54,593 nucleotides of DNA from Candidatus Moraniibacteriota bacterium (GCA_030679895.1 JAUXSN010000007.1:1-54593), one strand, 5' to 3'; positions 1 to 54,593 are shown, counted from the stretch's first letter. Program-made: numbers and translations. Notes: generated from the sequence alone by a model not told the origin.

Positions 1-150
1 GCGCGACATCAAAAAAATGTAGAGAAAATTTTTCTGTTTTGGGACTGAAATTTCTTCAAAATTTCAGGGCGGAAGCGGAGCGGAGGTCAGGCTGAATTTT
101 GAAAAAAAGTTCGAGCTTGGTTGTAAATCCGCACCAAAATCTGACTGCCA

Positions 151-252
151 CCGCCGTTGGCGGGGTGCCGCAAGAGGCGGCATAAATCTGGCGCCTTCGG
201 GCTCTTATGGATAGAATCTCGAAGCGTAGCGAAGATCCCGCCGTTGGCGGGG
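151..252. repeat. Two copies of the 15-nt hairpin CCGCCGTTGGCGGGG (151-165 and 238-252)
   Basis: Exact direct repeat; each copy is a CCGCC-GTT-GGCGG stem-loop. Confidence 0.85.
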
Positions 253-267
253 CCTCCCTGCCCACCA
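183..267 (+). pseudogene. Decayed 3' half of a tRNA-Tyr-like gene (possible att-site remnant)
   Basis: TAAATCTGG-CGCCTTCGGGCT (183-203) resembles the Tyr anticodon loop, 3' stem and long variable arm. CCTCCCTGCCCACCA (253-267) resembles the T-stem 3' strand, acceptor strand and CCA. The T-loop (GTTCGAAT) is missing, replaced by about 49 nt containing a hairpin repeat. Confidence 0.45.
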
Positions 268-352
268 TTTCATAAAAACAATCCAAAACCGGGTTGTTTT
301 TATTTTGCCTATTTTATGGTATTATATTGTCAAAAGGGGACGGAAAAACAAA

Positions 353-2830
353 ATGGACTTCATTACTTGGCATTTTACTCAAGGAACAAAAAAATTTTTG
401 GAGATTTGGAAAAATTATCTTGGCTTTTTTTGGTGGTATTTTGGAATTTCCCGGCATTTTTGGACTTTATTTTCATCCTGGAAAAGGGATATTTCCCGCG
501 TCGGCCGGCGAGGATTTCACCCGGTGCTTTGGATCCAATCCGTTTTTGAAAATATTGTCACTCGTTTTTTGGGCGCGATAGTGAGGAGCTTTGTGATAAT
601 TATCGGGGTATTTGTGGAACTTATAGCCGCGCCTTCGGGCTTTTTTATCTTTTTGATATGGCTTTTTTCTCCGCTCTTGATTGTGGTTTTCGGAATTGGC
701 GCAGTGGTTTCTTCTCTTTATGGAGCAGCCTCCTTCGCTCTTAGCGGTATTTTTCTTTTTCTTATATCGATTTTTCTTTTTTACGCTTCCATAAGGTCAT
801 ACTTGGCTCAAGACAAAAGCGCTTCAGAAATAAGTTTGGAAAATTTTGCTTCACAGCCTTGGTTTTCAAGAGTCTGGCAAAGAATCGGAAAAGATCCGAC
901 AGGCGAAGAAGTCAGTTCTTTTTCAAATCCTGAAAATTTAAAAGAGTTTTTGAGAAGCTGCGACATAACGCCAGAAGAGTTTCAAAAAATTATCGAATGG
1001 GAGAAAACAGCCCAAGATAAAAAAGAACAAAAGAGAAAATTTTGGCTGAAAGCTAATTTGTACAACACTTTGCCTATCGGCCAAAACTGGACCTATGCCT
1101 ATACCGTCCATCTTGACCGGCACTCAACGGACCTGTCGGAAGGCGATCCGACGGAATATAAAGAATCGAAACTAGTCGGACATGTTCAGGATCTGGAACT
1201 TCTGGAACTGATTCTCACCCGTCCCAGCCAGAATAGCGCTTTTATCATTGGCGAAGCCGGAGTCGGAAAGCGGACGCTTGTCCATACGCTGGCAAAAAAA
1301 ATCAGAGAAAAAACAGCCAATCCGTATTTAATAGGAAAGAGAGTGCTCGAAATCAATATCGGTGAGATTTTCACGGGACTTACTGACCAAGGCCGGATCG
1401 AGAATGTTTTGCGGTCTATTTTTTTTGAAGCGGCTTATGCCGGAAATATAATTCTCGTGATTGACAATCTCGGCCATTTCCTTAAGTCTAATCCTAAAAA
1501 TCCGGGCGATGACATTTCGGCGGTACTGGCGGAATTTCTGGCCGCGCCGACTTTTCAAATAGTGGGCCTCGCAAACCCCGCTGAATTTCATGAAAATATC
1601 GAGAAAAAGGAGGGTCTTATGAAATACTTTGATAAGGTCCAGCTTGAGGAAATGACCGGCGACCAGACGCTGGAGGTTCTTCTGTATAATCTGAAAGATA
1701 TGGAAAGCGAAGGAGTGATTTTCACTTTCCAGGCTCTTCGCGAAATCATAAAGCTTTCCGATCGATATATAACCGATTCGCCTTTTCCGGAAAAAGCGCT
1801 TGACTTGATGGAGGAAGTTCTGCTTTTTTGGTCGCAGGCGCCAGCGGAAAAATATATCGGCCCGCAAACCGTGAGTGAAGTGGTTTCAAAGAAGATCAAG
1901 GTGCCTTTGGGCGAAATGCGAGAGAATGAAAAAGAAAAATTGGCCAATCTCGAAGAAATTATGCATAAGCGTGTCGTCGGACAGGAGTTTGCCATTCAGC
2001 AAATTGCCGAGACAATGCGCCGGGCCCGGGTGGGAATGGCCAGCTCCACAAAACCGATAGGCAGCTTTCTTTTTCTCGGCCCGACCGGTGTTGGGAAAAC
2101 CGAATCCGCCAAAACTCTGGCTGAAGCGTACTTTGGGGATGAACATCGGATGATACGTTTGGATATGAGTGAGTATCGAAGAGCCGATTCGACGGACAGG
2201 TTATTGGGCTCCGTCGAGATAAATATGACCGGGCAGCTGACCAACAAGGTAAAAGAAAATCCCTACGCGATTCTGCTTCTGGACGAAATCGAAAAAGCTC
2301 ATCCGGATATCCTGAACCTTTTTTTGCAGATTTTGGACGAAGGATGGCTGACTGATGCCTTTGGAAAAAAAATAAATTTCCGCAATTTGATAATAATCGC
2401 GACGTCCAATGCCGGATCGGATTTCATCAAAGCGGCCATAGATTCCGGGATGGATCCGCAGGAGCTGCAGGACAAACTGACAGACCATATCATCAAAGAA
2501 GGAATTTTCCGCCCTGAATTTCTGAATCGTTTCGAGGGAGTCATATTTTTTCACCCCCTAAGTAAAATAGAAATAACAAGAGTGGCCGAGCTTTTACTCG
2601 AAAAATACGCCCAAAAGCTGAAGAAAGAAGAGAATATCAATATTCAGTTCGATTCCGGCATAGCGGAATACACGGTTCAAAAAGGTTATGACCGAAAATT
2701 CGGAGCCAGGTCGATCGATCGCTTCATTCAGGACAGTATCGGCGACAAAATTGTCAAAAAATTGATCAGCGGAGAAATAAAAAAGGGAGATGATTTTTCT
2801 TTGGGGGTTGAAGAATTGTTAGCCCAATAA
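353..2830 (+). CDS. ClpA/ClpB-family (Hsp100) AAA+ ATPase with N-terminal membrane segments
   Basis: Two AAA modules: NBD1 GEAGVGKR...LVIDN, PEKALDL; NBD2 FLFLGPTGVGKTE, RLDMSEY, LLLDEIEKAH, TSNAG, FRPEFLNR, FGAR. Hydrophobic N-terminal helices. ATG at 353 preferred over TTG at 305. Confidence 0.9.
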   Translation: MDFITWHFTQGTKKFLEIWKNYLGFFWWYFGISRHFWTLFSSWKRDISRVGRRGFHPVLWIQSVFENIVTRFLGAIVRSFVIIIGVFVELIAAPSGFFIFLIWLFSPLLIVVFGIGAVVSSLYGAASFALSGIFLFLISIFLFYASIRSYLAQDKSASEISLENFASQPWFSRVWQRIGKDPTGEEVSSFSNPENLKEFLRSCDITPEEFQKIIEWEKTAQDKKEQKRKFWLKANLYNTLPIGQNWTYAYTVHLDRHSTDLSEGDPTEYKESKLVGHVQDLELLELILTRPSQNSAFIIGEAGVGKRTLVHTLAKKIREKTANPYLIGKRVLEINIGEIFTGLTDQGRIENVLRSIFFEAAYAGNIILVIDNLGHFLKSNPKNPGDDISAVLAEFLAAPTFQIVGLANPAEFHENIEKKEGLMKYFDKVQLEEMTGDQTLEVLLYNLKDMESEGVIFTFQALREIIKLSDRYITDSPFPEKALDLMEEVLLFWSQAPAEKYIGPQTVSEVVSKKIKVPLGEMRENEKEKLANLEEIMHKRVVGQEFAIQQIAETMRRARVGMASSTKPIGSFLFLGPTGVGKTESAKTLAEAYFGDEHRMIRLDMSEYRRADSTDRLLGSVEINMTGQLTNKVKENPYAILLLDEIEKAHPDILNLFLQILDEGWLTDAFGKKINFRNLIIIATSNAGSDFIKAAIDSGMDPQELQDKLTDHIIKEGIFRPEFLNRFEGVIFFHPLSKIEITRVAELLLEKYAQKLKKEENINIQFDSGIAEYTVQKGYDRKFGARSIDRFIQDSIGDKIVKKLISGEIKKGDDFSLGVEELLAQ

Positions 2831-2927
2831 ATATAGCCAAAGCAAAGTTCTTTCTTTCCCTTAGCGGGATCTTTTATTTACATCGGCAGTTCTGGACTTT
2901 TGTCCATTTTTGAGCTAGATTTAAAAT

Positions 2928-3950
2928 ATGGACAAGGAAAAAATAATCAGCATTAAGTCAAAATTTCTTATTGAAATCACTAAAGCTCAAAGCGAGAAGG
3001 AACTTTATGATATAAAGGTGAAATACGCCGGGCGAAACGGCGAACTTACTAAAATACTTAAAAATTTGAAAAATCTTCCGGCGGAAAAGAGAAAAGAAAT
3101 CGGACCACTGGCAAATCAGGCGCGCCAAGTTATCGAAAAGACTTATGAAAAACGCCGCAAAGAACTCGGTTCGCAGATCGACTGGGAAAAAGAAAAGATC
3201 GATGTGACGATTCCCGGAGAAAAAGCCTCCCGCGGCAGTCTTCATCCGATTACCTTGGTTTATAGGGAAATCGAGAAAATATTTTCCTCGATGGGCTTTG
3301 AAGTTGTCGAAGGGCCGGAGCTCGAGACGGATTGGTATAATTTCACCTCGCTTAATTTTCCACTCGATCATCCGGCGCGCGATATGCAGGATACTTTTTG
3401 GATAAAATCTCCGAAGGAAAAAATGGTTTTGCGCACCCATACTTCGCCGGTGCAGGTACGATACATGGAGAAACAAAAACCCCCTTTTCGAATAATTGTT
3501 CCCGGAAGAGTATATCGCAATGAAGCGACGGACGCCGCGCATGAACATACCTTGCATCAATTCGAGGCTCTTGTCGTTGGAGACGATATAAATGTCGGCC
3601 ATTTCAAGTATATTGCGAAAGAATTTTTCAGCGCTTTTTTTGGTAAAAATATAAATATCCGCCTTCGGCCAAGCTTTTTTCCGTTCACGGAACCAAGCTT
3701 TGAATTTGATATCAGTTGTACGGTTTGCGGCGGAAAAAAATGTCCCTCGTGCAAAAATTCCGGCTGGCTGGAAATCGGCGGCGCGGGAATGGTCAATCAA
3801 AATGTTTTTGTGTCAGCCGGATACCTGCGAAATCGATATCAAGGCTTTGCCTGGGGATTTGGCATCGAACGCCTCGCAATGATGAAATACAAAATTGATG
3901 ACATCCGCTGGTTTGAGAGCGGGGATTTGAGGTTTATTAAGCAGTTTTAG
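2928..3950 (+). CDS. pheS: Phenylalanine--tRNA ligase alpha subunit
   Basis: HPARDMQDTF, LRTHTSPVQ, PGRVYR, FFPFTEPS, GFAWGFGIERLAM, DLRFIKQF. Confidence 0.98.
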   Translation: MDKEKIISIKSKFLIEITKAQSEKELYDIKVKYAGRNGELTKILKNLKNLPAEKRKEIGPLANQARQVIEKTYEKRRKELGSQIDWEKEKIDVTIPGEKASRGSLHPITLVYREIEKIFSSMGFEVVEGPELETDWYNFTSLNFPLDHPARDMQDTFWIKSPKEKMVLRTHTSPVQVRYMEKQKPPFRIIVPGRVYRNEATDAAHEHTLHQFEALVVGDDINVGHFKYIAKEFFSAFFGKNINIRLRPSFFPFTEPSFEFDISCTVCGGKKCPSCKNSGWLEIGGAGMVNQNVFVSAGYLRNRYQGFAWGFGIERLAMMKYKIDDIRWFESGDLRFIKQF

Positions 3951-3952
3951 TA

Positions 3953-3975
3953 TTCCTAATCTCGTAGATTAGGAA
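3953..3975. repeat. Intergenic hairpin between pheS and pheT
   Basis: TTCCTAATCT-CGT-AGATTAGGAA, a perfect 10-bp stem. Confidence 0.7.
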
Positions 3976-3983
3976 AATAATTT

Positions 3984-6014
3984 ATGAAGTATAGTTATAC
4001 TTGGCTCAAAGAATTATCTGGAACAAAAAAGTCGCCAAAGCAATTGGCGGAGCTTTTGACTATGCGCTCATTTGAGTTTGAAAACATAAAAACCGAAGGA
4101 AAAGAAACCCAACTCGAATTTTCCATTTTACCCAACCGCGGACACGACGCGCTTTCGCATATCGGAATGGCGCGGGAAATATGCGCGTTGGAAAGACGGA
4201 AGTTTTCGCAGACGTCCCCATTCCACTTGGAAACTAAGTTTCCAAGTGGAATGGAAGTGAAAATTACGGACAAAAAACTTTGCCCGCGTTACATCGGAGC
4301 GGTTTTAGAAAATATCAAAGTAACGGCTTCACCCAAATGGATGCAGGAAAGGCTTGTCGTTTGCGGGATAAAACCAATAAATAATATTGTAGACATTACA
4401 AATTATGTCATGCTTGAAGCGGGCCAGCCGCTTCACGCTTTCGATGCAAAGAAAATATACCAGATACCAGATACTAAATACCAGATACTTATCCGCCGAG
4501 CCAAGAAGAATGAAGAAATAAAATTATTGGACGAAAAGATTTATAAGCTTACCGAAAACAATCTCGTGATTGCTGACTTCAAAAAAGCGCTGGCATTGGC
4601 AGGTGTGATGGGCGGGTTTGAATCATCCATAAACAGCAAAACCACTTCAATAATTCTTGAATCAGCCAATTTCAATTCGACGAGCATCAGGAAAACGAGA
4701 GCTTTGCACAGCATAATCACCGAATCGTCGCATCGCTTCGAGCGCGACATTGACCCGAATCTGGCGGAAACAGCCATGGCGCGCGCGATTATATTGATCA
4801 AAGAAATAGGCGGAAAAAATATTGAAGTTACCGCGCTATCTGACGTTTATCCGAAAAAAGCGAAGCCCTGGCAGATAAAATTGGATACAAACTATGCAAA
4901 TAGTTTACTTGGTGAAAAGATTCCAATTTCAAAAATGAAAAATATTCTTGAAAATCTCGGGATTAAATTACTTGGAAACTTAGTTTCCAAGTTGAATGTT
5001 GAAGTTCCAACTTATCGGATTGATCTCAAGACGCAGGAAGACCTCATCGAAGAAATCGGCCGCATCTACGGATATGAAAATATCAAAGAGCAGGCGCCGT
5101 GTGTCGAAATAAAAACTCCGCCTCAAAACGCGAAAAGGGACTTCGAAAATAAACTTCGTGATATTCTGGTCGGCCTTGGATTTTCGGAAGTGATGAATTA
5201 TTCATTCTATGGCGCTGAAGATGTTGCGAAATGCAATTTGAAAATTGAGGATCATATCGAAGTGGCGAATCCCTTAAGTTCGGAACAGCAGTACTTGCGC
5301 CGAAATTTAATCTCAGGCCTTTTGAAAAATATAAGACTAAATCTGAAAAATTTCTCTGAGGTTCAGATTTTTGAAATTGGGGAAAAGTTTTGCAATGATA
5401 AGGAGAAGTTCAGTGAAATACCACTCTTGGTCGGAGCATTGGCGAATGATGATGCAAAAAAATCTCCCTTCTTTAAACTAAAAGGAATGTTTCAAGAGCT
5501 GCTCCAAAAAACAGGAATTAGAAATGCTGAATACAAGGCGCTGAACGAAGAGTATAAATTCTGGCATCCGACCCGGGCAGCGCAGATTATTATAAACGGA
5601 AAGAAAATTGGCAGAATTGGAGAAATCAGCCCAATTGTCTTGAAAAATTATGGCATAAAGCGACGGGTGGCTGTTTTTGGACTTAAGATTGAAGAACTGA
5701 TAAAAATCGGCGCTCAAGATAAGCAGTATAACTCAATCAGCAAATTTCCAACTGTGGAGCGCGATATTTCTATGTTTGTCGGAAAAGAAACAAAATATGC
5801 CGACATAGTTTCAAATATTCAAAAGAATGGAGGAAATCTCGTGAAGAACGTCGAGCTGTTTGATGTTTTTGAGAAAGAAGGCGAAAAGAGCCTGGCGCTC
5901 CGCATCAAAATCGGATCCAATTCAAAAACATTGACCTCCGGAGAAATTGACGCGGTGATGGAAAAAATAGTCTCTTCGCTGGAAAAAAATTTAAAAGTGA
6001 AAGTGAGAAAATAG
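3984..6014 (+). CDS. pheT: Phenylalanine--tRNA ligase beta subunit (short form lacking the B2 OB-fold domain)
   Basis: ILPNRGHDALSHIGMARE, NNIVDITNYVMLE.GQPLHAFD, R.DLKTQEDLIEEIGRIYGY, C-terminal FDX-ACB (FPTVERDIS); follows pheS. Confidence 0.97.
   Translation: MKYSYTWLKELSGTKKSPKQLAELLTMRSFEFENIKTEGKETQLEFSILPNRGHDALSHIGMAREICALERRKFSQTSPFHLETKFPSGMEVKITDKKLCPRYIGAVLENIKVTASPKWMQERLVVCGIKPINNIVDITNYVMLEAGQPLHAFDAKKIYQIPDTKYQILIRRAKKNEEIKLLDEKIYKLTENNLVIADFKKALALAGVMGGFESSINSKTTSIILESANFNSTSIRKTRALHSIITESSHRFERDIDPNLAETAMARAIILIKEIGGKNIEVTALSDVYPKKAKPWQIKLDTNYANSLLGEKIPISKMKNILENLGIKLLGNLVSKLNVEVPTYRIDLKTQEDLIEEIGRIYGYENIKEQAPCVEIKTPPQNAKRDFENKLRDILVGLGFSEVMNYSFYGAEDVAKCNLKIEDHIEVANPLSSEQQYLRRNLISGLLKNIRLNLKNFSEVQIFEIGEKFCNDKEKFSEIPLLVGALANDDAKKSPFFKLKGMFQELLQKTGIRNAEYKALNEEYKFWHPTRAAQIIINGKKIGRIGEISPIVLKNYGIKRRVAVFGLKIEELIKIGAQDKQYNSISKFPTVERDISMFVGKETKYADIVSNIQKNGGNLVKNVELFDVFEKEGEKSLALRIKIGSNSKTLTSGEIDAVMEKIVSSLEKNLKVKVRK
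4218..4254. repeat. Perfect 37-bp palindrome inside pheT
   Basis: CCATTCCACTTGGAAACT-A-AGTTTCCAAGTGGAATGG. Confidence 0.95.
4457..4491 (+). repeat. Five heptamer units (ATACCAG-like) inside pheT
   Basis: ATACCAG ATACCAG ATACTAA ATACCAG ATACTTA, encoding YQIPDTKYQIL. Confidence 0.85.
4970..4992. repeat. Second copy of the pheT palindrome core
   Basis: ACTTGGAAACT-T-AGTTTCCAAGT; same arms as the core of 4218-4254, with the complementary central base. Confidence 0.95.
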
Positions 6015-6020
6015 CGATTA

Positions 6021-8390
6021 ATGAAAGAAATCTCCAAGCACTACAATCCCCAGGAAGTTGAGCCGAAGTGGCGCGAATTTTGGGAAAAAGAAGGAATATA
6101 TAGATTCAACCCCAAAGCCAAAGGGGAGATTTTTTCTGTGGACACTCCTCCGCCCTATGTTTCGGCCGACCATCTGCATGCCGGGCATGTGATGAGCTAC
6201 GCGCAAGCTGAATTTGTCGTCCGCTTCAAGCGCATGCGCGGATTCAATGTCTATTACCCGATGGGCTTTGACGATAACGGCTTGCCGACGGAAAGATTTG
6301 TTGAAAAGAAATATAAAATCAATAGGTCGAAAATTTCCCGATCCGAGTTCATAAAGCTTTGTCTTGAAGAAACAAAAAAAGGTTCAGAAAACTATAGAAA
6401 GCTCTGGACTCTTTTGGGAATTTCCGTTGACTGGACAAAAACATACAGCACCATTAACAAGCATTGCCGCCGGATTTCGCAGTGGTCTTTTATAGATCTC
6501 TATAAAAAAGAAAAAATTTACCGGGCCAAGAAGCCAATTCTCTGGTGCACGGCTTGCCGGACAGCCATTGCGCAAGCGGATCTTGAAGCCGAAGAAAAAG
6601 AAAGCAATCTGGTATATATAAAAGTAAAAGTTGAAACCGGAGACGAAATTGTTTTTGCGACAACAAGACCGGAACTCTTGCCCGCCTGTATGGGAATTTC
6701 CGTCCATCCGAACGACAAGAGATATAAAAAACTAATCGGAAAAAAGATCACTCTGCCTCTCACGAAAAAGAAGATAACCCTCACCGCGGATGTTGCAACG
6801 GACATGAAGTATGGTTCCGGAGTCGTCTATTATTGTTCTTACGGGGGAGGGGAATGCATTGAGTGGCTTTCGCGCCATCCAGAAGCGAAAGCGATTGAGC
6901 TCGTTCTTCCCAACGGACGATTTTCCAAGAACGGGGGCTCCTATGAAGGCATGAAAGTTTTGGAAGCCAGAAAAAAAATAGTCGAAGATCTCCAAAAAGC
7001 CGGCGCGATTGAAAAAATTGAACCGATCAAACATTCGGTTTATGTGCACGAACGATGCGGAACAGATGTAGAATATATCGAATCGGAGCAATGGTTCATT
7101 AAATTACTTGAAAGCAAAAAAGAATTTCTGAAGCGCGGACAGGAACTGAAATGGTTTCCAAAAACAATGAAACGAATTTATGACGAGTGGGTAGAAAACC
7201 TTAAATGGGACTGGTGCATTTCCCGCCAGCGCTATTTCGGCGTTCCTTTTCCGGTTTGGCATTGCGCGAAGTGCAGTGAAGTGATTTTGCCGGATGAAAA
7301 AGATCTGCCCGTCGATCCTCTCGAAGAGCAGCCAAGAATCAAAGCTTGCCCCAAATGCGGCGCAAAGGTATTCTTGCCGGAAAAAGACGTTTTTGACACC
7401 TGGCAGACATCGTCTCTCACGCCGATAATATCTCAAAAGCTCATGGGAGACGCGGCGACGCAGAAAAAACTGTACCCGAGTTCGCTTCGGCCGCAAGCGT
7501 TTGAAATAATAAGAACCTGGCTTTTCTATACGATCGTAAAATCCCACTATCACCACAACCATTTGCCATTCGCAAACGCTATGATTTCCGGGCATGGCCT
7601 CGATGAACAGGGAAGAAAAATATCAAAGCGATTGGGAAATTATATTCCGCCCGAAAAAATCATTGAAGAATATGGCGCTGACGCGATGCGTTATTGGGCG
7701 ACCGGGGCGACTCTCGGCCAGAGCTTGAGATTCAATATTTTGGAAGTCAAAAAAGGGCGGCGAACGACCACGAAATTGTGGAATGTGGCCCGCTTTATGG
7801 CTATGCACGAAAAAAAGCCCAAGCTCATCGCAAATAGCGACCATTTGGAACGGGCAGATTTCTGGATCCTTGAGGAAATGGATAAAACCATCGCCGAAGT
7901 TACCAAAAATTTTGAAAATTATACCTACGCCAAAGCCAAAGACAAGATTGATGATTTTTTCTGGTCGAAATTGGCGGATTATTATGTTGAATTTATCAAA
8001 TACCGGCTTTTTGGCGAAGATAAAAAATCAAAAGACGCGGCCATAAGAACGCTTACGACAGTTTTTTTCAATGTCATCAAAATGTACGCGCCGATTATGC
8101 CTTTTGTGACAGAAGAAATCTTCCAGACATTTTTTAAGGGCGCTGAAAAATCAAAGAGTATCCATTTGTCCGGATGGCCTGAAGAAATATCCGCATCGGG
8201 CGGAAAAGCCGCTGACATCTCGGATTTCAAGGAGGCTATTAAAGCTATTGACGAAATTCGCAAATTCAAAACCGAAAAGGGAATTTCATTGGGTATCGAC
8301 ATTAAATCGCTGAAACTGAAAACTAAAGTAAACCTCAAAAAATACGGCGATTTTTTGAAGAAAGCGGGACGGGTAAAAAAAATAACATAA
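6021..8390 (+). CDS. valS: Valine--tRNA ligase (short, archaeal-like type)
   Basis: DTPPPYVS..LHAGH (HIGH), GFDDNGLPTE, ATTRPEL, WDWCISRQRYFG, DVFDTW, KISKR (KMSKS variant); no C-terminal coiled-coil. Confidence 0.95.
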   Translation: MKEISKHYNPQEVEPKWREFWEKEGIYRFNPKAKGEIFSVDTPPPYVSADHLHAGHVMSYAQAEFVVRFKRMRGFNVYYPMGFDDNGLPTERFVEKKYKINRSKISRSEFIKLCLEETKKGSENYRKLWTLLGISVDWTKTYSTINKHCRRISQWSFIDLYKKEKIYRAKKPILWCTACRTAIAQADLEAEEKESNLVYIKVKVETGDEIVFATTRPELLPACMGISVHPNDKRYKKLIGKKITLPLTKKKITLTADVATDMKYGSGVVYYCSYGGGECIEWLSRHPEAKAIELVLPNGRFSKNGGSYEGMKVLEARKKIVEDLQKAGAIEKIEPIKHSVYVHERCGTDVEYIESEQWFIKLLESKKEFLKRGQELKWFPKTMKRIYDEWVENLKWDWCISRQRYFGVPFPVWHCAKCSEVILPDEKDLPVDPLEEQPRIKACPKCGAKVFLPEKDVFDTWQTSSLTPIISQKLMGDAATQKKLYPSSLRPQAFEIIRTWLFYTIVKSHYHHNHLPFANAMISGHGLDEQGRKISKRLGNYIPPEKIIEEYGADAMRYWATGATLGQSLRFNILEVKKGRRTTTKLWNVARFMAMHEKKPKLIANSDHLERADFWILEEMDKTIAEVTKNFENYTYAKAKDKIDDFFWSKLADYYVEFIKYRLFGEDKKSKDAAIRTLTTVFFNVIKMYAPIMPFVTEEIFQTFFKGAEKSKSIHLSGWPEEISASGGKAADISDFKEAIKAIDEIRKFKTEKGISLGIDIKSLKLKTKVNLKKYGDFLKKAGRVKKIT

Positions 8391-8400
8391 TGGCTGTTTG

Positions 8401-9255
8401 ATGAAAAGTAAGAAACTCAAAATAAGGGTTGCGAAGCATTCCGGTTTTTGTTTTGGAGTGAAAAGGGCGTATGACTTGGTTTGCGTCAATTCCAAGAACT
8501 GCGAAAAGCTTTATATTCTCGGAAAGTTGGTCCACAATGATGACGTTTGCGGAAACATCCGAAAAAAAGGAATTAAAGAAATTAAGTCGCTTAGAGACAT
8601 ACAAGAGGGAACCGTCATTTTCACGGCTCATGGAGTCGGACCGAATATGTATGAAAAAGCGAACGAGCGGGGCTTAAAAATAATCGATACCACCTGTCCT
8701 AAAGTGGTGAAGGCGCAAAGACTGGCAAAAACCTATTTCAAGAAAGGATATCAAATTATCGTTTTCGGAGACAAAAATCACAAAGAAGTGAGAAGCATCA
8801 AAGAATGGGCGGAGAATGAAGCCGTTATTGCGGGAAATTTCGACGAAGTTAAGGAATTGAAACTGGATCCCGGAAGAAAATATTGTCTTGTCTCCCAAAC
8901 CACCCAAAACGCGAAAGAGTTCAAAAAATCCGCCGTTTACCTCAAGAATAGACTAAAAAATTTCATATTTTTCAACACGATTTGCGATTCAACCGAACAG
9001 CGCCAAAAAGAAATCCGTAACCTTGCCAAAGTTAACGATGTTGTGATAATAGTCGGCGGCAGGGACAGCGCCAATTCTAAGATGCTTTTTGAAATTGCCA
9101 GTAAAATAAACCCGAAATCCCATTTCATCGAAAACGCAAAAGGCCTGAAACCGCAACGGCTCATGAGCGCGAAATCAGTGATTATCGGCGCCGGCGCCTC
9201 GACACCGGAGTGGGTAATAGAAAAAGTGGTTGATAAAATAAGAAAAATATCCTAA
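8401..9255 (+). CDS. ispH: 4-hydroxy-3-methylbut-2-enyl diphosphate reductase (IspH/LytB)
   Basis: GFCFGVKRA, LVHN, TAHGV, DTTCPKV, HKEV, SQTT, NTICDST, SANS, GAGASTP; three Fe-S cysteines present. Confidence 0.95.
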   Translation: MKSKKLKIRVAKHSGFCFGVKRAYDLVCVNSKNCEKLYILGKLVHNDDVCGNIRKKGIKEIKSLRDIQEGTVIFTAHGVGPNMYEKANERGLKIIDTTCPKVVKAQRLAKTYFKKGYQIIVFGDKNHKEVRSIKEWAENEAVIAGNFDEVKELKLDPGRKYCLVSQTTQNAKEFKKSAVYLKNRLKNFIFFNTICDSTEQRQKEIRNLAKVNDVVIIVGGRDSANSKMLFEIASKINPKSHFIENAKGLKPQRLMSAKSVIIGAGASTPEWVIEKVVDKIRKIS

Positions 9256-9264
9256 GCTTGTATT

Positions 9265-10494
9265 ATGAAACAATCCCAACTTTTCACTAAAACTCAAAAG
9301 AACGCGCCCAAAGATGAAATGAGTCTCAATGCCCAGCTCCTTATTCGTGGCGGTTTTGTCGATAAATTGATGGCCGGAGCCTATACTATTTTGCCGTTGG
9401 GTTGGCGAGTCATGAAAAAGATCGAGAATATCATTCGGGAAGAAATAGACGCTATCGGCGGTCAAGAAATTTTTATGCCGGCTCTCCAACCAAAGGAGAA
9501 TTGGGAGCGTACTGGAAGATGGAGCACTATGGATGATTTGTATAAAGTGAAGGACTCAAGTGATCGGGAGTTTGCGCTCGGTGCCACCCATGAGGAGGTC
9601 ATTTCGCCACTCGTAAAAAAATTTATAAATTCCTATAAAGATCTGCCATTTTCCGCCTATCAGATCCAAAGTAAATTCCGGATGGAGTTACGGGCTAAGT
9701 CTGGTATCCTGCGGGGCCGCGAATTTATGATGAAAGATCTTTATTCTTTTCATCTGGATCAAGAGGATCTTAATAATTATTATGAAAAGGCAAAAAAGGC
9801 TTATAAAAATATTTTTGAGCGTGTTGGTATCGGCGACAAAACTTTTGTAACATTCGCTTCAGGCGGTTCATTTTCCAAATATTCGCATGAGTTCCAAACA
9901 CTTACCGAGGCCGGAGAGGATATTATTTATATTTGCAATAAATGCAATCTAGCCATAAACAAAGAAATCAAGTCTGAAACGCCACAATGCCCCGATTGCC
10001 AGGGAAGCGATTTTAGGGAAGAAAAAGCGGTGGAAGTCGGGAATATATTCAAACTCGGAACAAAATACAGCGCGCCTTTCAATTTGGCAGTTGACAATAA
10101 GCAAGGGGAAAAAGTAACTTTGATCATGGGATGTTACGGAATCGGTCTGCAAAGGCTGATGGGAACGATCGTAGAGGTCGATAATGATGAAAAGGGGATT
10201 ATCTGGCCGGAATCGATCGCGCCTTTCAAGGTTCATCTTGTTAGTCTTGGAAAAAATGAGGAAGCGGAAAAAATATATCAAGATCTTCTAAAGAAAAATA
10301 TTGAAGTATTGTACGACGATCGGGACGTAAGCGCCGGAGAAAAGTTTGCCGATACGGATCTTATCGGTCTTCCTTATCGCGTAGTCGTTAGCGAAAAATC
10401 CCTCAAAAGCGGGGGAGCGGAAATAAAAAAACGCCCGGAACCAAAAGGCGAAATTATTCCGACTGACAAAATAGCAGCGGAATTATCCAAATAG
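9265..10494 (+). CDS. proS: Proline--tRNA ligase (short, no INS editing domain)
   Basis: LGATHEE, YQIQSKFR.E.R...GILRGREF.MKDLYSF, EVGNIFKLG.KYS, MGCYGIG, GIIWP..IAPF. Confidence 0.96.
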   Translation: MKQSQLFTKTQKNAPKDEMSLNAQLLIRGGFVDKLMAGAYTILPLGWRVMKKIENIIREEIDAIGGQEIFMPALQPKENWERTGRWSTMDDLYKVKDSSDREFALGATHEEVISPLVKKFINSYKDLPFSAYQIQSKFRMELRAKSGILRGREFMMKDLYSFHLDQEDLNNYYEKAKKAYKNIFERVGIGDKTFVTFASGGSFSKYSHEFQTLTEAGEDIIYICNKCNLAINKEIKSETPQCPDCQGSDFREEKAVEVGNIFKLGTKYSAPFNLAVDNKQGEKVTLIMGCYGIGLQRLMGTIVEVDNDEKGIIWPESIAPFKVHLVSLGKNEEAEKIYQDLLKKNIEVLYDDRDVSAGEKFADTDLIGLPYRVVVSEKSLKSGGAEIKKRPEPKGEIIPTDKIAAELSK

Positions 10495-10516
10495 CATTCC
10501 CAATCAATTATCCTGC

Positions 10517-10542
10517 GTCAGTCGAAGCGACTGGCTTTTTTT
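10517..10542 (+). terminator. Intrinsic terminator between convergent proS and aspS
   Basis: GTCAGTCG-AAG-CGACTGGC followed by T7. Confidence 0.7.
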
Positions 10543-10555
10543 ATAGACAATATTA

Positions 10556-12340
10556 TTATTTTTTCACTGCAATATTCGCTTCGTTCAGTTGTTTTTCATC
10601 CACTTCGCTCGGACTATCCATCATCAGGTCTCGTCCGCTTCCGTCTTTGGGAAAAGCGTATATGTCCCGAATGGAGTCCAAATCATGAAGAACCATCAAA
10701 ATGCGGTCAATTCCCGGCGCGTTTCCTCCATGGGGAGGAGCGCCGTATTTGAAGGCGCGAACCAGCGCGCCAAAACGTTCATCCACGTCTTTCCTGGAAT
10801 AATTCGCGATTTCAAAAGCTTTATACATTATTTCCGGATCATGGTTTCGAATAGCGCCGCTGGAGGCTTCAAAACCGTTCAAAACCAAGTCGTATTGATA
10901 GGCTAGAACATCCAGGGGATCTTTTTCTTGAAGCGCCTGGAGTCCGCCTTGGGGCATAGAAAATGGATTGTGTTCAAAATCAATTTTTTTAGGGTCAATT
11001 TCCGAATAGGAATACATCGGGAAATCAACAATCCAGCACCAGGCCGCCAAGCTGCTGTCTTTCAATCCCAATTTGGCCGCGCATTCACTTCGGACAGCTC
11101 CCAGGCTCAAGCAAACCATTTTCCAGTCATCGGCTCCGAAAAATATAATATCATTTTCTTTCGCGCCGACCTCATCCACAATTTTTTGCGCCAAATCATC
11201 GCCTAAAAATTTAATTATGGGCGATTGTAATTTTCCTTCGCGGAAAAATATATAGGCAAGTCCCTTGGCACCTTTCATTTTCGAGATTTCGGTAAATTCG
11301 TCAATTTCTTTTCTCGTGAATTTTGCTCCGCCTTCAACTTTCAAGGCGTGAACGACACCGCCTTTATCGATCGCGTCCGAAAATACCGAAAATCCACAAT
11401 CTTTGACCGTTTCCGTGATCGGCCTGATCTCCATCTCAAATCTCAAGTCCGGTTTATCGGTTCCGAAGCGGGTCATAGCTTCCCGCCAGGGAATTCTTTG
11501 AAATTTTCCATTTTCATCCAGATTGACAATTTTCTTTTGGGAGAATTTTTTCGTCAGATCTATCATCAACGGATCCATCAGATCCAAAACATCTTCCTGG
11601 GTCACAAAACTCATTTCAATATCAAGTTGATAAAACTCGCCATAGTGCCTGTCCATTCGAGGATCTTCGTCCCGAAAACAGGGAGCAATTTGAAAATATC
11701 GGTCCAATCCTCCGACCATCAGAAGCTGTTTGAATTGCTGGGGGGCTTGAGGAAGAGCATAGAATTTCCCCGGGTGCAGCCGGGAAGGAACCAGAAAGTC
11801 GCGCGCCCCTTCCGGAGAAGAATTGGCGAGTATCGGCGTCTGGATTTCAATGAAATCGCGTGCCTGAAGATAATTTCTTATGTGTTGAATGTATTTATCT
11901 TTCAATGCGAGTAGTTTTTGGAGTTCCGGACGGCGCAGGTCAACGAAACGATACTGCAATCGCAAAGTTTCATTGGCTTCGTCTGATTTTTCTTCATCGA
12001 GTTCAAAGGGAGGAGTTTCGGATTTATTGAGAATCGCAAGTTCGCTGATTTCAACTTCTATTTCGCCGGTCACAAGTTTGGGATTGATCATTTCCGCGGG
12101 CCTCGCGACAACCGTGCCGGCAGCTTTCACGACCCACTCGTGCCGCAACTTGTCGGCCTCTTTCCATGCAACGCGGTCGATCGCGGAATCAAACTTGATT
12201 TGCGTAAGTCCGTAGCGGTCCCGCAGATCAATAAAAATAATCCCGCCATGATCCCGCCGCCGGTGCACCCAGCCGGCCAGAACAACCCCTTGGCCGATAT
12301 TGGATTTATTCAATTCCCCACAAGTGTGCGTTCGTAGCAT
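10556..12340 (-). CDS. aspS: Aspartate--tRNA ligase (possibly non-discriminating)
   Basis: MLRTHTCGEL, GWVHRRRDHGG, PEGARDFLVPSR, ALPQAPQQFKQLLM, CFRDED, GAPPHGG..PGIDR. Confidence 0.98.
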   Translation of the reverse strand: MLRTHTCGELNKSNIGQGVVLAGWVHRRRDHGGIIFIDLRDRYGLTQIKFDSAIDRVAWKEADKLRHEWVVKAAGTVVARPAEMINPKLVTGEIEVEISELAILNKSETPPFELDEEKSDEANETLRLQYRFVDLRRPELQKLLALKDKYIQHIRNYLQARDFIEIQTPILANSSPEGARDFLVPSRLHPGKFYALPQAPQQFKQLLMVGGLDRYFQIAPCFRDEDPRMDRHYGEFYQLDIEMSFVTQEDVLDLMDPLMIDLTKKFSQKKIVNLDENGKFQRIPWREAMTRFGTDKPDLRFEMEIRPITETVKDCGFSVFSDAIDKGGVVHALKVEGGAKFTRKEIDEFTEISKMKGAKGLAYIFFREGKLQSPIIKFLGDDLAQKIVDEVGAKENDIIFFGADDWKMVCLSLGAVRSECAAKLGLKDSSLAAWCWIVDFPMYSYSEIDPKKIDFEHNPFSMPQGGLQALQEKDPLDVLAYQYDLVLNGFEASSGAIRNHDPEIMYKAFEIANYSRKDVDERFGALVRAFKYGAPPHGGNAPGIDRILMVLHDLDSIRDIYAFPKDGSGRDLMMDSPSEVDEKQLNEANIAVKK

Positions 12341-12453
12341 AAATAAATAGTACTTTATATTGGAATATTATTCAAGACCACTGTTTTTTTTCTCCGTTTA
12401 TGCTAATGTTATAATTAATGGATTTCAATAGTCATAATTTTTCATAAAACATT

Positions 12454-13719
12454 ATGGACGCAAATAAAAATTGGGAAATTCTCAAACAAACCGATCCGGA
12501 GATATACGACGCCTTGATCGGCGAAGAAAAAAGGGAACAAAAAGGAGTGGAACTCATTCCTTCGGAAAATTATACCTATCCCGAAGTTTTTGCCGCCAAC
12601 GGCTCGATTTTGACTAATAAATACGCCGAAGGCTATCCGGGCAAACGATATTATGGCGGGCAAGAATATACGGATATTGTCGAAAATCTCGCGCGAGACC
12701 GCGCCAAGAAACTTTTTCGCTGTGAACACGCCAACGTCCAACCTCTTTCCGGTTCGCCTATGAACCAAGCCGTATATTTTGCCTTTCTCAATCCCGGCGA
12801 CACCGTTCTCGCGATGGAACTTTCGCATGGAGGGCATTTGACCCACGGCGCGCCGGTTTCGCACATGGGAAAAGTCTTCAATTTTGTCCGTTACAAAACC
12901 CATCCGGACGAAAAAGGAAGAATCGATTTTGAAGAACTTTTGAAAGTTGCCAAAGAATGCCGGCCGAAAATCGTCATGTGCGGATATACTTCTTATCCGC
13001 GAGATTATGATTATACGGATTTCAAAAAAGTGGCGGATGAAGTGGGCGCCATAACTTTCGCGGACGTCGCCCACATTGGGGGACTCATAGCAGCCGGCGT
13101 GATGAGAAATCCTTTTGATTATGGCTTTGACGTGGTTTCGACGACGACCCACAAGTCATTGCGCGGCCCGCGAGCGGGAATGATAATGTGCAAAGAAAAA
13201 TACGCCGCACAAATTGACAAATCTGTTTTCCCCGGTCTGCAGGGCGGTCCGCATATGCAAACAATTGCGTCAATAGCTGTCGCATTGGGCAAAGCGCTTG
13301 AACCGGAATTCAAGGAGTATGGAAAACAAGTTCTGGCCAATTCGAAAACTTTGGCCCGGGAGCTTATGGATAACGGTGTGAAACTTGTCACGGACGGGAC
13401 AGACAATCATATGATGGTTGCGAACACAGTGCAAAGTTTCGGCATCGACGGAAAATTGGCCGAGCAAACCCTGGATAAAATTTCCATCACTGTCAACAAA
13501 CAGATCATCCCGGATGATCCCAACCCGCCCTTGAAACCCAGTGGCATCAGATTGGGAACTCCCGCGGCGACAACGCGAGGAATGAAAGAAGATGATATGA
13601 AAAAATTGGGAAAATGGATCATTGAAGCCTTGAAAAATCATCAAGACGAAAGCAAACTGGAGGAAATCAAAAAAGAAGTTGAGAAGTTTTGCATCAAATT
13701 TCCAGTGCCGGGAATATAA
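12454..13719 (+). CDS. glyA: Serine hydroxymethyltransferase
   Basis: LIPSEN, NKYAEGYPGKRYYGG, GGHLTHG, STTTHKSLRGPR (PLP lysine), FPGLQGGP, SGIRLGTP. Confidence 0.99.
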   Translation: MDANKNWEILKQTDPEIYDALIGEEKREQKGVELIPSENYTYPEVFAANGSILTNKYAEGYPGKRYYGGQEYTDIVENLARDRAKKLFRCEHANVQPLSGSPMNQAVYFAFLNPGDTVLAMELSHGGHLTHGAPVSHMGKVFNFVRYKTHPDEKGRIDFEELLKVAKECRPKIVMCGYTSYPRDYDYTDFKKVADEVGAITFADVAHIGGLIAAGVMRNPFDYGFDVVSTTTHKSLRGPRAGMIMCKEKYAAQIDKSVFPGLQGGPHMQTIASIAVALGKALEPEFKEYGKQVLANSKTLARELMDNGVKLVTDGTDNHMMVANTVQSFGIDGKLAEQTLDKISITVNKQIIPDDPNPPLKPSGIRLGTPAATTRGMKEDDMKKLGKWIIEALKNHQDESKLEEIKKEVEKFCIKFPVPGI

Positions 13720-13721
13720 CC

Positions 13722-13744
13722 CACTCCAACATTCAATGTTGGGG
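13722..13744. repeat. Dyad repeat family copy 1 (CCAACATT-C-AATGTTGG), just after the glyA stop
   Basis: 19-nt identity (CACTCCAACATTCAATGTT) with 47384-47402; related copies at 31590-31622 and 54314-54346. Confidence 0.9.
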
Positions 13745-13761
13745 TAAAGAAATCTATTTAT

Positions 13762-13845
13762 ATGAAAAAGAGCAATATGCCTCCATACACGATCTGTTGC
13801 AAAACTTTCAGGTATAATATCTTGAGAGCCTTTTACTGTTGTTGA
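13762..13845 (+). CDS. Putative 27-aa leader peptide with two Cys-Cys pairs (MKKSNMPPYTICCKTFRYNILRAFYCC)
   Basis: Hand-translated; below the ORF-track cut-off; overlaps a segment complementary to the downstream terminator. May be spurious. Confidence 0.25.
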   Translation: MKKSNMPPYTICCKTFRYNILRAFYCC

Positions 13846-13872
13846 TAAAAAATATATAAGGATTAGCGGAAG

Positions 13873-13901
13873 AAAAGTTCTCAAGATATGAGAACTTTTT
13901 T
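13873..13901 (+). terminator. Intrinsic terminator directly upstream of the ParB-Srx gene
   Basis: AAAAGTTCTCA-AGATA-TGAGAACTTTT then more T's; ends about 19 nt before the ATG at 13920. Confidence 0.7.
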
Positions 13902-13919
13902 AATTTTTTACATAAAAAC

Positions 13920-14309
13920 ATGAAGAAAATTCAAATTATATCGATAAAAAAACTGAAGCCGCATGAAAAAACGAACCGGATAAACTTGAAAAAAATAAAA
14001 TTTCAACTACGCAAAGAGGGTCGGCTTATTAATCCGATTATTGTCGATCGGGATAATCTGATTATTCTTGACGGGCACCATAGGGTCAGAGCGTTGGCAG
14101 AACTGGGTTATAAAAAAATTGCGGCTTACTTAGTCGACTATTCCAGCGAACGGATAAAAGTGCTTCCGCGGAGACCTGGCATAAAGATTTCAAAGGAAAT
14201 AATTATCAAAAAAGCGCAAGCGGGGAAAGTTTTCCCGCATAAAACCTCAAAGCACCTTATTCCCGACAGGCCGAAAAATATAAACACCCCGCTTTATAGC
14301 TTGAAATAA
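13920..14309 (+). CDS. Stand-alone ParB/Sulfiredoxin-fold protein, SerK/SbnI-like
   Basis: LKPHE, PIIV, ILDGHHR, LVDY and C-terminal SKE.II....GKVFPHKTSKH.IP..P match both ends of archaeal SerK as I recall it; no HTH or central domain. Confidence 0.8.
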   Translation: MKKIQIISIKKLKPHEKTNRINLKKIKFQLRKEGRLINPIIVDRDNLIILDGHHRVRALAELGYKKIAAYLVDYSSERIKVLPRRPGIKISKEIIIKKAQAGKVFPHKTSKHLIPDRPKNINTPLYSLK

Positions 14310-14399
14310 AAGGGATGCGGAGATATGATAAGATTAGAGTTGATTTTAAACCACTAATATTTCTACGAAACTCATAAAAAAAATGACATGTGCGAATAT

Positions 14400-14428
14400 T
14401 TGTCGCAAAAATGAATATTTGCTATATT
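14400..14428 (+). promoter_or_regulatory. Sigma70-like promoter for the 14436 micro-ORF / EamA leader
   Basis: TTGTCG (14400-14405), 17-nt spacer, TG-c-TATATT (-10 at 14423-14428). Confidence 0.55.
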
Positions 14429-14435
14429 ATAACTA

Positions 14436-14528
14436 ATGGAGCAAAAACAAAAAACAAAGGACGAAAGCTGCACTGCTTATCAGTGTAGCGAGGGAGAACC
14501 AGGATGTGAAATTTCGAAAATCGTTTGA
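14436..14528 (+). CDS. Putative 30-aa Cys-containing peptide MEQKQKTKDESCTAYQCSEGEPGCEISKIV
   Basis: Hand-translated; ATG lies 7 nt after the -10 box (leaderless geometry); its C-x4-C-x6-C pattern resembles a segment of the 16731 protein. Confidence 0.45.
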   Translation: MEQKQKTKDESCTAYQCSEGEPGCEISKIV

Positions 14529-14696
14529 CGGATCTTTTTGCAATAGCTTCCCTTGCGATTTTTTTATCAATTTTCCGCTAACTCCCTGTCCTTGGTATTT
14601 TTTATCAACCGTCAAACTGTGGTCTTCTTAACTAATTACCCAAAAAGATATTAGAAATCTAGAACTTTTAAGTTTTACTAACTGCGTAGAAATCAT

Positions 14697-15620
14697 ATGA
14701 GTTGGTTTTTTATAGCACTTCTCGGGCCTTTTTTGTATGCTCTGACGAATTATATTGATAAAGTTCTCCTGGAGAGATATTTTAAAAAGAGTGGGATTGG
14801 CACTGTCCTACTTTTCTCTTCTTTGGGTTCTGTGTTTGCACTGCCTTTTTTCTTATTGATAGATAGAACAGTGTTAGATGTTAGTTTTGTAAATATTCTT
14901 ATTCTCGCGATTAAAGGAATGTTGGGTGTGGGGGTGCTGTGGTGCTATTTAATAGCTCTCAGGGACGAAGAAACCTCCGTAGTAATAGTTTTTTACCAGC
15001 TTGTTCCTGTGTTTGGAAGCATATTGGGTTATCTTGTGCTTGGTGAAGTTTTAACCCATATGCAATTGATTTCCATGGCGATCATTATTCTTGGTACGAC
15101 AATCATTGCGTTTGAAGTAGATTTAGATAATCATTTTAAGCTTCGAAAAAAGAGTACTATTATACCAATGCTAGGGGCTTCCTTTTTTTGGGCATTAGGC
15201 GGAACCATTTTTAAATTAGTAGCGCTTAAAGAAAATTTATGGAGATCATTGTTTTGGGAAAACCTTATGTTCGTATTAGTAGGTATTTGTATATTTATTT
15301 TTATACGTTCTTATCGAGAAAATTTTATATCGGCGTTTAAAAGTAACTCTAAAAATATTTTATCACTCAATGTTTTGAATGAGTCTATATACATATCAGG
15401 AAATGTGGTTGTTGCCTACGCGTATCTTCTTGCTCCTGTCGGGCTCGTATTGCTTACACAATCATTTCAACCAATTTTCGTTTTGTTTATAGGTGTGATA
15501 CTGACCGTTTTCTTTCCAAAAATAATAGTTGAGAAAATAGAGGCAAAACATATCTGGCAAAAAATTATTGCAATCAGTCTAACGGGAATCGGCACCTATC
15601 TTTTGCTTTTTTATAAATAA
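14697..15620 (+). CDS. EamA/DMT-family transporter
   Basis: About 10 hydrophobic helices in two repeats; ALTNYIDK, YQLVPVF, LVLGEVL, QPIFVL. Confidence 0.88.
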   Translation: MSWFFIALLGPFLYALTNYIDKVLLERYFKKSGIGTVLLFSSLGSVFALPFFLLIDRTVLDVSFVNILILAIKGMLGVGVLWCYLIALRDEETSVVIVFYQLVPVFGSILGYLVLGEVLTHMQLISMAIIILGTTIIAFEVDLDNHFKLRKKSTIIPMLGASFFWALGGTIFKLVALKENLWRSLFWENLMFVLVGICIFIFIRSYRENFISAFKSNSKNILSLNVLNESIYISGNVVVAYAYLLAPVGLVLLTQSFQPIFVLFIGVILTVFFPKIIVEKIEAKHIWQKIIAISLTGIGTYLLLFYK

Positions 15621-15698
15621 GATTCGCTAATTTAAAATTTTGCCATTTATATAGAAAAGTAATATAGTAAGGTTCATTCAACATATTTACTATTTTTT

Positions 15699-16658
15699 AT
15701 GATACCCGAATTTCCGAATTTCAAAAAACTAGAGCTGTCAGACAAAAAAGAGATTGAAAAATTTCTTTCAAAATTCCCACCGTACTCAGTTTTTAATTTT
15801 ACGAATTTATGGGCGTGGGATATAAGAGCTGATCGTAAAATAGCAAAACTAAATGGAAATTTAGTTGTACGCTTTACGGACTATGAAACAAAGGAGCCAT
15901 TCCTTTCTTTTTTAGGTGTCAATAAATGTGAAAGTACCGTATTCACACTTTTGTCATTTGCCGGCAGTTCAAATATATCTCCAAAACTCCGCTTCATAAC
16001 AGAAGAATCAAGCATGCGTCTGCAATCTGTCAATTTGCTTGTAAAAGAGGACCGCGACAATTTTGATTACTTTTTTTCTACGGCTGAGCTAGCTAAGCTC
16101 CAAGGTATCAAATTTAAAAAACATAGGAATCTTGCCAGAAGATTCTCGGAAAAATATCCGGATGCTGTTTTTCAATTAAAAGATCTGAGTGATTTATCAA
16201 TACAGAACAAACTTCATCTTGTGTTGCGACAGTGGGAGCAGCGGAAAAAAATGCAAAATAAAGCATGCGATCTAAAGTTTGAAAAAAAAGCACTCAATCG
16301 TTTGCTAAAAAATGCCAAGACTCATAAGTTAATCTTGTCCTGCATTTTTTTACATGATGCGTTGCTTGGTTTCAGTATTGACGAAGTATTGCCCGGTCGA
16401 AACGCGATTGCCCATTTTATCAAAGCCGATAATTCTTTTAGAGGCATATATGAGTTTCTCAATAGGGAATTAGCTCAATATCTAACAACCCTTAAAATTA
16501 CGTTATGGAATTGGCAACAAGATTTAAATATTAAAAATTTAAGGGAAACAAAATTAGGTTATCGTCCAATTGCTTTCCTCAAAAGATATACAGTCTCACT
16601 TAATGCTGCCCATGAGCATGATTTGCAAAAACTACACAAAGAAGTTCTTAAAAAATAA
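15699..16658 (+). CDS. DUF2156 / aminoacyl-phosphatidylglycerol-synthase-like GNAT domain protein (soluble)
   Basis: FNFTNLWAW, EDRDNFDY, L.G.KFKKHRN, HFIKAD...GIY, QQDLNIKNLRETKLGYRP follow the DUF2156 pattern. Confidence 0.85.
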   Translation: MIPEFPNFKKLELSDKKEIEKFLSKFPPYSVFNFTNLWAWDIRADRKIAKLNGNLVVRFTDYETKEPFLSFLGVNKCESTVFTLLSFAGSSNISPKLRFITEESSMRLQSVNLLVKEDRDNFDYFFSTAELAKLQGIKFKKHRNLARRFSEKYPDAVFQLKDLSDLSIQNKLHLVLRQWEQRKKMQNKACDLKFEKKALNRLLKNAKTHKLILSCIFLHDALLGFSIDEVLPGRNAIAHFIKADNSFRGIYEFLNRELAQYLTTLKITLWNWQQDLNIKNLRETKLGYRPIAFLKRYTVSLNAAHEHDLQKLHKEVLKK

Positions 16659-16730
16659 ATATAAGGCGTTGATGTCCTTGCTCTTGCATAATCACACTTA
16701 TTTATGTAATATTAATGTAGCAAATCGACT

Positions 16731-17147
16731 ATGGATGTTAAACAAAAAATTCGTAATTACTTTTTTTTCTACATACTCGCGACTCTTATTTTCGTCGTCG
16801 GTGTTTTTTCTTATTACCGTTTTATTATCAAGCAAGACTATATGGTTGGATATGAAGGCGTCTGCGATCCAGTTGCAAATACGAATAAATGTTTTGTAGG
16901 TTGCGAGGATGATGCTTGCACTAAAGAGTACTACTACTTAAAGATGGTAAAATATGCGCCTGATTTATACAAAGAATGCGGCGAAGATATAACTGATTGT
17001 GAATCGGCTAATTCGTGTCTTCCGGGCGATCACGATTGTTCCGAAACATATTGCAACCCTGAAGACGAAGGTGACACTTGCGCAACGGAGAAAAATACCC
17101 AAAACGATAAGAACGATGTTAAAGAAGAATCATCACAAAATGAATAA
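16731..17147 (+). CDS. Membrane-anchored cysteine-rich acidic protein
   Basis: One N-terminal TM helix, then 10 Cys in about 75 aa and an acidic tail; 12 nt from the kinase gene. Confidence 0.85.
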   Translation: MDVKQKIRNYFFFYILATLIFVVGVFSYYRFIIKQDYMVGYEGVCDPVANTNKCFVGCEDDACTKEYYYLKMVKYAPDLYKECGEDITDCESANSCLPGDHDCSETYCNPEDEGDTCATEKNTQNDKNDVKEESSQNE

Positions 17148-17159
17148 ATAATCCAATTT

Positions 17160-18863
17160 ATGATCTGCTATTTATTTTCAAAGCCTCTATATTTCATATT
17201 CTCCTCGGATGTACCGTCACTTCTATATTATTCACATATACCGACAGCTATAGTTGCAATCTTGATTGGTATTTTTGTCTTCTGGAAAGGCAAGCAATTA
17301 CTAATCAACCGGTTGTTATTTGCTATCTCCGCTTGTTTTTCTCTTTGGGTAATTTTAAATCTTATCTTATGGACAAATATTCATAGTGATCTTATGCTGT
17401 TTGTTTGGTCCTTTCTTCGGGTATTGTCCTCTCTCATATCAATCCTCAGCATATATTTCATTTATGTCTTTCTGGGGGGGAAAGACGTATCTTTCCGGCT
17501 TAAAATTATTTTTTTAATACTTACGGTTCCTATTATTATTTTATCTTCAACCTATATAAATCTGAGGGGATTCAATATTGCAAGTTGTGATGCGTTTATG
17601 TTCGAAGGACCCTTGTTTCAGTTCTCCCGTGTCTTTTTTGGAGTATTGGCAATGATTTGGATATTTGTTCTGCTTATTCGCAAATACCGCACAGCAGAAG
17701 TTAATTTCAGAAAACAAATATTACTCATGGGAGTAGGGATGGAGTTGTTTCTCTTTTCTTTCTTTATGGTAACATTCTTAGCGGCATATCTTACTGATAT
17801 GGGCTTAGTGTCTGATTCGCGAATTGAGTTTTATGGACTGTTTGGCATGGATATATTTGTTGCTTTCTTGGCCTATCTCATTGTCCGCTACAAGACCTTC
17901 AATATCAAATTGATCGCGACCCAGGCTCTTGTCATCGCCCTTATTATTCTCATAGGCTCGCAGATCTTCTTCGCCCAGAGCCTTACTAATACAATCTTGA
18001 TAGGCGTCACTCTTATCATATCTCTGGCATTCGGCTACATGCTCGTAAGATCGGTAAATATGGAAGTCCAAAGAAAAGAAGAACTTGAAATTCTTTCTAC
18101 TAAGCTGGCGCAAGCGAATGATAAGTTGCATCAGCTCGACAAGACCAAATCGGAGTTTATTTCCATCGCTTCGCATCAGCTGCGGACGCCGTTGACGGCC
18201 ATCAAGGGCTTTGTGTCGCTTCTTTTGGAGGGAACCTACGGCCAGGTGCCGGAAACCCAAAAAGGCGCGCTGGAGAAAGTATATATTTCCAATGAAAGGC
18301 TGGTGCAATTGGTTGAGGACTTACTGAACATTTCCCGCATTGAGTCCGGGCGGATGGAATTTGATTTTCAGGAGGCGCAAATTGAGGATCTCATCACCGA
18401 AGCGGCGAATACGCTTGATCTTTCGGCGAAGAATAAGGGGCTATATCTCGAATGGAAAAAGCCGGAGAAAATATCCCCAAAAATCAAAATTGACATCACC
18501 AAGGTCAAAGAAGTTATTTCCAATATGATCGATAACTCGATCAAGTATACGCAAAAAGGCGGTGTCACTGTCCGGATGGAAAATGGCGTTTTTTTTGATC
18601 ACAACACAATGGAACGGAAAAATGTTTTGCGGGTGATCGTATCTGACACTGGAATCGGGATGGAGAAAGAGGATATTGAGAATATTTTCGATAAATTCGT
18701 GCGCGGAAAAGAAATCAGCCACTACCACACCGACGGAACGGGACTCGGAATGTTCATCGCCAAGAAAGTAACCGAGGCCCATCAAGGCAAAATCTGGGCC
18801 GAATCAGCTGGAAAGGGGAAAGGAAGCCGGTTTATTTTGGAATTGCCGGTGAATATCACGTAA
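17160..18863 (+). CDS. Multi-TM sensor histidine kinase
   Basis: Hydrophobic N-terminal half; H-box EFISIASHQLRTPL, N-box NMIDNSIKYT, DTGIG, GTGLGM, GKGSRF. Confidence 0.96.
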   Translation: MICYLFSKPLYFIFSSDVPSLLYYSHIPTAIVAILIGIFVFWKGKQLLINRLLFAISACFSLWVILNLILWTNIHSDLMLFVWSFLRVLSSLISILSIYFIYVFLGGKDVSFRLKIIFLILTVPIIILSSTYINLRGFNIASCDAFMFEGPLFQFSRVFFGVLAMIWIFVLLIRKYRTAEVNFRKQILLMGVGMELFLFSFFMVTFLAAYLTDMGLVSDSRIEFYGLFGMDIFVAFLAYLIVRYKTFNIKLIATQALVIALIILIGSQIFFAQSLTNTILIGVTLIISLAFGYMLVRSVNMEVQRKEELEILSTKLAQANDKLHQLDKTKSEFISIASHQLRTPLTAIKGFVSLLLEGTYGQVPETQKGALEKVYISNERLVQLVEDLLNISRIESGRMEFDFQEAQIEDLITEAANTLDLSAKNKGLYLEWKKPEKISPKIKIDITKVKEVISNMIDNSIKYTQKGGVTVRMENGVFFDHNTMERKNVLRVIVSDTGIGMEKEDIENIFDKFVRGKEISHYHTDGTGLGMFIAKKVTEAHQGKIWAESAGKGKGSRFILELPVNIT

Positions 18864-18935
18864 CACAAAACAAAGAGCATGGAATAATGTTTGCGCCGCG
18901 TTTTTTGTTCCATGTTACGTGTTCTGTGCTCTATG
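18861..18935. repeat. Degenerate heptamer-period inverted array
   Basis: Right arm TGTTCCA TGTTACG TGTTCTG TGCTCTA; left arm carries complementary AACA/AGCA units. Confidence 0.55.
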
Positions 18936-18996
18936 GAAAAATTGTCTTTTCGTGCCGATTGTGGTACGATTTTTTAGTAATAATTGATTAGAATTC

Positions 18997-20277
18997 ATGC
19001 AAAAAAATATGGAAAAAGTCTGCGTCATTGGTCTCGGATATGTCGGTTTCCCGCTGGCGGTTTTGTGTTCGGTGAAAGGCTACGAAGTTTATGGATTTGA
19101 CAAGGATGAAAAAAAACTCGCGAGAATTGAAAAGGGCGAAAATATCGTTGAGGAAAAATATCTCGGTGAACTGCTCCCGAAAGCGAAAATTAAGGTGATT
19201 CGCGACGAATCTCAAATGAAAGACTGCGATATTTTCATTATCGCCGTTCCAACGCCGGTCGATGAAAAATATTATCCGGATTTGAGTTATATTGTTTCTG
19301 CCTCCGAAACCGTGGCCAAAAACATGAAAAAAGGCTCCTTAGTCATCGTGGAATCAACAATCAATCCGGGTGTTTGCGAAGAATTCGTCCGCCCGGCCTT
19401 CGAAAAGGAAGGATTTGCCATCGGCCAAGACGTTTTTATTTCTCATTGCCCCGAGCGAATTAATCCGGGCGATCCAAGGTGGAACGTAACCAACATCCCG
19501 CGAGTGGTCGGCTCATTTGACGAGAAAGGACTCGAAAAAAGCGTGAAATTTTATGAAAGCATAATCGACGCGAAGATCATGCCGATGAAAACTATTCGAG
19601 AGGCGGAAGCGGTCAAAATAATGGAAAATTCCTTTCGCGACATCAATATTGCTTTTGTCAACGAGCTGGCGAGATCTTTCAATCTGATGGATATAGACGT
19701 GGTTAATGTCATCCGGGGCGCTTCAACCAAGCCTTTTGCATTTATGGCTCATTGGCCCAGTTGCGGCGTTGGGGGACATTGCATTCCGGTCGATCCTTAT
19801 TATCTGATCGAAAAAGCCAAGGAAAATGATTTCGACCATCAGTTTTTGCGAGTGGCTCGCGCCATCAACAACGGAATGCCATTGTATAGCGTTGAACTTT
19901 TGCAAGATGAGCTCAATAGTCTGGGCAAATCATTGAAAGGCGCCAAAATTGGCCTTCTGGGAGTTTCTTATAAGGCCAATGTCGGCGATCTGCGCGAAAG
20001 TCCGGCCCTCAAGATCATCGAGCTTTTGGAAAAGCATGGCGCGGTTCTCAATATTTACGATCCGTTTATTCCGAAACTTTCGAACGTCAGCAGTGTTGAA
20101 GAAATTTTGGAAAAATCAGAGGCTATCTTTCTTGCCACAAGTCACAATGAATTTGTGAAAATTCCCGCGGAAAAATTTAGGGAAAAGGGGATCGGCTTGA
20201 TTGTGGACGGGATGAACTGCCTGGATAAAGACAAAATACTGGCACTGGGGATAAAGTATAAGGGAATAGGCCGCTAG
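18997..20277 (+). CDS. UDP-N-acetylhexosamine 6-dehydrogenase (WecC/WbpA family)
   Basis: VIGLGYVG, AVPTP, ESTINPG, PERINPG, KIMENSFR, GGHCIPVDP, SYKANVGDLRESP. Confidence 0.93.
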   Translation: MQKNMEKVCVIGLGYVGFPLAVLCSVKGYEVYGFDKDEKKLARIEKGENIVEEKYLGELLPKAKIKVIRDESQMKDCDIFIIAVPTPVDEKYYPDLSYIVSASETVAKNMKKGSLVIVESTINPGVCEEFVRPAFEKEGFAIGQDVFISHCPERINPGDPRWNVTNIPRVVGSFDEKGLEKSVKFYESIIDAKIMPMKTIREAEAVKIMENSFRDINIAFVNELARSFNLMDIDVVNVIRGASTKPFAFMAHWPSCGVGGHCIPVDPYYLIEKAKENDFDHQFLRVARAINNGMPLYSVELLQDELNSLGKSLKGAKIGLLGVSYKANVGDLRESPALKIIELLEKHGAVLNIYDPFIPKLSNVSSVEEILEKSEAIFLATSHNEFVKIPAEKFREKGIGLIVDGMNCLDKDKILALGIKYKGIGR

Positions 20278-20283
20278 GAGCGG

Positions 20284-20380
20284 AATTTCCAATTTCAAAT
20301 TTCCAATTTCAAAACAAATCCCAATTTTCAAAATTCTAATTTTATAAACTTTTTTGAATTTTGGTTATTTGAGCTTTGAT
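20284..20380. repeat. Heptamer-period array (AATTTCM x4) with degenerate complementary arm
   Basis: AATTTCC AATTTCA AATTTCC AATTTCA at 20284-20311. Confidence 0.7.
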
Positions 20381-20468
20381 ATTATTTCGGATTTTTGTCG
20401 CATCCCGAAGTTTGTTTTTTTGTTTTTTAGCATGTATAATAACGACATAAATCAATTAAAGTAAAGTT

Positions 20469-21296
20469 ATGGCGAAAATAATGATCGTCGAGGATGATCC
20501 GATGCTGGTTGAAATATACGAAAAAAAGCTCTTGGACACGGGATTTGAAATCAAAATCGTGACGAGCGGCAAAGCGGTAAAAGATGAAGCCCTTTTATGG
20601 CATCCTGATCTAATTCTCCTGGACGTTGTTTTGCCGGATATGGACGGATTTGAAATCCTTGAAGCCGTCAAAAAAGAAAATGAGATCAAAAGCATTCCGG
20701 TATATGTATTCAGCAACTTAAGCGCCAAAGAAGATATTGACCGGGCCACAAGTTTAGGCGCGGCGGGTTTTTTGACAAAATCGAATTTTACCCCTTCCCA
20801 GCTGGCGGAAGAAGTAAAAAAACTGGTCGGCGACCAATCCTCATCTTCCATTACCTCTCCACCGGAACCATCCCAGTCAGCTTCTCCGACCGAAGAATTT
20901 CCGCTTAAAAAAGAAACTGGCGGACACAAAGTTCTGATAATCGAAGATGAAGATATTTTTATTGAAATGTTCGGGGACAAACTAAAACAGGAAGGTTTTG
21001 AAGTTGTCGCGGCTAAAAATGGAAAATGGGGAATCAAGGAAGCGGAAAAGGGTCTTTTTGACTGCGTACTTCTTGATATGATGATGCCGGCCATGAACGG
21101 CTACGAGGCGATAAAGGAACTTCGGGCAAATGAAGCGACAAAAAATACTCCGGTTATCATTTTGTCCAACTCGGCAATGGATAGCGAAGTGAAACAAGCG
21201 CTTGACCTGGGAGCCGACGCGTACTATGTGAAAACGCAAATCACTCCCGGCGAAGTGGTCAAGAAAGTGAAGGAACTTATTGGAAATAAAAAATAG
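20469..21296 (+). CDS. Response regulator with two receiver domains and no output domain
   Basis: IVEDD...LLDVVLPDMDG and IIEDE...LLDMMMPAMNG joined by an S/P-rich linker. Confidence 0.93.
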   Translation: MAKIMIVEDDPMLVEIYEKKLLDTGFEIKIVTSGKAVKDEALLWHPDLILLDVVLPDMDGFEILEAVKKENEIKSIPVYVFSNLSAKEDIDRATSLGAAGFLTKSNFTPSQLAEEVKKLVGDQSSSSITSPPEPSQSASPTEEFPLKKETGGHKVLIIEDEDIFIEMFGDKLKQEGFEVVAAKNGKWGIKEAEKGLFDCVLLDMMMPAMNGYEAIKELRANEATKNTPVIILSNSAMDSEVKQALDLGADAYYVKTQITPGEVVKKVKELIGNKK

Positions 21297-21316
21297 ATCC
21301 CTCGATTTTCTGGTAA

Positions 21317-22531
21317 ATGAAAATAAAACACACAGAAAAACTAAATTTACCCCTTCTGAAAATCCTATCCTTTTGTTCCTTTCTTCTCGGAATTTCTTCG
21401 GCTCTCATTCTTTATCTTGAGTCGGATTATTTCAGGATTGCCCTTGGAAGCGACAATATCACTTTCTACTTCATCGCCGGATATGTTTTGGCGCTGATTC
21501 TCATATTTAACTGGCACCACCTTGTGAGGCGCTTCGGAAAAGTGAGGGTTTTTCTTGTGAACATCACCGCGAAAGCCGTCATCGTTTCGCTTATCGGCCT
21601 TTTTCCGATAAATCAGGCAAGCGCCTGGCTCCTTGTGCTTTATATAGCCTCAACGGTGCTAATGTGGGTTGATCTCGATGTTCTTCTTGAGTCTTGCTCA
21701 AGAGACGTGAAAACTGGGAAAATCCGGGGGGCTTACCTCACTATCATGAACGCGGGATATCTCATCTCGCCTTTTTTCGCGGGTCTCATCATCAGCCGGT
21801 GGGGGATGAATTCCGTTTTTTTGATTGCCGCGACTATTTTGGTTATCGTTTCCGTCATCGCCCTTTTCCGCCTCAAGCGGATTCCGGAATGCGACATCGA
21901 GGATTTGAGCTTCTTTTCTCTCATGAAAAAAGTTTTCCAACGAAAGAATGTCATGCGCGTATATTATATCTCTTTCCTTCTGGAGCTTTTTTACGCCCTT
22001 ATGATCATCTATACGCCGCTTTATCTTCTGGAACTCGGTTTTTCCTGGAGCGAAATCGGCGGAATGTTCACAATAATGCTCATTCCTTTCGTCATCTTGC
22101 AGTATCCGGCCGGAATTTTGGCCGACAAAAAATTTGAGGAGAAAAACATGATTGTTTTTGCGCTTCTTCTCATGGCGGCGTCCACAACTGTAATATTTTT
22201 CTTGTCTTCCAAGGACTTCGCGATTTGGGCGGCTGCCCTTTTCGCGACCCGCATCGGAGCGAGCCTTATTGAGATTCTTCGCGATTCGTATTTCTATAAG
22301 CGCATCGACCACACAGACGTCGACATTGTTGATTTTTTCCGGAGCGTCCGCCCGATGGCTTATATCCTCGGGCTCCTCATCGCCACTCCGATTGTCTATA
22401 TGTTCCATATCCGTTTTATCTTCCCGTTTGTAGGTGTGATGATGCTCACCGGCGTGCCTTTCGCGCTGAAGCTCGCCTCAAGCCGCATTCCACCCGTCTA
22501 CGGCCAGCTTTCCGGAAAAATAAAGAGATAA
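21317..22531 (+). CDS. MFS transporter
   Basis: About 12 TM helices; G.LADK.. loop motif. Confidence 0.88.
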   Translation: MKIKHTEKLNLPLLKILSFCSFLLGISSALILYLESDYFRIALGSDNITFYFIAGYVLALILIFNWHHLVRRFGKVRVFLVNITAKAVIVSLIGLFPINQASAWLLVLYIASTVLMWVDLDVLLESCSRDVKTGKIRGAYLTIMNAGYLISPFFAGLIISRWGMNSVFLIAATILVIVSVIALFRLKRIPECDIEDLSFFSLMKKVFQRKNVMRVYYISFLLELFYALMIIYTPLYLLELGFSWSEIGGMFTIMLIPFVILQYPAGILADKKFEEKNMIVFALLLMAASTTVIFFLSSKDFAIWAAALFATRIGASLIEILRDSYFYKRIDHTDVDIVDFFRSVRPMAYILGLLIATPIVYMFHIRFIFPFVGVMMLTGVPFALKLASSRIPPVYGQLSGKIKR

Positions 22532-22628
22532 TTTTTTTGATTCCGATCCCAAGCCTTAGCTTCGGATTTTTTATTTCCAATAACCGGAAAAAATGCTATT
22601 ATAAATACATAAGCGCTAAAAAAAACAT

Positions 22629-23141
22629 ATGGCCATTTCCAAAAAAATCATCGATCATCTCAAGGAAAAAAAGTATAAATTCGAGATAATCGAGCACAAA
22701 ACCACCTATACCGCCTTTGACACGGCGCGGACAGCCCAAAAGCAGGAAAAGGAAGTGAAGTCCGACGAAATTGCGAAAGCGCTGGTCGTGAAAGCGGACA
22801 AAGACTACGCGGTAGTCCTGGTTCCGGCCAGCAAAAGACTCGACAAAAAGAAGCTGCTGAAAATTATAAATGCGCTGAAAAAGAAGAATAAAGAAAAATT
22901 ATATAAATCCCTCGACCTCGCCAAGGAAGCATGGATGAAGAAAAATATTCCCGGAAAAGTGGGCGCCACTCCCGCGTTCAAAGAGCTTCTCGGGATTGAT
23001 ATTTATATCGATGCGGTTCTGGCCAAGCAAAAAAACCTCTACGTCGGCTCGGGCGAATACGAATACTCTATCAAACTTCCGGCCAAGCAATATCTCAAAA
23101 ATGAAATGCCGGTGAAGGGAAGCTTTGGGGTGAAAAGGTGA
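22629..23141 (+). CDS. YbaK/ProX-family trans-editing domain protein
   Basis: IEH...YTA..TA, IAKALVVK (conserved Lys), VLVPA, GATPAF, YID, GSG. Confidence 0.85.
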   Translation: MAISKKIIDHLKEKKYKFEIIEHKTTYTAFDTARTAQKQEKEVKSDEIAKALVVKADKDYAVVLVPASKRLDKKKLLKIINALKKKNKEKLYKSLDLAKEAWMKKNIPGKVGATPAFKELLGIDIYIDAVLAKQKNLYVGSGEYEYSIKLPAKQYLKNEMPVKGSFGVKR

Positions 23142-23148
23142 ATTTTCT

Positions 23149-23895
23149 ATGTATAACGTAAAATTATTAAAATTCGAAGGCCCGTTGGATTTGCTTTTGC
23201 GCCTCATAGAGGAGCAAAAACTCGACATTGCGGAAGTGAGCCTGGCAAAAGTAGCCGATGGCTATCTTGAATATGTCCGCAGCGACCAGAATATTTCCCT
23301 TGAAAATCTTTCCGAGTTTATCAGCATCGCCGCGAAAATAATTCTCATTAAGTCCCGCAATATTCTTCCGACGCTTGAGGTCACGCCCGAAGAGGAAAAA
23401 GAAATCAAGGATCTGGAGGAGCAGCTCAAGCTCTATCGGGAATATAAGGACATTTCCGAAAAAATAGGCTCGCTTCTCCGGAAAAATAAGTTCGCCTATT
23501 CGCGGGACTATTTGCTGGGAATCGCAAATGTTTTTTCTCCCCCTAAGAATGTAAATTTGTTTGATCTCAAGAAGTGCTATAATGAAGCTATAGCGCAAAT
23601 AATTCTTCCCGAGAAAATTCCCGAAGAGGCCGTGAGAGATATTTTTACGCTTGAAGACAAAATCAGCGAATTTCAAAAAACACTGCGGGAGAGAATTGAG
23701 TTCAGTTTTTCGGATATGAAAGCGTCGGCCAAAGATAAAATCGAAATAATTGTCAGCTTTTTGGCTCTTCTTGAGATGATCAAGCAAAGAATAATAACAG
23801 CCGAACAGCACGAATTATTCGAAGATATAAGGATATCCAAGTTTGGCTCGCACGAAAATCAGGTTCGGGCGTCAGAAGTTCAAATGTTTACTTAA
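23149..23895 (+). CDS. scpA: Segregation and condensation protein A
   Basis: FEGPLDLLL.LI, ILIKSR.ILP, FLALLEMIK, Q.ELFEDI. Confidence 0.95.
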   Translation: MYNVKLLKFEGPLDLLLRLIEEQKLDIAEVSLAKVADGYLEYVRSDQNISLENLSEFISIAAKIILIKSRNILPTLEVTPEEEKEIKDLEEQLKLYREYKDISEKIGSLLRKNKFAYSRDYLLGIANVFSPPKNVNLFDLKKCYNEAIAQIILPEKIPEEAVRDIFTLEDKISEFQKTLRERIEFSFSDMKASAKDKIEIIVSFLALLEMIKQRIITAEQHELFEDIRISKFGSHENQVRASEVQMFT

Positions 23896-23923
23896 ATAAT
23901 TTATTTTTTTCCAAACTATCGCT

Positions 23924-24502
23924 ATGGAGCCAAAGAAACTGAAATCTATCCTGGAAAGCCTTCTTTTTATCTCCGGCGAGCCGATCCGGACTTCCCGCCT
24001 TGCAAAAATCTGCGATATTCCCAAGAATGATATGGAAGCGGCCCTCGGGGAGCTGGAACAGGATTTCAAACGCGAGGAGAGAGGATTAATGATAATTTTC
24101 AAGGAAGATCTTGTCCAATTGGCCACTGATCCTCAAAATCAGGAATTTGTGAATCAGCTGGTTAGCGGCGAACTGGGATCCGACCTGTCGCGCTCGTCTC
24201 TCGAAACCCTTTCTATTGTTGCCTATCGCGGTCCCATTTCCCGAGTTCAAATTGAAGTTATCCGGGGCGTAAACTGCAGCTATGTCTTGCGAAGCCTGCT
24301 TTTGAGGGGCCTGGTCGAAAGAAAAGAAGAATCCGACGTGAGAGGATATTTATATGAAATATCATTTAATTTTTTGAAAAATCTGGGAATTGGAAATGTG
24401 AAGGATCTTCCGGAGTGGGAGAAACTGTCAAAAAACGAAAAGGTGGCCGAGCTTCTTAAAACAAACCTCCAGGAACCGGAAGAAAATGCGCCTCCGTCGT
24501 AA
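23924..24502 (+). CDS. scpB: Segregation and condensation protein B
   Basis: LESLLFISGEP, LS..SLETLSIVAYRGPISR..IE.IRGVN, DLP. Confidence 0.96.
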   Translation: MEPKKLKSILESLLFISGEPIRTSRLAKICDIPKNDMEAALGELEQDFKREERGLMIIFKEDLVQLATDPQNQEFVNQLVSGELGSDLSRSSLETLSIVAYRGPISRVQIEVIRGVNCSYVLRSLLLRGLVERKEESDVRGYLYEISFNFLKNLGIGNVKDLPEWEKLSKNEKVAELLKTNLQEPEENAPPS

Positions 24503-24532
24503 GCGTAAAAAGAAGATCATAAAAATCATTTC

Positions 24533-25558
24533 ATGAATACTATAGCCGGCGTAATCTTAATCCTCTTTTTTCCCGCTCAATATTATTTGTACGGTTTTTT
24601 CACGGCGCCTGAAAACTTCAATCGATCACCCGCCGCCCAAGTCGAAGGCGCAACCTCGGAAAAATACAAATCTTCGAGTGAAAAAAGCCTCAAAGGCAGA
24701 CTCTCCAACCAAAAAAATGAAAATAGCAATTATGGAGGCTCGGGACTAATTCCCGAGAGAAAGAAGGATTATTACAATACAAAAATTTTCGCCGGATCAT
24801 CAGTAGTTATCGACGTCGATTCCGGCACTATTTTGCATTACGACAACGGGAGGGGAAAAATACCCATCGCTTCCCTGACTAAAATAATGACAGCCGTTCT
24901 GGTCTTAGAAAACGTGAAGAACCTGGACGAACCGGTGACTGTTGATGAAGAAGCCCTATCGGCTGACGGAACTAAAGTTGGCTGTCCCCAGACGGGATAT
25001 TGCGTGGATGAAAGGCTTCATATCGGCGAGAAAGTCACTGTCGGCGATCTTTTGATGGCTATGCTCCTTGACAGCGCCAATGACGCCGCTATCGCTCTTG
25101 GCAAGTATATCGCCGGTTCGCAAAAAGATTTTGCCGGCCTTATGAACGACAAAGCTAAAGATTTGAGCCTCATGGATTCTCATTTCTGCAATCCGTCCGG
25201 GCTTGACGAGGATGATTGTTATTCATCCGCCTACGATATTGCCCGCATTGCCGCCTATTCAATGCAATATGAAAAGATCTGGAAGATAATGAAAACTCCG
25301 GAAATTGAAATCAGTTCAACCGACGGAAAATACACCCATAAACTCAAAAATACGGATCTTCTCCTTGACCAAATCCCGAATTGCCTGGGCGGAAAAACGG
25401 GTTTTACGTATAATGCCGGAAAATCCCTGATGATGGCGGCCGCGGATCCTTCCGGCGAACGCCATAAGATAATCGCCGTGATACTAAACGACAACGAACG
25501 CTGGGCGGATATGAAAAAGCTGATAGACTGGACTTTTGAAAATTATAATTGGAAATAA
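24533..25558 (+). CDS. D-alanyl-D-alanine carboxypeptidase (peptidase S11)
   Basis: IASLTK (SxxK), SAN, GKTG; N-terminal hydrophobic anchor. Confidence 0.93.
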   Translation: MNTIAGVILILFFPAQYYLYGFFTAPENFNRSPAAQVEGATSEKYKSSSEKSLKGRLSNQKNENSNYGGSGLIPERKKDYYNTKIFAGSSVVIDVDSGTILHYDNGRGKIPIASLTKIMTAVLVLENVKNLDEPVTVDEEALSADGTKVGCPQTGYCVDERLHIGEKVTVGDLLMAMLLDSANDAAIALGKYIAGSQKDFAGLMNDKAKDLSLMDSHFCNPSGLDEDDCYSSAYDIARIAAYSMQYEKIWKIMKTPEIEISSTDGKYTHKLKNTDLLLDQIPNCLGGKTGFTYNAGKSLMMAAADPSGERHKIIAVILNDNERWADMKKLIDWTFENYNWK

Positions 25559-25559
25559 T

Positions 25560-26648
25560 ATGCATTTTGCCGACATTACAACTATTCCCGCCGCGATGGC
25601 AGTTTTCAAGATTTGGATCTTGGGCACCTTTGCTTTTGTTTTGGCTATGGCCTGGACGCCGATTCTGACTCATTTTCTCTACAAATACAAAATCGGCATA
25701 AAGATCAAGGAAAATTCCGTTGACGGCCGAAAGGCTCCCATTTATCACGGCCTGCATAAGGATAAAAGCGGAACACCTTCGATGGGGGGGGCTTTAATTT
25801 GGGCGACTGTCCTTTTTTTAGCCGTATTTGCTCACTTTTTCACCCCTTTTTTTGATGCGAAAATAATCACCCGGCTCGATTTTTTGAGCCGTTCCCAAAC
25901 CTGGCTGCCTCTTTTTGCCCTCGTTTCCGCCGCCATTCTCGGTGCTTTTGACGATATCTTCAGCGCGAAAGGCTGGGGATCAAATAAAGGGGGCGGGATC
26001 CGGTTTCTTTTCCGTTTTGGGTGGCTATTTCTCATCGCTATTCTGGGAGCTCTTTGGTTTTATTTCAAGCTTGATTTTCACGCTATTCACATACCGGGAG
26101 TGGGCGACCTTGCGATAGGCTGGTGGTATATCCCTTTCTTCGTTTTTGTGGTGCTGGCCACGGCTTTTTCTTCCAATGAAACCGACGGCCTCGACGGCCT
26201 AAACGGCGGGATACTTTTGATCGCTTTCGCGGCCTTCGGAGCAATAGCTTTCACTCAAAGCAAGATTGATCTCGCGGCTTTTTGCGCCGTTATTTGCGGT
26301 TCACTTCTCGCTTTTCTTTGGTTTAATATATACCCCGCCCGTTTTTTTATGGGCGATACGGGATCGATCTCGCTTGGGGCAACCCTGGCTGTTGTCGCTA
26401 TGCTCACTAACTCTGTTTTGGTTTTGCCGATAATTTGCCTCGTCTATGTTATTGAATCTTTATCAGTGATAGTCCAGCTGACATCCAAAAAATTATTTGG
26501 ACGCAAGATTTTTTTGTCCACGCCGATTCACCATCATTTCGAAGCTAAAGGCTGGCCGGAGACTAAAATAACCATGCGGGCCTGGATCCTGACCGGCGTT
26601 ACGGCGGGAATCGGACTCATAATCGGAATATTAGGAATGGGAAAATGA
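25560..26648 (+). CDS. mraY: Phospho-N-acetylmuramoyl-pentapeptide transferase
   Basis: K.GTPSMGG, GAFDD, NETDGLDGL, PARFFMGDTGS, PIHHHFE; ATG at 25560. Confidence 0.96.
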   Translation: MHFADITTIPAAMAVFKIWILGTFAFVLAMAWTPILTHFLYKYKIGIKIKENSVDGRKAPIYHGLHKDKSGTPSMGGALIWATVLFLAVFAHFFTPFFDAKIITRLDFLSRSQTWLPLFALVSAAILGAFDDIFSAKGWGSNKGGGIRFLFRFGWLFLIAILGALWFYFKLDFHAIHIPGVGDLAIGWWYIPFFVFVVLATAFSSNETDGLDGLNGGILLIAFAAFGAIAFTQSKIDLAAFCAVICGSLLAFLWFNIYPARFFMGDTGSISLGATLAVVAMLTNSVLVLPIICLVYVIESLSVIVQLTSKKLFGRKIFLSTPIHHHFEAKGWPETKITMRAWILTGVTAGIGLIIGILGMGK

Positions 26649-26729
26649 TCGCCAGTGAACAACAATCAATGAACAATAATCGATCGATAATTTAAAAATA
26701 AAAATACTGATCACTGATCGCTGATCGCT
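26645..26729. repeat. Heptamer-period inverted array
   Basis: Right arm ACTGATC ACTGATC GCTGATC (26706-26726); left arm AGTGAAC AACAATC AATGAAC AATAATC. Confidence 0.6.
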
Positions 26730-26735
26730 AAAAAA

Positions 26736-27779
26736 ATGAAATATTTAAAAGACATCGATTTTAAAAACAAACGTGTATTATTAAGGACGGACTTCAATGT
26801 TCCGCTTGAAAACGGGAAAGTGAAAGACGACTGGAGAATCCGGGCTGTTTTGCCAACCATAAAATATATCTTGAAGCAGCCCAAGTCCAAAATTGTCATC
26901 ATTTCTCACCTTGGCCGGCCGGAAGGAAAAATTGATCCTAAATTTTCACTACGCCCGGTGGCGAAAAAATTAGGCGAAATTATTGGCCGGAAAATCGTTT
27001 TTATTGAGGATATGCTAAACAACGAAGGAAATGATATCATAAGATCATTAGGAGAAGGGGAAATAGCGCTCGCGGAGAATATCCGATTCTATCCGGAAGA
27101 AGAAAAAGATGATGAAAATTTCGCCATTAATCTCTGTCATCATTTCGGAGTCTTTGTGAATGACGCTTTTAGCGCCACTCATCGCGCCCATGCAACAGTA
27201 GCTCAAATTCCCCGCTTCAAACCCAGTTGCGCCGGACTTTTGATGGAAAAAGAAATAGATGAATTATCAAAAGCCCTAAAGCCGCCAAAGAGGCCTTCGA
27301 TAGCCGTAATCGGAGGCGCGAAAATAGAAACAAAACTTCCCTTAATTGAAAGCCTGGCTGATATTTATGACGTTGTTTTGGTTGGGGGACGGGTAGCCGT
27401 CGAAGCTCAAGAAAAAAAGATAGCTTTTAAGCAGAATGTCGTTTTTCCCGACGATTATATAGACGGGACTCTCGACATCGGCCCCAAAACAACCGAGAAA
27501 TACAAAATGGCTATTTCAGCCGCGTCTTTTCTCGTCTGGAACGGCCCGATGGGAAAATTTGAAGAAGAAAAATACCGGAAAGGAACAGAGGAAATATATG
27601 CGGCTATTATCAGCTCGGACGCGTATAAAATCGCCGGGGGAGGCGAGTCGGTCGAATTTATCAATTCTCAAAATGGCGCGGATAAGTTCGATTTCATTTC
27701 CTCCGGCGGAGGAGCCATGCTCGAATTTTTGAGCGGAAAAAAATTGCCAGGAATCGTCGCTTTGGAAAACAACCTTTAA
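26736..27779 (+). CDS. pgk: Phosphoglycerate kinase (compact)
   Basis: RTDFNVP, SHLGRP, ENIRF, VNDAF..HR.H, GGAK, WNGPMG.FE, SGGGAMLE. Confidence 0.97.
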   Translation: MKYLKDIDFKNKRVLLRTDFNVPLENGKVKDDWRIRAVLPTIKYILKQPKSKIVIISHLGRPEGKIDPKFSLRPVAKKLGEIIGRKIVFIEDMLNNEGNDIIRSLGEGEIALAENIRFYPEEEKDDENFAINLCHHFGVFVNDAFSATHRAHATVAQIPRFKPSCAGLLMEKEIDELSKALKPPKRPSIAVIGGAKIETKLPLIESLADIYDVVLVGGRVAVEAQEKKIAFKQNVVFPDDYIDGTLDIGPKTTEKYKMAISAASFLVWNGPMGKFEEEKYRKGTEEIYAAIISSDAYKIAGGGESVEFINSQNGADKFDFISSGGGAMLEFLSGKKLPGIVALENNL

Positions 27780-27780
27780 A

Positions 27781-27789
27781 TGCTATAAT
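27781..27789 (+). promoter_or_regulatory. Extended -10 element upstream of eno
   Basis: TGCTATAAT in the short intergenic gap. Confidence 0.55.
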
Positions 27790-27812
27790 ATTTACAGTTA
27801 AACACTTTTTTT

Positions 27813-29060
27813 ATGCCAAAAATAAAGAAAATTTCAGCTCTCGAAATTCTTGATTCAAGGGGAAATCCGACCGTAAAAGCGAACATAATTCTTGATAATG
27901 GTGTTGTCGGCGCCGCATCTGTTCCTTCAGGAGCTTCTACGGGAACATACGAAGCGTTGGAATTGCGCGATAGGGATACGCGCTATGGCGGATTGGGAGT
28001 TTTGAACGCGTGCGAAAATATCGAAAGAAATATCTCGAAAAAATTGATTGGATTCGATGCGGCTGATCAGAAAAAAATTGATGAGGCTATGATCGAACTT
28101 GACGGGACAGATGATAAATCGAATTTGGGAGCAAACGCCATCCTGGCAGTTTCTCTGGCAACGGCTCGCGCCGCAGCTAGCAGCGAAAATATTCCTTTGT
28201 ACGAATATCTTGCCGAAACGTTCAAATTTAAGAAGCCAAAAACAATGCCGACGGTTTTTTTCAATGTGATAAATGGCGGGGCGCATGCCGATTCAGGACT
28301 ATCTATCCAGGAATTTCAAATTATTCCCCGAGAATTCAAAAGTTTTTCTGAAAAACTGCGTGTGGCCAGTGAGGTATACCATAAACTCAAAGAACTTCTT
28401 GCGAATTCAGGCTATACGGTCGGCGTGGGAGACGAGGGCGGATTCGCGCCGAAACTCGACAGTCACAGTGAAGCCTTTGAATTTATCACGAGAGCCATCG
28501 AAGAAGCGGGATATAAGGAAAAAATCTCACTTGGGATTGATGCGGCCGCCTCGTATTTTTTCGACGCCAGCGAAAACAGCTATACGTTGAAACCGGAAAA
28601 TATTTCCCTTGAGCCTGAAAGGCTGATTGCTCTCTATCAGGAATGGATGAAAAAATACAACATTATTTCCCTTGAGGACGGACTTGCGGAAGATGATTTT
28701 GAAAGCTGGAAAAAAATGAATGAAAAAATCGGGCAAGATTTTTTGGTCGTCGGTGACGATCTCTTAGTGACTAATATCGGCCGCTTGGAAAAATCTCTCT
28801 CATTTTCTGCGGTAAATGCTGCAATTGTGAAGCCAAACCAGATCGGGACGCTCTCCGAAACGATGAATTTCATCAAAAAATGCCAGAAAAACAAAATCAA
28901 ATGCATTGTTTCTCATCGTAGTGGAGAAACAGAAGACGCTTTTGATGCCGACCTGGCTGTCGCCACGGGAGCAGAATACGTCAAATTCGGCGCGCCCTGC
29001 CGGGGAGAGCGCACGGCAAAATACAATCGAATGCTCGAAATAGAAAAGTTTATAATGTGA
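27813..29060 (+). CDS. eno: Enolase
   Basis: ILDSRGNPTV, VPSGASTG, GDEGGFAP, VGDDL, KPNQIGTLSE, SHRSGETED. Confidence 0.99.
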   Translation: MPKIKKISALEILDSRGNPTVKANIILDNGVVGAASVPSGASTGTYEALELRDRDTRYGGLGVLNACENIERNISKKLIGFDAADQKKIDEAMIELDGTDDKSNLGANAILAVSLATARAAASSENIPLYEYLAETFKFKKPKTMPTVFFNVINGGAHADSGLSIQEFQIIPREFKSFSEKLRVASEVYHKLKELLANSGYTVGVGDEGGFAPKLDSHSEAFEFITRAIEEAGYKEKISLGIDAAASYFFDASENSYTLKPENISLEPERLIALYQEWMKKYNIISLEDGLAEDDFESWKKMNEKIGQDFLVVGDDLLVTNIGRLEKSLSFSAVNAAIVKPNQIGTLSETMNFIKKCQKNKIKCIVSHRSGETEDAFDADLAVATGAEYVKFGAPCRGERTAKYNRMLEIEKFIM

Positions 29061-29075
29061 GTTTACTACCTCTAA

Positions 29076-30617
29076 ATGAAAAAAACAAAACCGACAATTC
29101 TTGCCATTCTTGACGGATGGGGAATTGGAGCAAAGGATGATACGAACGCGATTTGGCTTGCCAAGACGCCGGTTTTTGATTATTTATTCGAAAAATATCC
29201 TTATACGGAGCTGAACGCGACCGGTACGGCCGTCGGACTTGATAATCGCCAAACCAGCGGATCGGAAACCGGCCATATGAACATCGGCGCCGGCAGAATC
29301 GTGAAGCAGGATTCAAGAAAAATATCCGAAAGCATCAATACGGGAACTTTTTTTCATAATGCCGCCTTTCTTGGCGCGATTTCGCACGTCAAAAAGAATA
29401 AGGCGAACCTTCATCTCGCGGGACTATTGGGAAATGAAGACAGTCCGCACATGAGCCCTTACCATCTCGAAGCCCTTTTGCTTCTTGCAAAAAGAAACAA
29501 CGTAAAAAATGTCTTTATTCATTTTTTCACCGACGGGCGGGATTCATACCCCAAAAGCGCGCTGGCGCATCTCGCAGACTGGGAGAAGAGAATGAAGCAA
29601 ATCGGCGTAGGCAAAATCGCGAGCCTCATCGGCCGCTTTTACGCGATGGATCGGGCAAAAAATTGGGATCGGCTGAAAATCGCCTATGATCTTATGGTAT
29701 CCGGCAAGGGGAAAAAGTTCAGCGAGGCAAAGGGCGCCGTGAGATATTATTATCAAAATAAACTTACCGACGAATATATAAAACCATCGCTTATCGATGG
29801 AAAAGGGGAGAAGTTTGTTACAATAAACAATAATGATTCAGTAATATTTTTCAATCTTCGCTCTGATCGCGCCCGGCAGTTCGCGAAACTCTTTGTTCTT
29901 GAAAAATCAAAGGAAACAAAATTGCCTGTGCCGCGTCTCAAAAATTTGTATTTTGTCGCAATGACAAATTTTGGACCGGACCTTCCGGTGCATACCGCTT
30001 TTCAGGACCATCCGGTTAACGGAACATTGCCCGCTGCGCTTACAAAGTTTTCCCAGCTTTACATAGCCGAAACGGAAAAATTCGCGCATATAACGTATTT
30101 TTTGAATGGCGGCTATGCGGATGCTCTCAACGGCGAAGATCGCCTGATGATTCCGTCGCCCGTCACTGACAATTATGCCAAAATTCCGCAAATGTCAGCG
30201 GAAAAAATCACGCAAAAAGTTTTGGGATTTTTGAAAAAAGAAAAGTATAATTTTACGGCGATCAATTTTGCCAACGCCGATATGATCGGACATACCGGAG
30301 AAATAAAAGCGGCAGTCAAAGCGGTTGAATGCGTGGATAGAAATCTCGGAAAATTATATAAAGAGTTGCAAAAGTGCGGCGGAAATCTGATTGTCACCGC
30401 CGATCATGGAAATGCCGATTGTATGTGGGACAAAAAAGCGAAACTTCCGATGACCTTTCATACTAAAAATCCGGTGCCGTTTATTTTAGCCGGCGATAAA
30501 TATAAAAAAATTAAATTGCAATCGAACGGAGTTTTGGGAAATATCGCGCCGACCATTTGCGATGTTTTGCAAATCGGAAAATTACCGGAAATGAAACTTG
30601 AAAGTTTGCTAAAATAA
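29076..30617 (+). CDS. gpmI: 2,3-bisphosphoglycerate-independent phosphoglycerate mutase
   Basis: ILDGWG, SETGH, TDGRD, GRFYAMDR, ETEKFAH, N.DMIGHTG, TADHGN. Confidence 0.97.
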   Translation: MKKTKPTILAILDGWGIGAKDDTNAIWLAKTPVFDYLFEKYPYTELNATGTAVGLDNRQTSGSETGHMNIGAGRIVKQDSRKISESINTGTFFHNAAFLGAISHVKKNKANLHLAGLLGNEDSPHMSPYHLEALLLLAKRNNVKNVFIHFFTDGRDSYPKSALAHLADWEKRMKQIGVGKIASLIGRFYAMDRAKNWDRLKIAYDLMVSGKGKKFSEAKGAVRYYYQNKLTDEYIKPSLIDGKGEKFVTINNNDSVIFFNLRSDRARQFAKLFVLEKSKETKLPVPRLKNLYFVAMTNFGPDLPVHTAFQDHPVNGTLPAALTKFSQLYIAETEKFAHITYFLNGGYADALNGEDRLMIPSPVTDNYAKIPQMSAEKITQKVLGFLKKEKYNFTAINFANADMIGHTGEIKAAVKAVECVDRNLGKLYKELQKCGGNLIVTADHGNADCMWDKKAKLPMTFHTKNPVPFILAGDKYKKIKLQSNGVLGNIAPTICDVLQIGKLPEMKLESLLK

Positions 30618-30634
30618 TTCATAATTTTTCAAAA

Positions 30635-31609
30635 ATGAAATACGATCTCGTCGCTATCGGCTCGGCCGTCAAAGATATCTTTCTTGTCACTGATCGGGGA
30701 AAAATTTTCAAAACTCCGAAAGATAAATTGGCCCCCGAATGGCTGGGGTTTGAATTGGGAGAAAAAATATGCGTGAGTGAAGAATACGAATGCCTGGGAG
30801 GAGTGGCTGCCAGCGTCGCAATCGGGACGACCAAATTAAATTTGAAAACAGGCATCGTTTCCACCTTGGTCGCCAATTATGACTGGATTGCGGGAGAACT
30901 GAAAAAACATAGAATCGATACAAAATATCTTGCGAAACACATTCCCCAGCTTCTGTCTCTTTCCGTCATCATTGTGGACAAATATACCAGCGAACGGGTA
31001 ATTTTATACAACCAATCCTCCGGAAAAATTGATATAGACCTCCTGAAAATGCCAAAAGCCGAATACTATTGCGTCTCGTCCCTGACCGGAAAATGGGCCA
31101 AAAATGTGCTTAAAATTGTTGATTTTCTAAAGAAAAATAAGGCAAAATTGATCATCCTTCCCAGCACCAACCAAATCCGGGAGGGATTCAACGATCTTAA
31201 AAAACTTTTAGGAGCGGCGGAAATCCTCATTCTGAACCGCAACGAAGCCGTTGAAATAGCCAGCCATCTCAAAATAAAAGATTTCGGCATGAAAAATTTG
31301 TTCAAAGTCCTCCATGATCTCGGCCCTAAAACCATTTGTATCACCGACGGAACAAAAGGGGCTTGGTCCAGCGACGGAAAGCAAATCCTCCACAGCCCGA
31401 TAATAAAAGTGAAAGCCGTTGATTCTACCGGCGCCGGCGACGCGTTCGCCAGCGGATTTCTGGGATTTTATCTCAAAGGCGCCACTCTCGAAGCTTCTCT
31501 CAAGGCCGGAGTCATTAACAGCGCCAGCGTCGTGAAATACGTGGGAACGATGAAGGGACTCCTGACGAAAAAAGAAATATTGGGAGATCCTAACCTTTCC
31601 CAATATTAA
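30635..31609 (+). CDS. PfkB-family carbohydrate kinase
   Basis: LNRNEA, ITDGTKG, DSTGAGDAFASG. Confidence 0.92.
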   Translation: MKYDLVAIGSAVKDIFLVTDRGKIFKTPKDKLAPEWLGFELGEKICVSEEYECLGGVAASVAIGTTKLNLKTGIVSTLVANYDWIAGELKKHRIDTKYLAKHIPQLLSLSVIIVDKYTSERVILYNQSSGKIDIDLLKMPKAEYYCVSSLTGKWAKNVLKIVDFLKKNKAKLIILPSTNQIREGFNDLKKLLGAAEILILNRNEAVEIASHLKIKDFGMKNLFKVLHDLGPKTICITDGTKGAWSSDGKQILHSPIIKVKAVDSTGAGDAFASGFLGFYLKGATLEASLKAGVINSASVVKYVGTMKGLLTKKEILGDPNLSQY

Positions 31610-31622
31610 ATGTCAGGAAAAC
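31590..31622. repeat. Dyad repeat family copy 2, overlapping the PfkB gene stop
   Basis: CTAACCTTTCCCAATATTAAATGTCAGGAAAAC; 29/33 identical to 54314-54346. Confidence 0.85.
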
Positions 31623-31646
31623 GGAAGAGCCTTTTTTTGGCTTTTG

Positions 31647-31655
31647 TGCTATAAT
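31647..31655 (+). promoter_or_regulatory. Extended -10 element 6 nt upstream of the acetate-CoA ligase ATG (leaderless geometry)
   Basis: TGCTATAAT-ttgacc-ATG. Confidence 0.6.
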
Positions 31656-31661
31656 TTGACC

Positions 31662-33740
31662 ATGAGAAACCTCGAATCTTTTTTCAATCCCCGTTCTATC
31701 GCCATCGTCGGCGCATCGCCCCATAAGGGAAAAATGGGAAATGTTATTTTGCGAAATATCCGTTCGGCCGGCTGGAAAGGCCGGATTTTCTGCGTTAATC
31801 CCAGCCACAAAAAGATCGGGGATCTGGCCTGCTTTTCCAAGTTAAGCGATATTGGAAAAAATATTGATCTGGTCCTGGTTGCCATTCCAGCTCCTTTTAT
31901 TAATGAGGCAATCGAGAATGGCGCAGGATCAATTCCAAAAATATCCAATTTTGTCGTCATTTCATCGGGCTTCAAGGAAACCGGTCCGGATGGGAAAAAA
32001 CGCGAGGAAGAACTGGCCGGGCTCGCTAAAAAATATCAACTGAATATTCTGGGGCCGAATTGTCTTGGATTTATCAATCCAAGATTAAAGCTAAACGCCA
32101 GTTTCACATCGGGTAATTTTAAACCCGGAAAAGCCGCGATCGTATCCCAATCCGGAGCGCTCGGGGTAGCTCTTCTCGATTGGACGGAGAATTTATCGCT
32201 TGGTTTTTCAAAAGTGATCTCTATCGGAAACAAAGCCGATCTCGATGAAACTGAAATCACGGATTATCTTGCCGGCGATAAAGATACCCAGGCGCTGGCC
32301 CTTTATCTCGAGGACATCAAAAACGGTCCTGATTTTATTTCATCAATAAGCAAAATAATCAATGAAAAACCGGTCTTCGTATTGAAAGCCGGAAAAAATA
32401 CCGTCGGGCAAAAAGCCATTTCTTCCCATACCGGATCGCTGGCGCAAGATGAGGCTGTTATTTCGGCGATTTTCGCGAAATTGGGCGTCATAGAAGCTAA
32501 AAATATCGCCGAATTTCAAGATTTGATCCTATATACCAGTTCCGATTCCGTCCCGAGAAAAAAAGAAGTGATCATTGTCACAAACGCGGGCGGACCCGGC
32601 GTTTTGGCCGCCGATTATGTCGGAAAATCAAAATCCATAAAATTGCTCGATTTCCCGGAAGATTTTAAAAAAGAGCTGAAAAAGCATCTTCCGGAAAGCG
32701 CTTCTGTCGAAAATCCGATTGATGTCATAGGGGACGCCCCGCCGGAAAGATACGCGGATGTTTTGGAGCGTATTTCCCGAAAATATCCGGCTCATCCCAT
32801 TTTGATTATCCTGACGCCCCAATCCCAGACTGATCCGGAAAAAGTCGCTAAAATCCTCGTTAATTTCAAGAAAAAATTTCCCGTACTGACCACTTGCTTT
32901 ATGGGCGGAGTGAAAATTCAAAAGGCGATAGAAAATTTGCATAAAAACGGCGTGGCCAATTTTGAAAGTCCGGAACGGGCTCTGGCTGTCATTAAAAAAC
33001 TTGTCCGGTTCAATTCTGTCGAAAAAAAGCCGGTACTAAGCGCGGAACAGGAAGAGATTAAGCTGAAATACAAGGTAAATTCCATTTTGCAGTCGGCCGT
33101 CTGCCAAAAACGAGAGATGCTTTATTGGAATGAAACCAAAAAAATATTTGAGAATTACGGCCTGAAACTGGCGCCATCCATATCGGCCGGGGAAGGAAAA
33201 ATAATGAATTTTAAAAAAATAAAGTATCCTTGCGCTCTGAAAACCGATGATCCGAAGATTATTCACCGCTGGGATAAAAAGGCCGTCATCCTGAATATTC
33301 AAAACAAACGGGAATTGAAAACCGCTTTCCGAAAAATCCAAAAGACGACCGGGACAAAAAACTTGTTAGTTCAGCCTATGGCCAAGCCCGGCCTTGAGCT
33401 GATTATCGGACTAAAAAGGGACAAATCCTTCGGACCGGTAATTGTCTGCGGCTTGGGCGGAACATTCACCGAAATCTGGAAGGATCGGGTGATTCTAATC
33501 CCTCCTTTGACCGCCGCCCAAATTTCGGAGGAGCTGAAAAAACTGCGAATTTTCCCCATTCTCAAGGGATATCGCCGGGACAAGGGCTATAATTTGAAAG
33601 AAATCGCTAACATCATCCTGGCTCTCCAAAATATGGCCGTGGAAAATCAGGATATATCCGGAATTGATATTAACCCTGTCATGGTTTATAATGATGGCAG
33701 CAAATATCAGATTCTGGACGCAAAAGTATATACTAATTAA
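31662..33740 (+). CDS. Acetate--CoA ligase (ADP-forming), fused alpha/beta
   Basis: PRSIAIVGAS, GPNCLG, SQSGALG, GNKADL, SHTGSLA (phospho-His), NAGGPG, NPID, C-terminal ATP-grasp (FGPVI..GLGG, DINP). Confidence 0.93.
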   Translation: MRNLESFFNPRSIAIVGASPHKGKMGNVILRNIRSAGWKGRIFCVNPSHKKIGDLACFSKLSDIGKNIDLVLVAIPAPFINEAIENGAGSIPKISNFVVISSGFKETGPDGKKREEELAGLAKKYQLNILGPNCLGFINPRLKLNASFTSGNFKPGKAAIVSQSGALGVALLDWTENLSLGFSKVISIGNKADLDETEITDYLAGDKDTQALALYLEDIKNGPDFISSISKIINEKPVFVLKAGKNTVGQKAISSHTGSLAQDEAVISAIFAKLGVIEAKNIAEFQDLILYTSSDSVPRKKEVIIVTNAGGPGVLAADYVGKSKSIKLLDFPEDFKKELKKHLPESASVENPIDVIGDAPPERYADVLERISRKYPAHPILIILTPQSQTDPEKVAKILVNFKKKFPVLTTCFMGGVKIQKAIENLHKNGVANFESPERALAVIKKLVRFNSVEKKPVLSAEQEEIKLKYKVNSILQSAVCQKREMLYWNETKKIFENYGLKLAPSISAGEGKIMNFKKIKYPCALKTDDPKIIHRWDKKAVILNIQNKRELKTAFRKIQKTTGTKNLLVQPMAKPGLELIIGLKRDKSFGPVIVCGLGGTFTEIWKDRVILIPPLTAAQISEELKKLRIFPILKGYRRDKGYNLKEIANIILALQNMAVENQDISGIDINPVMVYNDGSKYQILDAKVYTN

Positions 33741-33753
33741 TAACTTTAAAAAT

Positions 33754-34320
33754 ATGCCGGACAGTAGTTACAAAATATTAATCGTAGACGATGATGATGT
33801 TATTCGGGAAACCTATGCTCAGATATTCAAACAAAAGAAAGCCGAAGTGATCAGCGCCAAAGACGGCGTGGAAGGGCTTGATCTGGCAACGAAAGAAATG
33901 CCGGATGTGATTATGACCGGAATCATCATGCCCCGGATGGACGGTTTTCAGCTGATCAAGGCGCTCAAGGAAAATGTTCAGACCGCGGTTATTCCCATCG
34001 CCGTCCTTTCTCACCTGGGGCGGGAAGAAGATCGAAAAAAAACCGAGGAGCTGGGGATTACTAATTTTATCGTTCAGGGATCTGTAACTCCGAACGAGCT
34101 TGTCGACAGGATAAAAAACATGACTCATGCCAGTGGATCATTCAAATTGAGTTTTGATCCGTACGCCTGGGACGCGCCAAGGCTCGCGAAAACTCTTGAC
34201 GGGAAAAATTTAAGCTGCCCGAACTGCCAGGAAAAATTGATTATGGAAGTGACGGCAAAAAAAGAAGGACGCGGTTTCGATGGAATTTTGAAGTGTCCGA
34301 AGTGCGATTATTCGACATAG
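33754..34320 (+). CDS. Atypical receiver-domain protein with C-terminal zinc ribbon
   Basis: IVDDD...PDVIMTGIIMPRMDG (Gly at the phospho-Asp position); CPNC...CPKC. Confidence 0.85.
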   Translation: MPDSSYKILIVDDDDVIRETYAQIFKQKKAEVISAKDGVEGLDLATKEMPDVIMTGIIMPRMDGFQLIKALKENVQTAVIPIAVLSHLGREEDRKKTEELGITNFIVQGSVTPNELVDRIKNMTHASGSFKLSFDPYAWDAPRLAKTLDGKNLSCPNCQEKLIMEVTAKKEGRGFDGILKCPKCDYST

Positions 34321-34334
34321 CTAACCGATAAATA

Positions 34335-36044
34335 ATGAAATGGATCCTGAAGCCGTCTCCCGAAATACCAGGGGAGTTACAATCTGTTTCCTTGAATCCT
34401 ATTACCCTTCAGCTTTTGGTTCAAAGGGGTTTTTTTTCAAAAGTTGACATTCAAAAGTTCCTCAACTCGAGTTATGATGACCTGCACTCCCCGGATGGCC
34501 TCGCGGGAGTGAAGGAAGCGGTTGACAGATTGGCAAAAGCGATTAAAAAAAAGGAAAAAGTGGCTATTTACGGGGATTATGACGCCGACGGGATCACCTC
34601 GACTGTTCTCCTCAAGGAAGTTTTGGAAAAAGTGGGCCTAAGCGCCGAAACTTATATTCCGGATCGCAATAAGGAAGGCTACGGACTTAATGAAAAAGCG
34701 CTGGATATGATAAAGGCTGATTACGGCGCCGACCTTCTTATCACGGTTGATTGCGGAATATCAAATAAAGATGAAATAGAATACGCCCGCAAGAAAGGAA
34801 TGGGAGTGATTGTCATCGACCATCATTCCATTCCGAAAGCGCTTCCTCAAAATTGCATTCTGATCAATCCGAAACTTCCCGGCCAAGAATATCCTTTCAA
34901 GGATCTGGCCGGTGTGGGAGTGGTCTTCAAATTCGCTCAAGCCTTGTGGAAAAAAATAATTCCGGAAAAAGAAGCTCATTTGAAATGGTTTCTGGATCTG
35001 GTCGCTATCGGAACGGTCGCTGATTGCGTACCCTTGATCGATGAAAACAGGATATTTGCCAAATTCGGCCTTATTGTCCTTCAAAAAACCAAGCGGCTGG
35101 GAATCCAGGAGATCATTAAAACGGCCAGGCTTAATATTGATGAAAAGAATCCTCCCAGCGTGGAAAATATCGGCTATCAAATCGGACCGCGATTCAACGC
35201 GGCTGGCAGAATGGACCATGCCGACCTCACCTTGAATCTTTTGACGGGAAAAGATCCGGTGAAAGCCCGGATTCTGGCCCTTGAACTTGAAAGTATGAAC
35301 AGCGCGAGGCAAAAAATAACCCAGCAAGTCCTGGGCGAGATAAAAAGCACTCTGGAGCCCGGAAAGGATTACCGGCTGATCATCCGAAAGGGCGCTCACT
35401 GGCCGATGGGGATACTTGGCGTCGTAGCCGGAAAAATTGCCGACGAATATTATTGTCCGGTTTTTATTCTTCGCGAAAATAAAGATCTTATTGAAGGATC
35501 CGGCCGCAGCATCGAGGCTTTCGATCTTATTTCGGCTGTCAGTCGACTTGATGATTTGGTGGAGAAATACGGAGGACATTCGCAGGCTATGGGCCTCAAA
35601 ATAAAACCGGAAAATCTTCCCAAATTTGAAAAAAGGCTGGAGAAATTAATCAAAGACGTTTATAATGAAGAAGCATGGGGGAAAGCCATCCATGTTGACG
35701 CGGAAATAGCCACCGAAAAAATAGACTGGGATCTTTTTTCCGAGACGCGGAAATTGGAGCCTTTTGGAGAAGGCAATCGCGAACCTGTTTTTCTTTCCCA
35801 TAACTTGCTAGTGCGAGAAATGAATCTTGTCGGAAACGGACAAAAACACATCAAATTTTCTTTCAGTCTCGATAAGGATAAAAAAATAATCGAAGGAATA
35901 TTTTTTAAAGGCGCTGAAATTTTTTCGCAGATGAAAAAGGGGGAAACCATATCCGCGGTTTATAATCTGAAATCAAACAAATGGAACGGGAGCCAAAAAC
36001 TGGAACTGAATATTATTGACATTCACAACAAGCAATATGGATAA
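34335..36044 (+). CDS. recJ: Single-stranded-DNA exonuclease RecJ
   Basis: GDYDADG, EGYG, TVDCG, DHH, GTVADCVPL, NAAGR, GSGRS, GGH, EPFG.GN. Confidence 0.98.
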   Translation: MKWILKPSPEIPGELQSVSLNPITLQLLVQRGFFSKVDIQKFLNSSYDDLHSPDGLAGVKEAVDRLAKAIKKKEKVAIYGDYDADGITSTVLLKEVLEKVGLSAETYIPDRNKEGYGLNEKALDMIKADYGADLLITVDCGISNKDEIEYARKKGMGVIVIDHHSIPKALPQNCILINPKLPGQEYPFKDLAGVGVVFKFAQALWKKIIPEKEAHLKWFLDLVAIGTVADCVPLIDENRIFAKFGLIVLQKTKRLGIQEIIKTARLNIDEKNPPSVENIGYQIGPRFNAAGRMDHADLTLNLLTGKDPVKARILALELESMNSARQKITQQVLGEIKSTLEPGKDYRLIIRKGAHWPMGILGVVAGKIADEYYCPVFILRENKDLIEGSGRSIEAFDLISAVSRLDDLVEKYGGHSQAMGLKIKPENLPKFEKRLEKLIKDVYNEEAWGKAIHVDAEIATEKIDWDLFSETRKLEPFGEGNREPVFLSHNLLVREMNLVGNGQKHIKFSFSLDKDKKIIEGIFFKGAEIFSQMKKGETISAVYNLKSNKWNGSQKLELNIIDIHNKQYG

Positions 36045-36474
36045 GATCAAAATTTTTTCTGACGGCGCCGCGCGGGGCAATCCCGGACCTTCATCCATCG
36101 GCGTCGTAATCGAGGCTGACGGAAAGAAAAAAACTTATCGGGAATTTATCGGTTATGCCACCAATAATGAAGCCGAATATAAAGCTCTGATTTTCGCCCT
36201 GCAGAAAGTAAAACTGCTTTTTGGCAAGACAAAATCAAAAACTTTAAGCCTTGATTGTTATCTCGACAGTGAACTGGTTGTCAAACAGCTGAATCACGAA
36301 TATAAGGTGAACGAAGAGAATATTCAGAAACTTTTTCTTTTGGTCTGGAATTTATCCATCGATTTCAAGGATGTCAGTTACAGCCATATTCCAAGAGCAA
36401 AAAACGCGGAAGCGGACAGGCTGGCTAATTTAGCCCTTGACGAAGCCACCAGAGCCCAAAGCCGGATGTTCTAA
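36037..36474 (+). CDS. rnhA: Ribonuclease HI (archaeal/RnhA-like)
   Basis: DGAARGNPG, TNNEAEY, DSELV, HIPR..N.EADRLAN. Confidence 0.92.
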   Translation: MDKIKIFSDGAARGNPGPSSIGVVIEADGKKKTYREFIGYATNNEAEYKALIFALQKVKLLFGKTKSKTLSLDCYLDSELVVKQLNHEYKVNEENIQKLFLLVWNLSIDFKDVSYSHIPRAKNAEADRLANLALDEATRAQSRMF

Positions 36475-36510
36475 AATAGCTTATTTAAGCTATTTTTTAT
36501 TTATTTAACA

Positions 36511-36539
36511 TTGACAAAACCCTGGAAATAAAGTAGCAT
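36511..36539 (+). promoter_or_regulatory. Sigma70 promoter of rnpB
   Basis: TTGACA (36511-36516), 17 nt, TAGCAT (36534-36539). Confidence 0.8.
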
Positions 36540-36545
36540 CATTAG

Positions 36546-36954
36546 GTTAGTCAAGCTGGATAATCGCTCGTTTAACCCTCAAAAGTTAAGCGGGAGGAAA
36601 GTCCGGACACCTGCCCGCGTTATTGCGGGTATACTATGGGCAGTGGGTAACCCCCACCGGATGCATTGAAAGATGCATTTAGGGAAAGTGCCACAGAGAC
36701 TATACTGTCCCGCTTAGCGGGAGAAAGGTGAAAAGCCGATTAATGTTTATTTTGCTTTTGTGAAATAAGCTGTAATTGGAGCCGACTGGCGACAGTCGGA
36801 ACTCGGCAAACCCTGCCTGGTGCAAGTCTGTGTCTCCCGGCGTTTCATCGGGAGAAAGACGCTCGATCCCGATAGTAATATCGGGGCTAGATAAATGATT
36901 ATCTCTTTCGCCTTTGGCGAATAGACAGAATCCGGCTTATAGGCTTCGGCTAAC
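36546..36954 (+). ncRNA. rnpB: RNase P RNA (bacterial, type A-like)
   Basis: GAGGAAAGTCCGG, GGAAAGTGCCACAGA, GGTGAAA, GGCAAACCC..GGTGCAAG, CTAGATAAATGAT, ACAGAATCCGGCTTA; P1 pairs GTTAGTCAAGC with GCTTCGGCTAAC. Confidence 0.96.
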
Positions 36955-36961
36955 AACAGCC

Positions 36962-37046
36962 TATGAACTACGAATATACGAATGGCTAATTCCAGAAAAT
37001 TCGTAATTCGTATATTCGTAGAGCGTAGCGTATTCGTAATTCGTAG
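36962..37046. repeat. Heptamer inverted array (TACGAAT x2 / ATTCGTA x5)
   Basis: TACGAAT at 36969 and 36977; ATTCGTA at 36999, 37006, 37014, 37032 and 37039. Confidence 0.88.
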
Positions 37047-37054
37047 AGAAATCC

Positions 37055-38476
37055 ATGAAGAAATCCGAACTTTTTTTTGGAATGCTTCTGGTTCCGGTTG
37101 ATTTCGCGATGATCGCCACGGCCTCCATTTTGGCGTATTGGCTGCGATTCACTCCGAGCATCCTTGAACTCAAGCCGGTGTTATTCGACTTTCCATTTAA
37201 TGAATATTTGAAAGTGGCGCTGTCCACGGCGCCGCTTTTTGTGCTGATATTCGCTTTCGAAGGGCTATATTCCCTGAAAGCCACCCGGACTTTCTGGAGG
37301 GAATTTTTCAAAATTGTCTTTTCCGTAACAGTCGGAATTACCATAATCATTCTTATCATCTTCCTTCAAAGAGAATGGTTTTCTTCCCGTTTTGTGATTC
37401 TGACGGCTTGGCTGATGGCGGTCATACTCATAACTCTGGCGCGTTTTGCCATAAATTTCATTCAAAAACTTCTTCTCGTATACAAAGAAATTGGCGTCCA
37501 TCGGCTCGTTCTCATTGGCGGCGGCGCTTTTTGCGAGACTTCATCCCGGGAATTCAAAGATCATCCGGAACTGGGTTATAAAATAATCGCCCGGGAAAAC
37601 AAAATAGACATTGATTCGCTTCGCTTGATCCACAAAGAAAAGGGAATTGATGAAATCATGGTCTGCGATCCGGAGATAACAATGGCCCAGTTGCGCCAAG
37701 CCAGTGATTTTTGCCAAAGAAATCGCATCGAGTTTAAGTTTATTCCGGCCATACTCCAGTCCATAAGCACGAATTTTGAAATCAAGGTGCTTTTCGACGA
37801 ACCCATTATCGAAATAAAAAACACACCGCTCGACGGCTGGGGAAAAATCACCAAGAGAGCTTTTGACATTATGGGATCGGCCTTTGGCATTGTTATCACT
37901 TCTCCCTTGATGCTCGCCGCGGCCATCGCCATCAAGCTTGATTCCCGCGGACCGATCATATTCAAAAACGAACGGGTCGGCCACGAGGGCAATTTCAATT
38001 TGCTGAAATTCCGTTATATGAAGCTGGAGCTTTGCACAAGCGGCCAAAACCCTGATCTCGAAAAGGCGATCAACCTTGAAAATAATTTAATCAGCCGGCA
38101 AAGTGTCCGAAAAGGTCCCGTGTATAAGATAAAAAATGATCCCCGAAAAACCCGGGTGGGAAAAATTATCGAAGCTTTTTCAATTGACGAGCTTCCGCAA
38201 TTTTTCAATGTCATTAAAGGAGATATGAGCTTAGTCGGTCCCAGGCCGCACCAGCCCAGAGAAGTGGAAAAATATGAAATATGGCAAAAAAGAACTCTTT
38301 CCATTAAGCCCGGGATGACGGGCCTGGCCCAGATTTCCGGCCGATCGGACTTGAGTTTTTCCGACGAAGCCCGCCTGGATATATTTTATATCGAGAAATG
38401 GTCGCTGTGGCTTGATATTGAGATATTGTTCAAGACTTTTTTCGTTCTCCTAAGAAAAAGAAAAAATATTAATTAG
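37055..38476 (+). CDS. Polyprenyl-phosphate glycosylphosphotransferase (WcaJ/WbaP family)
   Basis: KRAFDI, KFRYM, DPRKT, DELPQFFNV.KGDMSLVGPRP, KPGMTGLAQISGR. Confidence 0.95.
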   Translation: MKKSELFFGMLLVPVDFAMIATASILAYWLRFTPSILELKPVLFDFPFNEYLKVALSTAPLFVLIFAFEGLYSLKATRTFWREFFKIVFSVTVGITIIILIIFLQREWFSSRFVILTAWLMAVILITLARFAINFIQKLLLVYKEIGVHRLVLIGGGAFCETSSREFKDHPELGYKIIARENKIDIDSLRLIHKEKGIDEIMVCDPEITMAQLRQASDFCQRNRIEFKFIPAILQSISTNFEIKVLFDEPIIEIKNTPLDGWGKITKRAFDIMGSAFGIVITSPLMLAAAIAIKLDSRGPIIFKNERVGHEGNFNLLKFRYMKLELCTSGQNPDLEKAINLENNLISRQSVRKGPVYKIKNDPRKTRVGKIIEAFSIDELPQFFNVIKGDMSLVGPRPHQPREVEKYEIWQKRTLSIKPGMTGLAQISGRSDLSFSDEARLDIFYIEKWSLWLDIEILFKTFFVLLRKRKNIN

Positions 38477-38484
38477 GCTTCCAG

Positions 38485-39078
38485 ATGCCCGATATAAGTT
38501 CTCAAGAATTTATACGCTTGCTCCCTTATTGGGGATATCCGTTGATGTTTTTGATGATGACTCTTGAGGGGCCAATCGTGACCATAATCGCGGCCTTTCT
38601 GGCTTCGATGGGTTATTTTAATATCTTCCTGGTTTTCGCCTTAAGCGTGACCGGGGATGTAGTCGGCGACATCATTCTATATTTCATCGGATATTTCGGG
38701 GGAGCAAGAATTCTCGCAAAAGCGGAAAAGTTTTTGAAAATTAGCGCAACTGTTGTTGAAAAATTGAAAGCTAAATTTCACCAAAACAGCGGAAGAATAA
38801 TTTTCTATGTCAAATCAACAACCGGTTTGGGATATATCACCTTTATTCTCGCAGGCACGCTGAAAATAAATTTTTCCAAATTTGTCAGGAGCTCCATATT
38901 CGGAGGGCTTGTCTGGAGTTCATTCCTGGTCGTTATGGGTTATTTCTTCGGCTACGCGGCGGAGCGTATCAGCCAGTACATCAAATATGCCGGTGTGATA
39001 ATTTTTGCCGGAGCAGTAGTATTTTTTATCGGACTTTCGCTATATAAAAAACGACAAGGGAAAGAAATATTGGAATAA
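38485..39078 (+). CDS. DedA/VTT-family membrane protein
   Basis: LEGP, GDIILY.IGY.GG, AG...F.KF, W...L...GYFFG. Confidence 0.88.
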   Translation: MPDISSQEFIRLLPYWGYPLMFLMMTLEGPIVTIIAAFLASMGYFNIFLVFALSVTGDVVGDIILYFIGYFGGARILAKAEKFLKISATVVEKLKAKFHQNSGRIIFYVKSTTGLGYITFILAGTLKINFSKFVRSSIFGGLVWSSFLVVMGYFFGYAAERISQYIKYAGVIIFAGAVVFFIGLSLYKKRQGKEILE

Positions 39079-39161
39079 TTTTTTTTCATTCATTTTATAT
39101 ACCAAGGCTGCCGAAGTCTTTTTTTATTGCCAAACTTATCAAAAAAAGCTAGAATTTATGC

Positions 39162-40262
39162 ATGAAAATCGCTTTAGTCCATGATTATCTAGTCCAGTAC
39201 GGCGGCGCCGAAAGAGTGCTCGAATGTTTCATGGAAATTTGGCCGTACGCGCCGATTTATACTTTGATTTACGACGAAGGGAAAACCCACGGAATTTTCA
39301 AGAAAAAAAGAATTTACACTTCCTTTCTTCAAAAATTCCCTTATTCACGCTCCAACCACCGCGTTTTTCCGGCTCTTATGCCGCCAGCCATTGAGCAATT
39401 CGATTTTTCAAAATACGACATCGTCCTTTCCGATTCCTCGAGTTTTGCCAAAGGAATCATCACTCCGCCGGAAACGCTCCATATTTGCTATTGCCACACT
39501 CCGATGAGATACGCTTGGGATGATTGCCAGAAATATATCCAGGAATTCGGTTTTCCGAAAATCGTCAAGAAATTTATTCCTTTCATAATGAATTATATCC
39601 GCCTTTGGGATCGGGTAAGCGCCGACCGGGTGGATGAATATATCGCTAATTCCAAATTCGTCGCCGGAAGAATTAAAAAATACTACCAAAAAAAATCGAT
39701 CGTCATCAATCCGCCTGTCGATATCCAAAAATTTTATCTCGACGAAAAAAAAGAAGGCTATTTTCTTATGGTTGGAAGATTGATGGCCTACAAGCGCTTT
39801 GACATAGTTATCGAGGCTTTTAACGCGCTCGGCTGGCCGCTAAAGATCATAGGCCGCGGACCTGACCTTAAGCGGCTTAAGAAGATGGCCAAGCCCAATA
39901 TCGAGTTCTCCGGACGATTGAGCGACGAAGATCTTGCCAGAACCTACGCCCGCGCCAAAGCCTTTATTTTTCCCCAGGAAGAAGATTTTGGAATCGTAGC
40001 GATGGAGGCGATGGCTTCAGGAAAACCGATAATCGCTTTTCGGGGAGGGGATATCGTGGAGCACGTGAGAGAAGGCGAGGAGGGGTTATTTTTCGACAAG
40101 CAAAATTCAAAAGATATAATCGAAGTTCTAAAAAAATTTGATTCTGGCAGTTTTGATCCCGTCCATATCCGCGAGCGTTCCCTCGGATTTGACAGGGAGA
40201 TATTTAAGGGTAGAATGAAAGACTACGCGGAGAATGCGTTAGCAAGACACAAGTCCAAATAA
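39162..40262 (+). CDS. GT4 glycosyltransferase
   Basis: KIALVHDYL..GGAERV, YCHTPMRY.WD, EDFGIV.MEAMASG. Confidence 0.94.
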   Translation: MKIALVHDYLVQYGGAERVLECFMEIWPYAPIYTLIYDEGKTHGIFKKKRIYTSFLQKFPYSRSNHRVFPALMPPAIEQFDFSKYDIVLSDSSSFAKGIITPPETLHICYCHTPMRYAWDDCQKYIQEFGFPKIVKKFIPFIMNYIRLWDRVSADRVDEYIANSKFVAGRIKKYYQKKSIVINPPVDIQKFYLDEKKEGYFLMVGRLMAYKRFDIVIEAFNALGWPLKIIGRGPDLKRLKKMAKPNIEFSGRLSDEDLARTYARAKAFIFPQEEDFGIVAMEAMASGKPIIAFRGGDIVEHVREGEEGLFFDKQNSKDIIEVLKKFDSGSFDPVHIRERSLGFDREIFKGRMKDYAENALARHKSK

Positions 40263-40283
40263 TTAATTCCCGCATATAAAATT

Positions 40284-40898
40284 ATGGAACTCAAGGAATA
40301 CTGCGAAATTCTCAAAAAAAATATTTCGGTCGTAATTTACGCGGCTGTCATCACGGTTATAGCGGTTTACGCCTGGTCAGTCAAACAATCGGAAACTTAT
40401 TCGACTTCTCTTCTCCTTAATATTGGCCGGATAGAAACCCAGTCAACGGCTGACTATCGCTTTGATCAGTTTTATCGAATTCAGGCTGACGACAAATTCT
40501 CTGATACCGTTTCGGAGTGGCTGAAGATGCCCGGCGTCGTCCAGGAAATATCCGGCAAAGCCGGCCTCAAATCCGATGGAAAATCTCTGCGCCAGTTAGC
40601 TAAGACTTTTAACGCCGATAAAATGTCTTCGCAAATAATCGAAGTTCGCTTTTCACCCGCGAGTCCGGAAGAGGCGGAAAAAATATCGGGCGCTATAGCC
40701 TCCGTCATTTCCGAAAAAACAAAAGCTCTCAACGCCGACGCGCGCGACCCGAACTGGTTCAAAGCGGATCCTTCAAATTTAATAACCGCCAAAAACGTAC
40801 AAGATTTGCGCATAAACTTATCTGTTGCCGCGCTGGTCGGTTTGGTATTTGGAATATTTTTTGCTTTCGTAAAACATTATATATCAGAGGAAAAATAA
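40284..40898 (+). CDS. Wzz/CapA-like polysaccharide chain-length determinant
   Basis: MELKEY..IL start and two terminal TM helices flanking an extracytoplasmic domain. Confidence 0.7.
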   Translation: MELKEYCEILKKNISVVIYAAVITVIAVYAWSVKQSETYSTSLLLNIGRIETQSTADYRFDQFYRIQADDKFSDTVSEWLKMPGVVQEISGKAGLKSDGKSLRQLAKTFNADKMSSQIIEVRFSPASPEEAEKISGAIASVISEKTKALNADARDPNWFKADPSNLITAKNVQDLRINLSVAALVGLVFGIFFAFVKHYISEEK

Positions 40899-40928
40899 TC
40901 CTAAGATACCATCTTAGGCAACCAATCA

Positions 40929-42092
40929 ATGCGGATCGGAATTGACGCAAGATGCCTTGAGGAGGAAAAAATATCCGGGGTCGGAGAGTACGCCCTGGAA
41001 CTTTTTAAAAATATTCTCGAAATAGACAGGGAAAATGAATACGTATTTTTTTCTAATTCATTCAAGGGGGGGAATAGCCATTCAGCCTTTCTTGAAAAAT
41101 ATCCGAATATCACGCAAAAGAATTTTCATTTTCCCAACAAACTTCTTAATTTATCCCTTTGGTTTTTCGGCTGGCCGCGGCTGGATAAGCTCATCGGAGG
41201 AGCGGACATTTTTTTCGCTCCTAATATCAATTTCATCGCGATCAGCCGCCGCTGCCGACTTGTTCTCACTTTTCACGATCTGTCTTTTGAAAGATATCCG
41301 GAATTATTTCCCCAAAAAGCAAGGCTTTGGCATTTTTTGATCAACCCCCGGAAAATGGTTCGAGAAGCCGGCAAATTAATCGCCGTTTCAGAGTCAACCG
41401 GGAACGATCTGGAAAGTATATATGGCGCCAGGACGAAAAATATTTCGGCCATTTCAAGCGGTTTAAGCGGAAAATACAGCATTATAGACAGAAATAATCC
41501 GGAACTGCTCGCTGTTCAAAAAAAATACAACCTCCCGTATAAGTTTATCCTGACGCTCGGAACAATAGAACCCCGAAAAAACGCGCTTTCTTTGATAATG
41601 GCATACGAAAATATGCGCGATAATTTCCCGGCGCTCAAAAAATATAAATTAGTTGTCGTCGGCTTCATATCAACTTTCAGCAAAAACGTCCGCGAACATA
41701 TCGAAAAATCTAAATACAAAAATGATATTTTGATAACAGGCTACGCGGACAGTAAAGATAAAGTTTATTTATATAACCTGGCTTCACTTTTCGTGTATCC
41801 TTCTTTTTTTGAGGGATTTGGTTTTCCGCCGCTTGAGGCTATGGCCTCCGGAACACCGGTTATCGCTTCTAACACATCTTCTCTTCCGGAAGTGGCTGGA
41901 AAATCAGCCGTCCTGATTGATCCTACCCGTCCCGACGAAATCGCAGAAGCTATGCGGGCTGTCTTATTGGACGAAAAGTTGTATAATTATTTGAGAGATG
42001 AGGGCCTGAAAAGAGCGCGCGTTTTTAGTTGGAAAAAATGCGCGCAAGATTTGTTGGCGCTTTTTCAATCAACCTTCAAGACTAAGTCTTGA
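40929..42092 (+). CDS. GT4 glycosyltransferase
   Basis: [35 protein letters not shown]. Confidence 0.95.
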
Positions 42093-42113
42093 AAAAATAT
42101 TAATCCATAAATT

Positions 42114-43241
42114 ATGCGAATCGGCATCGACGCCCGTTTTTACGGATCTGTGGGAAAAGGACTCGGGCGATATACCCAGAAGCTGATAGAGAATCTGGAA
42201 AAAATTTCCACCCCGTATGGAAATCGGTATTTTATATTCCTTCGAAAGGAAAATTGGGAAGAGTACCAGCCCCAAAACAATAATTTTACCAAAGTTCTGG
42301 CCGACATTCCCTGGTATAGCGTCAGAGAACAGATAATATTCCCTCGGATATTAAAGAGGCTTAATCTTGACCTGGTCCATTTTCCTCATTTTAACGTTCC
42401 CTATTTTTACTCGGGAAAATTCGTAGTGACTATTCATGACCTTATCCTTTTTCATTTTCCGACTCGCCGGGCTTCAACTCTTTCTCCGCTATTTTACCGC
42501 CTGAAGCTGGCCGCCTATAAAATCGTCATTAAAAACGCCGTCAGGAACGCAAGGGCGATTCTGGCGGTATCCGAACACACCAGAAAAGACATTTTGAAGC
42601 ACTTTAAAACAAATCCCGATAAAGTTTTTGTTACCCATGAAGCTGTTGATCTTTTGCCCGCAATTCCGTCTGATCTGCCTCGCCAGGAAGTTCTCAAAAA
42701 ATATGGTATAATGAAACCGTATATCCTTTATGTGGGAAACGCCTATCCCCATAAGAATTTGGATGTGCTGGCTACGGCCTTTCGAGAGGTGATCAGGAAG
42801 CACCCCTTGTTGAGGTTGGTGCTGGTTGGAAAAGAAGATTATTTTTACCGGCGGCTCAAAAAATTCGTCGGGGACGGAAAAATTAAAAATATTATTTTTG
42901 CCGGTTTTGTGGGTGATAATTATCTGCCGATTGTTTATCAGGAAGCCCAAGCCTATATTTTCCCTTCTCTTTATGAAGGTTTCGGCCTGCCGCCCCTCGA
43001 AGCGATGCGCGAGGGCACGCCGGTAATAAGCTCCGAAAGTTCCTGCCTTCCTGATATCCTGGGAGAAGCCGCTTATTATTTCGATCCGAAAGCGGCCGGC
43101 GAAATCGCCGAAGCGATAGAAAAAGCGCTTATTGACAAGGAGTTGAGGGAAAAATTAATTTCAGCCGGCAGAAGGCAAATAAAAAAATATAACTGGGAAA
43201 AGATGGCCAGGGAAACACTGAAAGTTTATGAAACTGCGTAA
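42114..43241 (+). CDS. GT4 glycosyltransferase
   Basis: [30 protein letters not shown]. Confidence 0.95.
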   Translation: MRIGIDARFYGSVGKGLGRYTQKLIENLEKISTPYGNRYFIFLRKENWEEYQPQNNNFTKVLADIPWYSVREQIIFPRILKRLNLDLVHFPHFNVPYFYSGKFVVTIHDLILFHFPTRRASTLSPLFYRLKLAAYKIVIKNAVRNARAILAVSEHTRKDILKHFKTNPDKVFVTHEAVDLLPAIPSDLPRQEVLKKYGIMKPYILYVGNAYPHKNLDVLATAFREVIRKHPLLRLVLVGKEDYFYRRLKKFVGDGKIKNIIFAGFVGDNYLPIVYQEAQAYIFPSLYEGFGLPPLEAMREGTPVISSESSCLPDILGEAAYYFDPKAAGEIAEAIEKALIDKELREKLISAGRRQIKKYNWEKMARETLKVYETA

Positions 43242-43248
43242 ATAAGAT

Positions 43249-45750
43249 ATGTCAAAACGAAAACAAATCCTAAAACAAATGTTTGACGTGCGGCCGACCC
43301 ATTCGGATGGCTCTTTGGATTTGGAAAAAATACAGCGACTGAAAAAAACTGTCTTTATTTCGGAAAAAATAGTTGCGCAGAAGCCGAAAACATACAAGAA
43401 ATTTTCCGATATAAAGCGGACAACCGAAATATTTTATGAAGAAATATTCGAAGAAGCGCCTGCCCGCGAAAATGACGCGGCAGAAGCCGATTTTGTCCGC
43501 CGACCCAACATAATCCAGCTTGGCCAAATGATGTCTGATGATTTGCTGTCAGTTTCAAAAGTCTCTTCTCCGCCAGTTTTCACTGATTATAAAAATGCTG
43601 CAACAATCGACTCCGACATTGAAAATTCCACGGACGATTTACTTAAAAAATTAAAAGCTGAAAAAAAGAAGATTCGGCACAAAAAAGAAAAGGAGGGATT
43701 GGAAAAATTTGATAAAAATACCGAGCTTAGTTTTTCAAAATTATTTTTTTCAAATTATTTAACAAAAGAAAAACTTAATTACGGATTTTGCTTTGTGTCC
43801 GTTCTGCTCATTTTTTCCCTATTGATTCCCGGCTTTTCTCTGCTGCGGAAGGGGCTGGATGCAAAATCAACTGTTATTGCCCAAAGCCAGGAAGCTCTCG
43901 GCCAATTTGCCCGGGCCAAGGAGAATATATCCAGCGGCCAACTCGATAAGGCGGCCGTTAATTTTGAAGAATCCTACGAATTATTAAATAGCGCCCACCA
44001 GGATATTTCTGAAATTGGCGGAAAATTCAGCGAGATTCTGCGATTTATTCCCGGAATATCCAAAGTGGCCAGCGCGAATTATCTTATGGCAGCCGGAGAA
44101 AACCTCGCCCTCTCCGGAAAATACCTCGCGACATCCGCCAAATCCATAAACCAGATTGAAAATCCGCTGAAAGAAAATAACATTTCAAACCAGCCGCCTT
44201 TGACGGATATTTTCATCGGCCTTCGCGACGGAATAGAAAGCGCCAATAAGGAACTATGCCTTGCTCAAGAAAGCTTAAGCAAGGTTGACCTTGACGATTT
44301 GCCCGAAGAAATAAAGCCTGAATTTATCGATCTTAAGAATAAATTGCCTATTGTCACCTCGAATCTCCAAAATTTTTTGGATTATTCCCGGATTTTTCTG
44401 GATGTATTGGGATATAACGGTCCCCGAAAATTTCTATTCTTATTCCAAAACAACCAGGAAATGCGGGCTACCGGCGGATTTATCGGAAGCTATGGCATTC
44501 TTGATATAACAAACGGCCGGATTAAAAACCTTTTCGTGGATGATATTTATAATCCTGACGGCCAGCTTCAGTCCCGGATCATCCCTCCCGAACCGATCCA
44601 AAAAATGAGCGCTGTCTGGACCATGCACGACGCGAATTGGTTTCCCGATTTTCCGGCTTCGGCGGAAAAAGTCGCTTCTTTTTATGAAAAAACCGGCGGT
44701 CCGACAGTGGACGGAATTATCTCGATAACCCCCAATCTGCTTCAAGATCTTCTCGAAATCACGGGACCTATTGAAATGCCGGAATACGACACAACCGTGG
44801 ACAAATCCAATTTTGTCGAAAAGACCCAAAATGAAGTAGAGGTCGAATATGATAAGGAGCTGAACAAACCCAAAAAATTCATTGCGGACCTCACTCCCAA
44901 AATTCTGGACAAGGTGTTCAGCTCAAGAGACTTGGGCCAGATGGTCAGAATACTTGAAGCGCTCAACAGCTCCCTCAAGGAAAAACACCTGCTCTTATAT
45001 TCAAAAAATTATAACATTCAAAAGCTTATCTCCGGACAAGGCTGGTCGGGGGAAATTCTTAACACCGGCAAAGACTATCTGTCCGTCATCAATACTAACA
45101 TTAACGGCTACAAAACCGACGGCGTGATTGATGAAACCATCAAGCATTCAAGTGAAATCCAGAAAGACGGAAGCATTATTGACACAATGAGCGTAACGCG
45201 CAAGCATAACGGAGGCAACAAAGAACAGGATTGGTGGAATAGAGTGAATTCCGATTATATGAGGGTCTACGTTCCCGAAGGCTCCAGTCTTCTTGAGGCC
45301 AGCGGCCAAACTCGGGAATTCGTTTCGCCGCCGCTTGATTATCGGTCTCTCGGATTTAAAAAAGACCCTCAACTGCAAGCCGAAGAAGATTCGACCGAAG
45401 TGGATGAAAAAACAGGCACCCGTATTTACACGGAAAACCACAAAACCGTTTTTGCCAACTGGACTTATGTCAGTCCCGGCGAGACAATGGTACTGGAATA
45501 TAAATACCGCTTGCCTTTCAAACTTAGCTTCGATGATCTTCACCACCCGGCTGATTCTTTCTCTGTCTTATACCAAAAACAATCCGGAAGCCAGGGGAGC
45601 AAGCTTATGGCCGAAGTCAAGATGCCGGAAAATTACAAAACTATCTGGCATTGGCCGGATGATGCCAAAAATAATTCGGGCAGCCTGAAGATGGAAACCA
45701 TTCTTAATAAGGATAAATTTATCGGTTTGACACTGGAAAAGAATCAATGA
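43249..45750 (+). CDS. DUF4012-domain membrane protein
   Basis: Single TM, helical region, LFQNNQEMRATGGFIGSY, DANWFPDFP, DGII, YMRVYVP, YQKQSG. Confidence 0.88.
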   Translation: MSKRKQILKQMFDVRPTHSDGSLDLEKIQRLKKTVFISEKIVAQKPKTYKKFSDIKRTTEIFYEEIFEEAPARENDAAEADFVRRPNIIQLGQMMSDDLLSVSKVSSPPVFTDYKNAATIDSDIENSTDDLLKKLKAEKKKIRHKKEKEGLEKFDKNTELSFSKLFFSNYLTKEKLNYGFCFVSVLLIFSLLIPGFSLLRKGLDAKSTVIAQSQEALGQFARAKENISSGQLDKAAVNFEESYELLNSAHQDISEIGGKFSEILRFIPGISKVASANYLMAAGENLALSGKYLATSAKSINQIENPLKENNISNQPPLTDIFIGLRDGIESANKELCLAQESLSKVDLDDLPEEIKPEFIDLKNKLPIVTSNLQNFLDYSRIFLDVLGYNGPRKFLFLFQNNQEMRATGGFIGSYGILDITNGRIKNLFVDDIYNPDGQLQSRIIPPEPIQKMSAVWTMHDANWFPDFPASAEKVASFYEKTGGPTVDGIISITPNLLQDLLEITGPIEMPEYDTTVDKSNFVEKTQNEVEVEYDKELNKPKKFIADLTPKILDKVFSSRDLGQMVRILEALNSSLKEKHLLLYSKNYNIQKLISGQGWSGEILNTGKDYLSVINTNINGYKTDGVIDETIKHSSEIQKDGSIIDTMSVTRKHNGGNKEQDWWNRVNSDYMRVYVPEGSSLLEASGQTREFVSPPLDYRSLGFKKDPQLQAEEDSTEVDEKTGTRIYTENHKTVFANWTYVSPGETMVLEYKYRLPFKLSFDDLHHPADSFSVLYQKQSGSQGSKLMAEVKMPENYKTIWHWPDDAKNNSGSLKMETILNKDKFIGLTLEKNQ

Positions 45751-47381
45751 TCAAAAAATTAAGCGAAAAAATAATCAGTTTCAGGCCATCTTCGTCTATA
45801 TCCTCCGCCGCCCTTGTGATCTCCGTGGCGGGGATTTTGAGCCGGGTCTTGGGACTTTTGCGCGACCGTATTTTGGCCTCTCAATTCGGAGCGGGGGATA
45901 CGCTTGATGTTTATTACGCCGCTTTTCGAGTGCCTGATCTCTTGTATAATCTTCTTATTCTTGGAGCTTTGAGCGCCGCTTTCATTCCTGTTTTCACCGG
46001 ACTTATCGCCCGCGAAGAAAAAAAAGAAGCCTGGAAATTAGCCGACGGCCTTCTTAACGCGGCTCTTTTGGCCTTAATGCTTATCAGCGGCTTGATGGTG
46101 ATATTCACTCCGTGGATCATGAAAATTGTCACTCCCGGTTTTTCAGGAGAAAAGATGGCCCAAGTTGTCACCCTGACGCGCATAATGTTTTTGAGCCCCA
46201 TTTTTCTCGGCATAAGCGGTATTTTCGGCGGCATCCTGAATTCATTCAAAAGATTTTTGATTTATTCGCTGGCTCCGATAATGTACAACCTGGGAATCAT
46301 TATCGGAGCCGTTTTTTTCGTGCCCCGTCTAGGAATCATCGGTTTGGCCTGGGGAGTAGTCATGGGGGCCTTGTTGCATATGCTGATTCAATATCCGGCC
46401 GTCAAGATCAGCGGTTTTCGATATCGTTTCATCCTTGATTTCAAAAATCATCATCTTCAAAAAGTCCTTAAACTAATGGTTCCAAGGACTTTGGGACTGG
46501 CCGTAACCCAAGTGAATTTGCTGGTTGTAACCGTGATCGCTTCGACTCTCGCCGCGGGGAGCCTCTCTATTTTCAATTTTGCCAATAATCTGCAAAGCTT
46601 TCCCTTGGGAATTTTTGCCATTCCTTTTGCCTTGGCCGTATTTCCGACTCTCTCTCATTTTTCCGCCAAAGACGACCGGGAAAATTTTATCGCCAGCTTC
46701 TCCCAAACTTTTCGCCAAATTCTCTTTTTCGTCATTCCGGCGAGCGTTCTGATTCTTGTTCTCCGGGCTCAAATCGTGCGAGTGGTTCTGGGATCCGGAA
46801 AATTCGATTGGGAAGACACTATTCTCACCTTCCAGTCTTTGGGAATTTTTGCCGTGAGTCTTTTCGCCCAAAGCCTCGTCCCGCTTTTGGCCCGCTCTTT
46901 TTATGCCCTTCATAACACAAAGATCCCGTTTTATACGGGACTCGTAAGCGAGGCGGTCAATCTTGTTTCCGCTATTGTCTTATCCCGATTTTTCGGAATA
47001 TTGGGACTTGTCTGGGCCTTTTCTCTCGCAAGCGCCGTCAATATGTTTCTTCTTTTGCTTGTCCTGCGGGTGAAACTGAAAAGCCTTGATGATAGTAAAA
47101 TAATTTCAACAACCCTTCGAATATCCATTTCCGCTCTCGCGGCCGGCTTCACGGCTCAAATGACAAAATACGTGATCCAGCCCTATATTAATCTGGACAC
47201 TTTTATGGGCGTTTTCTCGCAATTGGCCTTTTGCGGACTGTCCGGAATTTCAATTTATCTTCTTTTCACCCGTCTCTTCAAATTGGAAGAATTTTATTCG
47301 ATCAAGAATCTTTTTTCATCCAAACTATTCCGCTTCCGGCAAACCATCCCGGAAGACCCAACGGAAGCGAGTGGGATTTAG
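45747..47381 (+). CDS. murJ: Lipid II flippase MurJ (MviN)
   Basis: SRVLGLLRD, AAFRVPD, GALSAAFIP, P.GIF, R.FYA..NTK.P. Confidence 0.95.
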   Translation: MIKKLSEKIISFRPSSSISSAALVISVAGILSRVLGLLRDRILASQFGAGDTLDVYYAAFRVPDLLYNLLILGALSAAFIPVFTGLIAREEKKEAWKLADGLLNAALLALMLISGLMVIFTPWIMKIVTPGFSGEKMAQVVTLTRIMFLSPIFLGISGIFGGILNSFKRFLIYSLAPIMYNLGIIIGAVFFVPRLGIIGLAWGVVMGALLHMLIQYPAVKISGFRYRFILDFKNHHLQKVLKLMVPRTLGLAVTQVNLLVVTVIASTLAAGSLSIFNFANNLQSFPLGIFAIPFALAVFPTLSHFSAKDDRENFIASFSQTFRQILFFVIPASVLILVLRAQIVRVVLGSGKFDWEDTILTFQSLGIFAVSLFAQSLVPLLARSFYALHNTKIPFYTGLVSEAVNLVSAIVLSRFFGILGLVWAFSLASAVNMFLLLLVLRVKLKSLDDSKIISTTLRISISALAAGFTAQMTKYVIQPYINLDTFMGVFSQLAFCGLSGISIYLLFTRLFKLEEFYSIKNLFSSKLFRFRQTIPEDPTEASGI

Positions 47382-47383
47382 AA

Positions 47384-47405
47384 CACTCCAACATTCAATG
47401 TTAGG
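47384..47405. repeat. Dyad repeat family copy 3, just after the murJ stop
   Basis: CACTCCAACATTCAATGTTAGG. Confidence 0.9.
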
Positions 47406-47412
47406 TAAAAAA

Positions 47413-48525
47413 ATGGGAATTGAAAACCATCCAGAAATAAAAAACGGTTCCGACCCCGAGAAAAATTCCGCGACGAAAAGAAATTCCTTCAAGCAATTCG
47501 CAGGACTGGCTTTAGCGGCCGGTATTTTGACCTTGGGAACAAGCGACTCCGCACTAGCCAAAAAGAGAAGCGAACCTCAAAGGACTGAGACATTTATTTC
47601 TCAAGTTTTAACGAACACTCCGGATCGACAAAAAGAATATCGTCAAAAAATCGACTTTCTGGAAAATTTCTTTTCTAAAAAAATTTTTGAATATTTAGCT
47701 ATCGCTGAAACGCAGTCGCACGAAGCGAAAGGAAAAATCAAAGCGCACCCGCAGCTGAAAGGATTTGAGCAGCTTGGCATCGATCCAAAATTCATGCTGA
47801 AAGTTTTCAGCGAAAAAGACGGTTGTTTTCCAGCTGGGATGATAGACGGTAATGTTGCCGAGCTAAGATACATAAACAAGACTCATGAATCATTTAGCCA
47901 GTACGGAATGGCCGGCAGATTCGCATCCTCAGCCATCGAAAGCCGGCATAAAGACAATATATTATTCTATCGGTCTCCTTATGATCCTCGCAGTCCCGAG
48001 AAAGGGGATCCGGGTGATGCGTTTCAGATTCGGATAATTACCGCTTTCGCGAGCCATGAGGCCGGTCATATGGCGGCGGGTGATTTCAGTAATTCCATGA
48101 CGCCGGAACAGAGGGTCGATTTTTTCTACGAGGTTGCCCATATGTACCACGATTCAAATATACGCGAGACTATCGCCAGCAAAGATTATGTCGATCAAAT
48201 AAATGCCAGGGACGAAAAATCCCAAAACTATCTCGTCGTTTCGGAATACTGGGCAATTTTATGTGAAAGTTATTTAAATAGGCCCGAAGAATTTTTCGCG
48301 ATTGCCTCGAAACAAGAGAATGAATTAGTCCAAAAGTGGCTTCTCAAGGAAAAAGGGAAAGATTTTGATCCCAAAGCGGCACGGGATAAAAGATATTATC
48401 TGACCGAGCAAATGGTGGCCGCTCAAATCGCCAAAGCTAAACAAAGAATGGGAGAAAAAACAAGGCTGACTGCGCCCAAAAAGCATCTTCAAGGAAAAAA
48501 ACCGGCGTTTCCCCGACGGAGATGA
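47413..48525 (+). CDS. Putative exported zincin-like metallopeptidase
   Basis: Signal-like KRNSFKQFAGLALAAGILTLG..SALA; HEAGH plus downstream SEYWA glutamate. Confidence 0.6.
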   Translation: MGIENHPEIKNGSDPEKNSATKRNSFKQFAGLALAAGILTLGTSDSALAKKRSEPQRTETFISQVLTNTPDRQKEYRQKIDFLENFFSKKIFEYLAIAETQSHEAKGKIKAHPQLKGFEQLGIDPKFMLKVFSEKDGCFPAGMIDGNVAELRYINKTHESFSQYGMAGRFASSAIESRHKDNILFYRSPYDPRSPEKGDPGDAFQIRIITAFASHEAGHMAAGDFSNSMTPEQRVDFFYEVAHMYHDSNIRETIASKDYVDQINARDEKSQNYLVVSEYWAILCESYLNRPEEFFAIASKQENELVQKWLLKEKGKDFDPKAARDKRYYLTEQMVAAQIAKAKQRMGEKTRLTAPKKHLQGKKPAFPRRR

Positions 48526-48555
48526 AGGGCTTTCATGAAATGATAAGGTACGCAA

Positions 48556-48580
48556 CTCAAGGTTTTCCTTGAGCTTTTTT
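48556..48580 (+). terminator. Intrinsic terminator
   Basis: CTCAAGG-TTTT-CCTTGAG then C and T6. Confidence 0.7.
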
Positions 48581-48631
48581 ATTTGAAAAAAAGCCCGGAT
48601 GGGAGTAGGATAAAGGTAGAAATATCACCCA

Positions 48632-49030
48632 ATGGACACATATATTTGGTATCAAAAGCTCCTGAAGCCCTCCTGGGCGCCGCCGAGCTGGCTTTTCGGG
48701 CCAGTGTGGGCGGTTTTATACGCGATTATCGCCGTTTCGTTCGGCGCGGCCGGCTATATGTTTTGGAAAGGCCGGATATCTTTTTTTGTTCTTTTGCCGT
48801 TTATCTTGAATCTGATTTTCAATCTCGCCTTCACTCCCATCCAATTTCGGCTCCAGAACAATCTCCTCGCCGCGGTTGATATTCTGCTCGTCCTCGGAAC
48901 GCTCGTCTGGGCGATGGTGGCAATATATCCCCATGCAAAATGGATTGCGCTGGCGAACATCCCGTATCTCTTGTGGGTGCTGTTTGCAACAATTTTGCAG
49001 CTAACAATTACATATTTGAATTGGAAATAG
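48632..49030 (+). CDS. tspO: TspO/MBR tryptophan-rich sensory protein
   Basis: WY..L.KPSWAPP.WLFGPVW..LY, LN..FTPI.F, PYLLWV.FAT.L. Confidence 0.93.
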   Translation: MDTYIWYQKLLKPSWAPPSWLFGPVWAVLYAIIAVSFGAAGYMFWKGRISFFVLLPFILNLIFNLAFTPIQFRLQNNLLAAVDILLVLGTLVWAMVAIYPHAKWIALANIPYLLWVLFATILQLTITYLNWK

Positions 49031-49073
49031 GGGATTCATGAAATTACGTATTTAATTACTTACATATAAACAA

Positions 49074-49658
49074 ATGGCGCTCACTTTCAAAAATTCGACC
49101 AAAAGAGTTCAGACCACGGGAACTGTGACACCGGACAATCTGAACCTGATAAATATTTTGATATGTCCAAAATGCGGCGAGCCGGTACTCGGAGACGCGC
49201 CCGGGCACAAATGCGGGGAATTCAAACGGATGCTCGACAAACTCAGGGCGTTCGACATGCACAACCATCCGGGAGTTTACGATGACATGTACCGAAGGCT
49301 TCTCGATACTTATGAAGACGCCAAGAAATTCTGGCGCGAAAAAGGGCCGGGGAGGCAGATCGAGGAAATAACGCTGCAGTTGAGAAGCCGTGACGCGGAA
49401 GACGCGAGGAAAAGAATGGAAGATGATCCGGGGGACAAGGATGACAAAAAGGACGAAGAGGACCCTCTGAATAAAAGCGGGGAAGAACCCGAAGCTTTCC
49501 AGCGTATGGAAGGACAGGTAAGGTTTACCAAGGACGCTCCCGAAGAGCTCAAGCAGGTCCAGGCAACGGTTGACAAACTGAGAGGGATTTTGGATCGACA
49601 GAAAGCAAGGGACGTAGCAGCAGATGTCATTGAAAAGCTTAAAGGCGGGATAAAATAG
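49074..49658 (+). CDS. Hypothetical protein with CxxC...HxC motif and acidic region
   Basis: CPKC-x10-HKC; plausible ATG and composition. Confidence 0.65.
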   Translation: MALTFKNSTKRVQTTGTVTPDNLNLINILICPKCGEPVLGDAPGHKCGEFKRMLDKLRAFDMHNHPGVYDDMYRRLLDTYEDAKKFWREKGPGRQIEEITLQLRSRDAEDARKRMEDDPGDKDDKKDEEDPLNKSGEEPEAFQRMEGQVRFTKDAPEELKQVQATVDKLRGILDRQKARDVAADVIEKLKGGIK

Positions 49659-49766
49659 GAGAAAAAAACAGAAAGTGGTTGTGAAAAGAATCGAAGGCGG
49701 TCTCGAAATCCGCGACTATCGGAGTAAATAAGTTGTCCACAGGGGAGAAGCTTGCCCACATAGTGA

Positions 49767-49789
49767 TATAGTGATAATATATCACTATA
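49767..49789. promoter_or_regulatory. Perfect inverted repeat (putative operator) upstream of the Dam-like methyltransferase
   Basis: TATAGTGATA-ATA-TATCACTATA, 20 nt before the ATG at 49810. Confidence 0.65.
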
Positions 49790-49809
49790 AGCAAATTAAA
49801 ATAAAAAAG

Positions 49810-50784
49810 ATGCCAGAAAATAAAGAATTACTAAAAAGTATTGCTACGGAATTTAATGTTCACCCAATTCATTTGAGAATGTTTATGGCTAATTTTAAAT
49901 GCGAACTCGAAAACATAAAATCCGTCTTCGAGAAAAGCAATATTGTCAGTCCGAAACCATTTGTAAAATGGGTTGGCGGAAAAAGACAATTAGCAAAACA
50001 ATTTCGTGATCTCGATCTTTATCCGCCGGATGAATTCAATCCCGAGACAGCGACCTATTTTGAGCCATTCGTCGGAGGAGGAGCAATGTTTTTCGATCTG
50101 TTGCCTCAAGAAGCTGTTTTGTCTGACATGAACCAAGAGTTGGTGATTGCATATAGTGTCATCAAAAAAAATGTTGACGCTTTAATAAAAAAACTCAGAG
50201 AGCATCAGAAAAAAAACAGTAAAGAATATTACCTGAAAATTCGGGCGCAAGAAACGAACAAACTTTCTCCATTGTCCGTGGCTGCGCGCTTCATATATCT
50301 CAATCGCACGGGATTCAATGGACTATATCGGGTGAACCGAAAAGGAATATTCAATGTTCCTTATGGGGACAACAAAAATCCATTGATTTGCGATGAAAAG
50401 AATTTGAGAAAGGTAAATGCCGCTTTGAAAAGTACAAAAATATTTCGGCAGGATTATAAAAAAGTTTTAAACAGTGCAAGAAAAGGCGATTTTATCTATT
50501 TTGATCCGCCCTATTATCCAGTTAGCAAAACTGCTGCCTTTACAAGCTACACAAAGGAGGCCTTTCTGGAAAAAGAGCAAACGGAACTTCGAGATGTTTT
50601 TATGAAGCTTCACAAACAAGGCTGTTTTGTGATGCTTTCCAACTCCGACACGCCATTCATCAACAAGCTATATTCTAATTTAGATAAAAAAATCACAACT
50701 AACAAAGTCTTCGCTGGGCGATCGATTAACTCGAAAGGAAGCGGGAGAGGGAAGATTAGTGAGATTGTGGTAATTAACTATTAG
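49810..50784 (+). CDS. Dam/DpnM-like DNA adenine methyltransferase (GATC)
   Basis: KPFVKWVGGKRQL, EPFVGGG, LNRTGFNGLYRVN..G.FNVP, DPPY, F.SY, SNS. Confidence 0.95.
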   Translation: MPENKELLKSIATEFNVHPIHLRMFMANFKCELENIKSVFEKSNIVSPKPFVKWVGGKRQLAKQFRDLDLYPPDEFNPETATYFEPFVGGGAMFFDLLPQEAVLSDMNQELVIAYSVIKKNVDALIKKLREHQKKNSKEYYLKIRAQETNKLSPLSVAARFIYLNRTGFNGLYRVNRKGIFNVPYGDNKNPLICDEKNLRKVNAALKSTKIFRQDYKKVLNSARKGDFIYFDPPYYPVSKTAAFTSYTKEAFLEKEQTELRDVFMKLHKQGCFVMLSNSDTPFINKLYSNLDKKITTNKVFAGRSINSKGSGRGKISEIVVINY

Positions 50785-50788
50785 TGAA

Positions 50789-51388
50789 ATGAAAATAATT
50801 TTTGATACACTTTTTATTTATTTGGATAGTTTAAAATGGCCAATTACGCTTGGTGTATTTGGATATTATTTTAGAATTGAGTTGAAGCAGATTTTTAAAA
50901 ATGGATTTTTCCTAAAACATGGCAATACCGAACTTAATTTCCCTCAAGTCAATCAAAGCCCGGCGGAAGAAAAAAACAACGAGGAAATCGAAAAAACAAC
51001 CGAAAGTAAAACTCAAGAAGAAATCCAAAATCTTTTGGATGACAATAAAGATAAAGACAATCAAATCTTTAAATTTAAGCTTGAAAAGCATTTTGAGTAT
51101 ACTTATCGCATTATATTTAAATCACAAATTAATTTATTGTTAAAAATGCAAGCCATTACTGATGGCTTCCCCCCACTTCAAATAGGATCGTATTTCCAAG
51201 ACATTCAAAAATCATTTCCCATTTTAAAAAACTCATCAGTGGATCAGTATTTAAAGTTTGTGCTTGACCAAAATTTGATTGATAGAGATAGTACTACTGG
51301 AAAAATTAAATTAACTCCCATAGGTAATTTATTTTTGCAATACATTATATTGAATCAATATAATTTTGAATCTGAAAAAATTATATAA
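50789..51388 (+). CDS. Hypothetical protein, N-terminal hydrophobic segment and C-terminal winged-helix-like region
   Basis: LKWPITLGVFGYYF; charged linker; YLKFV..QNLI...KLTPIG..FLQY. Confidence 0.75.
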   Translation: MKIIFDTLFIYLDSLKWPITLGVFGYYFRIELKQIFKNGFFLKHGNTELNFPQVNQSPAEEKNNEEIEKTTESKTQEEIQNLLDDNKDKDNQIFKFKLEKHFEYTYRIIFKSQINLLLKMQAITDGFPPLQIGSYFQDIQKSFPILKNSSVDQYLKFVLDQNLIDRDSTTGKIKLTPIGNLFLQYIILNQYNFESEKII

Positions 51389-51417
51389 GCTAATTTTGAT
51401 TTCGCTTATTGAACAAT

Positions 51418-52284
51418 ATGGAAAAAAATTTTGAGAATCTAGTTATCACGTTAAAAAATTCTCTCAAAACCTGGGATTATTTTGTTAATTGGGAAAAGAT
51501 TTTTTCCAATAGCTCAGAATTAGAAATTATTCTCAATAAGCTTAATTACCTCCTAGGAAAAGAAGATTTGAAGGCAGAATTCAAAAAACTATTTGAAACT
51601 AATCCTGACATCGTGAAAGCCTTCCCTGTTTTGCTAGCCGTTCGTGAAAAACAACTTGAAATATTTTCGATCGATGACGGAAGTTCTGAATTTTTTAATT
51701 TTGGCGCAAGCCGAAAAGAAGACGATGGCTTTGAAAAATATTATTCATTTCTTGAAAAATCTAATTTGATAAATCTTTTCAAAAAGGATGGCATCAAAAA
51801 TTTGGTCGATTATGTAATTGGAGTTGAAGTCGGATTAGATAGTAATGGAAGAAAAAACAGGGGAGGTTCTCTCATGGAAAAAATAGTTGAATCGCACATA
51901 AAAAATTTATGCGATTTAAATGGTTTTGAATTTATAGCGCAAGCCAGAGCAACAGACATCCGCAAGAAATGGGGTGTCGAAGTTCAAGTGGATAAATCAG
52001 AAAGAAGTTTTGATTTCGCCGTTTATAATCAGGGTAATGAACAAATAAAATTATTCGAAGTGAATTTCTATAATGGTGGCGGATCAAAATTGAAGGCTGT
52101 TTGTGGAGAATTTAAGAGTTTATACGATGAACTCAAAAGACAAAATATTGATTTCGTTTGGATTACGGATGGGTTGGGTTGGCACACGGCTAAGCGACCA
52201 TTAGAGGAAACATACAATCATAACGAATACGTTTTCAATCTTCATATGATTGAGCAAGGGGTTCTTGGAGAATTAAATTGGTAA
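51418..52284 (+). CDS. DpnII/MboI-family type II restriction endonuclease
   Basis: YFVNWEK, DYVIGVEVGLDSNGRKNRGG..ME, FDF, EVNFY..GGSKL, FVWITDG.GW. Confidence 0.95.
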   Translation: MEKNFENLVITLKNSLKTWDYFVNWEKIFSNSSELEIILNKLNYLLGKEDLKAEFKKLFETNPDIVKAFPVLLAVREKQLEIFSIDDGSSEFFNFGASRKEDDGFEKYYSFLEKSNLINLFKKDGIKNLVDYVIGVEVGLDSNGRKNRGGSLMEKIVESHIKNLCDLNGFEFIAQARATDIRKKWGVEVQVDKSERSFDFAVYNQGNEQIKLFEVNFYNGGGSKLKAVCGEFKSLYDELKRQNIDFVWITDGLGWHTAKRPLEETYNHNEYVFNLHMIEQGVLGELNW

Positions 52285-52338
52285 CAAATAAGCGATAATT
52301 AAAATATTCAGTCAGCACGGACTTCAATTTTTTCTATT

Positions 52339-52950
52339 ATGACTCAATATCCAACAGTAAAGCTAAATGTAAATTTAAGGGATGACGAGGCACTCGACGA
52401 TATAGTTGAAAAGCATGAAAGAAATAGAAATATACTTAGGGAGCGCGCTCTTAAGGAGTTTTTAATGGAGAGGCCTGGCACGGGAACAAAAGAGCTGGCA
52501 GCGAACTATAGATATGACGTCGAGACTTTAGCTAACGGGGACTGTGTTTTTGTAACCAGGCCAGTTGCACTTAATAAAGGCTTTGATTTTATTATCCATG
52601 TAACTAATCACGTTTTTTCCAATAATAGAGACTATCCTAGGCATGACGATATATTTAACGATATTAGAAATAAAATTGAATTTGTTGAAGACAAGTTGAA
52701 AGATAATCTAAGAAAGGATTTATACACTATCTTTGAAAAGGTGTATTTTTGTGTGAATACCGATTTAATTTTAGAAAATTTTAAATTATCAGATGAATCT
52801 TTCAATAAACTTCCTGGCTTCAGTTTAGAAATGCTAATAAAGGTTATTAAATGGTTTTTTATTGAACAAGACATTAGATATTGGAATTGGTCTGGAAGAA
52901 AGAAATTCTGGGATTCTTTGGTTGAAATAGTCGGAAAGCCGACGAAATAA
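52339..52950 (+). CDS. Hypothetical protein within the R-M locus
   Basis: Long ORF with motif-like RP..LNKGFDF, P.HDDI, KWFFIEQDIRYWNWSGR. Confidence 0.8.
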   Translation: MTQYPTVKLNVNLRDDEALDDIVEKHERNRNILRERALKEFLMERPGTGTKELAANYRYDVETLANGDCVFVTRPVALNKGFDFIIHVTNHVFSNNRDYPRHDDIFNDIRNKIEFVEDKLKDNLRKDLYTIFEKVYFCVNTDLILENFKLSDESFNKLPGFSLEMLIKVIKWFFIEQDIRYWNWSGRKKFWDSLVEIVGKPTK

Positions 52951-52962
52951 GAATAAAAAAAA

Positions 52963-53712
52963 ATGAAGAAAGAACTGAAGCTTCATCCTGAAATTTTTGA
53001 TTTGGAATGCACTACTGTTTGGTCATTTCCGCGGCGGGGGAATTGGGCGACGCACAAGTCTGACTGGCGGGGGAATTGGGCGCCGGAGGTGGTGCGTAAT
53101 TTGATTTTGCGCTATTCCAAAGAAAGCGACCATTTGCTTGACTGCATGATTGGTGGGGGAACAACCGCCATTGAAGCCAAAATTTTAAATCGCCATATCA
53201 CTTGTGTTGATGTCAATGACGAAGCCTTAAAACGAACAGCAAAGGCGTTGGAATTTGAAGTAAAGAATAATTCCCGGCAACGAATTAAAAAATGCGACGC
53301 GCGCGACATGGATTTTATAAAAAATGAGGAAATAGATTTTATTCTCACTCATCCGCCTTATGCGGATATTATAAAATATAGCGATGGAAAATTAGCTGAT
53401 GATTTGTCGAATATTCATGATTTGGATAGTTTCGTGGGAGAAATGGAAAAAGTGGCCAAGGAATTATATAGGGTGCTGAGGAAAGGAAAATGTTGTGCAG
53501 TCCTCATCGGCGATACTCGACGCAATAAAATGTATCAGCCCTTAGCATTCAAAGTAATGGACAAATTTTTGAAACAAGGATTTTTACTAAAGGAAGATAT
53601 AATTAAAAGACAACATAATTGCACCGCCACTGGCTTTTGGGTAAACAAATCAAAAGAAAGTAATTTTCTTTTGATTATGCATGAGCACTTGTTTGTTTTT
53701 CAAAAAGTTTAG
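52963..53712 (+). CDS. Second DNA amino-methyltransferase (HPPY type)
   Basis: TTVWSFP.RG.WATH...RGNW.P, LDCMIGGGTT (motif I), DAR, THPPY (motif IV), HE.LFVF.K. Confidence 0.88.
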   Translation: MKKELKLHPEIFDLECTTVWSFPRRGNWATHKSDWRGNWAPEVVRNLILRYSKESDHLLDCMIGGGTTAIEAKILNRHITCVDVNDEALKRTAKALEFEVKNNSRQRIKKCDARDMDFIKNEEIDFILTHPPYADIIKYSDGKLADDLSNIHDLDSFVGEMEKVAKELYRVLRKGKCCAVLIGDTRRNKMYQPLAFKVMDKFLKQGFLLKEDIIKRQHNCTATGFWVNKSKESNFLLIMHEHLFVFQKV

Positions 53713-53766
53713 CTTCAGAAACGAGATACGTATTTCCAGCGGGGGGTAATAATTTTAAATAATAAA

Positions 53767-54360
53767 ATGGGTCGAGAGGCAATTATTGAAAAATTAGACA
53801 AAGAATTGAGGAACGATATAAAAAACGAGTGTCGGGTTGTTTATATTTTATCTAGAGTCAGAAAAATTTTAGATTACGAAAAAGCTGACAATAAAATTTT
53901 GCGTTTTTATTGCAATTGGGTTTTGCATATTAACTTGGAGCATAAAAATACAACACTATTTATATCAAAAATGTTTGATTCGTGTATTGATTTTTCGAAA
54001 AGTGAGAAAGATATTGCTCGCGAAATGAAATCTTGTCAGTCTGATTTTTTTAAACTTAACGATCTTAAAGATGATTTAAGAAAATTTTTTGAAAATCATG
54101 ATTTACCACTTTTTTTAGTAAATAAAAATAGATACTGGATTAATTTTATAAAGTTACTTCTAGAAATAATCGAGGAATGTCCAGTTATCTGCATCGGGAG
54201 TTCAGAGAAAATAAGAAGTTTAGAATTGGTAAAAAATGATAAGGGAACATATTGTTACAAATTCAGCCTTACTAATTCAAAGAATAAGCCAGTAATCAAA
54301 TTAAAGTTTAAATCTAACCTTTCCCAACATCCAATATCAGGAAAACAGCCTGGGATTTAA
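53767..54360 (+). CDS. Hypothetical protein
   Basis: 197-aa AT-rich ORF; VYILSRVRK, LRFYCNWVLH. Confidence 0.75.
   Translation: MGREAIIEKLDKELRNDIKNECRVVYILSRVRKILDYEKADNKILRFYCNWVLHINLEHKNTTLFISKMFDSCIDFSKSEKDIAREMKSCQSDFFKLNDLKDDLRKFFENHDLPLFLVNKNRYWINFIKLLLEIIEECPVICIGSSEKIRSLELVKNDKGTYCYKFSLTNSKNKPVIKLKFKSNLSQHPISGKQPGI
54314..54346. repeat. Dyad repeat family copy 4, inside the 3' end of the 53767 gene
   Basis: CTAACCTTTCCCAACATCCAATATCAGGAAAAC. Confidence 0.85.
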
Positions 54361-54443
54361 GCTTTTCTAAAGTTTAACTTAAGGAATAAGAGAAATACGT
54401 ATTTAAATACGTATTTCCGGCGGGGGAATGGTAAATACAAGTT

Positions 54444-54593
54444 ATGGATCTGAAATCAACTTATAACAAAATTGCCAAAGATTGGACAGGAGATCATTTC
54501 AAAGACACTTGGTGGATTGATGGAACTGATAAATTTCTTTCGCTTTTGAAGCCGAAGGCATCAATTTTGGATGTTGGTTGCGGAAGCGGCTAT
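54444..54593 (+). CDS. Class I SAM-dependent methyltransferase, truncated by the window end
   Basis: Hand translation MDLKSTYNKIAKDW...ILDVGCGSGY contains motif I. Confidence 0.85.
   Translation, partial: MDLKSTYNKIAKDWTGDHFKDTWWIDGTDKFLSLLKPKASILDVGCGSGY

Follow-up and report, generated by a model that had tools for sequence, protein, structure and literature searches.

Genes and features of the locus

The window, that is, the whole 54,593-nucleotide stretch of DNA analysed here, comes from a Candidatus Moraniibacteriota bacterium and carries the following features downstream of glyA:

13871..13901, + strand: terminator-like hairpin 3' of glyA, outside the cassette (13-pair stem, then a T run)
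13920..14309, + strand: mini-SerK, ParB/Srx fold, 129 aa, not in the cassette
14415..14528, + strand: remnant of an older Cys-rich gene of the long form, holding a 30-aa ORF (14436-14528)
14653..17850, + strand: block apparently exchanged as a unit, delimited by blastn against L003 (G060), L004 and L005 and by GC contrast
14697..15620, + strand: EamA/DMT permease, 307 aa (Pfam EamA, E 4.2e-13, 50.2 bits, cut-off 28.2)
15699..16658, + strand: stand-alone DUF2156 tandem-GNAT acyl/aminoacyl transferase of the BT_3689/2HQY type, 319 aa
16731..17147, + strand: Cys-rich single-pass membrane protein, 138 aa, one TM helix, 10 Cys
17160..17852, + strand: kinase sensor half with the first seven hydrophobic segments, which by sensor identities appears to have arrived with the cassette
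17853..18863, + strand: resident kinase part (last two TM segments, HisKA, HATPase_c), by identity to G001
18950..18969, + strand: terminator-like hairpin 3' of the kinase gene
20469..21296, + strand: REC-REC response regulator with no output domain (two Response_reg domains)

The preliminary description had placed six co-oriented ORFs in an AT-rich tract beginning at a dyad repeat after glyA. All six ORFs lie where it had put them, and the repeat is the first hairpin listed above. The tract is real, with a GC of 0.31-0.39 across 13720-17852 as opposed to 0.45-0.47 in glyA and aspS, in the core of the kinase and in the genes farther on; it does not run on to 18863 as had been thought, however, but stops at about 17850, partway through the kinase gene, where GC steps from 0.354 to 0.453.

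A block apparently swapped onto a resident kinase core

The kinase gene is a mosaic. Its ORF (17160-18863) encodes a multi-TM protein with HisKA and HATPase domains. Residues 1-230, the sensor, share 77-83% identity with those of G060, L004 and L005 and 33-34% with those of G001 and G003, while core residues 301-567 are 88% identical at the protein level to G001, a relative of the same genus, and 32-55% to the kinases of cassette loci. At G060, L004 and L005 the sensors are 77-83% alike, yet the cores are 33-47% alike. At the DNA level, blastn identity of 76-86% to the cassettes of distant genomes (L003 (G060), L004 and L005) extends over 14653/14690-17849/17890, covering EamA, DUF2156, the Cys-rich gene and kinase codons 1-230; homology of the resident DNA to G001 restarts at 17853 (80.6% over 17853-18850) and that to G003 at 17841, after having stopped 3' of glyA at 13752 and 13718, respectively. 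The breakpoints thus mapped lie at about 14653-14696 and 17841-17890, and GC is 0.345-0.372 across the block versus 0.453 in the core of the kinase. An assembly artefact is ruled out, since the junction at 17850 is spanned by contigs from four runs, belonging to four other studies; the X4 contig, of 27,356 nt, covers glyA through the entire kinase. From these comparisons, EamA, DUF2156, the Cys-rich gene and the membrane half of the kinase appear to have arrived together in this ultra-small bacterium of the candidate phyla radiation, as a single block joined to a kinase already in place, which suggests a self-contained system of synthesis, export and sensing.

The 30-aa Cys peptide, previously read as a free-standing gene, turned out to consist of two collinear fragments, in one frame, of the 247-aa Cys-rich protein of G001 (tblastn; residues 6-21, 13/16 identical, and 117-136, 15/20), and the match to residues 6-21 extends upstream of the ATG of the ORF. 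G060 carries a 48-aa relic of the same type of Cys-rich gene upstream of EamA, and in the X4 run the zone 14316-14629 is substituted by 573 other letters.

G001 has other enzymes in the slot between glyA and the kinase core. Across a family survey of 12 kinases from 12 genomes, identity ranges over 69-89% for cores and over 14-55% for sensors, i.e., a hypervariable sensor sits on a conserved core, and the slot gene set differs in each of these genomes. Over 105 pairs, which are not independent of one another, sensor identity increases with the fraction of slot proteins shared (Spearman 0.44) and core identity does not (-0.05). The kinase core may simply be the nearest homology available for recombination, which would be enough to make the sensor move with the cassette. 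The REC-REC gene is syntenic with the kinase core, a UDP-sugar dehydrogenase gene and an MFS gene in G001 and G003, and we infer that its product is likely the resident partner of the kinase core.

Linkage of the four genes in other genomes

Of 79 related loci in other genomes, 11 carry EamA, DUF2156, the 10-Cys protein and the multi-TM kinase together, as does G060, with DUF2156 identities as low as 34% among the linked loci. The objection foreseen in the preliminary description, that such genes might occur independently, can thus be dismissed for four of the six it had grouped together. The other two, mini-SerK and the 30-aa ORF, were rejected as cassette members, both lying outside the exchanged block and neither having been found in any of the 79 loci or in G060. 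A kinase gene is found no more than 3 kb from the gene of this DUF2156 clade in 50/79 loci, and in 39/49 when the count is restricted to loci flanked by at least 3 kb on either side. The stop of the Cys-rich gene overlaps the start of the kinase gene by 4 nt in seven of the 11 other distinct loci. In a second layout, found in 31 further loci, DUF2156 is accompanied by a 7-TM protein of 275 aa, a protein of 92 aa and a cytoplasmic kinase.

Other neighbours recur. An AspRS gene is near the module in eight of the 79 loci and in the window, and a SAM-decarboxylase-like gene is present in 17; in L014, L027, L039, L054 and L061 the distance from it to the downstream DUF2156 gene is at most 52 nt, and in L078, the position just upstream of DUF2156 is occupied by a PLP-dependent Orn/Arg decarboxylase gene. 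SAM-decarboxylase-like genes are also found in the equivalent slot of G001 and G003. The window's own cassette has no decarboxylase, and the sole AdoMet_dc match of G000 is located on a different contig, where its context is unrelated. Genes for SET domain proteins, PrmA-like methyltransferases and Acetyltransf_3 proteins are likewise recurrent slot contents.

The permease and the transferase

The permease is 82-88% identical to the EamA proteins of L003, L004 and L005 and has hydrophobic segments along its entire length. Proteins of this family may import as well as export.

The DUF2156/LPG_synthase_C protein (Pfam PF09924, E 2e-23, 83.3 bits, cut-off 27.5) is soluble, with no TM or hydrophobic segment. 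When the PDB was searched with a profile of its family, 2HQY alone was matched (E 3.4e-35) and none of the MprF structures; phmmer aligned residues 8-302 to 2HQY (E 1.5e-18), and a structure model with a pLDDT of 90.7 matched it by Foldseek at E 8.5e-21, with TM-scores of 0.79-0.85 and 24-25% identity. Next by Foldseek came FemX and the soluble domains of MprF (TM 0.57-0.63; 0.60-0.63 for MprF, at 9-13% identity), with MprF, FemX and aminoacyl-tRNA-dependent peptide synthases at E 1e-8 to 1e-11 and tandem-GNAT acetyltransferases at E ~1e-6. A search for fused DUF2156 relatives of at least 560 aa at E <= 1e-10 found none, which is weak evidence.

The cassette enzyme thus resembles BT_3689 of Bacteroides thetaiotaomicron (2HQY) and HPB8_1270 of Helicobacter pylori in being stand-alone, soluble and about 300 aa long, and resembles the former over its full length in sequence and fold. 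2HQY, the closest solved relative, is reported with acetyl-CoA bound, and HPB8_1270 is described as a likely protein acetyltransferase (PMC10700544). With MprF and the fungal ErdS and ErgS it shares PF09924 and the tandem-GNAT fold, and like ErgS it is free-standing; such free-standing fungal proteins are reported to aminoacylate sterols from Gly-tRNA (PMC8913301), while ErdS is an AspRS-DUF2156 fusion (PMC8913301; PMC7334510). Unlike MprF, it lacks a fused N-terminal flippase/anchor domain, and its neighbours are decarboxylase, DMT permease and kinase genes rather than lipid genes.

The Cys-rich protein as a candidate co-sensor

The Cys-rich protein matches no Pfam or NCBIfam family and no fold match was found for it, while its relatives form 771 representative clusters at E <= 0.001. 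Its 10 cysteines are invariant across 14 aligned sequences, and the N-termini of these proteins are cytoplasmic and Lys-rich. Complex prediction for this protein with kinase residues 1-300 gave a score of 0.70 (runs of 0.72, 0.68 and 0.70; the best of three controls scored 0.00), a value that expresses the model's own confidence and is not a measurement. Of 157 solved complexes 116 attained the corresponding mark, as did two of 215 mismatched pairs, counts that apply only roughly here because our own alignments were used for the prediction. The three runs agreed in at least 96% of contacts, with a partner pLDDT of at least 73, and the predicted interface is consistent with the topology: the TM helix packs on the kinase helices, and ectodomain strand 37-42 lies against the outer loop 135-148. 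The Cys-rich protein is therefore predicted, on the strength of these models, to form a complex with the kinase as its accessory subunit, or co-sensor.

The sensor half itself, in which a crude scan of the kinase counts most of about nine hydrophobic segments, has short loops and lacks a large outer domain; Pfam HisKA_7TM (PF16927) scores 26.6 bits on it, against a gathering cut-off of 28.6. In kinases such as BceS with BceAB, LiaS with LiaF and WalK with YycHI, sensing involves accessory membrane proteins or transporters. The cassette resembles these systems in its short-loop sensor and in an adjacent, translationally coupled membrane protein predicted to bind the sensor helices, and differs from them in that the accessory protein belongs to a new Cys-rich family without known fold and that the sensor half is exchanged along with the enzymes.

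A tentative model and its parallels

We tentatively read the locus as an exchanged enzyme-export-sensor module, an explanation to which, taken as a whole, we give slightly less than an even chance. According to it, the 3.2-kb module would have been exchanged horizontally as a single unit and would have replaced an older module in the variable slot between glyA and the resident kinase core. The DUF2156 enzyme would N-acylate a small amine, with either acetyl-CoA or an aminoacyl-tRNA as the putative donor; the acceptor would probably be of the polyamine or decarboxylated-amino-acid type and made elsewhere in the cell. EamA would carry the compound across the membrane, presumably outwards, and the Cys-rich ectodomain protein would bind to the sensor helices and report the compound outside to the kinase, the sensed ligand being presumably the module's own product. 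The conserved kinase core would then signal to the REC-only regulator, and each slot variant would combine its own chemistry with its own matching receptor, as do the specificity groups of agr and comQXP. Points against the model are the lack of a decarboxylase in the window's cassette, the lipid enzymes of some slot variants (see below), the ability of EamA proteins to import, the missing output domain of the regulator and the recombination account given above for the co-travelling sensor. Literature searches returned no published description of such a module.

In agr and comQXP loci, the variable region spans the signal and export genes and reaches into the sensor half of the kinase, the remaining kinase half being conserved. 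The agr-like reading of the preliminary description gains support in this respect: as in agr of Staphylococcus aureus and comQXP of Bacillus, putative signal-making and export genes adjoin a multi-TM histidine kinase, and the variable block includes its sensor half while the cytoplasmic half is conserved. In contrast to both, the cassette has no precursor peptide gene, since the 30-aa ORF is a relic; its kinase is of the HisKA type and its regulator REC-only instead of LytTR or NarL type; its enzymes are small-molecule transferases whose family differs from genome to genome; and it adds a predicted Cys-rich co-sensor. Hypervariable regions and types of agr are mentioned in PMC6834553, and the ComP-ComX and AgrC systems are described in general terms in PMC8895600.

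Alternative explanations

The cassette could instead serve transport-coupled homeostasis or detoxification, an external amine, polyamine or toxic cation being moved in or out and acetylated by DUF2156 while the membrane half of the kinase physically monitors the permease and the Cys-rich protein. Flux sensing that depends on a transporter is known from the Bce-type kinases of Firmicutes, and pairs of a transporter and an acetyltransferase from blt-bltD and SpeG/MdtJI, with which the pairing of EamA and DUF2156 agrees. Co-variation of sensor and cassette would then stem from physical contact rather than from the sensing of a self-made signal. A short-loop sensor without a large outer domain resembles kinases that depend on accessory proteins, and its predicted binding to a membrane protein encoded by the cassette is in line with this, as are the acetyl-CoA of 2HQY and the likely acetyltransferase of H. 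pylori (PMC10700544). However, slot enzymes differ completely between close relatives, a turnover that diversifying specificity explains more easily than a single homeostatic task, and we regard this explanation as unlikely, while deserving serious weight.

Another possibility is a split MprF-like system, in which DUF2156 would use aminoacyl-tRNA to aminoacylate a lipid of the membrane, either scavenged phosphatidylglycerol or a glycolipid, EamA would flip the product and the kinase would sense envelope charge or stress. It would account for the PF09924 match, for the ranking of aminoacyl-tRNA transferases directly after 2HQY and ahead of tandem-GNAT acetyltransferases in the fold search, and for the AspRS genes near the module; the fungal proteins that act on sterols with Gly-tRNA (PMC8913301) and the ErdS fusion (PMC8913301; PMC7334510) offer precedents. 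Two slot variants moreover encode lipid enzymes, a PlsC-type acyltransferase (G016) and an MFS-PlsC fusion (G005), which fit envelope remodelling better than signal synthesis. Against this, the family profile retrieved no MprF structure and the structural likeness to MprF is limited to the TM-scores given above, at very low identity; the membrane anchor is absent and, as weak evidence, so are long fused forms; the tight pairing of decarboxylase genes with DUF2156 argues for a soluble amine; and G001 and G003, both of which lack DUF2156, have retained the aspS neighbourhood as well. On balance, such a system seems improbable.

Still less probable is that DUF2156 is a protein lysine acetyltransferase, acting for instance on the Cys-rich protein at its Lys-rich cytoplasmic tail, with the SET, PrmA-like and RimJ/L-like GNAT slot enzymes being protein modifiers as well. 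This has been proposed for HPB8_1270 (PMC10700544) and suits both the recurrence of SET, PrmA-like and Acetyltransf_3 genes and the Lys-rich N-termini, but leaves the permease and the adjoining decarboxylases unexplained.

The original interpretation of all six ORFs as one pathway, in which serine from GlyA, by way of phosphoserine from SerK and/or the 30-aa peptide, would lead to a product that is aminoacylated from tRNA, exported and sensed, is largely refuted, and we give it very little credence. The genes are indeed co-oriented and adjacent, and the likeness to SerK is real, although confined to the N-terminal domain and C-terminal tail: mini-SerK aligns in these parts to the free serine kinase structure 5x0b (E 5.7e-11), with residues 6-101 aligning to 1vk1 and 5x0b, but reaches only 69.9 bits against the NCBIfam SerK model NF053625 (E 1.8e-19), whose cut-off is 380. 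Like SerK of Thermococcus (5X0B) and SbnI, it has the ParB/Srx N-domain, the DGHHR motif and the C-terminal tail; unlike SerK, it has 129 aa instead of about 242 and misses the middle domain. The peptide substrate is unsupported because the ORF is a gene relic, and so is the supposed link from glyA through SerK to phosphoserine, given that the ParB-like gene was found in none of the related loci and given the position of its 63% homologue in G008, which lies between cysK/M and cysS (order corA-cysK/M-x-cysS); G000 has corA-cysK/M-cysS without a homologue there. Mini-SerK also seems to be skipped in one X2 contig, by a weak joint with 37 nt on its short side. It is tied to cysteine synthesis and not to the cassette, and from its sequence it is probably a short free-serine kinase for the route from Ser through O-phosphoserine to Cys.

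Finally, a mere insertion hotspot or a chimeric assembly of unrelated genes, suggested by the highly variable slot and its low GC, is contradicted by the linkage counts and scarcely credible, given that the four genes stay together across deep divergence, that contigs from the four other studies bridge the junction and that most of the other distinct loci keep the 4-nt overlap between the Cys-rich and kinase genes.

Gene content and composition of the tract

Six co-oriented ORFs follow glyA, accompanied by two terminator-like hairpins, the first of which is the dyad repeat of the preliminary description (forward-strand positions):

12454-13719: glyA, upstream of the six ORFs
13871-13901: terminator-like hairpin 3' of glyA
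13920-14309: ORF 1, ParB/Srx-like protein, 129 aa
14436-14528: ORF 2, 30 aa, no Pfam or NCBIfam match
14697-15620: ORF 3, EamA permease
15699-16658: ORF 4, soluble DUF2156/LPG_synthase_C protein, 319 aa
16731-17147: ORF 5, 138-aa protein with one TM helix and 10 Cys, no Pfam or NCBIfam match
17160-18863: ORF 6, multi-TM HisKA/HATPase kinase
18950-18969: terminator-like hairpin 3' of the kinase gene

GC content is 0.31-0.39 over 13720-17852, as against 0.45-0.47 in aspS and glyA on one side and in the 3' portion of the kinase gene and the genes following it on the other. The AT-rich six-gene tract described earlier is therefore real as to its ORFs and low GC, but the low-GC segment ends inside the kinase gene and not at its stop codon; with one edge inside a gene, the tract is no simple island. 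A second low-GC zone (0.30-0.37 per kb) occupies the right end of the window, 50001-54593. A repeat search revealed no flanking direct or inverted repeats marking a mobile element, and the tract's ORF list contains no integrase or transposase. Rfam gave no match over 13600-19100 (E ≤ 1), and hence none of the known riboswitches or leaders in the 387 nt preceding EamA, and promoter-like sites are not enriched (15 observed versus 17.0 expected from shuffled sequence).

Mosaic structure of the kinase gene

Relatives from the same genus (G001) and the same family (G003) keep the order glyA ... kinase, UDP-sugar dehydrogenase, REC-REC regulator and MFS, with different genes in the glyA-kinase interval. 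Residues 1-230 of the window's kinase, in its N-terminal membrane part (the sensor half), are 77-83% identical to those of G060, a related genome, and of loci L004 and L005 from other genomes, and 33-34% identical to those of G001 and G003; residues 301-567 (the core) are 88% identical to G001 and 32-55% identical to the loci carrying the cassette described below. By this sequence comparison, the kinase is chimeric. In nucleotide sequence, the segment 14653/14690-17849/17890 shares 76-86% identity with L003 (the G060 locus), L004 and L005, and resident homology to G001/G003 stops at 13752/13718 and resumes at 17853/17841, with a GC step from 0.354 to 0.453 at the resumption point inside the kinase gene. 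A crude hydropathy scan places the crossover in the seventh of about nine hydrophobic segments. Among G060, L004 and L005, sensor identity is 77-83% and core identity only 33-47%, which implies that one and the same input module is combined with different cores in several lineages.

An assembly artefact does not explain the mosaic: the junction at 17850 is bridged by contigs from four sequencing runs of four other studies, a count that leaves out a run that may be the window's own source. One of these contigs (run X4, 27,356 nt) is collinear with the window from glyA to the ParB-like gene, and again from EamA as far as the 3' end of the kinase gene. In this related strain, 636 other letters replace the 161-nt spacer after the kinase gene (18851-19013).

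Conserved linkage of the four genes

The DUF2156 protein is present in only two of 61 related genomes, that of the window and G060, a member of a different family within the order. G060 carries a row of EamA (83% identical), DUF2156 (70%), a SET-domain gene, the Cys-rich gene (63%) and the kinase (61%), flanked by tyrS and HIT/proS, with neither the ParB-like gene nor the peptide ORF. A wider DUF2156 search, reduced to one genome per species, yielded 79 loci, 11 of which (L004-L007, L010, L011, L014, L027, L034, L061 and L072, counting L006, a near-copy of the G060 locus) combine EamA and DUF2156 with a protein of the Cys-rich family and a multi-TM kinase of full length. Gene order varies among them, DUF2156 identity falls to 34%, and GC is lower in the cassette than in its flanks in 10 of the 11. 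DUF2156 has a kinase no more than 3 kb away in 50/79 loci (39/49 of those with at least 3 kb on each side), and an EamA gene detectable with the window's query lies within that distance in 30/79; the 29 loci without a kinase at this distance are for the most part short contigs or belong to other phyla (Aminicenantes, Bacteroidales, some Clostridium). The four genes form a module, and this module is exchanged, in the window as the block 14653-17850 (EamA, DUF2156, the Cys-rich gene and kinase codons 1-230).

A second layout occurs in 31 loci, where DUF2156 adjoins genes for a 7-TM protein of 275 aa, a soluble protein of 92 aa and a cytoplasmic kinase, co-directional or divergent; hhalign found no homology between the sensor half of the first layout and this 7-TM protein (probability 1.1%). 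Small SET-domain proteins (~170-190 aa) recur beside these kinases or DUF2156 genes in several genomes (L003 of G060, 6197-6721; L088 of G003, 11057-11575; also L011, L046, L061, L115 and L117). Literature searches on DUF2156, on EamA together with histidine kinases in Patescibacteria, and on quorum sensing and histidine-kinase sensor domains in CPR returned no published description of such a module, and none of the DUF2156 papers found deals with CPR.

Variable slot and hypervariable sensors within the family

Of the family's 19 genomes, 14 have a match to the kinase core (E ≤ 1e-60). Twelve kinases were compared, those of the window, G001 and G003 and nine for which upstream DNA was fetched, G002 and G012 being left out because their contigs end at the kinase gene. 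Their cores are 69-89% identical and their sensor halves 14-55%, and the upstream gene set differs in each genome compared.

Genes of the variable slot (between glyA and the kinase core) in relatives of the window's genome
G001: SAM-decarboxylase-like, EamA-like permease, PurD-like ATP-grasp ligase, PrmA-like methyltransferase
G003: 241-aa Cys-rich protein, SAM-decarboxylase-like, GNAT, EamA-like permease, methyltransferase, SET
G004: ATP-grasp, Orn/Arg-decarboxylase-like enzyme, EamA-like permease, long Cys-rich protein
G005: GNAT, MFS-PlsC fusion
G007: methyltransferase-like protein, HIT, ATP-grasp
G008: SET, half-EamA, long Cys-rich protein
G009: asparagine-synthase-like enzyme
G013: an aminotransferase
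G014: unknowns
G015: SET, MFS
G016: PlsC-type acyltransferase

Across 105 genome pairs, the fraction of common slot proteins correlates with sensor identity (Spearman 0.44) and not with core identity (-0.05), and likewise within the family (66 pairs; 0.43 and -0.04), a trend and no test, since the gene lists were hand-picked from ORF maps and the pairs are non-independent.

In G005 the slot variant is an MFS permease fused to a PlsC-type acyltransferase, 5' of the orthologous kinase (L122, 4582-6423). This layout is known from lysophospholipid transporter-acyltransferases, and the fusion may matter for lipid scavenging in CPR.

The Cys-rich protein and its predicted contact with the kinase

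The Cys-rich protein belongs to a family that has no Pfam model and comprises 771 representative clusters at E ≤ 0.001, 440 of them at E ≤ 1e-10, in a 50%-identity library. Across 14 of its sequences, 10 Cys are invariant, the N-terminus is Lys-rich and there is a single TM helix. In the window, 12 nt separate the end of its gene from the start of the kinase gene; of the 11 other distinct loci, 7 have a 4-nt overlap between the two genes.

Complex prediction for kinase residues 1-300 with the Cys-rich protein scored 0.70 (runs 0.72, 0.68 and 0.70), as against 0.00 for the best of three controls; the 0.70 mark is reached by 116/157 solved complexes and 2/215 mismatched pairs, counts that hold roughly here, own alignments having been used. 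Contact agreement among runs was at least 96% and partner pLDDT at least 73. In the model, the TM helix of the Cys-rich protein (8-35) packs against kinase segments 76-92 and 109-130, and its first outer strand (37-42) against kinase loop 135-148, which contains an invariant Cys. The predicted interface is consistent with the topology of both proteins, and the model supports binding of the Cys-rich protein to the sensor half as a putative co-sensor.

Within the kinase, Cys3 is nearly invariant and Cys143 invariant, both predicted to lie outside the membrane. With Cys143 in the loop predicted to touch the Cys-rich protein, a disulfide is possible, either within the kinase or between the two proteins. 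For the Cys-rich ectodomain, the best matches were at E 2.5 (Foldseek against the PDB) and Z 3.6 (VIA-align wide), and the ESM Atlas gave no usable match; a new fold cannot be inferred from these values because the model is only moderate (pLDDT 72.6).

Functional interpretation

The locus represents a concrete unit: the input half of a two-component kinase is passed on and swapped jointly with a permease, a transferase and a putative co-receptor of a new Cys-rich family, while the signalling core stays. We tentatively favour, at a little short of an even chance, a mechanism in which the module makes, exports and senses a compound. A broader proposal, possible but unlikely, is that swappable cassettes provide CPR with private signalling channels. 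In it, each cassette would specify the synthesis of a single exported small molecule and also the matching receptor, composed of the Cys-rich co-sensor plus the kinase's membrane half, and would join the conserved kinase core via recombination at the TM/kinase junction. Close relatives would then use different 'dialects', in the manner of staphylococcal agr groups; unlike in these, the chemistry would be that of small molecules, with a different enzyme family from one strain to the next. Likening the locus to agr and comQXP presupposes that the variable regions of those systems extend into the sensor half of the kinase. To our knowledge, how ultra-small, host-dependent CPR/Patescibacteria sense each other and their hosts is little known; should the module both produce and detect a compound of its own, no system for signalling between cells would have been proposed earlier for CPR, and it would be a natural example of plug-in receptor specificity. 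Hypervariable agr regions are mentioned in PMC6834553, and the ComP-ComX and AgrC systems are treated in general terms in PMC8895600.

The main rival is transport-coupled homeostasis, where sensor and cassette would co-vary because the two touch; we consider it rather unlikely. Even if the module were homeostatic or devoted to the envelope, the large clade of stand-alone DUF2156 proteins and the unnamed Cys-rich family would gain a context.

The DUF2156 enzyme

Among solved structures, the DUF2156 family profile matched only 2HQY (BT_3689; E 3.4e-35), which is also the best match of the structural model (pLDDT 90.7; TM 0.79-0.85), followed by MprF soluble domains, FemX and aminoacyl-tRNA-dependent peptide synthases (TM 0.53-0.63) and, after these, tandem-GNAT acetyltransferases. 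Free-standing fungal DUF2156 proteins aminoacylate ergosterol from Gly-tRNA (PMC8913301). A search for fused forms of 560-2000 aa gave none at E ≤ 1e-10, which is weak evidence. Lipid aminoacylation by the DUF2156 enzyme, which the MprF and fungal likenesses would suit, appears improbable as the function of the module, and protein acetylation more improbable still.

The neighbouring genes point to an amine acceptor. A SAM-decarboxylase-like gene is found in 17/79 loci, in five of them at most 52 nt upstream of DUF2156 (three of these being four-gene cassette loci), and in L078 a PLP Orn/Arg decarboxylase takes its place. The window's cassette has no decarboxylase, the only AdoMet_dc gene of its genome being located elsewhere. 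A SAM-decarboxylase-EamA fusion ORF suggested by a phmmer match in L025 was dropped, as Pfam gave EamA alone.

In six related loci, the kinase is followed at a distance of 1-3 kb by an AspRS gene (L011, 14682-16034; L034, 12975-14318; L072, 12430-13788; also L012, L018 and L061), and three of the six were confirmed as the non-discriminating Asp-tRNA(Asn) type; bacterial-type aspS is near the module in L017, L019 and the window (10556-12340). This proximity is reminiscent of ErdS, a fungal fusion of AspRS with DUF2156. It was rejected as proof that Asp-tRNA is the donor, since aspS is also nearby in G001 and G003, both without DUF2156.

Two ORFs outside the exchanged block

The ParB-like protein aligns with the serine kinase SerK (5x0b, E 5.7e-11) over its N-domain and C-terminal tail, the middle domain being absent. 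Only two of 61 related genomes, those of the window and G008, encode this mini-SerK (129-141 aa) at strong E-values. In G008 the homologue (63%; L096, 9547-9972) lies between a cysK/M cysteine synthase and cysS, with corA adjoining; the window's genome has a corA-cysK/M-cysS row on another contig, without mini-SerK. We read the protein as a short serine-kinase-like enzyme on a route from Ser via O-phosphoserine to Cys, for which a site after glyA would be sensible, and it may represent a minimal free-serine kinase supplying O-phosphoserine to cysteine synthesis in CPR bacteria. Comparison with related DNA places its gene outside the exchanged block, and it is unrelated to the cassette. A joint in run X2 skips the gene, a hint only that it is missing in that strain, as the short side measures just 37 nt at 90% likeness.

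The 30-aa ORF is a relic of a Cys-rich gene: residues 6-21 and 117-136 of the 247-aa Cys-rich protein of G001 match about 14415-14517 of the window collinearly and in one frame, the first match starting 5' of the ORF's ATG. In G060, too, the N-terminal part of this long-form gene survives as a 48-aa stretch directly 5' of EamA. The relic is consistent with replacement of an older, G003-like module with the Cys-rich gene first.

Neither ORF matched in any of the 79 loci. The six-gene pathway of the preliminary description, in which the SerK-like protein and the 30-aa peptide contributed to a serine- or peptide-derived product that is exported and sensed, loses both members, the one outside the exchanged block with a homologue in a cysteine-synthesis setting and the other a relic, and is very improbable, as is, given the linkage of the four genes, the absence of any functional unit. 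In run X4, 573 other letters stand in place of the relic zone (14316-14629), between mini-SerK and EamA, and this zone may be less decayed in that strain.
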